64,000 bases of DNA, taken from Octopus sinensis (Eukaryota). Positions 1-64,000 of the stretch are shown here, piece by piece. The position numbers and the translations under genes are program-made. The notes beneath the pieces were generated by a model. That model made no database searches. It had not been told where the DNA came from and saw only the letters and a program-made list of their open reading frames with translations. The DNA lies in assembly GCF_006345805.1 (NCBI RefSeq), contig NC_043010.1, positions 29,946,001 through 30,010,000 on the forward strand, written 5' to 3'. How positions within the stretch are numbered: position 1 is the stretch's first letter; each line of letters opens with the position of its first letter.

Positions 1-1893
1 TGTAGGCCCCTACCCCTACCTGGAATTCTTCATTGTACCCTCACCTTACTGACAGCATCCCTCTACATGGCTTGTGCAGCTCTCACTAACCACTCATCTA
101 TCCCTAGTTTCCACATTGACCACCAAATCAGGGATTGGGGGACCCTGCTGAAGGCTTTCTCCATTTCAACGAAAGCCAGATGCAGCGGTTTATCTTTGGT
201 TAGGTATTTCTTCTACAGTTGTTTTACCAGAAATATAGCATCAGTGATGCTTTTCCCTGGCACAAACCTGAATTGCATCTCATCTAGACTGACTCTCCCC
301 CAAATTAATTGGGCTATGACCATCTCTGTGACTTACATTACCTGATCCAACAACTTGATACCTCTATAATTATTTGTATCTAAAGCATCACCTTTACCTT
401 TGCAGCAGTTGACTATGGTGCTGCTACACCACTCATTGGGTATGACTCCTTCATGCATCATCTGATTGACTATACAGGTGACTAGACTATAGCTGACACT
501 GTCAGATATTTTAAGTATTTCTGTGATGATTCCTAATGAGCCAGGGGCTTTCCCTGTCTTCATACTCTTAATTGCTTTATCTCCATCAATTCAGATAGCT
601 GGCCCCTCTGTTAGGTCAACATTCGGCAGACTCTCTTTCTCCCATTCATTTTCTTTATTGAGCTACCTTTCATAGTGGCATCTCCATGTCTCTCTCCTTG
701 CAGCCTCATTAAATGCAAGTGAGCCATCATCCATGTGGACACATTTCTCTCCTGATATCACGATTCTCTCTCACACACTGTCTTGCAACACAAAACACTT
801 CAAGTCTTTGGTCCTCATGATGCAGATCATTGGCAAATTTTTTCTTATCTCCTTCCCTTCTGGCTTCATAAACCTATCTCCAAGCTTCTCTTCTGGCAAT
901 CTGATACAATTCCCTGCTACCACCATTCTTCCAGTCCTTCCATGCATGTTTCTTTCCCCTAATGGCCCTGTCAACTAACTTGTTCCAACACCACATTATC
1001 TTAGGCCGAGAGGGGACTTTGCATCATCCACAGATCTAGTCAGTAGCCCTCAACAGGTTGTCCCATAGAAACCACCTGTTGTCTTCCACATCATGTGATG
1101 CTATATCCCCCTCTAATTTGTCAAAAGCTTCGAGTAATACATCTCTAAATTTCTGTCCACTCACAGGATCCTTAAGCTTCCAGACCCTTCTTCTACATGC
1201 TGGCCATCTTCTGGGCATCCATTTAGCCCTGATCCTGAAGTCGCTAACTACTTATCTATGTTGTGGGGTGAATTCTACACCTGGGAAAGTTTTGGCATTT
1301 ATACGTAGCCATCTTTCCCATTTCCTGGCAAGGATGTAATCAATTTGACTAGTGTGTCCATGAGATTGGTAGGGAAATAGGTGACTGGCAGTTTTCCTGA
1401 AGTTAGCATTACAAACCATAAGATCATTTGCATTGCAGAACTCCAGCAGCCTGGTTCCCTCCTCATTGCGGGAACCAAAACCATAGCCTCCATGGAAGCC
1501 CCCTGCATGTTGTCCAACAAGCCCACTGAAGACGCCAGCTACAAAGAGAACGTTCGTGTCATTCATCGATGAGGTAGTCTGCAAGAGGGTGTCATAAAAT
1601 TGGTCTTTCTGTTCATCAGGTTGCCCCAGCTGAGGGGCATAGGCTGAGATAATGGTTGCTAAACCATGTTGCAGCACTAATCTAATTTTAAGTATTCTAT
1701 CACAGATTCTGACTACCTCAATTACCTTATCAACCCATTTCTCTGCAAGAAGCATACCCACACCCAACACCCCATCAGTGTTCCCTGTCCAGAAAATCTT
1801 ATACCTATGTTCTTTACCTGTGAGGAACCTAGCAGAACATCCTCTCTACCTTACTTCTTGGATGCAGCACAAAGCTACACGTCTCCATTCAAG
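1..1893 (-). mobile_element. Decayed RTE-clade LINE (APE endonuclease to RT N-half), runs off the left edge of the window
   Basis: ORF 1252-1770 (VIEVVRICDRILKIRLV..IISAYAPQ..SQIDYIL) is APE-like; ORF 333-563 (MKTGKAPG..KGKGDALDTNNYRGIKLL) is RT start; 1-330 matches the RT of the copy at 38870-40787. Multiple frameshifts and stops. Confidence 0.93.
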
Positions 1894-1894
1894 C

Positions 1895-1935
1895 ATATGT
1901 ATATATATATCTATGTATGTATACATATGTATGTG

Positions 1936-1967
<32 letters not shown>

Positions 1968-2130
1968 AAGAGGTGAAGACTGAAATCCTTATACTTCATT
2001 TACTGTATGTGTGTATTTATGTATATATATATTTATGTATGTATGTGTGTATATATATATATGTGTGTATGTATATATATATATATGTGTGTGTATGTGT
2101 ATATATATATATATATACACATATGTATGT
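1895..2130. repeat. (TA)n/(TG)n compound microsatellite
   Basis: Directly visible. Similar tracts at 25200-25265, 29560-29605, 30780-31170, 32690-32815, 35025-35303 and 38470-38830. Confidence 0.97.
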
Positions 2131-2242
2131 TTAGGTATACTAGCTGGACCAGTGTAAAATTCAGAGAAATTATAAAAAATGTAAGCATCTGCAAATTATG
2201 TGCTGTTGCCATGAGAGATGTTTCTATATTGTGACAGTTAAA

Positions 2243-2428
2243 GGTGGCGAGCTGGCAGAAACATTAGCACACCGGGGGAAATGCTTAACTGTATTTCGTC
2301 TATCTTTACGTTCTGAGTTCAAATTCTGCTGAGGTCAACTTTGTCTTTCATCCTTTTGGGGTTGATAAATTAATACCAGTTACATACTGGGGTTGATCTA
2401 ATTGACTGTCCTTCTCTGCACAAAAATT
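2243..2428 (+). mobile_element. tRNA-derived SINE, family A
   Basis: GGTGGCGAGCTGGCAGAA (A box)..GAGTTCAAATTC (B box)..TTTCATCCTTTTGGGGTTGATAAA..TACCAG. Recurs at about 4183, 9095, 14345, 17130, 40880, 43015 (+) and 16685, 28795-29325, 37375, 48965, 61575 (-). Confidence 0.88.
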
Positions 2429-2597
2429 TCAACAGTGACAGAATATAGAAAGAAGAGTAAAACCTATAACTATATAATTCAACCAAAGTATCTCAGTTAT
2501 GCAAATGTAAACAGAATTACTATTTAGCCTTAAAATACATCGCACATATTCAGAGAACCCCCTTGGTTTAGAGGTACGGAACGTTTTTCTCATGTTC

Positions 2598-2812
2598 TTT
2601 ATTCTTTTACTTGTTTCAGTCATTTGACGATGGCCATGCAGGAGCACCACCCTTTGGTTGAAGAAACTGACCCCTGGACATATTCCCTGTAAGCCTGATG
2701 CTTATTCTATCAGTCTCTTCGGCTGAACAGCTGTTACAGGGATGCAAACACACCAACACAACATCGGTTGTCAAGCAATGGTGGTGGGGGTACACAGATA
2801 CTTTCATATGTG
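2598..2812 (-). mobile_element. SINE family B, 3' half
   Basis: Reverse complement of 20090-20250 (CTTTTACTTGTTTCAGTCATTTGAC..GGTTGTCAAGC). Confidence 0.85.
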
Positions 2813-3624
2813 TGTGTGTGTGTCTTTTAGTTTTTGTTTACTTATACACATTAACAAATAATCCAATTGAACAACTGTGTGGCTATTCAATTTGCTAGAA
2901 ATAACAACCAAATCTCTCTCATACTATGCTCTTTTTAGTATTAAGGAAAGGGAAAAAAATAGAGTATTTTTAATTTTGTTCAGCTCTATGAATTTAATTT
3001 TTTGTAATGCTTTCATCCATTATTTGATACAAGAAAAAAGAAACTTGAAAAATTCTGATCAAAACAGAGAAATTGTAACATAACAAAAATATAGAAAAAG
3101 AAAGAAAAGGTTGTATTTGAAAGCCAAAAGATGTTCTTTAGCTGGGGTGTAATTTTATAATTAAAACAAATTCAAAATTTAAATTTCAGAACATAAGACT
3201 TAACATGTTATCTGGTGTATGGCCGAATTCAAATGGGTAGAAGACCTAAAACAAATGTGTGTGTGGTTGGGCCTTTAATAGCCAAAAGTCAATTTCAGTT
3301 CAATCATAGAAAGGAATTCAATCACTCCTGTTCATTCTCTCTTTCTTTCTCACTTCCTCTCTCCCTTGTTCGACACGCATCAAATTTAAGTATCGTAATT
3401 TTTCCATTAAGATCGTTGCTGCTTCAGTGGACCAGTAGGCATGGGTGTTGAGAAGTAGGTGGTGGTTTTAAATCTTTTCCAGAAATTACAAGAGATCTAA
3501 TTAAAAATTTTTATTTAAGCAACAAAATTTCTTTCTCTTAAGTGTGACACAGGTGTCAGGTACGTACAAAAAGCAAACTGGTGTATTAATATTATTGATA
3601 TATGTTTATGTACGTATGTGTATA

Positions 3625-4160
3625 GAAAGAAGACTGTCGTATATTTGTGTGTGTATGTGTCTGTTTGTACTCTCACCCTTGCTTATCAACTGATTTTGCT
3701 GTGTTTACATCCCCATAACTAAGCAGTTTAGCAAAAGAAACTGATAGAATGAGTACTAGGCTTACAAAGAAGAAATCCTGTGGTCAATTTTTTCAACTAA
3801 AGATGGTGCTCCAGCATGGCTGCGATCACATGACTGAAACAAGTAAAACAATAAAAAAACTACATCATTTTAATCCTGAGCAAGGCCAGGTATCTCAGCT
3901 AGTAATATATATATACATATATTAATGATGTATATGCTATTAATATATATGTGTATGCATGTGTGTGTGTATGTTTGTATCTGTATTTGTCTTCTCACTA
4001 TTGCTTGACAACCGATGTTGGTGTGTTTACATCCCCATAACTTAGCAGTTTGGCAAAAGAGACCGATAGAATAAGTACTAGGTTTATAAAGAATAAGTCC
4101 TGGGGTCGATTTGTTTGACTAAAGGCAGTGCATGGCTGCAGTCAAACAAATAAAAGAAAA
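3625..4160 (+). mobile_element. Two tandem SINE B 3' fragments (about 3625-3858 and 3965-4160)
   Basis: Both carry GTGTTTACATCCCCATAACT(T)AGCAGTT..GCAAAAGA..GATAGAAT..AGTACTAGG. Confidence 0.85.
3875..3902 (+). mobile_element. Helitron 3'-end remnant
   Basis: CCTGAGCAAGGCCAGGTATCTCAGCTAG|T is a CpG-decayed version of the hairpin+CTAG|T ends at 55840, 56373 and 58503. Confidence 0.6.
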
Positions 4161-4182
4161 GAATATATATATTTATAAGGAA

Positions 4183-4380
4183 GGGGTGAGCTGGCAGAAT
4201 TGTTGGCATACTGGGCAAAATGTTTAGCAGCATTTCAGCCATCTTTCAAATTCTGTTGAGGTCGACTTTCTCTTTCAAGCTTTTGGGGTTGATAAAATAA
4301 GTACCACTTGTGCACTGGAGTCAATATAATTGATTACCTCTCCCCTTAATTTACTGACCTTATGCCAAAATTTGAAACTG
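4183..4380 (+). mobile_element. SINE family A (CpG-decayed)
   Basis: Aligns to 43015-43200 mostly by CG>TG/CA changes. Confidence 0.85.
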
Positions 4381-4576
4381 ATGTGTATAACTAAGAGCCA
4401 GTTCTCCTCTGAGTCCTGTATGCCTTAGCTTTAGGACCATCTGCTGTTATTTGACAGGTACTGCTATCCCAAGCCAGGATGAACTTTGGAGTAGAGATAA
4501 CTAAATGGTAACTCTACCCCAACCCACCCAAATTCATGGATTCTTAAAGTACAGTATCACCATCAAATGCAGTTTG

Positions 4577-5461
4577 ACCATTTAGCATCCAGATTATTGT
4601 TAAATGTAATGCTTACCTTTTCACTTTGTTTTGATGTGATCATGCATTATCTTGTAGCGTCAAGATTAATATGCGAGTGCTTATTTTTAGATTGACATTG
4701 TAGGGTAGGTGTGAGAGGCCTGATCTGGATGGTTTGAACATAAAACAAGCAGGCTATATTGAACTGGTATGGCCAGTTTAACCCTTAAGCATTTAAACTG
4801 GCCATATCTGGTCCAAATATTCTACTTATTTTATGTTCAAACTGGCCACATCTGGCCTCTCACACCTATCTTACAACGTTATTCTAAATATAAACAATCA
4901 CATCATCAAAATCTTGAAGTTAGGATATAATGCATGATTAATTCAAACCAGTGTGAATAAATAAGCATTATAAGAATAAGAATAATCTGAATGCTAAAGG
5001 ATTAACGTCTTGATCAAGATAACCTCAAATCACATCTTACAATAAATCCTAGGTACACTGGATCTGATGGGTAAACAAAATGATCAAACTGGAATGTCTT
5101 TTAATTGTAGGTTTGTTCAAGTAGGGTTGACAGGGGGGTTAAACAACAACAAAAGATGAAAACATTTACAATAACAAAAACACATGAAATAAACTATGGA
5201 TGTATGCAATGGAAACTAAATTGGCAGAGAAGTTTGATTATTTTAACCCTTTAGCATTCAAACCGGCCAAAATATTCTACCTGTTTTATGCTCAAAATGG
5301 AGATACCTGGCCTCTCTTACCAACACTACATTATGATTCTAAAAATTAACTGTTACCTCATGCAAACTCCCAGAGTTACAAAATAATGCATGATTAATTC
5401 AAAACAATGTAGATAAATAAGAATTGCTTTTGCCAAAATAATGTGAATGCTAAAGGGTTAA
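4577..5461. mobile_element. Cluster of three ~220-bp piggyBac-type MITEs (4577-4781 reverse, 4778-5005, 5243-5461)
   Basis: TTAA|CCCTTTAGCATT...AATGCTAAAGGG|TTAA termini are intact at 5243/5461; internal sequence is shared with 20543-20737. Confidence 0.8.
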
Positions 5462-5574
5462 AGATATCCTGAATTATATCTGTAATTATAGAAAATTAAA
5501 CTACATGTTTGGTAAAGAACAGAACTTCATTGCTATCAGTTTTCTGTGGATTTTGAATGTATAAAATAAATATA

Positions 5575-5955
5575 GATGCAGGAGTGGTTGTGTGGTAAGT
5601 AGCTTGCTAACCAACCACATGGTTCCGGGTTCAGTCCCACTGCGTGGCATCTTGGGCAAGTGTCTTCTGCTATAGCCCCGGGCCGACCAATGCCTTGTGA
5701 GTGGATTTAGTAGACGGAAACTGAAAGAAGCCTGTCGTATATATGTATATATATGTATGTATGTGTTTGTCCCCCTAGCATTGCTTGACAACCGATGCTG
5801 GTGTATTTACGTCCCTGTCACTTAGTGGTTCGGCAAAAGAGACCGATAGAATAAGTACTGGGCTTACAAAGAATAAGTCCCGGGGTCGATTTGCTCGACT
5901 AAAGGTGGTGCTCCAGCTAGGCCGCAGTCAAATGACTAAAACAAGTAAAAAAGAG
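5575..5955 (+). mobile_element. Full-length SINE family B
   Basis: tRNA-like head (GGAGTGGTTGTGTGGTAAG..GGGTTCAGTCCC), CORE-like CTTGGGCAAGTGTCTT, internal TA/TG run, tail ..ACAAGTAAAAAAGAG. Confidence 0.9.
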
Positions 5956-6355
5956 TATGGGAATATTTCCCAGTGTTGCCAGTTGCATAAAGAACGTATA
6001 GTTAAGTGGGGAACAGAATCAAGGTAGTATGCCAAACAATGTTCGCTCAATTAAAATTTTACCTATAATAGTAACAAAGGTAGAATAATCATCGGCATTA
6101 ATGATAATTCTTGTCAAGAAAATAAGGGAAATAATTCTAAAATCCTAAGATTTTTGTTCATTGAAGACATTTAATAATACTTAAAAATATCCATAGTTGT
6201 TACCATATTTACCAAAGATAATACTCACTCCCCATAGTATGTTCAAATTTTAATAAATTCAGATTTCAGAGTTATCTCTCTTTTTCATCATAATAATTAT
6301 CATTAATACTAAGGCTGATTTTCTTCATTACAGATATAATTTTAATTCACTAATA

Positions 6356-6368
6356 TTTATTTTTTATT
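6356..6368 (-). terminator. Candidate AATAAA polyadenylation signals of ZNF-A
   Basis: Two TTTATT on + (6356-6361, 6363-6368), about 245 nt past the stop in an AT-rich 3'UTR. Confidence 0.4.
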
Positions 6369-6607
6369 TTGGTTCCAACAATAAGTATGTCAGCTCTCAA
6401 TTAATTACTTATTTCCACTGATTACATCCATAGTAAAGTTTTACAAACAGAATTGAAATAGTTGTGAATAAATGATTTTTTAATTAATACTGAAATCTAT
6501 ATTGATGAATAGCCAATAAAATGATACACTTAATAGTAATTAAGATGACACATTCAGGTCCTAAATTCCTAAAAACTGAGAATAACAATCATGAGAAACG
6601 AAGGAAT

Positions 6608-7657
6608 TTATAGTTGATTAACACCACCAGATTCTGGTAGGTTGTACTGGAAAACTTGATCCTTGTTTGATGATGGATTCACTTCAGCCAAGTTTGGCAT
6701 CATATGTGCTTTCTCATGACACTGTAGGATTGATTTTTGAGGGAAGACTTTTCCACAGACATTACATTCAAAGATTTTTTTGTTGCCATGTGTGCGTTTA
6801 TGAGTCTTGAGATTGCCTTTCTGGGAGAAATTCTTCCCACATATATCACAGGAGAATGGTTTCTCACCTGTATGAGTTCTGATGTGACTGAGTAGGTTAA
6901 TTCTTTGTGCAAACGCTTTGTCACATAAGGTGCAGACATATGGCTTGTGACATGCATGTGTGTGCTCATGGTTACGAAGGTGTGCACGCTGGCTGAATGC
7001 TTTTGAACAATGGGAACATTGAAATGGTCGCTCTCCAGAGTGTGTCCTTATATGGTTACTAAGATGATCCTTCTGGCTGAATGCTTTTGGACAGGTGGGA
7101 CATTTAAAAGGCCGTTCCCCTGTATGGGTGCGCTCGTGTACTTTGAGATGAGCTTTTTGGCTAAAAGACTTAAGACAAACTGAACATGCGTAAGGGCGGT
7201 CACCTGTGTGTGTCCGCTCATGGCTGCGCAAATGTGCTTTCTGAGCAAACACTTTCTGGCAGTAGACACAACTATGATGCTGTTGCCGGTCACTATTTCC
7301 GGAAAATGCACTGTGTTCATGATTTTGAAGGTTTGCTCGCCGACTAAAGCTTTTGCGGCAAATTTCACACTTGTAAGGTTTGCTGCTGTGACTTGCGACC
7401 TTGGCAGAAGTTTGCGACTCTGGTGCATTTAAATGTTCACGGTTATTCCGACACTGGTAGCCACCCTTGACTGAATTGTTTAAATAATGAGGGCAAGTGG
7501 GTTCATGGTGATGGTGGTGATGGTGGTGGTGGTGGTGATGGTAGCGTGAGTGATTGTTATCTTCAGGTTGTTGAAATGGCTTGTTGTTGACGTCATATCT
7601 GTACTGGTTATCCACAGAAGATGAACTTGGATAAACAGGTTGCATGTGAAACATCAT
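6608..7657 (-). CDS. C2H2 zinc-finger protein ZNF-A, 349 aa: His12 tract, 7 canonical fingers plus 1 atypical finger
   Basis: Intact ATG-to-stop ORF; CxxC-x12-HxxxH repeats with TGDRP/TGERP/SGERP/TGEKP linkers; in-frame TGA 45 nt upstream bounds the start. No KRAB, BTB or ZAD domain recognised. Confidence 0.96.
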   Translation of the reverse strand: MMFHMQPVYPSSSSVDNQYRYDVNNKPFQQPEDNNHSRYHHHHHHHHHHHHEPTCPHYLNNSVKGGYQCRNNREHLNAPESQTSAKVASHSSKPYKCEICRKSFSRRANLQNHEHSAFSGNSDRQQHHSCVYCQKVFAQKAHLRSHERTHTGDRPYACSVCLKSFSQKAHLKVHERTHTGERPFKCPTCPKAFSQKDHLSNHIRTHSGERPFQCSHCSKAFSQRAHLRNHEHTHACHKPYVCTLCDKAFAQRINLLSHIRTHTGEKPFSCDICGKNFSQKGNLKTHKRTHGNKKIFECNVCGKVFPQKSILQCHEKAHMMPNLAEVNPSSNKDQVFQYNLPESGGVNQL

Positions 7658-8199
7658 AATTATATGTATGCGAAGAGCTTTGTTTAAAACATAAGGAATA
7701 TCTCATTCCATAGCAGTCATGGTGTTGCAAGCAAAACCAATTCTTTTTAAATTTTGTCAATTCTTAAATCATCACCTTAAACACCTACTGTTAATAATTC
7801 TTGACAATTCAAATACTTGGCTCTTAGAGGAAAGTTTGGACAAGCTGTAAGGATTCTTTATGCTTGATCATTGCATGCAAGCAGTTATGATATCTAGGGA
7901 TCATTGAAAGAATTAATGACTTTTGAATAATTTATAAATATATATATATGTGCATATAAAATTTTTTACACTGATCATATTTGTCTTAAATACTGTAGAA
8001 CCCCATGTACTATATGTAGTTTATCATAAAAACCAGTATTAAAATTAGAGGTGTATATAATACAATGTACTCATTAAAATACAGGTGTATATGAATATCT
8101 TGCTCAAATAATTTACAAGTAATCACAAGGTTTTTAAGACAATTTAGGTCCCGAAAATTAAGGTATGTACAATATACACAAACTTTATACTAAGTCAAA

Positions 8200-8395
8200 T
8201 AAAGACTAGTAAATAATTTTTTCCTGCATATTTAGGTGTTACAGGATAAAAAGTCTGTTGTGTTGTGAGCTAGTTAGATCTGTTGAGTAGTCTTCATATA
8301 GTGTGTGACTTTGGCATCTCAACAAGATGTAGTCAGAAAAGCAAATAAGACTCTTCTAGTTTTCTGTTTCAGTTACCATTCCAATCTCCATACAT
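8200..8395 (-). other. Candidate non-coding 5'UTR exon of ZNF-A (acceptor defined, donor not)
   Basis: Long U-rich tract ending ..TTCTTTGTGTCTTTGCAG|ATG with exon start 8395; the left boundary is a guess. Confidence 0.35.
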
Positions 8396-8504
8396 CTGCA
8401 AAGACACAAAGAATTAATCCAACACAAGAAAGCATGAAAGGCAACAACACAAACAATATAAATTTGAAGAAGTAGTAGTAGTAGCAGTAGAAAAAGGAGA
8501 GCTC

Positions 8505-8668
8505 ATAGTCATCTCTGATTGAGCAGACCTATGACCAACAATATACCAGCCATAATCAGAAACACTATATTGTCTAATGTGCTCTTCCTTTTTACAGGTA
8601 ACAGGGAGTGATTTGAAATTTGGTTACTATTTCTAGCAGCTTGAACAACTGTGTAGATGCTCTCTCAT
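8505..8668 (+). repeat. Dispersed short repeat family C (unclassified)
   Basis: Core GATTTGGCTGCTATTTCTAGCAG preceded by GAGCAGACCTATGA. Related copies at about 10620-10805, 11755, 12295-12470, 14555-14680(-), 24770-24850(-), 37560-37620(-), 50770-50950, 58560-58810, 59160-59230, 59500-59570 and 61040-61140(-). Confidence 0.7.
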
Positions 8669-9094
8669 TCTCTATAAAACCTAGTATAGTAGCAATAGTT
8701 TAGCCCTACATCAGGCCCTTTTGAAATAGTCTTATGACTGAAGATATTTCATCCTTGACCATTAGGTCTTTTATTTTCCAAGAAGCCTCTATGTAACTGC
8801 TTGATCTGCTAGAAACAGGCACCACAAAAATAAGATGTGAGATTTATATGGAAGGTAAAATGTAACTGTGGGACATTTATTCCTTTTTTTTAAAGAGTAT
8901 TAGTGAATTGGATGAAGTAAAATAGCTAGAAAAGATGGCAATTGAAAGTAAGTCTTAGGAAGCCAGGAAGAAGGGACCATAACTACTGTATTTTGTCTGA
9001 TGTCAGTCATTTGGTGGGGTGGGATCACAGTGAATTAAATTGACCTCAGAATTTAACCAGCACTTTTCTTTTAATGACTATAGAAGAATGGTAA

Positions 9095-9737
9095 GGTGGC
9101 AAGCAGTCAGAATTGTTAGCATGTCAAACGAAAATCCTTAGAAGCATTTCTTCCTGTTGTTTATGTTCTGAGTTCAAACCCTGCCAAGGTCAACTTTGCC
9201 TTTTATCCTTTTGGGGGTCGATAAAATAAAGGACCAGTCAAGTACTGGGGTTGATGTAGTTGACTTGACCTCTCTTCTTAAAATTGCTGGCCTTCAACCC
9301 TGCAATAGATTGATAGATAAATCTAGCTCTTATCCTCTCAGTTAACTTCGTTAGCAAGAGGAAGAAATTTAATGACTTGTATGGTTAAGAAGCTTGGTTT
9401 GCAGCTGCTTGGTTTTGGGTTCAATTTCACTGTGCAGTACCTTGGGCAGATATCTTCTACTACTATAGATGCAGGCTGACCAATGCCTTGTAAGTAGATT
9501 TGGTGGACAGAAACTGTGGAAGACTGTGCAAGTGTGTTTTTGTGTTTGTCTTCCACCACTGCTTGACAACTGGTGTTGGTTTGCTTATGTCCCCGTAGCT
9601 TAGCAGTTCAGCAAAAGAGACTGTTAGACTAAGAATCAGACTTAAAAATAACTACTGGGTGGAGTCAATTTGTTTGACCAAACTCTTCGAGATAGTGCTC
9701 CAGCATGGCTGCAGTCCTATGACTGAAACAAGTAAAC
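9095..9737 (+). mobile_element. SINE A (9095-9300) followed by SINE B (9373-9737)
   Basis: Both align along their length to the better-preserved copies at 43015 and 19885. Confidence 0.85.
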
Positions 9738-11449
9738 AATAGATGATTAAGACAACCTTCTAACAGAGTGCAAAATTGATGTTAAAAATTTAAAAAGGAA
9801 AGTAGACACAACAAAAAATAAAAACATCAGTAGGTAGGTGACCAAAAATTTTTAAGCGTGAAAACAGGTGACAATACAGCAGCAAGTGTTCTAAGGTCAT
9901 ATTTTCCTTCTAACGCAGGGATTAGCTTTGCAGGGCCCCATGACAGACTTCTCTATTTTGCCCTGCGCTCTACATCCTTACCTAAATAATTCTACTTACT
10001 CGTTTCCTTCAGGTATATTTTCATTGATCTTCCCTTTCCTTCCACATGTTGAGGAAGTGAGATGTTTAAGTGCAGTCACAGCTCCTTGGTTAAGAAGTTT
10101 ATTTCACAACCATGTGGCTATGGGTTCAATCTCACTGAGTAGCACCTAGGACAATTGCCGTCCTTCAACTGTAAACTTAGATTGCCCAGTATCTTGGAGA
10201 GCTCTAGGTATCTCCACCTGGGTAGCTCTAAGGCTTGGACATAATTGAAGGAGGGACACCCTGTTTATTAAGGAAATAAGCTTCTTAGATTCACGACAGC
10301 AGTTTTTGTTACCATATTTCTGTTGAAGTAATATGGTAGCAAATTACTTTGTTACCATATTATTGCCTTTGTTTCAATTAATTTTGAAAATATTTTGAAA
10401 ATATTGAAGAATTTAATCAAATAAAACAGTCATTGTTAAGCTGGTATATGGAACATAAATTAAGATGAAATTTTGGTGGCAAGTTTTAACAGCAAGTTTG
10501 TGTTATAGAACCAAGGGCAGTTTCAGGTGTTTTGGTATCAAAAGAATTAAAGATATCAAGACCCAAATGATTAAATCAGCAGGGAAATTGTAATGGGGTG
10601 GTGATGGTGCTAGAGTTTAGCAGGTTGTTGTTCAGCACTAGGTCAATCCTGATGAAAGACCTAAGATTAAAGACATTCTAGTTTGGACCATCTTGTCTTT
10701 GTAGGGGTACCTAACACTACATTATGCAATGTGATCTTTTTTTTCTAAGACAAGATATAATGTGATTAGAGGGAGGTTTAATTGTTATTTCTAATGACTA
10801 CAGACATGTTAACCTTGTTTGAGGTTTTGATGAAGATGCCTCATTAATTTAGCAATGCTGATGAAGTCAATGAAAATTAAGCTTATTCCTAAAAACTGGA
10901 AGAGGAGGAGGATAGGATGGGTTGTGTGTGTTGTTGGAAGGGAACTGATGAAATGAGAAGTGAAATGAAGAGAATATGAAAGTAGTGTGTGTATGTGTGG
11001 AGGAGGTTCAGGCGCGGACAACATTTGTAGTAAATGAAGAAAGAGGAATGGGAGGAGGAAGAGCAGATTTTCAATAATCAATTCAAAATTACACTACAAC
11101 AAAATATTTAAAATTAGAATATTTAGAATGCATTCTTCCTTTTAGAACTTAATACCCTAGTCAATGGAGAGACACTATAAAAGACCGGAGGTAGTTAAGT
11201 AGATAGAATAGTGGGGTTGGACAGTACCAATGAGGATAACACTAATTGATTAGAGATATGGCGGAATATAGTGAGAGAGAGAGAGAGAGAGAGAGAACTA
11301 CAGGAAAAGGGTATTTATAACAAGGAAGTTGGAAGGATACAGGGGAAAGTGTAAGAGAAATGAGGAAAAGGAGAATTTTTTAAACTTGTTCAACCCAACC
11401 ATGGAACAAAAGTGTAGTGGTAGAGTATTAAATGAGATAAATTGGGTGT

Positions 11450-12100
11450 TCGTATTTCGGGGCTATTTTTTTATCATTATTGAGTAAAGTTTATAGAGCT
11501 GGATTCTGCGGAGCTGGCCATTAATGGCGAGATGTTACCTGTTTAATTTACCTGTATGTTCCATTGTACATCAACAAACGGAAGGGCGCTGGGGAAGGAG
11601 TGGGTTATTTTGGCAAAACAACAGCACCATAATAAAATGTTAAGTGGTAGGTAGGACAGTAGATTGAGTGGATCAAAGGTATTAAAACCGTCCAATTTTT
11701 TACGGAAGTATCTAAGATAACATTATGCGGAATGTCCATAGGATGTAAATGAATACAGATTTGGCTGCTATTTCTACGTGAGTGAGCAGACATGTTCGTT
11801 CAGGACAATAGTTATCAAGACATGATAGGGAAGAACATTCTTAGATGTTCCATGATTTTAGTTAACCATACAATACCTGATCTCCATCACGATTATTTGA
11901 AACGAAATATATAGAAAGTGGAATGGTAACCACTCCTAACAGAAATAGGCATCAAAAACTGCAAAGATGAACATAACAGGAAAACAAAGTGAAGACGGAA
12001 TACTATTGTTCCTAAACCTAAGAAAAAAATCAGGCATAAACTTGACAATTATTGATTGAATAAAAAAATTTCCTCTCGGTTTATATTTTATCTTCTTAAA
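11450..12100 (-). promoter_or_regulatory. CpG-rich island: candidate promoter and first exon of ZNF-A, with two 5' splice donors
   Basis: CpG frequency rises abruptly near 11450; minus-strand CAG|GTAAAT (intron start 11551) and CAG|GTAACA (11538). Confidence 0.5.
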
Positions 12101-12689
12101 TTATGTTGTGAATATCTTGTTCTGGCTGTAAACAAGCTAATTCAAAACTCGTCTTCAATCATGCATTGATGTTATTACTAAGTGAAGAACCCTTTTTCGG
12201 GTGAAATTATTCTTTTTTGTAATTACCGGACATTTATTTTTCAATATTACAGTAATTTGTAACTGGAATGTAAAATGAAGATAATATTGTCGTTTAGCTC
12301 CAAGTCAGCTCTGGTCAAACTGTCGACAATATAAGTTCAGCACCATTCGATCTGTGACGATCTTTCTACGAATATCTAAGACTAGGTTTTCCAAGGTGCC
12401 CCTTGTTTTTAAGACAGATAGGCTCTGATTCAAGAACTTGCTGCTATTTCTAACAGTGCAACTTACCATGCGAAGGTAAACCTCGGTTCCGAGGAGAAAG
12501 CGAGTGGAGTAGAATGTGTAATATTGGAGTAAACAGTTGAAAGTGGAATAGATTGAATTGTAACGACAAAGAATTGTGCTTCGCTCTATCTACTTGTATA
12601 TCGGACGAGTGTTTTGGCGTGGACATGAAAGAAACACACGTGTGTATGTATAAGATTAGCGGCTCAGTTTATTTGTACGTCGGATATGT

Positions 12690-13160
12690 GGAAGGAAACA
12701 GTGATTATAGATGCATGGTGTTTCCCAGTCGACTTCCATTTTGAACAAGAGGGAGAAAAAACGAAATTGATGTTTCACTGAGTCGTTATACGGGACATGA
12801 CGGGAAGGGAGACTGATACAACATTGGCTGTTCACTGTATATTAGTTATATCTGACATTAATGGTTGGAAAGAACAGTTGTGTGTATATATAAAGATTTA
12901 TGATGTTTCGTTATCGACTTCAATCTGGAACAGAATAAAGGGAGAAAAAATATATAAAAATAACGTTTCCACTACATATATGGGACATGAAGGTGGGAGA
13001 ATATGTACAAAACATTGATGTTTCACTGTAGACTTGTTAAGGGCGGGAAAGAATATATATAGGAAGTTAAGCAAGCACTAACACACACACGCACACTAGA
13101 AAATATTTGCTGATCCATTGTGGACTTGATATATCAGACATGAAGGGAGGGAGAATGTTT
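12690..13160. repeat. Degenerate ~55-65-bp tandem repeat, about 6-7 units
   Basis: Recurrent ATTGATGTTTCACTG..GGGACATGAAGGGAGGGAGAA (e.g. 12766, 12965, 13014, 13110). Confidence 0.55.
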
Positions 13161-13389
13161 GATTATTTTTCAGTTGATCGAAAGTAAGAGATGATGATGG
13201 ACTTACATTCCAGCCTCCACTTAACGAGAGAACTGTGAATCTGCTGCGGCCATAGGTTGCTTCCCTTTGTTAAACTACCATGGCCGACCTACTTTCCTCT
13301 ATTCTCATTTGTGAGAAACACTTGAACAATGACTAGAATTTTTTTTATCCCAGTTACATTTCCAACTGAAATATTTTGTTTGATAGGTT

Positions 13390-13421
<32 letters not shown>

Positions 13422-14878
13422 ATAATAATAATAATAATAAAAATATATATAGTTAATTCACACACACACTGAATGTAATAAGAATATAATTTATATATTT
13501 CTTTCTCAAAATCTGCAAATAAAAGAAATATAAAAATGTTGGTAATAATCTCCATCCCTCCGCCTAAACAATTCCAAAACCTCCTTCCCTCCATAAGATT
13601 TTTTTATATCTTCCAATCATACATCTTTTTATTAATTTGTTTCTGGAAATTTATAATTATTTTTGGAAACCAAATATTTTTTTCATAAATGAACGACTTT
13701 TTATTATGATTATATAATAAATAGAATTTAGTTAAAGCATTTAAATAATCCATCAATGAATTTCTCTTCAAAAATAAAATGTATTCAAGTAGGGAGGGGA
13801 AAGACAAATATCATGCTCCGGTTTTTCTCGTTGTCATCGTCAATTTTCGTCAATAATTTTGTAATTTATTTTCATTTAACTAATACAAAATGGAGTTCGA
13901 AATTAACTTTCAAAATGAACTAAAAACTACTTTTGCAAAATAAAATTAATATTAAATGATATTAAATTTAGTAAAACTTGATTTGGATTCCTTTCTCTCT
14001 GCAGCCAAAATAAAAAAAAAGCCAACGTGATCGAGCTGTTTAGTCTATCGAGATCTTAGAACTTAGAAATAAAATACGCTTTAACATCGATTAGTTAATC
14101 CAGTTTTAATACAGTGTAGTGGTTAATTAATTTTATAATAAAAAGGCGAGATTAGCTTGTATAGTTTGGAATAGAATGAGACTTGCGGAGTAAAAAATAA
14201 TTACGAATTAATATCATCTAATGCAAATTGTTCGCTTTTCTACCTGTGCCAAAAATATCGATTTCTTTCTTGGTTGGGTAACATACCGGTATAGGAAAGG
14301 TTATGGGTAATTGAATCAACCTTCGTTTAAGACAGGTATTCAAGTATAGGAATTGGCAGAATCGGTAGACCAACGGATAAATGCCAAATGGTATCTAACT
14401 ACGGCCCTTTACGTTCTGAGTTCAAATCCTGCTGAGATTAAAGTTGCCCTTCATCCTTGCGAGGCCATAAAATACAACTACCATTCGAGTACTCGATTTA
14501 GTAATACTATAATGGAATTTAAATAGATGAAAAAAACCCACAAAGGGGCTTCCATGTGGTTGCTGGCTCTTTTAGAAATCACTGTTATTAGAAAAGTAGA
14601 GAAAGATGCACTGAATTTGAAAGGACAAGAAGGCCATAACGGTAACACTTTGGTCATAGGTTTGCTTTGTCAGAGATGAATAATTTTACTCACTCCTAGA
14701 GAGATGGAAGGTAAAAGTGTCAACTAGGATTGAACTTTGAATATAGAGTGAATTAAATGTTGGATGCCATTTAGGGTGGTTCCATATAAATGAATAAGCC
14801 AGAGGATTATGCCAAATTTCTGTGTCTGCTTTGGAATGATGGCATGGAAAGCAGACGTTAAACGACGACGATGATGAT

Positions 14879-15170
14879 ATTATTTGTTGTCATAGTATCA
14901 CTCATGCTTTCATGAATCTGTTGATATAAAACCTTACATACTTTGAGAGCATAGGGTCATATTTGGTAGTATTGGTTTCCAGTTTTGGCAGAAGCAACTG
15001 TATGAAGCATTTGTCATAATTTATATTATTTGTTGTCATGGTATCACTCATGTTTTCATGAATCTGTTATAAAACCTTATATACTTTGAGAGCATAGGGT
15101 CAAATTTGGTAGTAATGGTTTCAAAAGTTTGGCAGAAGGATCTGTGTGGAGCATTTATCATAAATGATAT
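14879..15170. repeat. Local ~146-bp tandem duplication, with a third partial copy at 16558-16640
   Basis: ATTTGTTGTCATRGTATCACTCATG.TTTCATGAATCTGTT..AAAACCTTA.ATACTTTGAGAGCATAGGGTCA repeated. Confidence 0.9.
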
Positions 15171-16019
15171 TACTAGCAAATGTACCCATCTACAATGGAG
15201 GCATAAAATGAAGGAGGGATGCCTTAACAGCAGTATGTATTGAGAAATGTGTAAGTGGACTTGATAGATTACTGGATGATGTATAAGAGTAATCACATTA
15301 TTGTTGGTGATACAGAATTCTGTTGCAGCTATATGATGTGTTCGTGATCGACATATGATGAAATAGGCTCTCAGCCTCTGTATCATGAATGGTTATATGG
15401 ACCACTCCTAACGAAAGCCAGAGCTTCTTTCGACCACTACATAAAATGTATTAAGAAAAAAATGCTGTTTAGATATACTTTTATTTTAGTTGTTTACACT
15501 ATTTTATGCTTGTTTATACTTTTATATATTCAAAGTTCACAAATTTCCATATTTAAATTATGAATCATATTCCTTTTGATAATATCAATATGATTACAAA
15601 AACCTCTTTGTAGATGATACATTCTGTTTGGTTGACACTAATTTTCAAATTACTGGAGTCTGTTGCTCTACTCATAAATGGGCCTGTGTAAACATCGGAG
15701 TGGGTAAAAATACACCTACATGATCTAAAGTCTGGCCCTGTGCTTTGTTTGCTGTGAATGCATGAGCAGAATCATTAGGGTTGCAAAAGCTCAAACTTAC
15801 CTCTCACTGCTCTATGCAAATAATGTCTGGATGTTCTGGTACCATGGATTATTTTGATTGACAAAACTGAGATGTAAACTTCAGCCACTTTGATTAGCCA
15901 TTTCGAATCCTGCTTGAGACAGACACACTTCAATAACCACACACATTTTTTCCATTTCATTTTCACTATTAACCAACCTTGCAACCCACTTTGTATCTAA
16001 GATGGGGCCACAAACTATA

Positions 16020-16560
16020 CAATGAAAATCCAGAGTTACATGTGGTCAGGGAATTTTTGATAAAAATGTGAAGGCGGTTTATTAATTCAGAAATCAATAT
16101 CTACAAAATAATCATACTTTCTGATCCTTTAATTCTAAAACCCTTCCTGATGACCGTCTTGGTAATCCCCCAAAATATTGTAACCATTGGTCCAACCATT
16201 TGGCCATGAGCAGAGAACAAAGAGATGGACATAACACCCATTATAGTAAGATAGCAAATCTGCCCATCTACTATGGGAAATAAAGGGAAAGTATCGCAAA
16301 TCTAAACCTTCTAAATTCCTGAACTATACGAGGATGGGTGGAAATCCAGAGTTAATCCTCATCACTGGAATTTTAACAAAAAAAACAACAAAAAACAAAT
16401 TAATACAAAACTCAATATCCACTAAATAATCATCCTTTTGCCCATTTTTTCTGCCAACAACCTTCTTGATTACCGTCTTTGTAATCCCGAAAAACATTGT
16501 GACCATTTAACCATGGAGAGGGAACAGACAAATGGACATAACTCCTATTATAGTAAGATT
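16020..16560 (+). mobile_element. Two tandem copies of a ~230-bp element (possibly Helitron/Helentron non-autonomous)
   Basis: Units share AAATCCAGAGTTA, GACCGTCTT(G/T)GTAATCCC and end GGACATAAC.CC.ATTATAGTAAGAT (about 16250 and 16560). The class is a guess. Confidence 0.55.
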
Positions 16561-16684
16561 TGTTGTCATAGTATCACCTATATGCTTTCATGAATCTGTT
16601 ATTATAAAACTTTAAACATTTTGAGAGCAAAGGGTCAAATATCTCATGCTATGTAGTTGTGGCTCTTCCCACAAAGGTGAATTT

Positions 16685-17700
16685 ATTGGTAATATTGATT
16701 TCAAATTTTGGCCCGGGGCCAGCAATTTTGGGGGAGAGATAAGTCCAAGAGATCAACCCAAGTGCTTAACTTCTTATTTTATTGATCTTGAAAAGCACAG
16801 TCGACCTCATCAGAATTTAAACTTAGAACATAAAGACGAACGAACTGCTGCAAAGCAATTTGCACAGCATGCTAACAATTGTTGCTGCCTTAGTTTATTG
16901 GTACCCTAACCACTTGTTGAGGTTTTTTCCTTGTCAACAATGGAAACAGAGAAGATGTTGCTAATGAAGGTATTTGTGTAACTGCTTTACCTGCTACAAA
17001 TAGCTTTCAAATCACACTCTATGGTCTGAAAATAATGCGAGACACACATTGAGCAAAGTAAGTTGTGACATACAAAAAAAGACAAAATGTTCAGGAGTGG
17101 AATATCTCTCATTATTGATCTACTGAAAGTGGCAGATTGGTAGAGTATCAGGGAAAAAAGAAAAAACAACTTTTGTAGCATTTGTTCCAGCTCATTTCAT
17201 TCTGAGTTCAAATCCTACCAAGGTTAGCCAAATTTAAATTTGACTGATTGTTTGACTTACCTTCTTTTTTGTTTGAGTCATTGGACTGCAGCCATGTTCA
17301 GGCACTACCTTGAAGGGTTTAGTTGAAAAAATCAACCCCAGTACTTATTTTTAAACCTGATACTTGTTCTACTGGTCTCTCTGCCACATCATGAGGTTAC
17401 AGTACTTACTGTACTTGTGGCAACATTCACCCTGGGTGGGTTGAGTTGGCTTCTTCTACTACCCTCGAGGTTACAGTGATGTAAATAAACTAACACCAGT
17501 TGTCAAGCAGTGGTAGGGGAAATACACACACATATACTTTTATATATGATGGGCTTCTTTTAGTTTTTGTCTATGAAACCCATCCAGAAGGCTTTGGATG
17601 GCCTAGGGCTATAGCAGAAAACACTTTCCAATGTGTGCCACACAGGATGAACCTGGAAATGTGATTAGGAAACAAACTCCTTATGACACAGCTATGTCTT
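16685..17700. mobile_element. SINE cluster: A(-) 16685-16880, A(+) about 17130-17230, B(-) 17255-17700 with a 63-nt insert
   Basis: Alignment to family copies; the insert is flanked by GAGGTTACAGT direct repeats. Confidence 0.8.
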
Positions 17701-18909
17701 ACCATATATTAAGTCATTTTTTTTCTATAACCATTTTAACATCCATTTTCCGTGGAGGCATTGCTTATTTTAATCCAATATCATTTTATCTTTGAGATTC
17801 AACATCTTGAAATTTGATTTCATTATTTCCATGTATGCATTCCACAGCAATTCATTGTCCAGTACTAATTCACTTATGTTACAGGTTCAGACAAATGCAA
17901 TATGTTCTACATACAGACACTGCTTGCGTTAAAACCTGTCTGAGACTCCGTATGTGTGTATCCAGTACACTCTATTTCACTCTTTCTCTAACTACCATCC
18001 ACTATTTTCCCTCATCTAGACCATCTGTATTTGTTACCAACCACCTACTTTTGCTATGTCCACCTCTGCTATTGCCCATCACTCCCTTCCTGTTGCCATG
18101 CCAACAATGCTGTCTCTACTATCCTATTCTTCCTGCTTTCACTCACCCATTCTCACCTGCCACAGTGATCTAATCCTCAAACAGATGACCTAAGTGGAAA
18201 TATGTCTTAATTTATTGAATGAGAGGTGTGTATAAAGCCCCATACAAAGGCCCCTCTAGTGTGATTAGTAAGCAGGCAGTAGTCTCAAAATGTCCATTAG
18301 TTATGTCTCACCAAAGACTATACAATCTCTTTAGCATGTTCGTGAAAAATACATCCAGTTCACATTGTGAAGTGGCTGACTTATCAACCTCTGGTGTTGG
18401 TGCTATGAGAAAATGTACTCAGTATACTCTATAAAAAGGTTAGTGATAGGAAGAGTATTCAGATATAAAAACCAAACCAAATGACATCAGTAACTTTCAA
18501 TGAGGACTTGGATCCTGATGACCTGTCCAACCCATACAAGCATAGAAAGCAGACACATAATGTCTCAAATAAGCATCTATCCAACTCCTGCAGCATGGAA
18601 AAATGGATATAAAACAAATGACTGAATGAATACCCACGGATATGGGACTGTTTAATCCTATCACTGTCAAGCAGTCGTGGGGGTCAAACAGTACAAACAC
18701 ATATATGATGGGCTTCCTCAGTTTCCACCTACCACATTCACTTACAATGTGTTAATTGGCCTGGGGTGTACAAAAAGTCTCTCCGCAGTGATTTTTTTCT
18801 TCATCCAGACTCTCCAAGATGTATTTCAAAACGTGTAGAAAAGTCAACTTAAGTATTGAAAATGAAGGATGACACTTTCAACACATCTTATAAAGATTTT
18901 TAAAGTCTT

Positions 18910-19340
18910 GACAGCACCGGCCGAGCATGATCATTGCCAGGGATGCAGACTGACCCTCATGCCGGTGGCAGGTAAAAAGCACCATTTGAGCATGATCGTT
19001 ACCAGCGTCGCCTTACTGGCACTTGTGCTGGTGGTACGTGAAAAACAATATTCAAGTGAGGGTGTTGCCAGTGCCACTGGATTGGCTCCTGTGCAGGTTA
19101 CACATAAAAACATCATTTGAGCGTGGCCATTACCAGTACTGCCTGACTGGCCCTTGTGCCGGTGGCACATAAAAGCACCCACTACACTCTTGGAGTGGTT
19201 GGCATCAGGAAGGGCATCCAGTTGTAGAAACTCTGCCAGATCAGATTGGAGCCTGGTGCAGCCATCTGGCTCACCAGTCCCCAGTCAAACTATCCAACCC
19301 ATGCCAACACGGAATGTGGACGTTAAACAATGATGATGAT
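18910..19340 (+). mobile_element. 5'-truncated RTE, 3'UTR only
   Basis: Colinear with 40370-40787; ends GGACGTTAAACAATGATGATGAT. Shorter tails at about 14835-14880, 18380-18560 and 22460-22500. Confidence 0.88.
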
Positions 19341-19884
19341 ATTCTTTTGTAGTCCTATACGAGCTTATAAATATTTATTTTGCAATAAAATACTTACTGC
19401 GGAGAGACTTTTTGAACACCCTATAGAAGACACTTGTCCAAAGCGTTGTGCAGTAGGACTGAACTTGAAACCAAGTTACAGAATGAGCTTCTTAACTGCA
19501 CAGCCGTTCCTTAATAACTTTTTTTTCTTGCATTGTACAGAATTGTCTTCTATATAAGCTGCTGACCAATATTGCTAGGGTCAGGCCACTTCTTTTACTG
19601 GATTCAGTTATTGGATTGTGGCCATGCTGGGACACTGCATTTGAGGATTTTTAGTTAATCATATCAACTCCAAAAGAGTTCAGTCTCACATTTATTTTTG
19701 TAGACCAACAATTATCAATTTGGTTCAGTTGCATTTTTGACACAATACCAGTTTTTAGGTTATTTTGTTCAATTGGGTTTTGTTTGGTCATGATGAAATA
19801 TTACTTGGTAACAGGTGAGAGATGGCAACAAGAAGGCTATCAAATCATAGAATATCTGCCTCTTTAACTTCCATCCACTCCATA

Positions 19885-20271
19885 GGCGCAGGAGTGGCTG
19901 TGTGGTAAGTAGCTTGTTTACCAACCACATGGTTCCGGGTTCAGTCCCACTGCGTGGCACCTTGGGCAAGTGTCTTCTACTATAGCCTCGGGCCGACCAA
20001 AGCCTTGTGAGTGGATTTGGTAGACGGAAACTGAGAGAAGCCTGTCGTATATATGTATATATATATGCGTGTGTGTGTTTGTGTGTCTGACAACCGATGC
20101 TGGTGTGTTTATGTCCCCGTTACTTAGCGGTTCGGCAAAAGAGACCGATATAATAAGTACTGGGCTTACAAAAGAATAAGTTCCGGGGTCGAGTTGCTCG
20201 ACTAAAGGCGGTGCTCCAGCATGGCCGCAGTCAAATGACTGAAACAAGTAAAAAAAAAAAAAAAAAAAAAA
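19885..20271 (+). mobile_element. Young, near-consensus SINE B with an A22 tail
   Basis: Retains many CpGs in an otherwise CpG-poor region; A-run 20250-20271. Confidence 0.93.
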
Positions 20272-20542
20272 TACAAGCATACAGAAGTAGACATTAAAAT
20301 GACACATACTCAACAGGCTTTATGCACTCTTCCTATCGCCAAAATTCTTCTTTCAAAATATTGCTCAATCCAAGGTAATTGTAGAAAATGCTTAAGGAGA
20401 CATCAAGTAATGGAATTAAAACCAGAACCATGTAGTTGCAAAGCAAACCTAACCACACAGTTACATACATATATACTACATTTACTGGGCCACTCAATTC
20501 AGCAATGGTGACCTAACACTATTTTCTCTCTTAATTTATTTC

Positions 20543-20737
20543 TTAACCCTTCAGCATTTAAACTGACCATAACTGGCCAGATCAGGTCCCTCACTTCTAC
20601 CCTACAATGACATTCTAAAATTATACAGTCACATCATCAAAACATTTGTATTTACAAGACAATTCATGATGAATTCAAAATAATGTGAATAAATAGGCAG
20701 TACATTTGACAGAGTAAACTAAATACTAAAGGGTTAA
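20543..20737 (+). mobile_element. piggyBac-type MITE
   Basis: TTAA|CCCTTCAGCATT...AATACTAAAGGG|TTAA; same family as 5243-5461. Confidence 0.8.
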
Positions 20738-20922
20738 ATATATCTTATTGGTAAAACAAACATCAAAATGAAATTACAACTATGACAAATATATAAATTG
20801 ATCAACAACATTGCTTTCTTCTTCAATTGTACATTATCAAATATGTTGTCTGCATTTTCTATTGGGTTACAAGACACACTGGCTGGCCATGCATTCTCTT
20901 ACAGCAGCAGCATTTTTTTCCC

Positions 20923-22275
20923 CTCTATAAGATGCACCAAGTGTAAGCTATGGACACATAAGAGATGCAGCAATGTCAAAGGAAGGCTAACTAGGAAGAT
21001 GGTTTTTGTATGTGGCAGATGCTCAGGAACAATAAACACTGAAAATGCTCTGAGACCAACTTCCGTCACTTTCCAGGGAGAAAAACTAGAAATAGTTGAT
21101 AGTTTCCGTTACCTAGGTGACCAAGTCAGCAGCGGGGGCGGGTGTGCTGAAAGTGTAACTGCTAGAGTAAGAATAGCTTGGGCAAAGTTCAGAGAGCTCT
21201 TACCTCTACTGGTGACAAAAGGCCTCTCGCACAGAGTGAAAGGCAGACTGTATGATGCGTGTGTACGAACAGCCATGCTACATGGCAGTGAAACATGGGC
21301 CGTGACTGCTGAGGATATGCGTAAGCTCGCTAGAAATGAAGCCAGTATGCTCCGATGGATGTGTAATGCCGGTACTCACACTCGGCAGAGTGTAAGTACC
21401 TTGAGAGAAAAGCTGGACCTAAGAAGCATCAGTTGTGGTGTGCAAGAGAGACGTTTGCGCTGGTATGGTCATGTGGCGAGAATGGATGAAGATAGTTGTG
21501 TGAAAAAGTGCCACACCCTAGCGGTTGAGGGAACCTGTGGAAGAGGCAGACCCAGGAAAACCTGGGACGAGGTGGTGAAGCACGACCTTCGAACTTTAGG
21601 TCTCACTGAGGAAATGACTAGAGACCGAGACCTCTGGAAGTGTGCTGTGCGCGAGAAGACCCGGCAGGACAAGTGAGTCCATAACCCGTGGCCTTCTACA
21701 TGGGATGGAGCCAGCCTACGTATGCATACCTTCCCTTCTTGGGACACAAAACTCTACTTGTGAAGACGTGATGAGGCAAGTGAGGATCAGAATCGAAATC
21801 GATCAATGGAAATTGCGGATGTGCTACCAGTGCCGGTGGCATGTCAAAACTCTGCTTGTGAAGACCCGTTGAGGCAAGTGACGATCAGAATCGAAATCGA
21901 TCAATGGAAATTGCAGATGTGTTACCAGTGCCGGTGGCATGTAAGAGAACTTTCCGTTTCGCGACCGTTGCCAGCACCGCCCCGTTTCGTGTCCGTTGCC
22001 AGCCTCGCCTGGCCCTCGTGCTGGTGGCACATAAAAAGCACCATCCGTTCGTGGCCGTTTGCCAGCTCTGTCTGGCACCAGTGCGGGTGGCACGTAAAAA
22101 GCACCCACTACACTCACGGAGTGGTTGGCGTTAGGAAGGGCATCCAGCCGTAGAAACACTGCCAGATTTGACTGGGCCTGATGAAGCCTTCTGGCTTCAC
22201 AGACCCCAGTAGAACCGTCCAACCCATGCTAGCACGGAAAACGGACGCTAAACGATGATGATGATGATGATGATG
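20923..22275 (+). mobile_element. Young 5'-truncated RTE LINE: PHD finger, RT C-terminus (open to stop at 21676), 3'UTR, (GAT)n tail
   Basis: IRCTKCKLWTHKRC..FVCGRC..DSFRYLGD..LHGSETW..RRLRWYGHV..RGRPRKTW with no stops; tail AAACGATGATGATG. Confidence 0.96.
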
Positions 22276-22699
22276 TTCCGGTGTCAATCTATAGCTATAT
22301 TGTTCACTTTCTCCTCATCTGTCTTACTTTTCCCTATCACCCCTCTCCCTTCTTTGACGTCTGAAATTACACACAAACACCTAATTAAAGTCACAAACAT
22401 GTTCACCCACTTAAAATTTCATACACACACTTTTAGCTATATTTGTTCTACCTGATCTAAGGAAGCATGGAGAAGTGGACATTAAACCAATGATGATGAT
22501 ATATAAATATATATGCAGGCATCATTGTGAACAATAAATGTTCTTTACCCTTGAACTATTTCAGACAATCAACCAACCTTCCTCTTACATTCCACACAAA
22601 AGAAAAGCCCATTACTAAACCTCAAAGGACACACTACCTACATCCAGATAGTCAACCACCGCCATACCTGGAAGAGAATCATTAAACAAGTAAAAGATA

Positions 22700-23144
22700 A
22701 GTTTGAACAGCACACAACCTGCCATCTCTCACCTACCAACAGGTAGAATCTCCTGGCCTCTTCTCACAAAAATCTCCACTAGCTTTGTGGACCTTAGATT
22801 AGCCTTTGGGTATGTGGGTATTTTGAAAATACATCATAGAGTGACGACCATGCCCTGCATAGTTGCAGGTTGCCCTCTAGCAAGGTATAGCACCCGTTCA
22901 GCCATATTACCAAGGATATGGTGAAGTCGTGGGACTGCAGCATGGCAGATTGTGAAGAGGTAGCAAGAGAGCTCAACTGAGCCAAAAGAATCCAAGAAGA
23001 TCAACAGCTTTATGAAGAATAACCGCAACACATCTGCAAATGAAAAATTAACTGACTTAAGCTCTCAATTCAAATTCAAAATAATAGAACTGTTTGGCAA
23101 CAGAGTTATGAGAATCCATGAAAGCAGTGACTCCAGACCTTAGC

Positions 23145-23182
<38 letters not shown>
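22700..23182 (+). other. Highly decayed retro-derived sequence ending in A37
   Basis: FVDLRLAFGYV (resembles RT motif FVDLxKAFDxV) in ORF 22703-22924; A-run 23146-23182. Confidence 0.35.
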
Positions 23183-23187
<5 letters not shown>

Positions 23188-24254
23188 CTGACTTGTGAGG
23201 AAGAGACAACTCAATACTGATACTTTACTTTTGTGACTCCAGATGAGAAGCAATACTGATCTTAGTGGGAAGAGCCATAACTAAATATCACAGGACATTT
23301 GCTCTCAAAGTATGTAAGATTTTATAAAACTCATGATAGCATGAATAAAAACTATGACCAAAATAACATCAGTTGGGTCTAATACTCAACACTGTCATTT
23401 GAAGCTGCAGGAAATCTCAACCCAGATGACTATGATAACCGCATGCTTAACTGAAAAAAGCTCCAACTCCAGGTTCTATGCCCTTGATCTCTTCCCCACC
23501 AGTCTCAGTATCACCAATCATTCTGATCTTCACTTCCATCACCCTTAAACGGTACACTCCAGAGTTATCTCCCATTAGATCCAAACTCTTCATTCTCCGT
23601 CTGTAGTTCATCTTAAAAACGGAGGTAGTATCTCCTATTTCAACCAAAATATGAAAGATAGGGGATTATTGCCCTTGTTTTTAACAACTCGGGTGATGAT
23701 AATTGTAAATTACTTTCTTTATCACGTTGAATCTCCTTTTCTTCTCCTCAGAGTCCGCTGCAATAAAGATTGCCATATGGCCCTTACCAATAGATCGTTA
23801 AATTTGAGGACTTTATATGTAAAATTTTTGAATCAGAAATTTCCTGGTAGGCTGCAACTACTGCTGCATGTGCTGATAGTGTTCTTTCTGACTCTACCCA
23901 CAAACTATTAAGTCTAGCACACCCCAAAGTTCAGTAATGTCTCCTACATACTTCCATTTAAACATCAACAACCTACTTGTTTCCAATGAACACTCTTATG
24001 TGGATATGATACATCACTCATTTACATTTCACACAAAAGTGTCATTTACACATCTCAAGAGATGTTTCATGAAGTTTGAGCTTGGGAACATCATTCAACA
24101 GGAAACATGACAACCTGATCTCTCTTTCAACAGCACATTCACTACACATTTCAAAGAAACAGATTCATATGTAAAACATTGCTTTAGTTATAGATAACTT
24201 AGACCATCAAAGTCACTACAAATGTGAGCCGATAAGATATTGTTACTGTAACTC

Positions 24255-24592
24255 TTTTATCTTTTACTTGTTTCAGTTAGTAGACTGTGGCAATGCTGGG
24301 GTACCACCTTGAAGGGTTTTTTTGTCGAATGAATCAACTCCAGAACTTTTTTTTAACCTGGTACTTATTCAATCGATCTCTTTCACCAAACTGCTATGTT
24401 ACAGGGAATTAAACACACACACATATATACATATGTAATGGGCTTCTTTCAGTTTCTGTCCACCAAATCCACTCACAAGGCTTTGGTTAGCCCAAGACTA
24501 TAATAGAAGACATTTGCATAAGGTGCCACACAGTGGGACTGAACCCAGAATCATGTGGTTGGGAAGTAAGCTTCTTACCACACAATCATGCC
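24255..24592 (-). mobile_element. SINE family B
   Basis: Reverse complement of 19885-20250 over nearly full length. Confidence 0.88.
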
Positions 24593-24984
24593 TATGAATG
24601 TGAACTGTATTATAAATACTAAGGCTGACTGCATGCAGTCACCAAATAGCTCAGGCCTGATCAACTGCTAACTTCCTATTGAGCACAATAACAATATTTG
24701 AGTAGTGCCAATGTCTAAGGAAGGGTACTGTTGATGTTATACACATAACATTTTAAAGTCAAAGATGGAGCCTCTCCATGGTCACCCAACCTGCAAGAAA
24801 TACCAACCAAATCTTTTTCAAATAACAACCATCCTAAAAAAAAATACATTGGAGAATGAATTGTGTAGGTATGTGTAATTGTTAATATGTGTGTGTGTGC
24901 ATATTACTTTGTGTATTGTTATGAACGAGATGAGAAATAAGAACAGATCACATTTTTAAACTGTCATCTTGTATTTTGGGCACC

Positions 24985-24990
24985 TTTATT
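24985..24990 (-). terminator. Candidate AATAAA signal of ZNF-B
   Basis: About 900 nt past the stop; followed on the minus strand by GU/U-rich TGTGATCTGTTCTTATTT about 40 nt downstream. Confidence 0.45.
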
Positions 24991-25200
24991 CACCAACATG
25001 TGGTGGAATTCAAATGATCCTTCCAAATAATGCTGGTCCAGTAGGTAACCACGTTTCCATAGCAATAACTGACAGTTTACAGCAACTGATTATCACTGCC
25101 ATGAAGAGTGATACCATATTTTATGGAGGGAACAGAGGGTGATAGGACAGAGAGAACCTCGTGCTATCAGAAATAGAACAGCAACTGTTGAAAGTTAGAC

Positions 25201-25266
<66 letters not shown>

Positions 25267-25895
25267 AGGGGGACATGATAAGGGAAAAGTGTTAGAGTTT
25301 GTGTGTAAATAAAAAGAATGACAAGACAGATACAAAAAGAAAGAATATGGAATATGAAAAACAAAAGGAATGTGAATGTGTATGAAAGAGATAGACAGAG
25401 AAAAAGAGTGTGAATGAATAAGATTCATAAAGAGAAAAATGCATGTGTGTTTATGGGATAAATTGGACATGCTCAGAGGAGACCAAATATACCACTAACC
25501 ACTCTTTTGAATCAGGACTATAAAGGTAGAGAACCTTATTGTGTTGAAGGAGTTTAGTGGAAGAGGTGTATTTCATGAGTAAATGAGGATCTAGTCAGAT
25601 GTATGTAGGATACAGTGAAGTTGTTGCCTTGCTATGGGTAGTGAAGGTTGAGTGGGTAGTGTTGAGAACATAACATCTGAAAAGGTGTGGCAGACATTTT
25701 ATGGGAATGAAAGAATATGTTGAAGAAGAAGGGAGAGGAAGAGAGAGAGTATAGACATGAGTATGAAAGGAAAAGTATGTGTGTGATACTGAGGAGAAAA
25801 AAACACTGTGAAATTACAAAAAAAAAGAGAAAGTGTACAGAGAAATAGTAAGGAGGGAGTGAGAAAATTAGAAAGGAAAGGGGAAAATATAGAAT

Positions 25896-27119
25896 TTAAT
25901 TGTGCACATCTGTGTGATAGACGTCCATCTGCTGTACAGCAGGGTGGTAAGCAACACTGATCTGAGGAGCAAGATTAGTATGGTAGAGTACATTGCCTGG
26001 ATGTGGTTGTACAGTGATGTGATGGGGCACATTGGTTAAGGTAGTTATAGTCGTTGCATTGCCATTGCCATGATGAGCAGCGGCAGCTGTCACTGCAACT
26101 GGCTCTCCATTTTGTTCAGTTTCTACAGTCACAGCAGTTGAAGTCCCTTCTTCTGCAACAACACTGATACGAGGTACACAACTCAACTTTCTGACCCCTT
26201 TATTTGGCCGCTTGTGTCTTTCCAGATGGTCAATCCGTGTAAAGGCATAGCCACACAGTTCACACTTGAAAGGCCTCTCTCCAGAGTGAATGCGTTTATG
26301 GACACGTAGGTGATCACGCCGGGAAAATGCTTTGTTGCAGACATCACAGTTGAACAATTTAGGGCGTGAGTGTATCTTATGGTGAGTGGAGAGCTTGCCT
26401 GTTGTTGAGAATCCTTTACCACAAACATCACAAACATATGGCATGACTGGAATATGCCCAGATGATGCAGAAAACTGACCTTGCTTTTGAAGACCAATGC
26501 CTTGTGATTGGTTGTATTCTCGCCAACATTCTTCACAGTCAAATGGTGGATTCGATGTTACTGGTGCAATCTGGTTGGAGATAACTTGATGATGTTGTTG
26601 TTGTTGCTGAGGATAAACAAGATCACTGGACCTCACTGCATTACTAGTATGTAGGTTTGCATTGTTATTCTTATTACTCTTTTTGACCCGATTTTTCTTC
26701 ACAGGAGATGCTTGGGGTGTGGCAATTATTTGGTTGTTGATGTTGTACACTTTGCCACTGTGTTGTGTACGTGTGTGCCGTACGAGGTAATCTTTCCGTG
26801 AAAATGCACACCCACATATATTGCACTTGAATGGGCGTACCCCAGTATGTATCCGCTCATGCACAGTGAGATGTGATTTCTGGGAGAAACTGCGATCACA
26901 GGTCAAACATGTAAAGAGCTTCTCACCGCGATGAGTGCGTTTATGACGCTCCAGATTGTGACGGCTGAAAATTTTGCCACAAATATTGCATACTGCTGTC
27001 TTATCAGTGACAGATGCAGTGGAAGCAGTTGTATTCAGGTGAACTATAGTGGCAGCTGTTTCTAAATCCTGCACATCACAATGGATCAAAGTAGCAGTAC
27101 TGGGCATAAGAGTATTCAT
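25896..27119 (-). CDS. C2H2 zinc-finger protein ZNF-B, about 407 aa from the first ATG: two triads of fingers separated by an N/Q-rich linker
   Basis: The track start at 27152 is TTG; the first ATG is 27119 (MNTLMP). A strong acceptor TTTTTTTGTTTTCTAAG| opens the exon at 27163 with the frame still open, so an upstream coding exon is possible. Confidence 0.94.
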   Translation of the reverse strand: MNTLMPSTATLIHCDVQDLETAATIVHLNTTASTASVTDKTAVCNICGKIFSRHNLERHKRTHRGEKLFTCLTCDRSFSQKSHLTVHERIHTGVRPFKCNICGCAFSRKDYLVRHTRTQHSGKVYNINNQIIATPQASPVKKNRVKKSNKNNNANLHTSNAVRSSDLVYPQQQQQHHQVISNQIAPVTSNPPFDCEECWREYNQSQGIGLQKQGQFSASSGHIPVMPYVCDVCGKGFSTTGKLSTHHKIHSRPKLFNCDVCNKAFSRRDHLRVHKRIHSGERPFKCELCGYAFTRIDHLERHKRPNKGVRKLSCVPRISVVAEEGTSTAVTVETEQNGEPVAVTAAAAHHGNGNATTITTLTNVPHHITVQPHPGNVLYHTNLAPQISVAYHPAVQQMDVYHTDVHN

Positions 27120-28189
27120 TGGTGACAAGGTAGAAAATCCAGAAACATACAAATAATTGAGATCTTAGAAAACAAAAAAAACTGACCCCTGGCTTTCTAT
27201 AGTGAAACGGGGTTAAATATTATCTTCATAGTAATTAGTTTAGTCTAATGAAAATAAAATGTTCATTAGGTTGCTTTCTTCCCTAAATTACTGGTTAGTC
27301 ACACTCTGTATAATTTTTCTTTATAAAACTTCATATATATAGCTTTTAAAAATAGTTTATAACAAAATGCTGGCAGCTACCATAACTAAAGATTAAAAAA
27401 AAAAAGTAGTAGTAGTAGTATCAGCAAACATTAACAGGAGTTAGTTGACTTCGTGAATTGAATAACATGACAACACAAATAGAACCTCTTCCAAATAGTC
27501 TGCTTTGATTTCATTCCTCTCAGCTATCTTAAATAGTTGTGACAAGAACAAGAGCACAACTCTGTAGAAACATGAGAGTGGATTAGCTCAAAGTTGGTAA
27601 TAGATATGTGTGTCTATACGTATATGTATGTATATATATATATATACATACACACACAGAGGAAAGAAGGTAGTCAATATGTAGTGTTGGAGATAAAGGC
27701 ACTTGGGTGACGTGGAGCAGCTAATATTTTGGTAATACACTTCAGCACAGCATCAACCTACAAAGATAAAAATAACATTTCTATAAATCAAATGAATGTC
27801 AAACAGTTTTGTGTGTGTGTATATAAATATATGTAATAGCCGCAATTATATGTATATACACCATTCAGAAGTTGAGAGAATAGCTTAAGGCCAACATTTA
27901 CTTTTATTGTGACTACTTCTACATCCTTATAACTAATCCAATTCATACACATAAATTAACCAGTAGGATCAAAGCAAAGTAGAGATGGTCTGTACCAGCA
28001 ATAAGTACAAACTGCTGAAAAGTGGAGAAAATTGAGGGGAGATATGTCAGACGGGCACCCTACTGTCCCATCCTCACCTTGAGACTCCTAAGTTTTCAAC
28101 AACAAAGATTATGAGCTTGCTCCTAAGGATCCATGTGGAAAAATATGGGAGATTGTGGTTCTGAAAAAATATATATGTCTGTGTTTACC

Positions 28190-29559
28190 CCCCCCCCATC
28201 ACTCACCACCACTTGACAGCAGGTACTGGTGTGTTTATGTCTCCATAATGTAGTGGTTAGGTAAAAGAGACTGATAGAATAAATACCAAGCTTAAAAAAA
28301 AAGTACTGGGATTGATTCATTTAACTGAATTCTTGAAGGCAGTGCTCCAGCATGACGGCAGTCTAATGACTAACAAGTAAAAGATAAAAAATATAACAGA
28401 TAAATATTCTCAAAATTTCAATCTTTTTAAATTCCACCACTCCCTCATCTCCATACCAACACCTCAGATGTTTTAAAAACTTGACTATTCATTCCCTCAT
28501 GCAAGGATGCTAGTCAAACCAGTAGAAATGAACAGCAGCTCAACATGTCTAAAACAACCAAATCTCTCATAAAGTTTTTCCAGAATTTCCCCCTTTTTTA
28601 TACTATTTCGTTCCTTTGCTTTCAAAATAACAGAACCCACTCAAAAGAAATATGGAATGCATCAACACAATTGTTCCTGCTTAACCCAACCAACTTGCAC
28701 TGAAATATTTCAGTAAATTTTTTGTCCACACCTGTTTTATTAACGAGAAGATGAGGGAATACCTGATTTTCAGGATTCTGTCAATCAACTACCTCAATAA
28801 TAATAATCCTTTCTACTATAGGTACAAGGCCTGAAATTTTGGGGGACGGGATAAGTTGATTACACTGACCCCTGTAAAGACAGATGAAATGCCACTAAAC
28901 ATTTTGCCTGGCATAGTTATGATTCTGCCAGCTCACTGACTTAATAATAATAATAATGGTTTCAAATTTTGTTACATGGGCAGCAATTTTGGGTGAGGGG
29001 ATGATTTGATTACATTGACCCCAGTGTTCAACTAGTATCTATTTTATCGACTCCCGAAAAGATGAAAGGCAAAGTTGACTGCGGCAGAATTTGAACTCAG
29101 AACATAGTGATAGGCAAAATGCCACTAAGTGTTTTGCTTGTACTAATGATTCTGCCAGTTCGCTGCCTTAATAATAATAATGATTTCTAACAGAGGCACA
29201 AAAAAGTTTGTGGAGAGGAGGTAAATCAATTCAATCACCTCCACCACTGTACTTGACTGATACTTTATTTTATCAATCTCAAAGAGATGAATGCTAACCA
29301 TGGCAAGATTTGAACTCAGAACAGTTAAGTTATGGGGACATAAAGAAATCAACAAAACATATAGACATGTACACATAGATACATACATATATATCTGCAT
29401 ATATGATGGGCTTCTTTCAGTTTTTACCTACTAGATCCATTCACAATACTTTGGTCAACCTGGGGAGAGTAGAAGACACTTGCCTAAGGTGCCACAGAGT
29501 GGAATTGAACCTAAGGCTACTTGGTTGGGAAACAAGTTTCTTAATCACACAGTCATGGC

Positions 29560-29606
<47 letters not shown>

Positions 29607-30150
29607 CTATTCTATTCAGTCATTTCTGATGATTGTTAAATTTACCTTTCCATCTTTGGCATGAAACTGTTTGATAATAAATTGGCTGTCACAAGAACAA
29701 TAATAATAATCCTTACTACTATAGGCACAAGGCATATATATATATAGGTGCAGGAGTGGCTGTGTGGTAAGAAGCTTGCTTCCCAACTACATGGTTCTGG
29801 GTTCAGTCCCATTGCGTGGCACCTTGGGCAAATGTCTTCTACAATAGCTTTGGGCCGACCAAAACCTTGTGAGTGGATTTGGTAGATGGAAAGAAGCCCA
29901 TCGTATATATATATATATATATGCATGTGTGTGTGTGTATGTTTGTGTCTGTGTTTGTCTCCCCAACATCACTTGACAACCAATGCTGGAGTATTTACAT
30001 CCCTGTAACTTAGCAGTTCGGCAAAAGAGACTGATAGAATAAGTACTAGGCTTACGAAGAATATGTTCTGGGATCGATTTGCTTGACTAAAGGCAGTGCT
30101 CCAGCATGGCCGCAGTCAAATGACAGAAACAAAAAAAAAAGAAAAAAAAA
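28190..30150. mobile_element. SINE cluster: B 3' half(+) 28190-28390, three A(-) fragments 28795-29325, B head(-) 29403-29560, full B(+) 29747-30150
   Basis: Alignment to family copies. Confidence 0.82.
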
Positions 30151-30249
30151 AAGAAAGAATACCATCCTTAAGAACCATCACCTGTGATCTATCAGGTTTC
30201 ATCACCCATGCATCTTTTTAGACTCTTCCTTTCTTCAGCAGCCTGCATC

Positions 30250-30625
30250 AACATCTTCAATCTATAATTCTCCAAGCAAAAGAATACAAGCTGCCTTTGT
30301 GAATCGTGTTTCTTGACAATGAAAACCCTTCAATAGTATCAAGACAAATGCCAAAAACTGTTCAAGGATGTGAAGTCTGGATACACCACCAATGTAGCTC
30401 TGCTTTTGTCACTTGTAAGAGCACCAATTCAGAAAGCTGTCAAACAAGGATGTAGTCTCTCCAAAGCTCTTCACTGTGTTTCTAGAAATAGTTATTAGAG
30501 GCATTAAGAGCACAAGTGGTGTGAATGCCAACAGTGTACTACTAACACATCTCTGATGCTCAGATAACACTGTACTCATCGTCCAAACCACAGATCAAGT
30601 ACAGAAAAGCTAACAGAGCTGAACA
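30250..30625 (+). mobile_element. Old LINE RT fragment (RTE-like)
   Basis: Across frameshifts: QAKEYKLPL*IVFLDNE.PFNSI ... KAVKQGCSL/SPKLFTVFLE ... SDNTVLI (RT motifs 3-5). Confidence 0.7.
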
Positions 30626-30811
30626 GCCGCAGCTCAGTAATAGGTTATAAAATGAACTACATGAAAACAAAATACATGTGGCCCAAGACTATACTATAAA
30701 TTGCTCTCACAAATACTAAAACAAAATTTGGGATTTATGGAGGGTCAAAGTTAGGAACAAAAACAGGATAATACATAAAGATATATGTATATATATACAT
30801 ACAGACAAAAG

Positions 30812-30843
<32 letters not shown>

Positions 30844-31131
30844 CATATATATATATACACACACAGACAAAAGTATATACATATATATATATACTTACAG
30901 ACAAAAGTATATACATATATATATATATATATTTAGATGCATAATTCAAATTTACAGAAAAACAAGACGAAGGGCTTCGCTTGCACCTCACCACGCACTG
31001 AAAAAATAGGCTGACCACCTGGTAAAAATCATTAATGATTTTTACCCTTTATTATTATGTACATATATATACATACACAAACACACATACATACACATAT
31101 ATATATATATATACACAGACACACATATACA

Positions 31132-31170
<39 letters not shown>

Positions 31171-31173
<3 letters not shown>

Positions 31174-32428
31174 GGTTGGATAAAATAATGGAAACACCTT
31201 AAAATTTCAAGCAAATTATTTTAATATGGGGTAGGACCACCTTTGGTAGTAATTACAGTCTGAATTCTATGAGTTATGGACTCGTACAAAGTATGAATTG
31301 TTTCCAGTGGAAATTTTGTCCGCTCTTCAGCTATAACAGTCTCCGGTTCTTGTAGTGATGAAGGTGGAGGATATAAACTCCTTACTTGTTTTTCTAAAAT
31401 GCACCATAAATGTTCAATAATATTGAGATCTGGGGACTGTGGTGGACAGATAAGATGTTAAACCTCACTAGAATGTTCTTTGTGCCATTTAGTAACAACT
31501 TTTGCTGTGTGAATTGGTGCATTATCATCCTGAAAGATTGTGTTTCCCTCCAGAAACAGTTCTGCGACCACAGGATGAATTCGATCAGATAAAATGCTTA
31601 GTCTTGACTATTATTTCTGCCATGAAGGAAAACTATTGGGCCAGCAGATTTCCAAGATATAGCCCCCCACCAGATCATCACAGATCCTCTTCCATGTTTA
31701 ACAGTTGGAAGAAAGCAGTCTGGGTCAAATACTTCTTTTGGCTGTCTCCACATGTATACTTGGCTGGTGGTCAGAAATAAGGTAAAGAATTACTCGTCTG
31801 AGAAAATAACATTCTTCCACCGCTCTAGGGACCAATTCTCTAGGCTTGTACTCCACTCTAAATGCTTTGCAATGTTTGTTTTTGAAAGTAGTGGTTTTCT
31901 GATTGCAACCCTCCCATGAAATCTGGCTTTGTGCAGCTCCCAGTGAACAATTTTTGTGGAAACTGGGTTCTCGAGGTGGCCATTAAGCTCTGCAGAAATT
32001 GTGGGAGGTGTACTTTTGTGATCCTTTCTAACAATTTGTGAAAAAGTCCAATGGTCCCTATCTGAAAGTATTGGTTTTCTTCTGGATTTTTGTTTCAACA
32101 AAGAGGTTTTTCTGTGTTTCTCAAAGGCTGTTATTACTTTTGAGACAGCATTTCTTGATACACCAAACATTTTGGCTGTTTAGGTTATGCTAGCACCTAC
32201 CATATGAGTGCCAGCAATTTGACCTCTTTGAAAGCCCAATAGATCTGTCATTTTAATGAATTTTAATTACCTTTTTCTGATGATATCTGAAAAGAAACAG
32301 CAATTTTAGCAAAACATTAAGCAACACTAATAATAAATCAAAACACAAAAATAAACAAGCTTTTGATGGTTTTATAGATATTTCAAAATTATGATGCTAG
32401 GGCTTTCCATTATTTTGTCCAACCCCTG
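31171..32428 (-). mobile_element. Full-length decayed Tc1-family DNA transposon
   Basis: TIRs (CA)GGGGTTGGAYAAAATAATGGAAA at both ends; transposase MTDLLGFQRGQI(32251)..VSRNAVSK..RKPLLS..WKNVIFSDE with stops; sits in a TA run. Confidence 0.93.
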
Positions 32429-32718
32429 TGTATACATATATATATTTGAAATATGTATCTTGTAGTCAAGGCAATGTGTGAATTACTTAACATTAAGTGT
32501 TCACTGATGACTGTTGTCGATATATATTTATTGAACATTGACAACTGAACAAAAGTATAATAATGCCTCAATTATATATGAGAATAACTAACAGCTTGCA
32601 CACATTAAACAAACATAACAGCAAGGTCTGCGTTTAAAATATTCCAGTAACATTGTTGTGACGTGCAATAGGCATTTTGTGACAAGTGGCATACACATAC
32701 ATATATATACATATACAC

Positions 32719-32766
<48 letters not shown>

Positions 32767-32855
32767 TATATATATACATACACATATAGAGATACATACA
32801 TATATATATATTTAATAAATATTAGGGAATAATTTGACACTGAATTATTGGAAGT

Positions 32856-32898
32856 CCACCTGAAGATTGTCGATCAAGACAAGAAACGATTGTAGTGG
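32856..32898 (+). ncRNA. Minimal type I hammerhead ribozyme motif in a ~170-bp Penelope-type terminal fragment (about 32815-32985)
   Basis: CCAC-CTGAAGA-TTGTC gatcaa GACAA-GAAA-C gatt G-TA|GTGG: full catalytic core, 5-bp stem II, 4-bp stem I, GUA cleavage triplet. Confidence 0.82.
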
Positions 32899-33010
32899 CG
32901 GTTTTTTTGACTATTTATTAAAATTTTATGTATTGATTAAGTCTTTCCTTGTTTGTTTTGCAAAATAGTGGTTTTGTCTCTAATAATATTTTATATATAT
33001 ATTTATATAT

Positions 33011-33226
33011 ATTCACTCAGCTGTAGAAATGAATTGCGACGTCACTGGTGCCAAGCTGTATCGACCTTTGTCTTTCCCTTGGATAACACTGGTGGCGTGG
33101 AGAGGGGAGGCTGGTATGCATGGGCGACTGCTGGTCTTCCATAAACAACCTCGCCCGGACTTGTGTCTAGGAGGGTAACTTTCTAGGTGCAATCCCATGG
33201 TCTGTGTCGTGACCGAAGGGGGTCTC
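33011..33226 (+). mobile_element. 5'-truncated SINE of a third family (probably CORE-type)
   Basis: Starts TTCACTCAGCTGTAGAAATGA (resembles the end of the CORE domain) and ends GACCGAAGGGGGTCTC. Family assignment is from recall. Confidence 0.5.
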
Positions 33227-33242
33227 CGATATATATACAGGG

Positions 33243-34695
33243 GAAGAATTCACAAAAAAAAAACCAAAAGACGAAGACTGGTGGTGTAGACAACAAACAG
33301 ATGTATTTGTTTAATGCTTGGGAAGTGAAAGTCTTTAACGTTTGAGCCTATGCTCTTCCACAGAAAGAAACAAGGAAAGAAAATAAAGAATGTGTAGGGT
33401 CTAGTGATCTATCGTGGTGAATGCCAGACAGAGGGTCACACAGGAGAGCTAAGAAGGGGAGATAATAAAGAAGTGTTGATCCCAAAATGAAGGTGTGTGT
33501 GCATGTACAAGAGAGCATGTATGTGTGTTTGGAGGAGGGCTGGTAACCTTTACATGTGTGTGTATGTGTAGGGCTGGGAAGTAGTCAGTGCTAGTGTGTG
33601 TGTGGTGGTGATGGGATGTGGGGGAGGTGAGAGTGGGGAAAGCAAGGGTGGGTGTGGGGTATGTAGGAGTGAGTGTAAAGGATGGGGTGGGATGGGATGG
33701 ATAGGGAAGGTGGGGTTGGATTATGTAGGGGTGGGTTACAAGGGAGGGTGACGATGAAGGGAGAGGGGGAAAGTGGGTAGGAGTGAAGAGAAGAGAGGAG
33801 AGTAGGAGTGAAGAGAAGTAGGAGTCAGAGCAAGAGAGAGGTGGGTGGGAGGAAGTAGATGTGAGAGGGAGAGAGGAGAAGGGAGGAGTGTTGAGCCCAT
33901 GTAGCATAAAGGAGCGAAGAAAGAAGATTAATCCCTGTTCACAGCAAAAACAGGAGTCTGGATGGCCCCTGTGCAAGGACAATCTGAATACAGACAGGTG
34001 TTGAAAAGAATGACTGGTAGAATGGAAATGGCGTGAGATTGGGGTGTCATTGCTGAGTTGGGTGCCTCAGAGGTGTACTGCAAACCGCTCAGCCAAGCGG
34101 CATACCGTTTACCTGATGTATAGAGAAGGGCAGAGAGAGCAGGAGATGCAGTAGCTGACATTTGTAGAAGTACAGGTGAAGGAGTTGGTGATATGATAGG
34201 GTTGATGATGGGTACCAGAGTGGAGGGTGGTATTGAAGAGGTAAAGGCAAGTGTGACAGCATGTGTGGGAGCAGGGGAACAAGCCAGGTTGGGAGGTTGG
34301 GTTAGGGAAGAAGCTGTGGACCAAGAGGTCTCGTAGGTTGTGGGCTCGTTTGAAGGAGGGGAGGGGTCGGTTAGGGAAGATGTGCAAAGTGGAGGGGTCG
34401 GACTGGAGTCGCAGGAAGGCTCGGAGAATGGTGTGTTGGAGAGGTAGGGTGGTAGGTGAGGGGAAATGGGAGATGGAAGGGCGGGTGCAGGGGAGAAAGC
34501 AGATGCACGGTCCACAGAACGTGCTCTAGAACGGTGTGGATAGTGGTGAGGGAATATCCATGTAGGATGAAGTGGTGAACCATGAGTTGAGATTGAGTCT
34601 CAAAGTCATGGTCATCACTGCAGAGCCTGCGTAGACGGAGGAATTGGGAATAGGAGTGGAAAGCATGGTGTGTTTAGGGTGGAAGGAGGAGACAT
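33243..34695 (-). mobile_element. Penelope-like element 3' part: RT thumb, GIY-YIG endonuclease, 3' terminal repeat
   Basis: SFHPKHT; KRAHNLRDLLV..PCSHTCCHTC..FTCTSTNVSYCISCSLCPSLYIRET..RF..H (GIY-YIG with CCHH linker); degenerate hammerhead at 33337-33363. Confidence 0.92.
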
Positions 34696-34749
34696 ATTTA
34701 TACATATATATATATATATACACATATATATATATATATACATACATAA

Positions 34750-35020
34750 CCTTCTGTTTTTTCCGTCCTTGTTTTTGTATACATTCGCTGCTTTCTTCCA
34801 AGGAATCTAATGCTCTTAGCTTAGTTTTTCCTTGGGGCTGACCAGATTGGAGCAATCTCGAGTATAACCAGCTGAAATTGCAAAGATAATCTGGAAATGG
34901 ACTGAGGAAAGAAAACTCCAAATGACCTGCCCTTGTTTTCTTTGCATCGTCTATCTAGATATTTTGTTGTCCCTTTCTTGTATCATCTGTCTGGATGTTT
35001 TGCATTCTTGTCCCATTTTG

Positions 35021-35022
<2 letters not shown>
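34750..35022 (+). repeat. Unclassified dispersed-repeat fragment between TA runs
   Basis: Complex island between microsatellites, resembling an octopus repeat by recall only; no second copy in this window. Confidence 0.3.
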
Positions 35023-35062
<40 letters not shown>

Positions 35063-35269
35063 TATATATACACACTTACATATATACACATATATATATG
35101 TACACATATATATGCACACATATATATATATATATATATACATACATATATGCACACATATATATGCACACATATATATATATATAATATATATATATAT
35201 ACATACACACACATATATATACATTTACATATACGTGTATATATATTTACACATACGTGTATATATATA

Positions 35270-35302
<33 letters not shown>

Positions 35303-35303
<1 letters not shown>

Positions 35304-35535
35304 CGTAGTCAAGGCAATGCGTGAATTAACTGAATATTAAGTGTTCACTGATGACTGTTGTCAATATATATTTATCGAACACTGATAAGAAGACATGTAT
35401 AAAAGTTATATTGCCTCACTTATTATAAGAGAATCACCAACAGCTTGCACACAATTAAATAAACAAACATAATAGCCAAGTTTGAGTCTAAAATAGTTTA
35501 GTAACAATGTCATGGCGTGCGACAGGGTATTTCGC
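35303..35535. repeat. ~230-bp segment duplicated at 32460-32690
   Basis: GTAGTCAAGGCAATGYGTGAATTA..AAGTGTTCACTGATGACTGTTGTC..AACAGCTTGCACACA..AAACAAACATAA shared; roughly 75-80% identity by eye. Confidence 0.88.
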
Positions 35536-36200
35536 GACGGGTTAACGTTGGCGCGCACCTGCTCAACTCAGCCCAGCTGTTTTGATGGTGCGAGACAGCT
35601 GTTTTTGTTTGCATACACAAATGTAATAGTTCCCAATACAATGTATTCAGAGAGAGAGGGAAAAAAAGTCTAACTTCCTCGAAGAGATATCTTGTAAAAG
35701 GAAGAAAGTTTTGTAGGAAAATAAATAGGAAAAAAAAAAAAAGCGAAATTTGTACAATATCATTTGATCTTGCACTCGGATGACTAGTTCTTTCTCTTTC
35801 TGTACACACAATGTATCGATGAGAGGGAGAGAGAGAGAGAGAGAGAAAATCGCAGAAAATCATGCATATATGTATAGACGCATAAAATATTTACAGTGAG
35901 TTTGAGTTTACAACCGGATGTAATTATAACGCTGAATGTGTTTTTAAATATTGATTTCTTACGTAGGTAGATGTAGCAGTAAGGTAAGGGAGAATATTTA
36001 AAATGTTAATGCCAATTTATTATTTTTATTTAAGATTTAGCCGTGTAATTGAGGTATTTATAACAAAGAAGTGAAACCAGAGTCACGAACGAGACTAACC
36101 GGGTCTATTATGTCAGTTAAGTCTAACTATTACTAACAATTCTTTCCACTTCGGCAACACGTAGATATATTTTTATAAGTCAAAATTTTTGTATTATTAT
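35530..36200. promoter_or_regulatory. CpG-rich island: candidate, possibly bidirectional, promoter upstream of ZNF-B
   Basis: TCGCGACGG, GGCGCGCAC, E-box CAGCTG x2; donors on minus (AC|GTAAGA 35962, CAG|GTGCGC 35558) and plus (AAG|GTAAGG 35984). Confidence 0.45.
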
Positions 36201-38144
36201 AATAGAATATCTACTTAAATACATAGACGATTTTAACGTACACCATATTTTTTAGAGGGAAAAGTTGTAGAAGGCAGTCAAAACATTTTTGCAGAGTAAC
36301 TGATGACCGGTGTGCTTTTCAAATTACCAAAATACAGGCTAAACGTACTGTTTGACGGTTGAGGATTCAGCATTATCAATATAATGCCGTTCAATATAAA
36401 GCAATAATAAAGAATTTACTAATCACCATAAGGACCATATATAACAAAAAATCGTACTTCGATCTTTAATATTATTTATCAAATGAACGTAAAATAAATA
36501 ACGGCGAGGTATGGTTAGCCGGTATTTAGTAAAGAGAATTCTAGCTATATGAACTATGCACAGAAGTTTTACTTATTATTATTGCTAACTATCTTTCGTT
36601 TTTGGTGTTACAATGTAAAAGAAAAAATTAAGTTGAATCTTAAAAATATATCCAAGTATTTCGGTTCAAAAGACGGTTTTTGTTTCTCTACATGTTTTCT
36701 GCATTCTGTAACTACCAAATAGTGTCCTTTACAGACTGACAGGCAGAAATGGTTGAAACTTTCGCTTATACCTACATACATACATACACATTGTTGTGAG
36801 GAATATATATCTATATTTCTCACAATCATAAATCTTTGTTGCTCTCCAAAATTTTTTTTTAAATGCCCAAGCTATTTTAAGGTTATTTATAAAAAAATCA
36901 TTTGGTAAAAATAAAATAAAAAAATTAAAATGTTTTTTTTTATATACAAATTTCTAATAAAATAAAATTGAAGTTTAAATTTTTTACCTTCTGATACGTT
37001 TCCCGCAATTAAAAAAGAGACGTTAGGGCTCCTAACAAAGGAGACGGTGTAACCGGTGCAAATTTTCTACAGTTAAAAAAAAATCGCTTATTGTATTATT
37101 ACCGCAATATACTTCAAAAACAAAAGTACTAACTAACGAAGGTGGTTGCTCTTTTACCCTGGAGTCTGCTCCAATTAATCAAACCCATAATCAAAGGTAT
37201 TCCAATCGTGACCGTCAAGTCACTTTTTTTAAAATTCAAACAGTGCACTCTTATAAAAAAAAATGTAGTAAGACGTTAGTGGTATTTGAGGGAGTGTTGA
37301 CTGTTATTTCTAGGAGATCGTACGGTGTTCCTCTGTGGTCTTAGTCTTATTTTATAATTCTTTTCTTTTCTAGAATGCTTTGTATCAGAGTATTCAATCG
37401 TTTCTGTGTACTTGACTGTTTTGTAGACCCCCAACTCCCGCTGAAGGGCGAACGACAAAGATGACTTTAGTCGCGGAATTTGAACGCAGAACGCAAAGGA
37501 CCATTTTACAGACATTTTGTTTGACACTAACACTAGCGATTCTGTCAATCCACTGCGCGGCCAGCTAGAAATAGCAGCCCAAATCTTTCTTAATTCACTT
37601 TTGTCTTTAATACAAAAAATAAATAGATATATAAATAAATAAAAGACATTTAGTCAGCAATGTCAAATCTCACTCAATTCACACTCTCACAAATCTTGGG
37701 TTTTCGAGACTCGTGAGAGGAAAGGAGGGAAGAAATATTCTCTAGCTGGAGGTTTGGCTCGAATGTAATGTATACCAATAGAAATATGGTATCAAACGGG
37801 TTTCTAGGATTACATTGTTAAACATTACAATTGTTCTTAAACTGATTCTGCTAAAAGCTTCCAATATACCGAATGAGGGTGTTAAACTAGGAGTCAGTTT
37901 AAGTTTACCATCCAAGTAGGCAGAATTTGAACTCAGGACGGAAAGAACTGGAAAAATTATTGCAAAACATTTAATCCAATGTTCTTAGAGTTCTACCAAT
38001 CCACATCCCACGATTAGTTCTTTTTAAACGTTACTGAAGAATAAGAAATAAAGTTGACCTTGGTGGGGTATCCCGTTTGTAGCTACAGATCCTATGTGCT
38101 CATCATAAGTACGGCCACATGAATAATTGTCGTATGATATGAAA

Positions 38145-38310
38145 TCTATATAAAATTCAGAATGTGTGTGTGTTTTTGTCTGTATGTGTGCATCAATAAA
38201 ACTCGAGAATTACCCAACTGATTTCATTCAAATTTTACACATGCCCTACTTAGGGTCCATGCAGTGCCATGGGCCTAAAAAAATGTTCAGTTTCTTGCCT
38301 AATGCTAGGC
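38145..38310 (+). mobile_element. Helitron-like 5' fragment
   Basis: A|TCTATATAAAATT..TGTGTGTG start like the 55857 element; no intact CTAG end. Confidence 0.45.
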
Positions 38311-38484
38311 CGGAGCAATCTCTTATCTCTTTCAGTATTACATGTCAAAAGTGAAAAAATAACATCTCCATTGTAATGCGAGATAGTACTTTCACTTTTA
38401 CTGGTGAAACTATTAATATTTTCACTTTGTATATATATACTGATTTCATTTCTATTACCTTCACGATGCATGTATGTGTGTTAA

Positions 38485-38548
<64 letters not shown>

Positions 38549-38797
38549 GTATATGTATATTTCTGTGTATATATGTGTGTGTATATATGTATATGTATGT
38601 ATATGTATGTATATATATGTATACATATGCATATAGGTGTATATATATGTATGTATATATGTGTATATATCTTTGTGTATATATGTGTGTGTATATATAT
38701 ATATATCTATATATAAATGTATATGTGTATATATATGTGTGTGTATGTATATGCATATATATCTATATATGTGTGTGTATATGTATATATAGATAGA

Positions 38798-38836
<39 letters not shown>

Positions 38837-38869
38837 ATTGACTGTTTTGTGTGTGTGGCCTTAGAGTGT

Positions 38870-40787
38870 GCATATGCAGTTTGGGTTCGTGCCAGGGAAA
38901 AGCACCACTGATGCTATATTTCTGGTAAGATAGCTGCAGGAGAAATACCTAGCCAAAGATAAACCTCTGTACCTGGCTTTTGTTGACATGGAGAAAGCCT
39001 TGGACAGGGTCCCCCCCCCCCGATCTCTTATCTGGTGGTTAATGAGGAAACTAGGGATAAATGAATGGTTAGTGACAGCTGTGAAAGCCATGTACAGGGT
39101 CGCTGTCAGTAAGGTGAGAGTTGGCAATGACTACAGTGAAGAATTCTGGGTAGAGGTAGGGGTCCACCAAGGTTCAGTCCTCAGCCTCCTCCTATTTATC
39201 ATAGTCCTCCAGGCAATAACAGAGAAATTCAAGACAGCTCCTCTATGCTGATGGCCTTGCTCTAGTTGCTGAGTCACTATCAGAACTAGAGATGTTTCAG
39301 GTGTGGAAGCAAGGATTAGAATCAAAGGGCCTTAGAGTCAATCTAGCTAAAACCAAAGTCCTAATAAGTAGGAAGGCAGACAAACCACAGGTCTCTTCAG
39401 GTAGATGGTCTTGCTCGATCTGTAGAAAAGGTGTAGGTAGAAACTCTATAAGATGTACCCAGTATAAGCTATGAACTCATAAGAGGTGCAGCGATATCAA
39501 ATGAAGGCTAACTGGGAAGATAGTTTTTATATGTGGCAGATGCTCAGGAGCAATAAACACTGAAAATGTGCAGAGAACAACTTCTGCCACATTCCAGGGT
39601 GAAAAACTAGAAGCAGTTGATAGCTTCCATTACCTAGGTGACCAAGTCAGTAGGGAGGTGGGGTGGGGGTGCACTGAAAGTGTAGCTACGAGAATAAAAA
39701 TAACCTGGGCAAAGTTCAGAGAGCTCTTACCTCTGCTGGTGACAAAGGGACTCTCACACAGAGTAAAAGGTAGACTGTATGATGCATGTGTACGAACTGT
39801 CATGCTACATGGCAGTGAAAAATGGGCTGTGACTGCTGAGGACAGGTGTAAGCTTGCAAGGAATGAAGCCTGTATGCTCCAATGGATGTGTAATGTCAGT
39901 GTGCATACTCTACAGAGTGTAAGTACCCTGAGAGAAAAGTTGGACCTTAGAAGCATCAGTTATGGTGTGCAAGAGAGGCGACTGTGCTGGTATTGTCATG
40001 TGGTGAGAATGGATGAGGATAGCAGTGTGCAAAAGTTCCACACTCTAGCGGTTGAGGGAACCTGTGGAAGAGGTAGACCCAGGAAGACCTGGGATGAGGT
40101 GGTAAAGCACAACCTTCAAACATTAGGCCTCAGGGAGGCAACGACTAGTGACCAAGACCTTTGGAAATATGCCGTGCTTGAGAAGACCCTGCAAGCCAAG
40201 TGAAACCATAACCCATGACCTATGCCAGTGGTGTAACCAGCCCACTTATGTGTACCTTTCCTTCATTGGACACTAAACTCTGCTTGTGAAGACCTGTTGA
40301 GGGAAGTGGAATTGAAATCAAAATCAAATTCAATGACTGGCATCTATGCCAGTGGAGTGCTAAGAGAACCATCCGAGCATGATCGTTGCCAGAGCAGCTG
40401 ACTGTCACGCAAAAAGCACCATTTGTGTGTGATCGTTACCAGTGTCACCTTACTGGCACTTGTGCCGGTGGCATGTGAAAAGGCATTTAAGCAAGGTCGT
40501 TGCCAGTGCTGCTGGACTGGCTCCTGTGCAGGTGGCACATAAAAAAAACACCATTTGAGTGAGGCCCTTGCCAGTACCGCCTGACTGGCCCTCGTACCAG
40601 TGGCATGTAAAAGCACCCACTATACTCTCAGAGTGGTTGGCGTTAGGAAGGGCATCCAACTGTAGAAACTCTGCCAGATCAGATCGGAGCCTGGTGCAGC
40701 CATCTGGTTCACACGTCCTTAGTCAAATCGTCCAACCTATGCTAGCATGGAAAGCGGACGTTAAACAATGATGATGATAGTGATGAT
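38870..40787 (+). mobile_element. 5'-truncated RTE LINE: RT with PHD insert, 3'UTR, (GAT)n tail
   Basis: MQFGFVPGKSTTDAIF..AFVDMEKALDRV..GVHQGSVLS..LYADGL..NLAKTKV..CSIC..YLGD..RGRPRKTW*; several stops and frameshifts. Confidence 0.95.
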
Positions 40788-41529
40788 ATATATATATAAA
40801 TATATATATAGGGATATTGGATATATGTATGGAAAAGTGGATGGTAAATGAAGGGAATAACAATGATGGTTGGTAGAATAAGTAAAGTTTCGGAAAAAAA
40901 TGCCTTGTGGTACTTAGTTACAGCTTTCTATGTTCTGAGTTCAAATCCCATCAAGGTCAGCTTTGCTTTTCTTCCTTCTGGGATCTATAAAATAAAGTAC
41001 TAGTATTGTACTGGGATAGATATTCGGCTATAACTTTTTCCCAGATTTGAAGCCTTGTTATTTTGTTAGAAATCAATATTTAAAAATAAATGTACTTGCA
41101 TAATGTGTTGGTGTATCTCAAATAACATGCTTACACTGGCTATTCAGTACAGTTTCATGTGGTTTACTACATTGTGACAAAATAACTTAACAAAATGACA
41201 AGACAGAAAAATAACAGACAACAGATGTCTTGTAGCCGTTAGCTTTAAACCTAAACACTATAGATAGATAGACTAACAGACAGAGTGAGTGAGAGAGAGA
41301 GAGAAATAGGTGAGCAGGTAGGTACATGAATAAATGGAGAAATAGACAGATAACTAGAGAGATAGATTAATGGATTGATAGACTGAGAGATAGATACATA
41401 GAATAAATATTAAGATAGATAGACAATAAAATAGTATGATAGACAGATAGATAGCAATATTAACAACAAACTAATTGCAAGTACGCTGTGTACATGACTG
41501 CTTTGTTAAGCACATAATAATAATAATAA

Positions 41530-42690
41530 TTCTTCCTAATTTTGTTGCTTCCGTTCCATCTCTTTGTATTTGGAGCAGTCGACCTTGAGGTGCTGAACGC
41601 TTTCACAAAAGTAGCACCTCGGCCTCCTGCCCTCCACGGCTCCGTGTAGTCTCGCAACGTCCGGTAAGTTTATGGAGTCAAGAATAGAATTTAGGGCTTC
41701 TTGTTCAATTTGAACGAGGAGCTCCAATCCCTAGCCCGTGTAATTTTGTTGGTGCAATTTATGCACCTCCAGTATTGTGGCGGTATCCTCTATATCAAAG
41801 AGGACACTCGCTACCAGCCAGCATATATTTATTTCGGGGGGCACCTCCCCAATTTTTATTTTTGTAACGCGCCGGCCCAGGTATATCGGCACGAGCAGGA
41901 ATTCTTCAGTTTTTAGTGGCATTGTGGAATGCTGTTTTGCTTCTTCCTCTGTTGCCAAACGCACTTCCACAGTGCCGAAGCGTCTTCCACGCGTCACATA
42001 TGTTTTCCTGTTCCATATTGGTTTTAATGCTATTTCCAATTGCTGTTGAGTCGCTCGTTCAACTTTTTTTTAAATATTTAATGTTCTGTAGATCAACGTT
42101 CTTTTTTTCTGCGTATCCTTTACCAGTTCTTGTGGGGTGTTAAGGAAGATATAACTTCCTTACTTACTTCCTTAACAACCCATTTACATACTTTAAGTCA
42201 TCGATAGTTAACTGAATTAATTGCCTGTTTTGTTTCGCCGTCGAGGTGAAACCGTTACCCTTTGGTTTGTCGTTGTTGTTCCTGTTTGACATTTCCTTTT
42301 TGTCTGTGTTCATGTTGGTGTTGGCGGTATTTTCCTGACTTTTTTCTTATTTTTCTATGTTAATAGTGGTGCTGGTGCTGTTAGTGGTGTTGGTTCTTGT
42401 GCCGTTCAGAGGAGAGGAAATCTTCGCAGTACTGGCCGTCAGAACAGCCATTGCCACTCCCCTCGACAGAGGAAGCCATCTTGTTCTTCGTTCGACGAAA
42501 GACAAAAAAATATTTTTAATGGACAAAAAATCCAAAATTCGCCCTTAAAAGAGGAAACTTTTCAACAAAAAATCCCTTCTGCACACCATAAGAGGTTTAG
42601 GAAACAAAATCAAACAAACAAAACAGTCAAGAACCTTCAAAAAGCTACAACAAAATCCCAACTTACGTAGCACTCAAAACACGTCTTACC
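41530..42690 (-). mobile_element. Isolated 5'UTR plus gag-like ORF1 (CCHC knuckle) of an L1/Tx1-type LINE
   Basis: AAGATGGCT start at about 42479; ORF pieces 41731-42039 and 41536-41727 ending CYFCESVQHLKVDC (CX2CX4HX4C); no ORF2 follows. Confidence 0.75.
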
Positions 42691-42714
42691 TCGCCGACAA
42701 CAACAGCAATAATA

Positions 42715-42751
<37 letters not shown>

Positions 42752-42752
<1 letters not shown>

Positions 42753-44008
42753 CTCATACTAAAAACTGAACTCAACTCTAAAAATCGCATCGATACCATT
42801 AACACTCTGGCATTTCTAGTCGTCCAATATAGTTTTAACATCATTAACTGGAATTTTACAGAGCTCCAATGCCTGGACAGGAAGACAAGAAAAATATTAA
42901 CTTCTAAGAACATGCACCACCCAAAACCAGACGTTGATCGTCTGTACCTACCTAGAGGTAATAGGGGAAGAGGAATGATGCAGATAGAACTGTGCTATAA
43001 GACTTTCACAATAGTACGCCGGGTGAAATGCGTAGCGGTATTTCGTCCGTCTTCACATTCTGAGTTCAAATTCCGCCGAGGTCGACTTTGCCTTTCATCC
43101 TTTCGGGATCGATAAATTTAGTACCAGTTGCGTACTGGGGTCAATATAATTGACTCACCCCCTCCTCCAAAACTTCGGGCATTGTGCCTAGAGTAGAAAA
43201 GTACAGAGGATTAAGCGCAATGACTTAATTTCGTGTGCAAATACGAAAGCATCAAAAAGTCACATTTGATTGTCAAAGGAAGCTTGCAAATTCGCAAGGT
43301 AACTTGGCATTAACCCTAAAATAGTTGAAGAACCTGAAACCACTGTCACAAAACAAGCATACTGGATCAAGCAAACTGCAAAAAGTACGGGCAAAAACAA
43401 ATTGAGGGGCGATGGATCCAGAAGCCTCTGCATGGACATTATATACTTCGAAGTCGAAATGCTGATGTAGATCAAGCAACAACTGAGAAGTGGCTGAGAA
43501 GTTCAGGACTAAATGCAGAGACTGAAGGTTTCATATTGGTGGCACAAGGCCAAAGCTTGCTCACAAAAAAAAAAAAACAAACAAAAAAACTATCAGGCTG
43601 ACTTTCTTCAAAACGGTTCTAACCTTAAAAGCAGATTCTGCGACACATTTGACGAAACAATAGACCATCTCGACTCGGGATGTCCCGTGTTGGCACCAAA
43701 CGAATATAAAACCGCCACGATAGGGTAGGACAGTATTTACATTGGAAAATATGTAAACACTACAAAATCGGCACTCCTACTTACTGGTACGAACATCATC
43801 CTGATCTAGTCGTTGAAGGTAAAAATGTCACTATCCTCTGGGATTTTCCAGTCAACAGTAATAGCACTACTAGGCACCGCGCACATCCTACGTAAAACAC
43901 TTTCAATACAGTAAAAATAAGAGAATCACAACAAACCACAGCGCATACCCAAGGCACACAGCACTGTGCAGGGTAGTGCAGTGAAAACACGTGATAAGAA
44001 TAAGACTA

Positions 44009-44042
<34 letters not shown>
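42752..44042 (+). mobile_element. 5'-truncated R4/Dong-clade LINE flanked by (AAT)n, interrupted by SINE A (43015-43200)
   Basis: INTLAFLVVQYSFNIINW..LDRKTRK..HPKPDVDRLYLPRG..GRG; WLRSSGLNAETEGF..ETIDHLDSGCPVLA..RHDRVGQYLHW..ILWDFP; ends LLGTAHILRKTLSIQ*. Confidence 0.88.
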
Positions 44043-44044
<2 letters not shown>

Positions 44045-44175
44045 TGATCAGAGTCCCACCCATGCCAGCTTCGTTACCCACCCTCTCTATGATATAGCAC
44101 ATAAAATGGAGGTTATCGTGTATAGTCCTGGTTGGGATGGCGCGTGTTTGCGCCTCGCCGATACTCAATTTGCCC
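44043..44175 (-). mobile_element. Tx1/L1 RT fragment (motif 2-3)
   Basis: QTRAIPTRTIHDNLHFMCYIIERV..GGTLIN. Confidence 0.8.
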
Positions 44176-44199
44176 CCCCCCCCCATATCGCTAAGTTGA

Positions 44200-45196
44200 G
44201 TTACTGGGCATGATGATGATGCGAGATATGCACAAAGGCTGCGTCATCTCCTACAATCCTTTGACATTGAACAGATGTGATTGACGTTTGTCAAAAGCAT
44301 TTTTCTACAACTCATCTCTTTGAAAACTGTCGTCCTGAATAAGGCTAAGATCGAGACAGGGCGCTCGGTATCTGAAATGTTGAGAAGTGCTTACAGCCAT
44401 CTGACAGGGTAATGTGGTCGGTGGAAGTTTCATGTTGGAATTCTAAAGGGAATTAGTGATAGACAAACACAACAGCAGTCTAGGAGAATTTCAGGTCAAC
44501 GACGAAAACCAACCGGCTTGTCTGTTCGGGAGACTTTCGGGCCGGAGCCCGTAGATAATTTAAAAAAATCCCTAACCAGACAGTACTGCCATGGGGCATT
44601 GCCGGTCTGAGATAAACTCTACAAGTATGAAAGTGTCGTCAGCCGTGTCTGTCCGAGATGTACGCAGAGGGATGAAACCGTTGTGCTCACACTCGTCCAG
44701 TGTCCGAGCTTGACTGGTGGAGTTATGTCGAAAAGCAACTATCACAGAGAGGATGGATTCGGCTTCAACTGAGACAGTTGTGAAGATCGTCCTGTCACGT
44801 TCCTTTGGTCTGGAAAGGTAGGCAGTCTTGTGACATTGTTAAAAGAGGCGGAGTGGTGGACGATATTGAAGTGGGTGCAGACAGGTACTTTCTTCTTTGG
44901 CCAAGCCGGCATCAAGTTTCACTTAAAAAGGAAAATATGGGCGGAGAGGGAAGTTGAAATTTGATAGAAGACGCGAATGAGAGTGATGAACATGGTCCGA
45001 CTAAACGGTCTTGTGCTGAGCATACGCCTGCAGACTAGAGAAGAACAGTCGAGAGCGGGAACACTAGCCTTATTGGTCACGGTGACCGTGGTTTTGTGGA
45101 GTTTCGTCCAGTAGCCCAAGGAAGACTTTCAACACTTTGATGGAATTATTTGAATCTTATATTTTCGTTGCTTTTTGGTTTTACCCATTTTTATAT
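44200..45196 (+). mobile_element. Tx1/L1 ORF2 C-terminus and 3'UTR, inverted relative to flanking fragments
   Basis: RYAQRLRHL; GALPV*DKL..VCPRCTQRDETVV..QCPSL zinc knuckle on the + strand. Confidence 0.82.
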
Positions 45197-45836
45197 TCTG
45201 ACCAGCGGGCCCGTCCCATCTACAAAAAAGCGGAAGAGTAAGGTGCTCCAATCTGATCAGACGTGAACTGGGGCAAGGCACGATGCTAAGTATAGTAGAC
45301 GATGGATACGATGTAGGCGTTCGCTACCTCTGCCTAACGTTTCAGGGATAACATCTTGCTGGTCACCGTCTTTGTCACCTTGTCCTATTTCTCCAATTAG
45401 AGATCTGAACCAAACCAGACACCGAGCAATTTAAATGGTCCGTCCGTCTGTCTCTCCATGACGCTACTGGACGGCATGGACCTATCTCTTCAGGTGCTGA
45501 GTTGCAGCTTCACCATTTTTCCTTGATTGATTCTAGCTTCCATCAGTGCCTTGAAGTTTTCGAGCGGTGCTGATCACCTCGATGTACTTGAATGAACTTA
45601 TTTCTAACACCATGAAATTTACGTCGTCCCCAAATGCCGATAAGGATCTTTTGCATCCCAGTGCGCGTGAGCTGCCTCTCAACGACTCTAGCTTCTGTAG
45701 TAGTGGTCGATCCTCAATACCCACAAAAGAGACGCGAAGGGACGATCTTGAAGCACCGAGAGTATGATACTGACTGGTTCCGATAGGTGGCCAGTCACCC
45801 TTACCACCGAGCTGATGTCGCTGTACATTGCGGCGA
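45197..45836 (-). mobile_element. Second Tx1/L1 RT segment (motif 4 to thumb)
   Basis: IAAMYSDISSVVRVTGHLSEP..AFGDDV..LLGVWFG..GPLVR. Confidence 0.82.
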
Positions 45837-48110
45837 TCTGACCAGTGGAACCTGTCCCCTCCAGAGAAAGTGGAAGAACAAGCGCTCCAGTTTGGTCGGC
45901 CATGAAACAGAGCAAGCACAACAGTCAGGCGTTAAATGATGTATGGATACAATGTGGCATTCACCGATTCCGCACGTCTCTTCAGAGATAGCTTCCACTC
46001 GGGCCCATTTCTGGATGTGATTTATCACTCCACTCGTCACCACGCCCCAATTCTTGTTCACTTGATCTGTATCAAACTGGACCCCGTGCAATTCAACCGA
46101 TTCGTCTAGCGCTTCACGACGCTGTCGGGTGGCATGGATCTACCCCTCCAGGCCCACCAAGATTTTCTGGTTAATTTTTACTCCTGTAACCGCTTCATAC
46201 ATTCTCAGAGCTGTGCCAATCACCTAGTTGTATTTGGTGTCCGACGCTATAACGGGATGCCATTCACATATGCGGAAACAGTTCTCCCACATCCTAGTTC
46301 ACAGGAATACTCCTCGAAACCTCTAATTTCTGCAATAGTGGCTGAAGCGCATGATACTGAACGGTTCCGATAGATCCAGTTACTCTCACCACTGAGTAAA
46401 TGTCGCTATACATTTCAGTAGGCCAACCTCTGAAGACGGGATCGAAATCAACCGCCGTGAGGACAGCCGCCAAGTATTGATGGCTAATCCTATCGAATGT
46501 TTTCGACTACCTAAACTGATGATGGTCCCATCCATATCAGGTTCTTTACTTACCCTTTCTATGACGTATCGCGTGAGGTGGAAGTCATCGTGGAGAGATC
46601 TGTTTGCTATGGTACATATCTGTGTGTCTCAACAGATCATCGATGAGAAGTGCCAAACTCTTCGCTAACATTTCGGCCAAAATCTTCAGTTCTGCATTTA
46701 TTGGCATGAAGTTGTTAAAATCATCTACCTTGTTTGGGTCGTTTCTCAGTAGTGTCACCATATCTCGTTTTGCAAAACTGGCAATTCTTCCGTTCTGCTA
46801 CTGACATCTGCCCGAACACGTTTGGCATTATAGAGATAAAACTCGTAGGGCAGTCCATCCAGCTTTGGTGATTTCTCTCCCGTGCAGCCAATCATCGCTT
46901 CCTGTATTTTCATTGCTGTTATCGGCCTTTCACGTAATTCCGCGTTTCCAACTGAGAGAAGGCTGAAAGACGTCGAGGTAGGCAATAAAATTCACCCCCG
47001 TTTTCCGTTCACCGTCCACCCCAAACATTTGAGAAGTACCAGGGAAAAGCCCTACGCGTCTGCTTGGAATCTTATAGCACGCACCCATCCCGATTGGTCA
47101 AAGACTGAATTGTGGCTTTGTTGACACGTGGACCCTTTGCCTGTACCATTTCCAGTGCCCATCTAATGGTTCTGACAATGCAACCTTCATGAAGAATTGA
47201 TTAAGGGCCAATTTCGCGCGTGTATCTCTACATATAGCTTTCCAAAACACCTCTTTGAGATTTCTAACTAGCTGACCCTCTATTCTAAAATGCTCTGTCA
47301 CCATTTCCTTACTAAACCTTATCGGTTTATAAACCTTATCGATTCATAATCCCGTTCAGGACTAACCACAATCAGTTGTCGACGGTCACTCCCGTCAACT
47401 TCCTCTTAACTAATTCTATAATCCTTACTCCGTAAACATGACATGCCGAAAAAATGCGTTCAGTTTCCAGTAATTGGGTCCCTGTCTAGCAGCTCATAGG
47501 TCGACAGTACAGATCACAAATTTGTGACCTGTGTAACCGACAACTTCGAAATGTGAACATTTTATGCTAACCGTATCTACTGGCCTACAGAATAATCTGT
47601 CTGGAGTCTTCTGTATGATTCGATGCTGTTTGACCGCGTTCACAGTGGCACATTCGCAAAATCAAGTCGATACTTCTCCGACAGATGGAAACCTTTGTGC
47701 ACTTTTTTTGCAACCCAGTAAAGTTTCGCGATCTCTCAACATAATGTATGCCAATATTCATCAGCAGTCTAGCTCTGATAGGACTCCCTGCATTGTTATC
47801 TTTACTGCTCTTCTTCCCAAACAAACGAGAAATATAGTGAAGTTCTCATGTCTGCCGAGTGACCACTGTATGTTGTACAACGAGAATCTCAGCCTTAAAT
47901 AGGACCGTGATTCCACCGAACTGCGTTGCTCTCAATATATCCGATGTCCTGCCATACATCGCAAAGGGCTTTTGTATCTGCACATTCGTGACCATCTCTA
48001 GGTGACGGTTAAACTCACGATGCGAATTTTATCACTGTTTCTAGCGATACATAACTGTCTTCTTAGCTAGGGTGTCACGATGAAGCGCAAGCTCGGCTTT
48101 TCTCCTTCTC
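45837..48110 (-). mobile_element. Decayed Tx1/L1 ORF2: APE endonuclease, linker, RT to thumb
   Basis: GPNYWKLNA (endonuclease end), KSPKLDGLPYEFY (RT start), TKLERLFFHFLWRGQVPLVR; many stops. Confidence 0.88.
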
Positions 48111-48185
48111 AATTTTCCTAAATCGAGCGGTGTTTTCTAATTTTTCACCATTCATCTTCTAGGATAAACTATCTAAGGAAACCTC

Positions 48186-48785
48186 TGTAGTGGCTTCATG
48201 CAGACATGGCATGGATTCTATCCTCAATTACCGAATTTCACTTAACAGTTCAACCGCACTTTTCTCACGGTAAAACATTTTTTTTCTGTGAGTGACAGCA
48301 GTTACATTTGCCAGATGCCTTCGCTAATCAGAATAATGTCATTGCCACCTGAGCCTTCTAACCTCTTCTAGGCCACCAAAAGCTAGAATAGAGATAACAG
48401 ACCGCCAACGAAATCTGTTGTTCTCAACAATATGTCTATCCTTCTGGCTGGTTTTGGATAGTTATAAAAACAAAAACTCCGCAAGCCAAAGTCAGTTAAT
48501 GAGAATCGAGTCAGGCTGACCGGCTGAACAAAACGCCGTCTCTGAAGGAAAAGGCACAAAGGGATAACTACGGTAACTCACCAACGAAGCAAGTGTTTCG
48601 TCCCACCACTCTCACTTTCACTAACACACTTTCTTTTCTCTTGCCATATCTCTCTGTATCATCCGTCGTGGTATGGCATATATCAAAGTAACGGTAAATA
48701 AATATTTCTTTACAACTTCGATCACTGTTCTTCGTTCATCTTTCACATCTTACAACATGCCGCTACAATAACAACAACTGTTACA
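48186..48785 (+). mobile_element. Candidate retrotransposon LTR
   Basis: TGTAGTGGC (48186) / GCCGCTACA (48767) inverted ends, TATAAAA about 48464, AATAAA about 48696, followed by a tRNA-complementary sequence. No second LTR or gag/pol seen. Confidence 0.45.
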
Positions 48786-48787
48786 AT

Positions 48788-48823
48788 TGGTGACCCCGAC
48801 GTGATTCGAACATGCAGCCTTCT
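48788..48823 (-). pseudogene. tRNA-Trp 3'-half copy including CCA (PBS-like on the + strand)
   Basis: TGGTGACCCCGACGTGATTCGAACATGCAGCCTTCT is the reverse complement of a metazoan tRNA-Trp(CCA) 3' end plus CCA, with about 3 mismatches to the recalled sequence. Confidence 0.8.
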
Positions 48824-49173
48824 ATTGCGACAAGAGCCGTTACAAATGCAACAAAGAATAGCCCAATCGTTACACTTCGCAATTGTTGGTGTTGTTGTTG
48901 CCGCTGGTGGTCTTGCTACTGCTGCTTCTGCTCCTATAGTTACCTTATCTTTGCCACTTCTGTCGAGGAGAGAGATCAAATCGATTGCATCGACCCCCAG
49001 TACTTGACTAGTTCTTTATTTTCTCGATACTGACAAAACCGACAGCAACATAAGTTGAAGAAGTACCACAAAACATTTTGCTCGACGCTAATGATTAGCA
49101 AATGTTCAACTGTTCCCACAACTTTTTATAAATACTTAAACTATGACTATTTTCCTTTATAGAAGCAGAGACC

Positions 49174-49587
49174 GGATCATTTCGGTTTGAACGGCAGTTT
49201 TTTCTAGCGGTGTCATATGAAATTGTCACCCATAATTATGACCCTAGAATCGTTCTATTGCATTTCAATCTCTTTTAGGGTTAGGGTTAGGGGTGGGGGA
49301 AGGGTATCTTTTTTTCTTCACAAATGTAAATAAACCCAATCTGTTTCTTAAACGAGGGACATATTCATACGGCACAGAATACTTTTTAACACAATAGACG
49401 TCACTGATTGGTTGAAATTGCAGAAATTGAAGAAAAAACAACAAATATCTTACAAACTATAGAATTTTTTCGATAAAGCCAAGAGAAAAAGATGTTTTAT
49501 AAACACATTCTACCAGTATACGAAGTTTAAAATTTTTTAGTTACCTAGAAATTATGTTAAAAATTGCCGTTCAAACCGAAAAGATCC
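49174..49587. mobile_element. 414-bp MITE with ~28-bp TIRs, 8-bp TSD and internal (TTAGGG)3
   Basis: CAGAGACC|GGATCATTTCGGTTTGAACGGCAGTTTTT ... AAAAATTGCCGTTCAAACCGAAAAGATCC|CAGAGACC. Confidence 0.92.
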
Positions 49588-51569
49588 CAGAGACCACCGT
49601 TCTGTTCCCGCTATTGATTTCAGTTGTCTCAACAACAGAATTTCATTAAAAACCAACAGAATAATTGCCTCCAGTCACTGTCATCAAATTCCTTTTCATC
49701 AACAAACTCATTAGCCTAAGGACCTACACTACAACGTACGAATGTAGGTACATGGTCAACATGTAAGGGATGACCTAGCGTTAAATAATAGCAGCAGCAA
49801 CAACAACAACAACAGCAGCGACAGCATCTTCAATAACAGGCATACAAGGAACGACTGGATTGCAGAGGAATCCCAAGACTACAATATTTCACTCAATACG
49901 ATTTATTACGGTTTAAGAACGTCGTGTCATTCTCAATTGGATCAGAGCAATGTTCGTCTGGTGAACAAATATAGTGTAGATCGCACCATGTAAGCCGACT
50001 GGCCACCCTTATATGGCATTTGTTTGTTGTATCGGGAATGAAATAACAATATGAACAACTAAATAGCATATACTTCCATATATCCTCTACAATTGTACAT
50101 TTCTTTAACACTTACTGAACTTTTCCAGTCATTCTGCTTTCCACCTCAAATTTGGTTAATGTCGATGGTATTAACTAAATTTCGTCGATACTAACCAAAT
50201 TTCATCACTCACCCAAATAATTCTCTTCTGATTTCAATGCCCAAAATTTTCTCTGGATTTCCTCTCCTTCGCAATCACATAAATTAATTCGAACTATTTC
50301 CCCCGTCTTCCCTTGATAATTATTTCCTTTATTCTTATTTTGGATCGCTCATCTCAAATCCTTAACACATTTCGCATCAGTTGCGTAGATAGAGTGTGTG
50401 CCACTCGAGTAGCCCTTGAATTTGCCGCCCCTCTTTGGGTCCTTAAGCCTATACAGATTTATACAGCCGAACCAAAAGTACTGCCCCCACCATAAAAACA
50501 TTGCCCGGAGTTGACTCCCTCCCAGCTAAGCTACTGTTTTACATCATCCTCATTTATAACTCTTAATTTTACCCCTTCTCCCTTTCACCTCCACACCCAT
50601 TGCTCCTTTAGTCACTGTCTTCTTGTTACCATCACTCAACAGCCAACCATCTGCTAGTCTAATATTTGCTTATTGAAATATGTTCATCAGTCGGACTTTA
50701 GGGTAGGTTATACTTGATATAAATCTACGTTTTGTCTCACTCACCCTCAAGAGCCAACCATAACGGTTGTGTTTTTTTGCCTCAGGTCAACTCTGATCGA
50801 ATAACCGTAACCACCACGTCGTTTTACGGATAGGTCTAGGAATTACATTGCTTATTGTGTCTTTTCCTTATATGATATGATAAGGATGTGATTTAAAGGA
50901 GATAGGGCTATGTTTACTTGATCGAATAAGTAATCCAATGGTCCCAAACCCGGCTGCTATTGACAATACTAGTAAATGCTTTAGTCACTGTTTCCAGTGT
51001 ATCCGAGGCAATAACTCTCGTCCAAGCATGTAGCTGACGGCGAGTACACATCAGTGACAAGGCCCAAGAAGGCCGAAATGCATCTGGCATTCTCGCAAGA
51101 TGCTGCCAGGACGATTTTCCGCCTCTCTACAATCTATATTGTATTTTTAAACTCAGCACATATTTAAAAGATTTTATATTTATCTGTGGTGCACTTGAGC
51201 ACTGTATACAATAATTTCATTATTATAAGAAGTCCTTATTATCTTGGACGAAAACCGCAGTACATTAAATATAACATACTGATGGCTATTGAAATATCTA
51301 CATTCATTTATCGAACTAATTAGAATGGAGAGATTTTCAGTTGATCATGCCATCATTTTATTTACTAATATTACCTTCAAAAACACCTTAAAACACTGTG
51401 ATGTCGTACATTATACTACTCTTCATACCTTCCCACTACCCATACTTTTCCTTTCTCCTCACTTTTATTTAAACCTAGCTCCACTTACACTCTCCCAGCA
51501 CTCCGGTCTCTATTCTGTCTACCTGCATCTCTCTCTCTCTCTCTCTTCACACACCTTCATCACCTTCAT

Positions 51570-52410
51570 CTTTTCTTTAATCTACGCCACATTTCTTGTA
51601 GACGTCGACTCCAATTCACTTCAGGCTGTGCGAAATGACATTGTGCACGCAAATGTTCTGTGTCCTGCATAAATTCACGGACACGTACTATGTGGGGCTG
51701 ACCATCAGGATCGAACGACCCCACGGGGTTAAAAAAAAAAGTTCAGTAACGTGTTGATCTGTTCGACGAAAACAATGGCCTGCGAAATTTAGCCGTCTTT
51801 GATCATCTATGTTTGATTATCTGGCTGACGGGCGGTAAAGATCCATATAGTGACTTGTTTGATGACTAAGAGATGTTAAAGGCTATGACAGAAGTCGAAT
51901 GTATGTGCCATCTAGTGAGCACTGTTGTGCCACCGTAAGAGGACAATATTCAGAGTCGTAGACGCGAACAGATTCTACTGTAGCACGAAACAGGCGTAGT
52001 TTTAGGTCAGTGACAGTTGTGGTGCTTCCCATACTTTCCATAACTTATCGGATGCTGGCCGTTTTATCGCTTTACGAATGTTAACATCTGTACTGGCAGA
52101 GCGAATACGAGAATTTAGGTAACAGAAATCGGCAACTGATTCAATGGACCCTGAAGAAAGCGTAAGGTCATCCACACCAGCATTTTTACAAATGATTATC
52201 TTTGTCTTTGAGTGGTTTATTGAGAGACTAACTTCAATGGCAGCAATCTTCGGGTTTGTGAGGAGAGTTCGAGCATTTGTGATTATATGTGAGACGAGTA
52301 CGACGTCATGTTGGAAGTCGAGGTCGGTGAGGTATGATCCTGGACGACGTGAACCTTGGCGGGGACAGACAGTTATGCCCAGCTCAGATACCATAACGTG
52401 TCGTAGTACC
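51570..52410 (-). mobile_element. LINE RT C-terminal fragment (RTE/RTEX-like, a different family from the PHD-RTE)
   Basis: LTDLDF..INHSKTK..DFCYLNS; LFRATVES..LDGTYIRLL..RRLNFAGHCFR. Confidence 0.85.
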
Positions 52411-52522
52411 TAATCAAAGACTATAAAGAAAAGGAAAGTAGCTAAGGTTATCCCCCTGGAGAACTCTTGTGTTAAATACGAATGTATTGGTGTCTCTGTC
52501 AGGGGTGCTTACAAAACTTTTG

Positions 52523-52912
52523 CATCATCATCATCATCATCTGCAACATCGTCATTGTCCTCCTCGTCCTCTTCGTCCTTCTCATCGTCATCGTCGTCGT
52601 CGTCGTCCTCCTCCTCCTCCTCACCAACACCACTACACCACCACCACCACTACAACCACCACCACCACCACCACCACCACCACCACCACCACCACCACCA
52701 CCACCACCACCACCACAACCACCACCACACCACCACCACCACCACCCCACCACCACCACCACCACCACCACCACCACAACCACCACCACAACCACAACCA
52801 CAACCACCACCACCACCACCACCACCACCACCACACCACCACCACAACCACCACCACCACCACCACCACCGCCACCACCACTACCACCATCATCATCATC
52901 ATCATCATCTCT
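52523..52912. repeat. Compound trinucleotide microsatellite (CAT/CGT/CCT then long (CAC/AAC)n)
   Basis: Directly visible, about 390 bp. A shorter (CAC)n(CAA)n tract lies at 61260-61350. Confidence 0.97.
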
Positions 52913-53162
52913 CCTGTCTTCAGTAATTACTCTCAGTCTGCTTTATATTCCTCTCAACCCCTTTCACTCTCCATCCACCCATCTTTTCCCTTTCGTCTTA
53001 TACCGTTTTTTTCCCTTTTCCCCTCTTAAGTAGTATCTGTCACTCCATCTCCCTACTTTTGCTATCAAACTAGATCGACCCCTCTTTTCACCAATAATCT
53101 CTAGCCTTTCAATGTATTAAAAAATTAAAAACAAAAAAAAAAATTAATATAAATACATGCAT

Positions 53163-53196
<34 letters not shown>

Positions 53197-53199
53197 TTA

Positions 53200-54483
53200 C
53201 TAGCAGAGATACCCGGCGTTGCCCGGTTACATTCAATTGAAGAATTAGACTTTTCTGTTATATTTTCTGTAATGAACTGGAATACCTATGTTTCGAATTT
53301 CATTAAAATTGCAGATGAGGGTTATTTCCCTCTTTACACACCCTAAAAAAATTGTAATCGTACCACATGTATCCCATACTACTGATTTTTATGCGCATAT
53401 TCCAAAATTCCAGTCTTATAGAACCTGTTAAAAGGATTTTGCTCCTGAAATATGGAGGTCATGGAGCTCTAAAATGTGAGAGTTAAGGCACCTGTTGGGG
53501 GTGGGCATCTTAATGTCAACCAGAGAAGTTGAATTGTTGAGAATCTTTTTAACTTGGGTCTTATATCTATTGTTTGAATTTCTTTGAAATAGGAAATATA
53601 TGTTCATTGGGTTTGTAAAAGAGAGCAAAGCTACAGGAAACCAAAAGACGAATGATCACAATAAGCAGTCAGCTACAGTACCCTAGTCGCTACCACTCCC
53701 AATGTAGTATTCCTCACCATGCAGGTGACAGGCACAGCTGTAAGATGCATTACGAATCTATAGCAATTGGAATGGCGTGACCCAACTGAAATAAACATGA
53801 ACAACTGTGTGACGTGAGGGATAAGGAAAAATGAAAGTTGGAGTTTGCAAATTACCACTATACTGATACGTAACTGGACAAAATAAATTTGAAATCTATA
53901 AATGTGTTTGAATAACCAGTCACTCATTTGGGAAGACCTTGAAATCAATGTTACCGTGTGGAGACTATGTGTGACCGAGTGATAATAAAAAGACTGAAAG
54001 GAGGTCTGCAATCAAATAACTTTACTCAACACTTTGCAACTGAATCAGTGGAGGCAAAGATGTCTCTCATTTACTTGACAATTTATGCAGCACATTGCAG
54101 AAATCACAATGTAAGTGTATGTCAAAGCAAACTGTTACACTGTTGTACCATTGAATAAGAAATAATGCCCAACTTTTATGCTTGGGTAACCCTACAACTT
54201 CCAAGAGTACAACTGTATTCGTTTTTGCTTAGATAAAATGACAAAATTGTGGGTGTTAAGTCCCCATGGAGGGGTCTTTCTAACTTTGTAAGAAGATGAA
54301 ATTTTATAAATATTACTTCATTTGTATCTAATATATATGGTTAAAAAATATATGAATTGTCATGGGGGTTGTGACCCTTATGCATAGAATATAATTTCCA
54401 AATTTCGTAAAAATCCATTTAGTACTTTTGACCTAGTTTGGGATCATAAAAGAAATGACTAAAATTTGGCAGTTAGGGTGTTT
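53200..54483 (-). mobile_element. Non-autonomous Helitron, long family, copy 1
   Basis: 3' end on minus: CCGGGCAACGCCGGG hairpin + CTAG|T at 53200; reverse complement of 57240-58503. Confidence 0.85.
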
Positions 54484-54741
54484 TATATATATATATATAT
54501 ATGTATACACACACACATACAAAGATAAATTGATAGATTTATCTTTGTATGTGTGTGTGTGTATATATATAACACCCTAATGGGAGCCTTAACTGCCAAA
54601 TTTTATTCATTTCTTTTATGATCCAAAACTAGGTCAAAAGTACTGAATAGATTTTTATGAAATTTGGAAATTATATTCTATGCATAAGGGCCATAAACCC
54701 CATGACAATTCATATATTTTTATTGTTGGCAAGACTAGAGC

Positions 54742-55280
54742 GATAAAATGAAGTAGCTGTTCGTCAAACGTGATCGATAAAATGACGTAGCGGTTCGCCA
54801 AACGAAATCGCTAAAATGACTTAGCGGTACGCCAAACATGATCCATAAAATGACTTAGCGGTTCGACAACGAGATCTATAAAATCACTAAGCGGTTCACC
54901 AAACGAGATCGGTAAAATGACTTAGCGTTTCGCCAAACGTGATCGATAAAATGACTTAGCGGTTCGCTATTCAAGATCGATAAAATGACATAGCGGTTCC
55001 AGAAATTAAATCGATAAAATAACTTAGCGGTTCGCCAAACGAGATCCATAAAATGACCTAGAGGTTCGGCAAACGAAATCGATAAAATGACCTAGCTGTT
55101 CGCCAAACGAGTTCGATAAAATGACGTAGCAGTTCACCAAACGAGATCAATAAAATGACCAAGCGGTTCGGTGAACAAGATCGTTAAAATGGATTAGCGA
55201 TTCGCCAAAAATGAGATCGATAAAATGATCTAGCGGTTTGCCAAACGAGGTCGATAAAATGATGTAGTGGTTCGACAAAC
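54742..55280. repeat. Minisatellite, 16 x 34 bp, derived from a SINE B segment
   Basis: Consensus GATAAAATGACTTAGCGGTTCGCCAAACGAGATC; 29/34 identical to SINE B ACTTAGCGGTTCGGCAAAAGAGACCGATAGAATA. Confidence 0.93.
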
Positions 55281-55309
55281 ACACACACACACACACAAAC
55301 ACATATTTA

Positions 55310-55334
<25 letters not shown>

Positions 55335-55350
<16 letters not shown>

Positions 55351-55840
55351 TCTAGTTGTGTGAGTGTCTGTCCCCTTCGATTTAGATTCCTAACTCCTCC
55401 CACATTTTGCGGTGCAGTTTAACCAAATTCGGGTATCTTATAGTCGTGATTCATATCGAGCCCGTCTGACTATTAGCGCGCGTCAACGATGAGTCTACGA
55501 TTTTAAAAATAATTTAACATAATTTTTTATTCCATTTTAATGCATAAAATGCATCGTGTGTCGATGGCGGCGGAGTTGGCGTCCACGCTCACAGCTGCAC
55601 CTGTTTGCTTCTCCCCTTTCCCTCCCTCGTGAAGCTGTGGGGAAGGGAGTGTAAAGAAATCAACGTCGTAATGCGTTGTGAAGGAAACCAGCGTTCTTTT
55701 AGAACAACGACTTCATGGCTTGAAGACACCAAAACAAAAATGGCTAAGAAAGCCCGAATTTATAAGGGAAGTAACTCTCTAAAAATGCTTATATAGTTAT
55801 TTCCCTTACAAACCCGAGCAACGCCGGGCGATACTGCTAG
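55335..55840 (+). mobile_element. Non-autonomous Helitron, short family, H1
   Basis: Ends CCCGAGCAACGCCGGG-CGATACTG-CTAG|T; 5' end merges into (TA)n. Confidence 0.88.
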
Positions 55841-55856
55841 TATATATATATATATA

Positions 55857-56373
55857 TCTATATATATAAAACTGTAGTTGTGTGAGTGTCTGTCTCCTAC
55901 GATTTAGATTCCTAACTCCTCCCACATTTTGCGGTGCAGTTTAACCAAATTCGGGTATCTTATAGTCGTGATTCATATTGAGCCCGTCTGGCTATTAGCG
56001 CGCGTCTACGATGAGTCTACGATTTTAAAAATAATTTAACATCATTTTTTATTCCATTTTAATGCATAATTTTTCGTGTGTCGATGGCGGCGGAGTTGGC
56101 GTCCACGCTCAAACACCTGCACCTGTGTTTGCTTCTCCCCCTTCTTCCCTCCCTCGTGAAGCTGTGGGGAAGGGAGTGTAAGGAAATCAACGTCGTAATG
56201 CGTTGTCAAGGAGACCAGCGTTCTTTTAGAACAACGACTTCATGGCTTGAAGACACCAAAACAGAAATGGCTAAGAAAGCCCGAATTGGCATCTATAAAG
56301 GAAGTAACTCTCTAAAAATGCTTATATAGTTATTTCCCTTACAAACCCGAGCAACGCCGGGCGATACTGCTAG
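55857..56373 (+). mobile_element. Non-autonomous Helitron, short family, H2
   Basis: A|TCTATATATATAAAACTG...hairpin-CTAG|T; near-identical to H1. Confidence 0.92.
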
Positions 56374-56515
56374 TATATATATATATATATATATAGTTAT
56401 CGCCAAACTAATATCCAGTAACGCTGCCGTAATCTCCTTTAGAGAGACTTAGTAATTTTAATAGTTCAATTATATATATATACATGTGTGTATATGTGTA
56501 CATTCATATTTATTA

Positions 56516-56914
56516 CTAGCAGTATCACCCGGCGTTGCTCGGGTTTGTAAGGGAAATAACTATATAAGCATTTTTAGAGAGTTATAGCCAAAAAATAGCA
56601 AAAAATGCACTAAAAATGGAAAAAAAATCATGGTAATTTTTTTTTAAATCGTTGACTCATCGTAGACATTTTTAGAGAGTTACTTCCCTTATATAATAGC
56701 GAAAAAATGCATTAAAATGGAAAAAAATGATGGTAAATTTTTTTAAAATCGTAGACTCATCGTAGACGCGCGCTAATACACAGAAGGGCTCGATATGAAT
56801 CACGACTCTAAGATACCCGGTTTTGGTTAAACTGCACCGCAAAATGTGGGAGTAGTTAGGAATCTAAATCGCAGGAGACAGACACTCACACAACTTCACT
56901 TTTATATATAAAGA
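56516..56914 (-). mobile_element. Non-autonomous Helitron, short family variant, H3
   Basis: TC...CTAG termini between A|T on the minus strand; ends shared with H1/H2, with a different and partly duplicated interior. Confidence 0.88.
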
Positions 56915-58503
56915 TATCAAAGACAATGTCTTTATGTGTTCGTGTATTACTTATACATTCGAAAACTGCTGCACCGATCATAATGAAATTTGGAACACAA
57001 AATCGAAGCCTAGGGAGAAGGTTAATGCTGTGTGTTTCATACAATTTCATGGACCAAAATCACTGAATGGATCCTTATGATATTTGAAACTTAGATTCAA
57101 TGCATTTGTGCGGGTATAATGCAATATGTTTGGTTTGAATTTCATAAATTTTCGATGTTGATGAAATTTCAACCATGCGTAATTGACACACATCAAGAAG
57201 TATTCTCAAAGTTTCCACTTCACATGAGGATTCTAAGACACACTAATGGGGGCCTTAACTCCCAAATTTTAGTCATTTCTTTTATGATCCAAAACTAAGT
57301 CAAAAGTACTGAATAGATCTTCACGAAATTTGGAAATTATATTCTATGCATAAGGGTCACAACCCCCATGACAATTCATATATTTTTAAACCATAGATAT
57401 TAGATACAAATGAAGTAATATTTATAAAATTTCATCTTCTTACAAGTTAGAAAGACCCACAATTTTGTCATTTTTTCTAAGTAAAGACGAATACAGTTGT
57501 ACTCTTGGAAGTTGTGGGGTCATCCGAGCATAGAAGATGAGCATTATTTGTAATTCAATGGTACAACAGTGTAACAGTTTGCTTTGACATACACTTACAT
57601 TGTGATTTCTGCAATGTGCTGCATAAATTGTCAAGTAAATGAGAGGCATCTTTGACTCCACTGATTCAGTTGCAAAGTGTTGAGTAAAGTTATTTGATTG
57701 CAGATCTCCTTTCAGTCTTTTTATTATCACTCGGTCACACATAGTCTCCACACGGTAACATTGATTTCAAGGCCTTCCCAGATGAGTGACTGGTTATTCA
57801 AAGACATTTATAGATTGTATATTTACTCTGTCCAGTTACGTATCAGTATAGTGGTAATTTGCAAACTCCAGCTTTCATTTCTCCTTAGCCCTCACGTCAC
57901 ACAGTTGTTCATGTTTATTTCAGTTGGGTCACGCCATTCCAATTGCTATAGATTCGTAATGCATCTTACAGCTGTGCCTGTCACCTGCATGGTGAGGAAT
58001 ACTACATTGGGAGTGGTAGCGACTAGGGTACTGTAGCTGACTGCTTATTGTGATCATTCGTCTTTTGGTTTCCTGTAGCTTTGCTCTCTTTTACAAACCC
58101 AGTGAACATATATTTCCTATTTCAAAGAAATTCAAACAATAGATATAAGACCCAAATTAAAAAGATTCTCAACAATTCAACTTCTCTGGTTGACATTAAG
58201 ATGCCCACCCCCACATTAACTCTCACATTTTAGAGCTCCATGACCTCCATATTTCAGGAGCAAAATCCTTTTAACAGGTTCTATAAGACTGGAATTTTGG
58301 AATATGCGCATAAAAATCAGTAGTATGGGATACATGTGGTACGATTACAATTTTTTTAGGGTGTGTAAAGAGGGAAATAACCCTCATCTGCAATTTTAAT
58401 GAAATTCGAAACATAGGTATTCCAGTTCATTACAGAAAATATAACAGAAAAGTCTAATTCTTCAATTGTATGTACCTGGGGCAACGCCGGGTAACTCTGC
58501 TAG
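56915..58503 (+). mobile_element. Non-autonomous Helitron, long family, copy 2
   Basis: Ends GGGGCAACGCCGGG-TAACTCTG-CTAG|T at 58503; has about 330 bp more 5' sequence than copy 1. Confidence 0.85.
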
Positions 58504-61500
58504 TATCCAATATATCCTTTAGTTTCAACGATTTAAGAAAGACTAAATCGTTTAAAGTGTGATTTGAAAGGGATTTGATTACTATTTCTAGCAAATCGAA
58601 CGATCGCCTAGAGGTCCCCGAAGGAGGTTTTTCTTGTTTAATCCCAAGTTTATCTAACAGAGTTGATCTATAATCAAAGTCATTTCAGTCTTGACCACTC
58701 AATCTTGATTTTAGATCTTAGGACAGCGTGATTCAACTTTTCCCTACCTTATTTAAGACGGCAGGGAGATTTGGTCGTTAACTCTAGCAAGCCAAGTGAC
58801 CACGTAATAGTTCTTATCGAGTTTCAGTACGAAGGAAATACGTAATGGTTCTTATGTTGTTTCATTTGGAGAAGATAATCCATTTTTATAGAGTGTTTCA
58901 AACATTTCGATCGATCTTAGTTGCTCCCATCTGTTGTTTGATCGATAACTATAAAACACATTCACTGTGAACAAATTATCCGGCTTTGATTAATGCTAGC
59001 TATTGTGTAGTCAATTGCTCGATCTCTAATCACATTATATGTATTTTAGGTTTTCTAATAGCTCTTGCTTTTCCAACCACAGAACAAACTATTCATTATA
59101 GTTGTTCCAGTCATGACCTTCCAAACTGCGTTTTTTTTCCGGTTAATCTAGAGTTAGATTATCCAATATCGTGTTCCCTTTTAAAATAGTGGGGGTGTTA
59201 TTTCAGGGAGATTTTTAGTTCTTATCTCTAGTTGATTCAACGACCGTATAGAGTCTTTTTTAATGGTTCATATTATGTTGGTTTGTTGTTTAGCCCATGG
59301 TCAACTCATGCTGAACCATCCCTGCTGAGCCATCACGCCTTTTATATGTGGTATCTAGAACTACATGATCTAGTATGTGTTAATCAAATTAACACAGTGG
59401 GGTGTGAATCAGTGAGTGACATAGCAAGGTTTCTCTTAGCCTGCGGGTTGGTGTGAAAGCCACCTTAAGCATTTGCTCCCCTTCGCACTACTTTTGTTAC
59501 ATTTCTGATGTGATTTGAGGGATATTTGACCATTATTTCTGACAGATCGTGGGGCAATGTAGAGGCTCGCTTATCGGTTAATACTGTATCAGCATACAAT
59601 ATAAGTTCTCGAATATTGGTGTGAGTTGGATTTTAGGTTGTCTATACCAGTGGTTTTAAAATTTAGGTTGTCTACACCAGTTGTTTTACAATTGAAAGCA
59701 CCAGCTTCCGCAACCAAATACCCCTCCATCTTTATTAATGAAAAGAAAATCATAAGTTCGAAGTCTTATAATAATTTCTTTCTTTGACATGATGTTGGGA
59801 AAATTCAAAAGTTACGAAATCATCTAATTTTATTTTGCAGGGCAATTTGTTCACTGCTTTTTCAATCCTCACAGGTCTCCTTAGAGAGGGAGCTACCCTC
59901 TATGAGAAACATTGGTCTCTGCTCTTTACTTATTTTTGTAGGGGTCATAAACGGCTGTTGAGAAAATGTGTACTGAGGATTTGTGAATGATGGTAGCGAT
60001 ATCCAGCGATATCTATCGACACCATCTTGATATAATTTTGGTCGTAGTTCGTCATTTTATGATGTATGACACAAGCAATCGACCGGACGCTTGGGTTCAG
60101 TCTAAAGATCCATGTTCCCGGCATAGTTTAGCTTTGCATAGTTGAGGACCATACTTGATACTCTAACATGTGGTGGTTGGTGTTTAGCTCCACCTGCAAC
60201 AAATAGTTCCGTTATTCGGAGGACTTCTTTCATCTCAACGAATGTGAATTGCTGCTATATTTCCTTCGTACTGAAACTCGATATTTCGCATCCTACGTCT
60301 TTTAATCGTATTCTTTTATATAAATAATTGGTGAAATTGCCTTGAGATTTCCAAGAGAAACAGTAAAAATCTTGTTACAATTCAAGAAGTTATTGGAACT
60401 TTTTTGAGATAGTTCTGTGTTTTACTTTAGCTAATCTCATGCCCAACCGGAGAATATGAAATATTTTGGCGCAGCAGTTTTGGTGCTGCCTATTTGGCAT
60501 CGATGATTCGACGCTGACTTACTTGATATAAAATGTTTTATGTTTCTCTCGTTTTAATGTTTCCCTTGTTCTCTCTTTACTTTTCTTTTCCTCTCTTTTT
60601 CTCTGTGTGTGCGTGTGTGAGAGAGAAGTGTATGAGGAGATGTTCAATTTATTAATTGTAATATCTCTTTCTCCTCCTCTCCCTCTCTTTCTATCTGTTT
60701 GTGTATATTTCTACTCGTACGTGTACTTGTGTGTATGTGTGCATGAGTTTATGTGTGCGTGTGTGTATATGAGTGTATATACACACAAACACATGTATAT
60801 ACACTGACAGGCTATAGTAGAATCCACTTGCCCAAGGTGCAATGCAGTGGGACTGAATCGGAGCCATGTAGTTATGAAGCAAATTTCTTACTTTCTGGAA
60901 GGTCAAAAGATCGCATAGAGGCTTGAAAGCGATTGTGTAAAAAGTGACCAGGACTTCAAGAGTTGAAGCTTACTATTTCAACAAACACTAGAATCCATAG
61001 AAATTGAATTGACTGTCTGTAGAGGATGAACACCGCAAGCAACGTGGCAAGAACTACTTGGTTGCTCGACCTACCAGAAATACCAGCCATATCGCCCTTT
61101 ACATCGCATCCACTATCTTAGAAAGGAAGCACATATTGTATAAGGTAGCCAGTTATTCAAAACCAGAAAAAAGGCATCCTACGGAAAAAAAAAAAACGGT
61201 GGAAAGGTCACAACACTGACCTAGGAATAAACGACTGCCGCTACAAGCACAACTGTTACCACTGCCACCTCCACAACCACCACCACCACCACCACCACCA
61301 CCACAACAACAACAACAACAACAACAACAATAACAACAACAACAACAACTCTCTGCTGGATTGTTCATTATGTTTCTTAGCTCGGCAGAACTATGCTATG
61401 TCGGCAGCAAGGGTCATAAAGGTCAATTAGTCGTTCGGTCGAAGGGCTGTCGGATAAGAATTGATCTAAGGTTACGCAACAACAACAGCAATTTAATACC

Positions 61501-61574
61501 TCTCACTATCTCTTCATAAAAAGTTGTATTTGTAATGGTTTCTTTAAATAAGCAGAAGCAAAGAAGTTTGCTGG

Positions 61575-62577
61575 GAGGGGAATGGTCAATTATATCGATT
61601 CAGTACATGATTAGTATTTTATTTTAACGATTGCGGAAAGATGAAAAGCTTAGTTGTCCTCGGTGAAATTAAAACTCGAAATGTAAAGAGCCAAAATTAA
61701 TACTGTAAAGTTTTTTGGTCGACGTTCTAACGCAGTGGTTCTCACCCGAGGTCCATATGTTCCCGAGTGGGGTGGGAGATTCCATATAAGCTTTATGGGG
61801 GGTCCAAGCCAGCAAAATAGTAAATTGGCGATCCACGAGGATCAGTTAATTAGGATTTTATTCAACATATTCTCATCTCAGATTCACAAACTTCAGTTTT
61901 TCTAAGCCCTGCAAAAGAACTCGGAAGGTTGGGCCTCCAACCAGGCCTTTCCCGACACCCTTAAAGCCAGGAACTTTTTAGCACCCACTCGTACTATATT
62001 AAGAACCCTTAATATTAAGATCCTTAATATATTAAGGGCCCTTAAAAAAAATGTTACTTTGGTTGTATTTATCACAAGAAACAGCTAGGTTTCTTTCTTT
62101 GACATTTTACATACTTCGGCTTACACAAGTTCATATGTGAAAAGATGAAGAGCAAAACAGGAATTTTGAAAGAGGTAAATATAAAACTAGTTTTAAAAAA
62201 TCGAATGGCTATGGTGGTGGTGGTGGGGTGTCCACTACAATAAAATTGGGTCCTTTTCTGTTTGGCTGTACCTCTCTTTACTCTATTACTCTTTTACTTG
62301 TTTCAGTCATTTGACTGTGGCCATGCTGGAGCAGCATCGGTTGTCAAGCGATGTTGGGGGGACAAACACAGACACATAAACATACACATACATATACATA
62401 CATACATATATACATACATATATATATATACACATACACATACACGACGGGCTTCTTTCAGTTTCCGTCTACCAAATCCACCCATAAGGCTTTGGTTGCC
62501 CAAGGTGCCACGCAGTAAGACTGAACTCGGAACCATGTGGTTCATAAGCAAGCTACTTACCACACAGCCACTCCTGT
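61575..62577. mobile_element. SINE A(-) 61575-61735, hAT-like MITE end 61733-61830, internally deleted SINE B(-) 62275-62577
   Basis: Family alignments; CAGTGGTTCTCACC resembles hAT/Charlie TIRs but no partner TIR was found. Confidence 0.7.
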
Positions 62578-63479
62578 GGAAATTTCAAAGTGAAGATTTT
62601 AAGATTTGGTGTAGTGATGTAATTTTTCACGTTGAATCTCGGGGGATATTTAACTTTTCCCAGAAAATTTTTAAAAGAAAGTTACAAAGATTTAAAATTT
62701 AATAATCTTTACCCAGTCAGAGAACAGGATTTGGAAGCTGTCATTTAATGCGTGACAGCACGTGTTGTCAACTGTAAACAAATGAAATATTGGCGGAATT
62801 CTGCTTTGCGCACGTCATATAACCCCTCATAACTTTTTCATTTTTGGGAATTTTCAGAAAACTTTGCGAATTTGTATTCTACACACGGGAATTTATACGA
62901 TTATGTAATAATAAAGAAATGGGTGCGTGATTTAAGGCCTACTTAGCTATTATTTTTAGCAAATCTTCACAACCATCATTTAATAAGCGAAAAATGACTG
63001 CATGAGTAAATAATTTGAGAACAGCTTGGCTTGTTACTATGGAAACAAGCAAGAATGTATCTGTGTAAAGTTACCCCAAATTTGCAAACTTTAAAAACTA
63101 TTAACTCTTTATTTCTTGATTAATGGCGAAAATGAATTTCATGTCAATGATAAGCATACAAAACTACATCATTACATCCAATAGGAAATCAATTGGAACA
63201 GAAATTTAAGAAATTGAAAAGTGGCAGTCAAACAGCAAAGATCCCAAAATTGTAATCAAAAAACAAAAAAGTTGAGAATCACTGTTCCAACGGTTATTCT
63301 AAAACCTGGGAAGCCAGCTCTAAGCAAATAGAGGTAAAACAGTCAGCTACTGGACTCACGTATTACTTCGAAACGACGAAGAAATGTCAGCGCGGTTACT
63401 AGATTATTTAGACATAGTAAGCCAAATTTATGGGCTGTGGCTTGCTGTCAGTAAATACAATTGGGCTCAGTGATTTGAT

Positions 63480-64000
63480 TTTCCTGGGGGACCTGTAATA
63501 CTGCTAAAACGACCCTATCTTGGTGTCACGGTAACTTGGGGGTTAAACGAATGTTCGTATGTCTATTTCCTTTGCTCGTTTAATCCCATCATTTATTAAT
63601 GATGTTGGGTAATGTCTCTTGATTAGTATCGATCTGAGTTCAAGGAGTCTTCGTTCACGAATATTGGTGTCCGAAACTATGGTACAGATTCTTTTTGCTA
63701 GATTATAAGGTATATTAATTTTCATGTGTTTGGGGTGGCATGAGTTGAATAATAGGTATTGTTTTGAATCTGTGGGTACTATTTTAATTAGGATGTTATT
63801 GCTGTGTTCCATGGTAAATTATATGTTGCTATTGATATTGTTGAGCATTATTTTGAAATCGAGGAGTTTGTCCATGATATCTTTCCAAAGTCTAAAGCAA
63901 TCGTCCAAATACCTCTTCCAGTTCTCCTTTAAATAGCAATGTAATGTAGTGCCATATTTTTGTAATGATGATTGGTATATTTTAAGTTCTAGGTAACCCA
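63480..64000 (-). mobile_element. Penelope-like element RT C-terminal fragment, runs off the right edge
   Basis: PTDSKQYLLFNSCHPKHMKINIPYNLAKRICTIVSD..LIKRHYP. Confidence 0.88.

What the first reader, a model, noticed from the sequence alone, without database searches (positions are those of the whole stretch)
6700..7380. ZNF-A recognition helices predict a site matching the RTE retroposon 3' tail
Helices (-1..+6): F2 QKAHLRS, F3 QKAHLKV, F4 QKDHLSN, F5 QRAHLRN, F6 QRINLLS, F7 QKGNLKT. In the canonical code Q-1/H3 reads NGA (engineered modules QAGHLAS=TGA, QLAHLRA=AGA, QSGHLTE=CGA) and Q-1/N3 reads NAA (QRANLRA=AAA). Antiparallel binding predicts 5'-NAA NAA NGA NGA NGA NGA-3'. The RTE tail here is AAA CGA TGA TGA TGA (22250-22264; variants at about 14860, 19325, 40763), fitting F6-F2; F7 and F1 do not fit. 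Hypothesis: a KRAB-less ZNF targeting the locally dominant LINE and any SINEs sharing its tail, analogous to vertebrate KRAB-ZNFs. Plain (TGA)n, (AGA)n or (GGA)n microsatellites fit almost as well.
Basis: inference. Interest (0 to 1): 0.72.

Follow-up and report, generated by a model that had tools for sequence, protein, structure and literature searches.

The report
Octopus zinc-finger gene, speculative LINE-tail target
An intact octopus zinc-finger gene has unusually regular DNA-reading residues, and their textbook-predicted target does resemble the tail of a local jumping gene, but plain simple repeats fit equally well and nothing shows that the protein binds either.

Summary
The sequence facts hold. 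ORF 6608-7657 (-) of Octopus sinensis encodes a 349-aa C2H2 protein with the six helices quoted. It also has an unlisted eighth finger (QKSILQC), and F1 is degenerate.

They end 5'-truncated copies of one endonuclease-type LINE family. [quoted passage not shown] Gln sits at -1 in seven fingers in a row, with His3 in four and then Asn3 in two. None of 120 other poly-ZNFs comes close.

The code-level fit is slightly better than reported:
- The two CGA-type tails score 11/12 against NAA NAA (NGA)4.
- An O. vulgaris copy scores 12/12.

The fit is not specific, however:
- Only 2 of 7 (NGA)4 loci in the window are LINE tails.
- The best site for all eight fingers is a GA-rich tract, not a transposon.
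- Position 6 favours AGA over TGA.
- The dominant local SINE has an A-rich tail.
- No effector domain or ortholog was found.

The idea that octopus ZNFs target transposons is already published in aggregate for this species (Wells 2023), and that paper stresses low prediction accuracy. Verdict: an ordinary member of the octopus ZNF expansion carrying an untested, testable hypothesis.

The parts
6608..7657 (-). ZNF-A open reading frame: 349 aa, intact, with no Pfam domain other than C2H2 fingers
   Evidence: The exact product is called in NCBI assembly GCA_006345805.1, record CM016872.1, which is O. sinensis.
7307..7375 (-). F1, a degenerate finger with helix RRANLQN. It reads HEHSAF (no second His at H-X3-H) and is followed by a 5-aa-longer linker to F2.
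   Evidence: found only by the loose pattern; zf-C2H2_jaz and zf-met match residues 95-116
6956..7276 (-). F2 to F5, four canonical fingers joined by TG(D/E)RP or SGERP linkers. Helices are QKAHLRS, QKAHLKV, QKDHLSN and QRAHLRN (Q-1/H3), predicted to read (NGA)4.
   Evidence: modules checked; a run of four Q/H fingers was not seen in 120 other poly-ZNFs
6788..6940 (-). F6 and F7, helices QRINLLS and QKGNLKT (Q-1/N3), predicted to read NAA NAA. F6 is preceded by the non-canonical linker THACHKPY.
6704..6772 (-). It follows the non-canonical linker THGNKKIF.
7505..7540 (-). His12 tract in the N-terminal region, which holds no recognised domain
   Evidence: (tandem-repeat hit 7506-7542)
20924..22277 (+). 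5'-truncated LINE copy: the C-terminal part of the RT with a PHD-like insert, about 600 nt of 3' UTR built from 98-bp and 63-bp repeats, and the tail AAA CGA (TGA)6 at 22250-22273
38874..40787 (+). Second copy of the same LINE (RT to tail), with tail AAA CAA (TGA)3 TAG TGA TGA at 40763-40786
18950..19343 (+). Third copy, 3' UTR only, with tail AAA CAA (TGA)3 at 19325-19339
14836..14880 (+). 45-bp fragment from the extreme 3' end of the same LINE, with tail AAA CGA CGA CGA TGA TGA at 14860-14877
36..1770 (-). Diverged relative of the same LINE (63-79% aa identity). It carries an AP-endonuclease-like part (1252-1770) and the start of the RT, then runs off the window.
   Evidence: The endonuclease assignment rests on my reading of the motifs; Pfam gave no hit.
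25722..25745 (+). GA-rich tract GAAGAAGAAGGGAGAGGAAGAGAG. It is the best site in the window for the full eight-finger two-base code (14/15). It is not a transposon and lies about 150 bp 3' of ZNF-B.
52522..52910 (-). Low-complexity block holding (TGA)n, (GAC)n and (GAG)n runs. It contains 3 of the 7 (NGA)4 loci in the window and none of them is linked to a LINE.

Best explanation
ZNF-A is an ordinary, intact member of the lineage-expanded, KRAB-less C2H2 poly-zinc-finger repertoire of Octopus sinensis.

It most likely binds double-stranded DNA through the canonical fingers F2 to F7, possibly F8, docked antiparallel in the major groove. Gln is at -1 in all seven fingers. Position 3 is His in F2-F5 and Asn in F6-F7. 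The expected site is therefore a purine-rich, 3-bp-periodic sequence of the type 5'-NAA NAA NGA NGA NGA NGA-3'.

In this genome such sequence occurs in simple repeats and GA-rich tracts. It also occurs in the AAAC(A/G)A(TGA)n end of one LINE family. On this reading the LINE tails are one subset of many candidate sites, not a demonstrated or dedicated target.

Shown here: the gene, the fingers, the periodicity of the helices, the tails, and the code-level fit. Inferred: DNA binding, the motif, and any target class. Unknown: the effector function.
For: - The ORF is intact, with seven canonical fingers at an exact 28-aa spacing. Pfam zf-C2H2 scores far above its threshold and no other domain appears.
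- Published engineered modules support Q-1/H3 reading NGA and Q-1/N3 reading NAA.
- The array is unusually periodic. Among 1154 fingers of 120 other poly-ZNFs, Q/H is the commonest pair but makes up only 7.6%. No protein there has more than 3 Q/H fingers in a row, whereas ZNF-A has 4. ZNF-A also has 6 consecutive Q-1/(H or N)3 fingers against a maximum of 3.
- The fingers are near saturation at third codon positions, except for the pair F4-F5. The pattern is therefore not left over from a recent internal duplication.
- The candidate sites are mostly simple sequence. There are 7 (NGA)4 loci and 2 of them are LINE tails. The best eight-finger site is GA-rich and not a transposon.
- Octopus ZNF expansion, and an aggregate enrichment of predicted ZNF motifs in transposons, are already published (PMC12988792; PMC10547256).
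Against: - There are no binding data of any kind.
- Recognition-code predictions for natural poly-ZNFs are often wrong. Only 5% of predicted human KZNF motifs matched ChIP-exo motifs.
- The non-canonical linkers F5-F6 and F7-F8 may break contiguous reading.
- Two results hint at more than a generic simple-repeat preference: the perfect 12/12 match at the LINE junction in O. vulgaris, and the fact that only the real finger order produces it.
Confidence: 0.45

Rival explanations
1. ZNF-A is a dedicated binder of the LINE 3' junction plus tail, AAAC(A/G)A(TGA)n. It marks or represses this LINE family and any SINEs that borrow its tail, as a KRAB-less analogue of vertebrate KZNFs or fish FiNZ-ZNFs.
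For: - All four tails rank within the top 44 of about 128,000 positions for the six-finger code. Two of them are among the five best sites.
- The O. vulgaris copy gives a 12/12 match, AAA CAA (TGA)4.
- Only the real finger order, out of 15 permutations, gives a perfect LINE-tail hit.
- The tail and the roughly 38 nt before it are strongly conserved, even in a hydrozoan relative. They would therefore be a target the element cannot easily mutate away from.
- An aggregate enrichment of predicted ZNF motifs in transposons has been reported for octopus.
Against: - The probable ancestral tail (CGA, found in 3 of 6 cephalopod-type copies, including the metagenome relative) mismatches one finger in every register.
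- F8 does not fit.
- Position 6 (N6 in F4 and F5) predicts AGA, not TGA.
- Non-transposon simple repeats score as well or better.
- At 11/12 or better, other finger orders that start with NAA hit as many tails.
- The dominant SINE here has an A-rich tail.
- No repressor domain or motif was found.
- No ortholog or selection data could be obtained.
- A 3'-end site would sit on mostly dead, 5'-truncated copies.
Confidence: 0.13
2. The code-based prediction is simply wrong for this protein. Like many natural poly-ZNFs, it uses a subset of fingers, with context effects, to bind a non-periodic motif unrelated to either tails or microsatellites.
For: - Predicted and measured motifs agree poorly for natural ZNFs.
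- There are two non-canonical linkers, THACHKPY and THGNKKIF.
- F8 has an uninterpretable I3/C6 helix, and F1 is degenerate.
Against: Q-1/H3 and Q-1/N3 are among the best-behaved pairs of the code (modules). Four of the fingers are joined by canonical linkers. The periodicity has been kept despite saturated synonymous sites, which suggests it matters.
Confidence: 0.25
3. The protein acts mainly on RNA or on other proteins rather than on DNA. One example would be binding the (UGA)n-tailed LINE RNA.
For: F1 matches the dsRNA-binding-type profiles zf-C2H2_jaz and zf-met. A His12 tract and low-complexity termini are present.
Against: Those profile hits are generic for C2H2 fingers. The TGE(K/R)P-linked arrays with Q, H and N at the base-contacting positions are the classic DNA-reading architecture.
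Confidence: 0.07

Closest known systems
Octopus lineage-specific C2H2 zinc-finger expansion (Albertin et al. 2015, as summarised in PMC12988792)
   Same: A tandem C2H2 array in an octopus genome, with no KRAB, encoded in one ORF and sitting among SINE and LINE debris. A second ZNF gene lies 18 kb away on the same strand.
   Different: Nothing about it stands outside the family except the unusually periodic set of recognition helices. Whether it lies in one of the large tandem ZNF clusters could not be judged from 64 kb.
Vertebrate KRAB-ZNFs (for example the ZFP809 and ZNF91/93 type of transposon repressors)
   Same: A poly-C2H2 array whose predicted site occurs in a retroelement. The proposed logic is a host factor recognising a constrained cis-element of the element.
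   Different: It has no KRAB domain (tested). There is no known co-repressor link, no binding data and no evidence of rapid helix evolution. KRAB itself is confined to vertebrates (my background knowledge), so its absence here carries no information.
KRAB-less metazoan ZNFs proposed to target transposons: zebrafish FiNZ-ZNFs and the aggregate octopus prediction (Wells et al. 2023, PMC10547256)
   Same: This is exactly the same idea, applied to an octopus genome. A later review (PMC12988792) names the species as O. sinensis. All ZNF ORFs with at least 5 fingers had motifs predicted (ZiFRC) and compared with a transposon consensus library, and an enrichment was found.
   Different: That study reports no individual octopus ZNF-transposon pair. 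It warns that many predicted motifs are simple repeats or homopolymers. ZNF-A has no FiNZ-like conserved N-terminal domain.
Engineered Barbas-type zinc-finger modules (QAGHLAS=TGA, QLAHLRA=AGA, QRANLRA=AAA, RKDNLKN=AAG)
   Same: ZNF-A's helices share the base-contacting residues at -1 and 3 with these modules.
   Different: The modules were selected in a Zif268/Sp1C framework with fixed neighbouring fingers. ZNF-A differs at positions 1, 2, 5 and 6. By analogy with N6 modules (RSDHLTN=AGG, RKDNLKN=AAG), F4 and F5 would read AGA rather than TGA.
Stringent-type LINEs whose RT recognises a 3' stem-loop plus a short tandem repeat (for example eel UnaL2, and RTE or CR1 partners of SINEs; Ohshima review PMC3747384)
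   Same: The tail-bearing element ends in a conserved 3' block of about 38 nt with a predicted stem-loop, followed by (TGA)n instead of poly(A).
   Different: Clade membership (RTE versus others) was not established. The pairs in the predicted stem are invariant, so there is no covariation support.

Membership tests
C2H2 (Kruppel-type) poly-zinc-finger protein | Repeated C-X2-4-C-X12-H-X3-5-H units | tested here: met
   Seven exact C-X2-C-X12-H-X3-H units start at residues 130, 158, 186, 214, 242, 270 and 298. F1 fails the second-His rule.
C2H2 (Kruppel-type) poly-zinc-finger protein | Pfam zf-C2H2 / zf-H2C2_2 score above the gathering threshold | tested here: met
   PF00096 scores 118 bits against a cut-off of 25.2. 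PF13465 scores 140 bits against a cut-off of 40.
C2H2 (Kruppel-type) poly-zinc-finger protein | Conserved TGEKP-type inter-finger linkers | tested here: met
   Four of the six linkers between canonical fingers are canonical: TGDRP, TGERP, SGERP and TGEKP. F5-F6 (ACHKP) and F7-F8 (GNKKI) are not.
KRAB-ZNF | N-terminal KRAB domain (PF01352) | tested here: not met
   No KRAB hit at E<=0.01. The stop-to-stop segments of 45 aa or more in the 7 kb upstream on the same strand looked low-complexity or SINE-derived. I judged this by eye and did not scan them against a domain library.
KRAB-ZNF | Binding to a transposon family, with TRIM28/SETDB1-dependent silencing | not testable with these tools
   This requires binding and chromatin data.
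Transposon-targeting metazoan ZNF in the sense of Wells et al. 2023 | Predicted motif matches a transposon consensus better than non-repetitive or shuffled controls | tested here: inconclusive
   LINE tails are 2 of the 5 best six-finger sites and one O. vulgaris copy scores 12/12. However, only 2 of 7 (NGA)4 loci are tails and the best eight-finger site is not a transposon. ZiFRC and FIMO at genome scale were not available.
Transposon-targeting metazoan ZNF in the sense of Wells et al. 2023 | Lineage-specific gene with adaptive change at the base-contacting residues | not testable with these tools
   No ortholog could be retrieved. The full-length search was swamped by generic ZNFs, the N-terminal word search found nothing, and the N-terminal phmmer search was swamped by F1.
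RTE-clade LINE (the element that carries the tail) | Single ORF with an N-terminal AP endonuclease followed by an RT | tested here: inconclusive
   RVT_1 is present in the O. vulgaris copy and in relatives. In a diverged copy at 36-1770 (-), an endonuclease-like segment sits directly upstream of the RT, but Pfam did not call it. No full-length copy was seen.
RTE-clade LINE (the element that carries the tail) | RT phylogeny places the element inside the RTE clade | not tested
   No reference RT set was available offline. The literature reports RTE-class LINEs with 3' UTRs of about 600 nt in Octopus (PMC9115989), which is consistent but is not proof for this family.
RTE-clade LINE (the element that carries the tail) | 3' end made of a short tandem repeat rather than poly(A) | tested here: met
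   (TGA)3-7 ends all 7 copies examined, including the metagenome and Hydractinia relatives.

The most novel reading that the evidence does not exclude
ZNF-A has been shaped to read the constrained 3' junction of an ancient LINE lineage, AAAC(A/G)A followed by (TGA)n, which sits directly after a 3' block conserved from cnidarians to cephalopods. If so, it would be the first concrete ZNF-retroelement pair in a mollusc. It would be an example of convergent, KRAB-independent, sequence-specific transposon recognition aimed at a cis-element the LINE needs for its own reverse transcription.
Probability: 0.12. Interest if true: 0.7.

Novelty: new member of a known kind. Interest (0 to 1): 0.3.

Why it matters
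If the pairing were real, the proposed arms race between transposons and the very large octopus ZNF repertoire would gain its first named, testable ZNF-target pair. So far that idea rests only on aggregate statistics.

It would also show a host factor aimed at a LINE's own priming site, in an animal that lacks KRAB. As it stands, the locus is one more octopus ZNF gene. Its predicted site is dominated by simple-repeat-like sequence, which is exactly the class of prediction the published genome-wide study flags as unreliable.

The value of this check is threefold. The sequence facts are now solid. The hypothesis is sharpened to the junction register and the CAA-versus-CGA variants. The controls any experiment would need are named.

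Tried and rejected
1. A full-length homolog search returned 7540 generic poly-ZNFs at 34-52% identity, mostly vertebrate. No cephalopod ortholog could be picked out.
2. A word search with the N-terminal 137 aa found no candidate at all.
3. A phmmer search of the N-terminal 129 aa against 1.84 billion representatives was swamped by multi-finger proteins matching F1. It gave no ortholog information. Helix conservation across octopods therefore could not be tested.
4. An exact-sequence lookup found the product only in the O. sinensis assembly.
5. Wells et al. supplementary files: the octopus bed and motif files are not among the 200 files held.
6. Petrosino et al. supplements: no RTE-2_OV protein motif was found. 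Only transcripts containing the tail turned up.
7. A literature search for a LINE clade with a PHD-like insert found PHD reported only in ORF1 of CR1-like elements. The clade remains open.
8. Pfam on the LINE fragments in the window gave only a weak PHD hit.
9. ARAGORN found no tRNA-like SINE heads. The SINE was identified by alignment instead.
10. Refinements using position 6, by either the Choo-Klug table or module analogy, did not single out the tails.
11. Pseudogene was considered and rejected, because the ORF and seven fingers are intact.
12. Recent internal finger duplication was considered and rejected as the cause of the periodicity, because third codon positions are near saturation except between F4 and F5.
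13. Upstream exons carrying an effector domain were looked for by eye only, and nothing suggestive was seen.
Full report
**Where the window comes from.** The exact 349-aa product of ORF 6608..7657 (-) is a called gene on NCBI assembly GCA_006345805.1, record CM016872.1, at about 29.95 Mb. A paper on the O. vulgaris genome identifies that accession as Octopus sinensis (Li et al. 2020). The window is 62% A+T and full of microsatellites and retroposon debris.

**The gene.** The ORF is intact, with an in-frame stop 13 codons upstream of the first ATG. Pfam finds only C2H2-finger families, far above threshold. It finds no KRAB, BTB, SCAN or other domain.
- Seven canonical C-X2-C-X12-H-X3-H fingers start at residues 130 to 298 with an exact 28-aa period.
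- An eighth helix, QKSILQC, was not listed.
- The first finger (RRANLQN) is degenerate. After the first His it reads E-H-S-A-F, so the H-X3-H second His is missing. Its linker to F2 is 5 aa too long. Its failure to fit any site is therefore not informative.
- Linkers F2-F3, F3-F4, F4-F5 and F6-F7 are canonical (TGDRP, TGERP, SGERP, TGEKP).
- F5-F6 (ACHKP) and F7-F8 (GNKKI) are not. The F5-F6 break falls exactly where the fingers switch from His3 to Asn3.
- The N-terminal 95 residues hold a His12 tract (7505-7540) and no recognised domain or repressor motif.

**Is the helix pattern more than chance?** Yes.
- I examined 1154 fingers from the 120 poly-ZNFs returned by the homolog search. That set is, if anything, biased towards ZNF-A-like words.
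- Q-1/H3 is the commonest pair but makes up only 7.6% of fingers. Q-1/N3 makes up 3.9%.
- No protein in the set has more than three consecutive Q/H fingers, or more than three consecutive Q-1/(H or N)3 fingers. ZNF-A has four and six.
- The finger units are only 21-46% identical at third codon positions, except F4-F5 at 61%.
- The periodicity is therefore not the residue of a recent internal duplication. It has probably been maintained.

**The code.** In the canonical Zif268 docking model (my background knowledge), position -1 reads the 3' base, position 3 the middle base and position 6 the 5' base. The N-terminal finger sits at the 3' end of the site.
So is AAG=RKDNLKN, which resembles F1.
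- CGA=QSGHLTE was not found in those tables and rests on my memory.
- The prediction 5'-NAA NAA NGA NGA NGA NGA-3' for F7 to F2 is correctly derived.
- Position 6 adds weak information. N6 in F4 and F5 points to a 5' A, by analogy with RSDHLTN=AGG and RKDNLKN=AAG. S6 in F2 fits TGA.
- The refined guess is closer to TAA TAA AGA AGA (A/T)GA TGA than to a pure TGA run.

**The tails.**
- 22250 AAA CGA (TGA)6
- 14860 AAA CGA CGA CGA TGA TGA
- 19325 AAA CAA (TGA)3 TAT
- 40763 AAA CAA (TGA)3 TAG TGA TGA

Three of them end clear copies of one repeat family that share several hundred bases of 3' UTR. The fourth (14836-14880) is a 45-bp 3' stub.

Two copies carry the C-terminal part of a reverse transcriptase. 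Its relatives have RVT_1 plus a PHD-like Cys-rich insert. A more diverged relative at 36-1770 (-) has an endonuclease-like segment directly upstream of the RT.

The element is therefore an endonuclease-type LINE with a microsatellite tail. Published work describes RTE-class LINEs in Octopus with 3' UTRs of about 600 nt rich in microsatellite (PMC9115989). That is consistent, but I did not place this RT in a phylogeny, so 'RTE' remains unverified.

**How good is the match?**

| Pattern tested | Result |
|---|---|
| Five-finger pattern (F6 to F2) | Exact at 14861 and 22251, plus one non-transposon site; 3 hits against 0.09 expected |
| Six-finger core, exact | No hit in the window |
| Six-finger core, one mismatch or fewer | 5 hits against 0.44 expected: two LINE tails, a GA-rich tract at 25726, and two overlapping sites in a low-complexity block at 52.56 kb |
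| Six-finger core, ranking | All four tails within the top 44 of about 128,000 positions |

Shifted by one triplet, the CAA variant reads F7=AAA, F6=CAA and F5 onward=TGA. A copy of the same LINE in O. vulgaris (L002, GCA_951406725.2) ends AAA CAA TGA TGA TGA TGA. That is a perfect 12/12 match.

As a control I permuted the order of the two NAA and four NGA fingers, giving 15 arrangements. Only the real order gives a perfect LINE-tail hit. At 11/12 or better, however, several orders beginning with NAA hit as many tails. That is mild support, roughly a 1-in-10 coincidence.

**Why the match is not specific.**
- Exact (NGA)4 is the site of the canonically linked F2-F5 block. It occurs at 31 positions in 7 loci, against 1.3 positions expected. 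Only 2 of those loci are LINE tails. The others are GGA/GAG runs at 10.9 and 11.05 kb and three runs in the 52.5-52.9 kb low-complexity block.
- With all eight fingers, the best site in the window is GAAGAAGAAGGGAGAGGAAGAGAG at 25722 (14/15). It is not a transposon. The tails score 10-12 of 15.
- Position-6 refinements do not lift the tails above other sites.
- CGA tails occur in the window (2 copies) and in a 66%-identical LINE on a metagenome scaffold. The CAA form is plausibly the CpG-decayed version. The likely ancestral, active-element tail therefore mismatches one finger in any register.
- The excess over shuffles mainly reflects simple repeats, which dinucleotide shuffles destroy.
- The commonest retroposon in the window is a tRNA-derived SINE with at least 5 copies. 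It ends in an A-rich tail, not (TGA)n. The extension to 'SINEs sharing its tail' therefore finds no example here.

**What is already known.**
- The octopus C2H2 expansion and its temporal coincidence with transposon bursts are well described (summarised in PMC12988792).
- Wells et al. 2023 (PMC10547256) predicted motifs for all octopus ZNF ORFs. PMC12988792 names the species as O. sinensis. They found enrichment of matches in a transposon consensus library.
- The same paper reports that only 5% of predicted human KZNF motifs match ChIP-exo motifs. [quoted passage not shown]
- The general idea is therefore published. The specific ZNF-A and LINE-tail pair is new but rests on the class of prediction that paper flags as weakest.

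**What could not be done.**
- No ortholog of ZNF-A could be retrieved. Helix conservation and selection are therefore untested.
- No genome-wide scan was possible.
- No binding or expression data exist in the tools.

**Verdict.** The most likely reading is an ordinary octopus poly-ZNF whose preferred DNA, if the code holds, is 3-bp-periodic purine-rich sequence. LINE tails are one subset of that sequence class. I rate the dedicated LINE-tail hypothesis at about 0.12-0.13. It is cheap to test with DAP-seq or EMSA using the probes listed under the next steps.

**An aside worth recording.** The roughly 38 nt before the tail, CCGTCCAACCCATGCTAGCA(C/T)GGAAA(A/G)CGGACG(C/T)TAA, are almost identical in four sources:
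- O. sinensis
- O. vulgaris
- a metagenome scaffold
- the hydrozoan Hydractinia symbiolongicarpus, whose LINE protein is only 51% identical

In Hydractinia the block forms the last codons of the ORF, and (TGA)6 follows 8 nt after the stop. The block can fold into a two-helix stem-loop, but the pairs are invariant, so covariation gives no support. This points either to strong cis-constraint on the LINE's 3' end or to horizontal transfer.

Noticed in passing
window 22215-22277, 40728-40787, 19288-19343; L002 5773-5826; L003 1983-2036; L004 4372-4437: The roughly 38 nt before the (TGA)n tail are nearly identical between octopus LINE copies, a metagenome relative and a Hydractinia (cnidarian) LINE whose protein is only 51% identical. 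In Hydractinia the block forms the last codons of the ORF. In octopus, about 600 nt of repeat-built 3' UTR separates the stop codon from the block. It contains the 14-nt palindrome CCATGCTAGCATGG and a predicted two-helix stem-loop, but no covariation supports the fold. The cause is either cis-constraint or horizontal transfer.
   Followed up: partly
window 20930-21030; L002 4500-4640; proteins P0122 and P0127: The RT of this LINE family carries a PHD-like Cys-rich insert (CxxC...CxxCxxWxHxxC...CxxC). It lies between RT motif 6 (GLxVNxxKxKV) and motif 7 (FxYLGD). I found no description of this arrangement in the papers searched.
   Followed up: partly
window 25896-27152 (-): A second intact C2H2 gene (ZNF-B, 418 aa) has two separated groups of three fingers with quite different helices (QKSHLTV, RKDYLVR, TTGKLST, RRDHLRV, RIDHLER). 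It lies 18 kb upstream of ZNF-A on the same strand. The best eight-finger ZNF-A site, a GA-rich tract at 25722-25745, lies about 150 bp past its stop codon.
   Followed up: no
window 5572-5954, 19882-20256, 29744-30142, 3642-4174, 62262-62702 (-): A tRNA-derived SINE has at least 5 copies, with internal (TA/TG)n and an A-rich tail (...GACTGAAACAAGTAAAAAAGAAAA). It is the most frequent retroposon in the window. ARAGORN does not call its head as a tRNA.
   Followed up: partly
window 54737-55280: A tandem array of 16 copies of a 34-bp unit (AGATCGATAAAATGACTTAGCGGTTCGCCAAACG), with 78% matches between copies.
   Followed up: no
window 14874-15172: A 143-bp tandem duplication (2.1 copies, 86% matches) begins directly at the end of the 45-bp LINE tail stub.
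   Followed up: no
window 31790-32170 (-): A fragment of a Tc1/mariner-type transposase (HTH_Tnp_Tc3_2, E=4.6e-11).
   Followed up: no
window 52469-53033: A block of about 500 bp of triplet low-complexity sequence (CAC, CAT, TCC and TCG runs) is open in three + frames. It holds most of the non-transposon (NGA)4 matches on its minus strand. A separate LINE RT fragment lies just upstream at 52002-52394 (-).
   Followed up: no
window 6941-6955 (-), residues 235-239: The non-canonical linker THACHKPY lies exactly at the boundary between the four His3 fingers and the two Asn3 fingers. This suggests two sub-arrays (F2-F5 and F6-F7) that may not read contiguous DNA.
   Followed up: no
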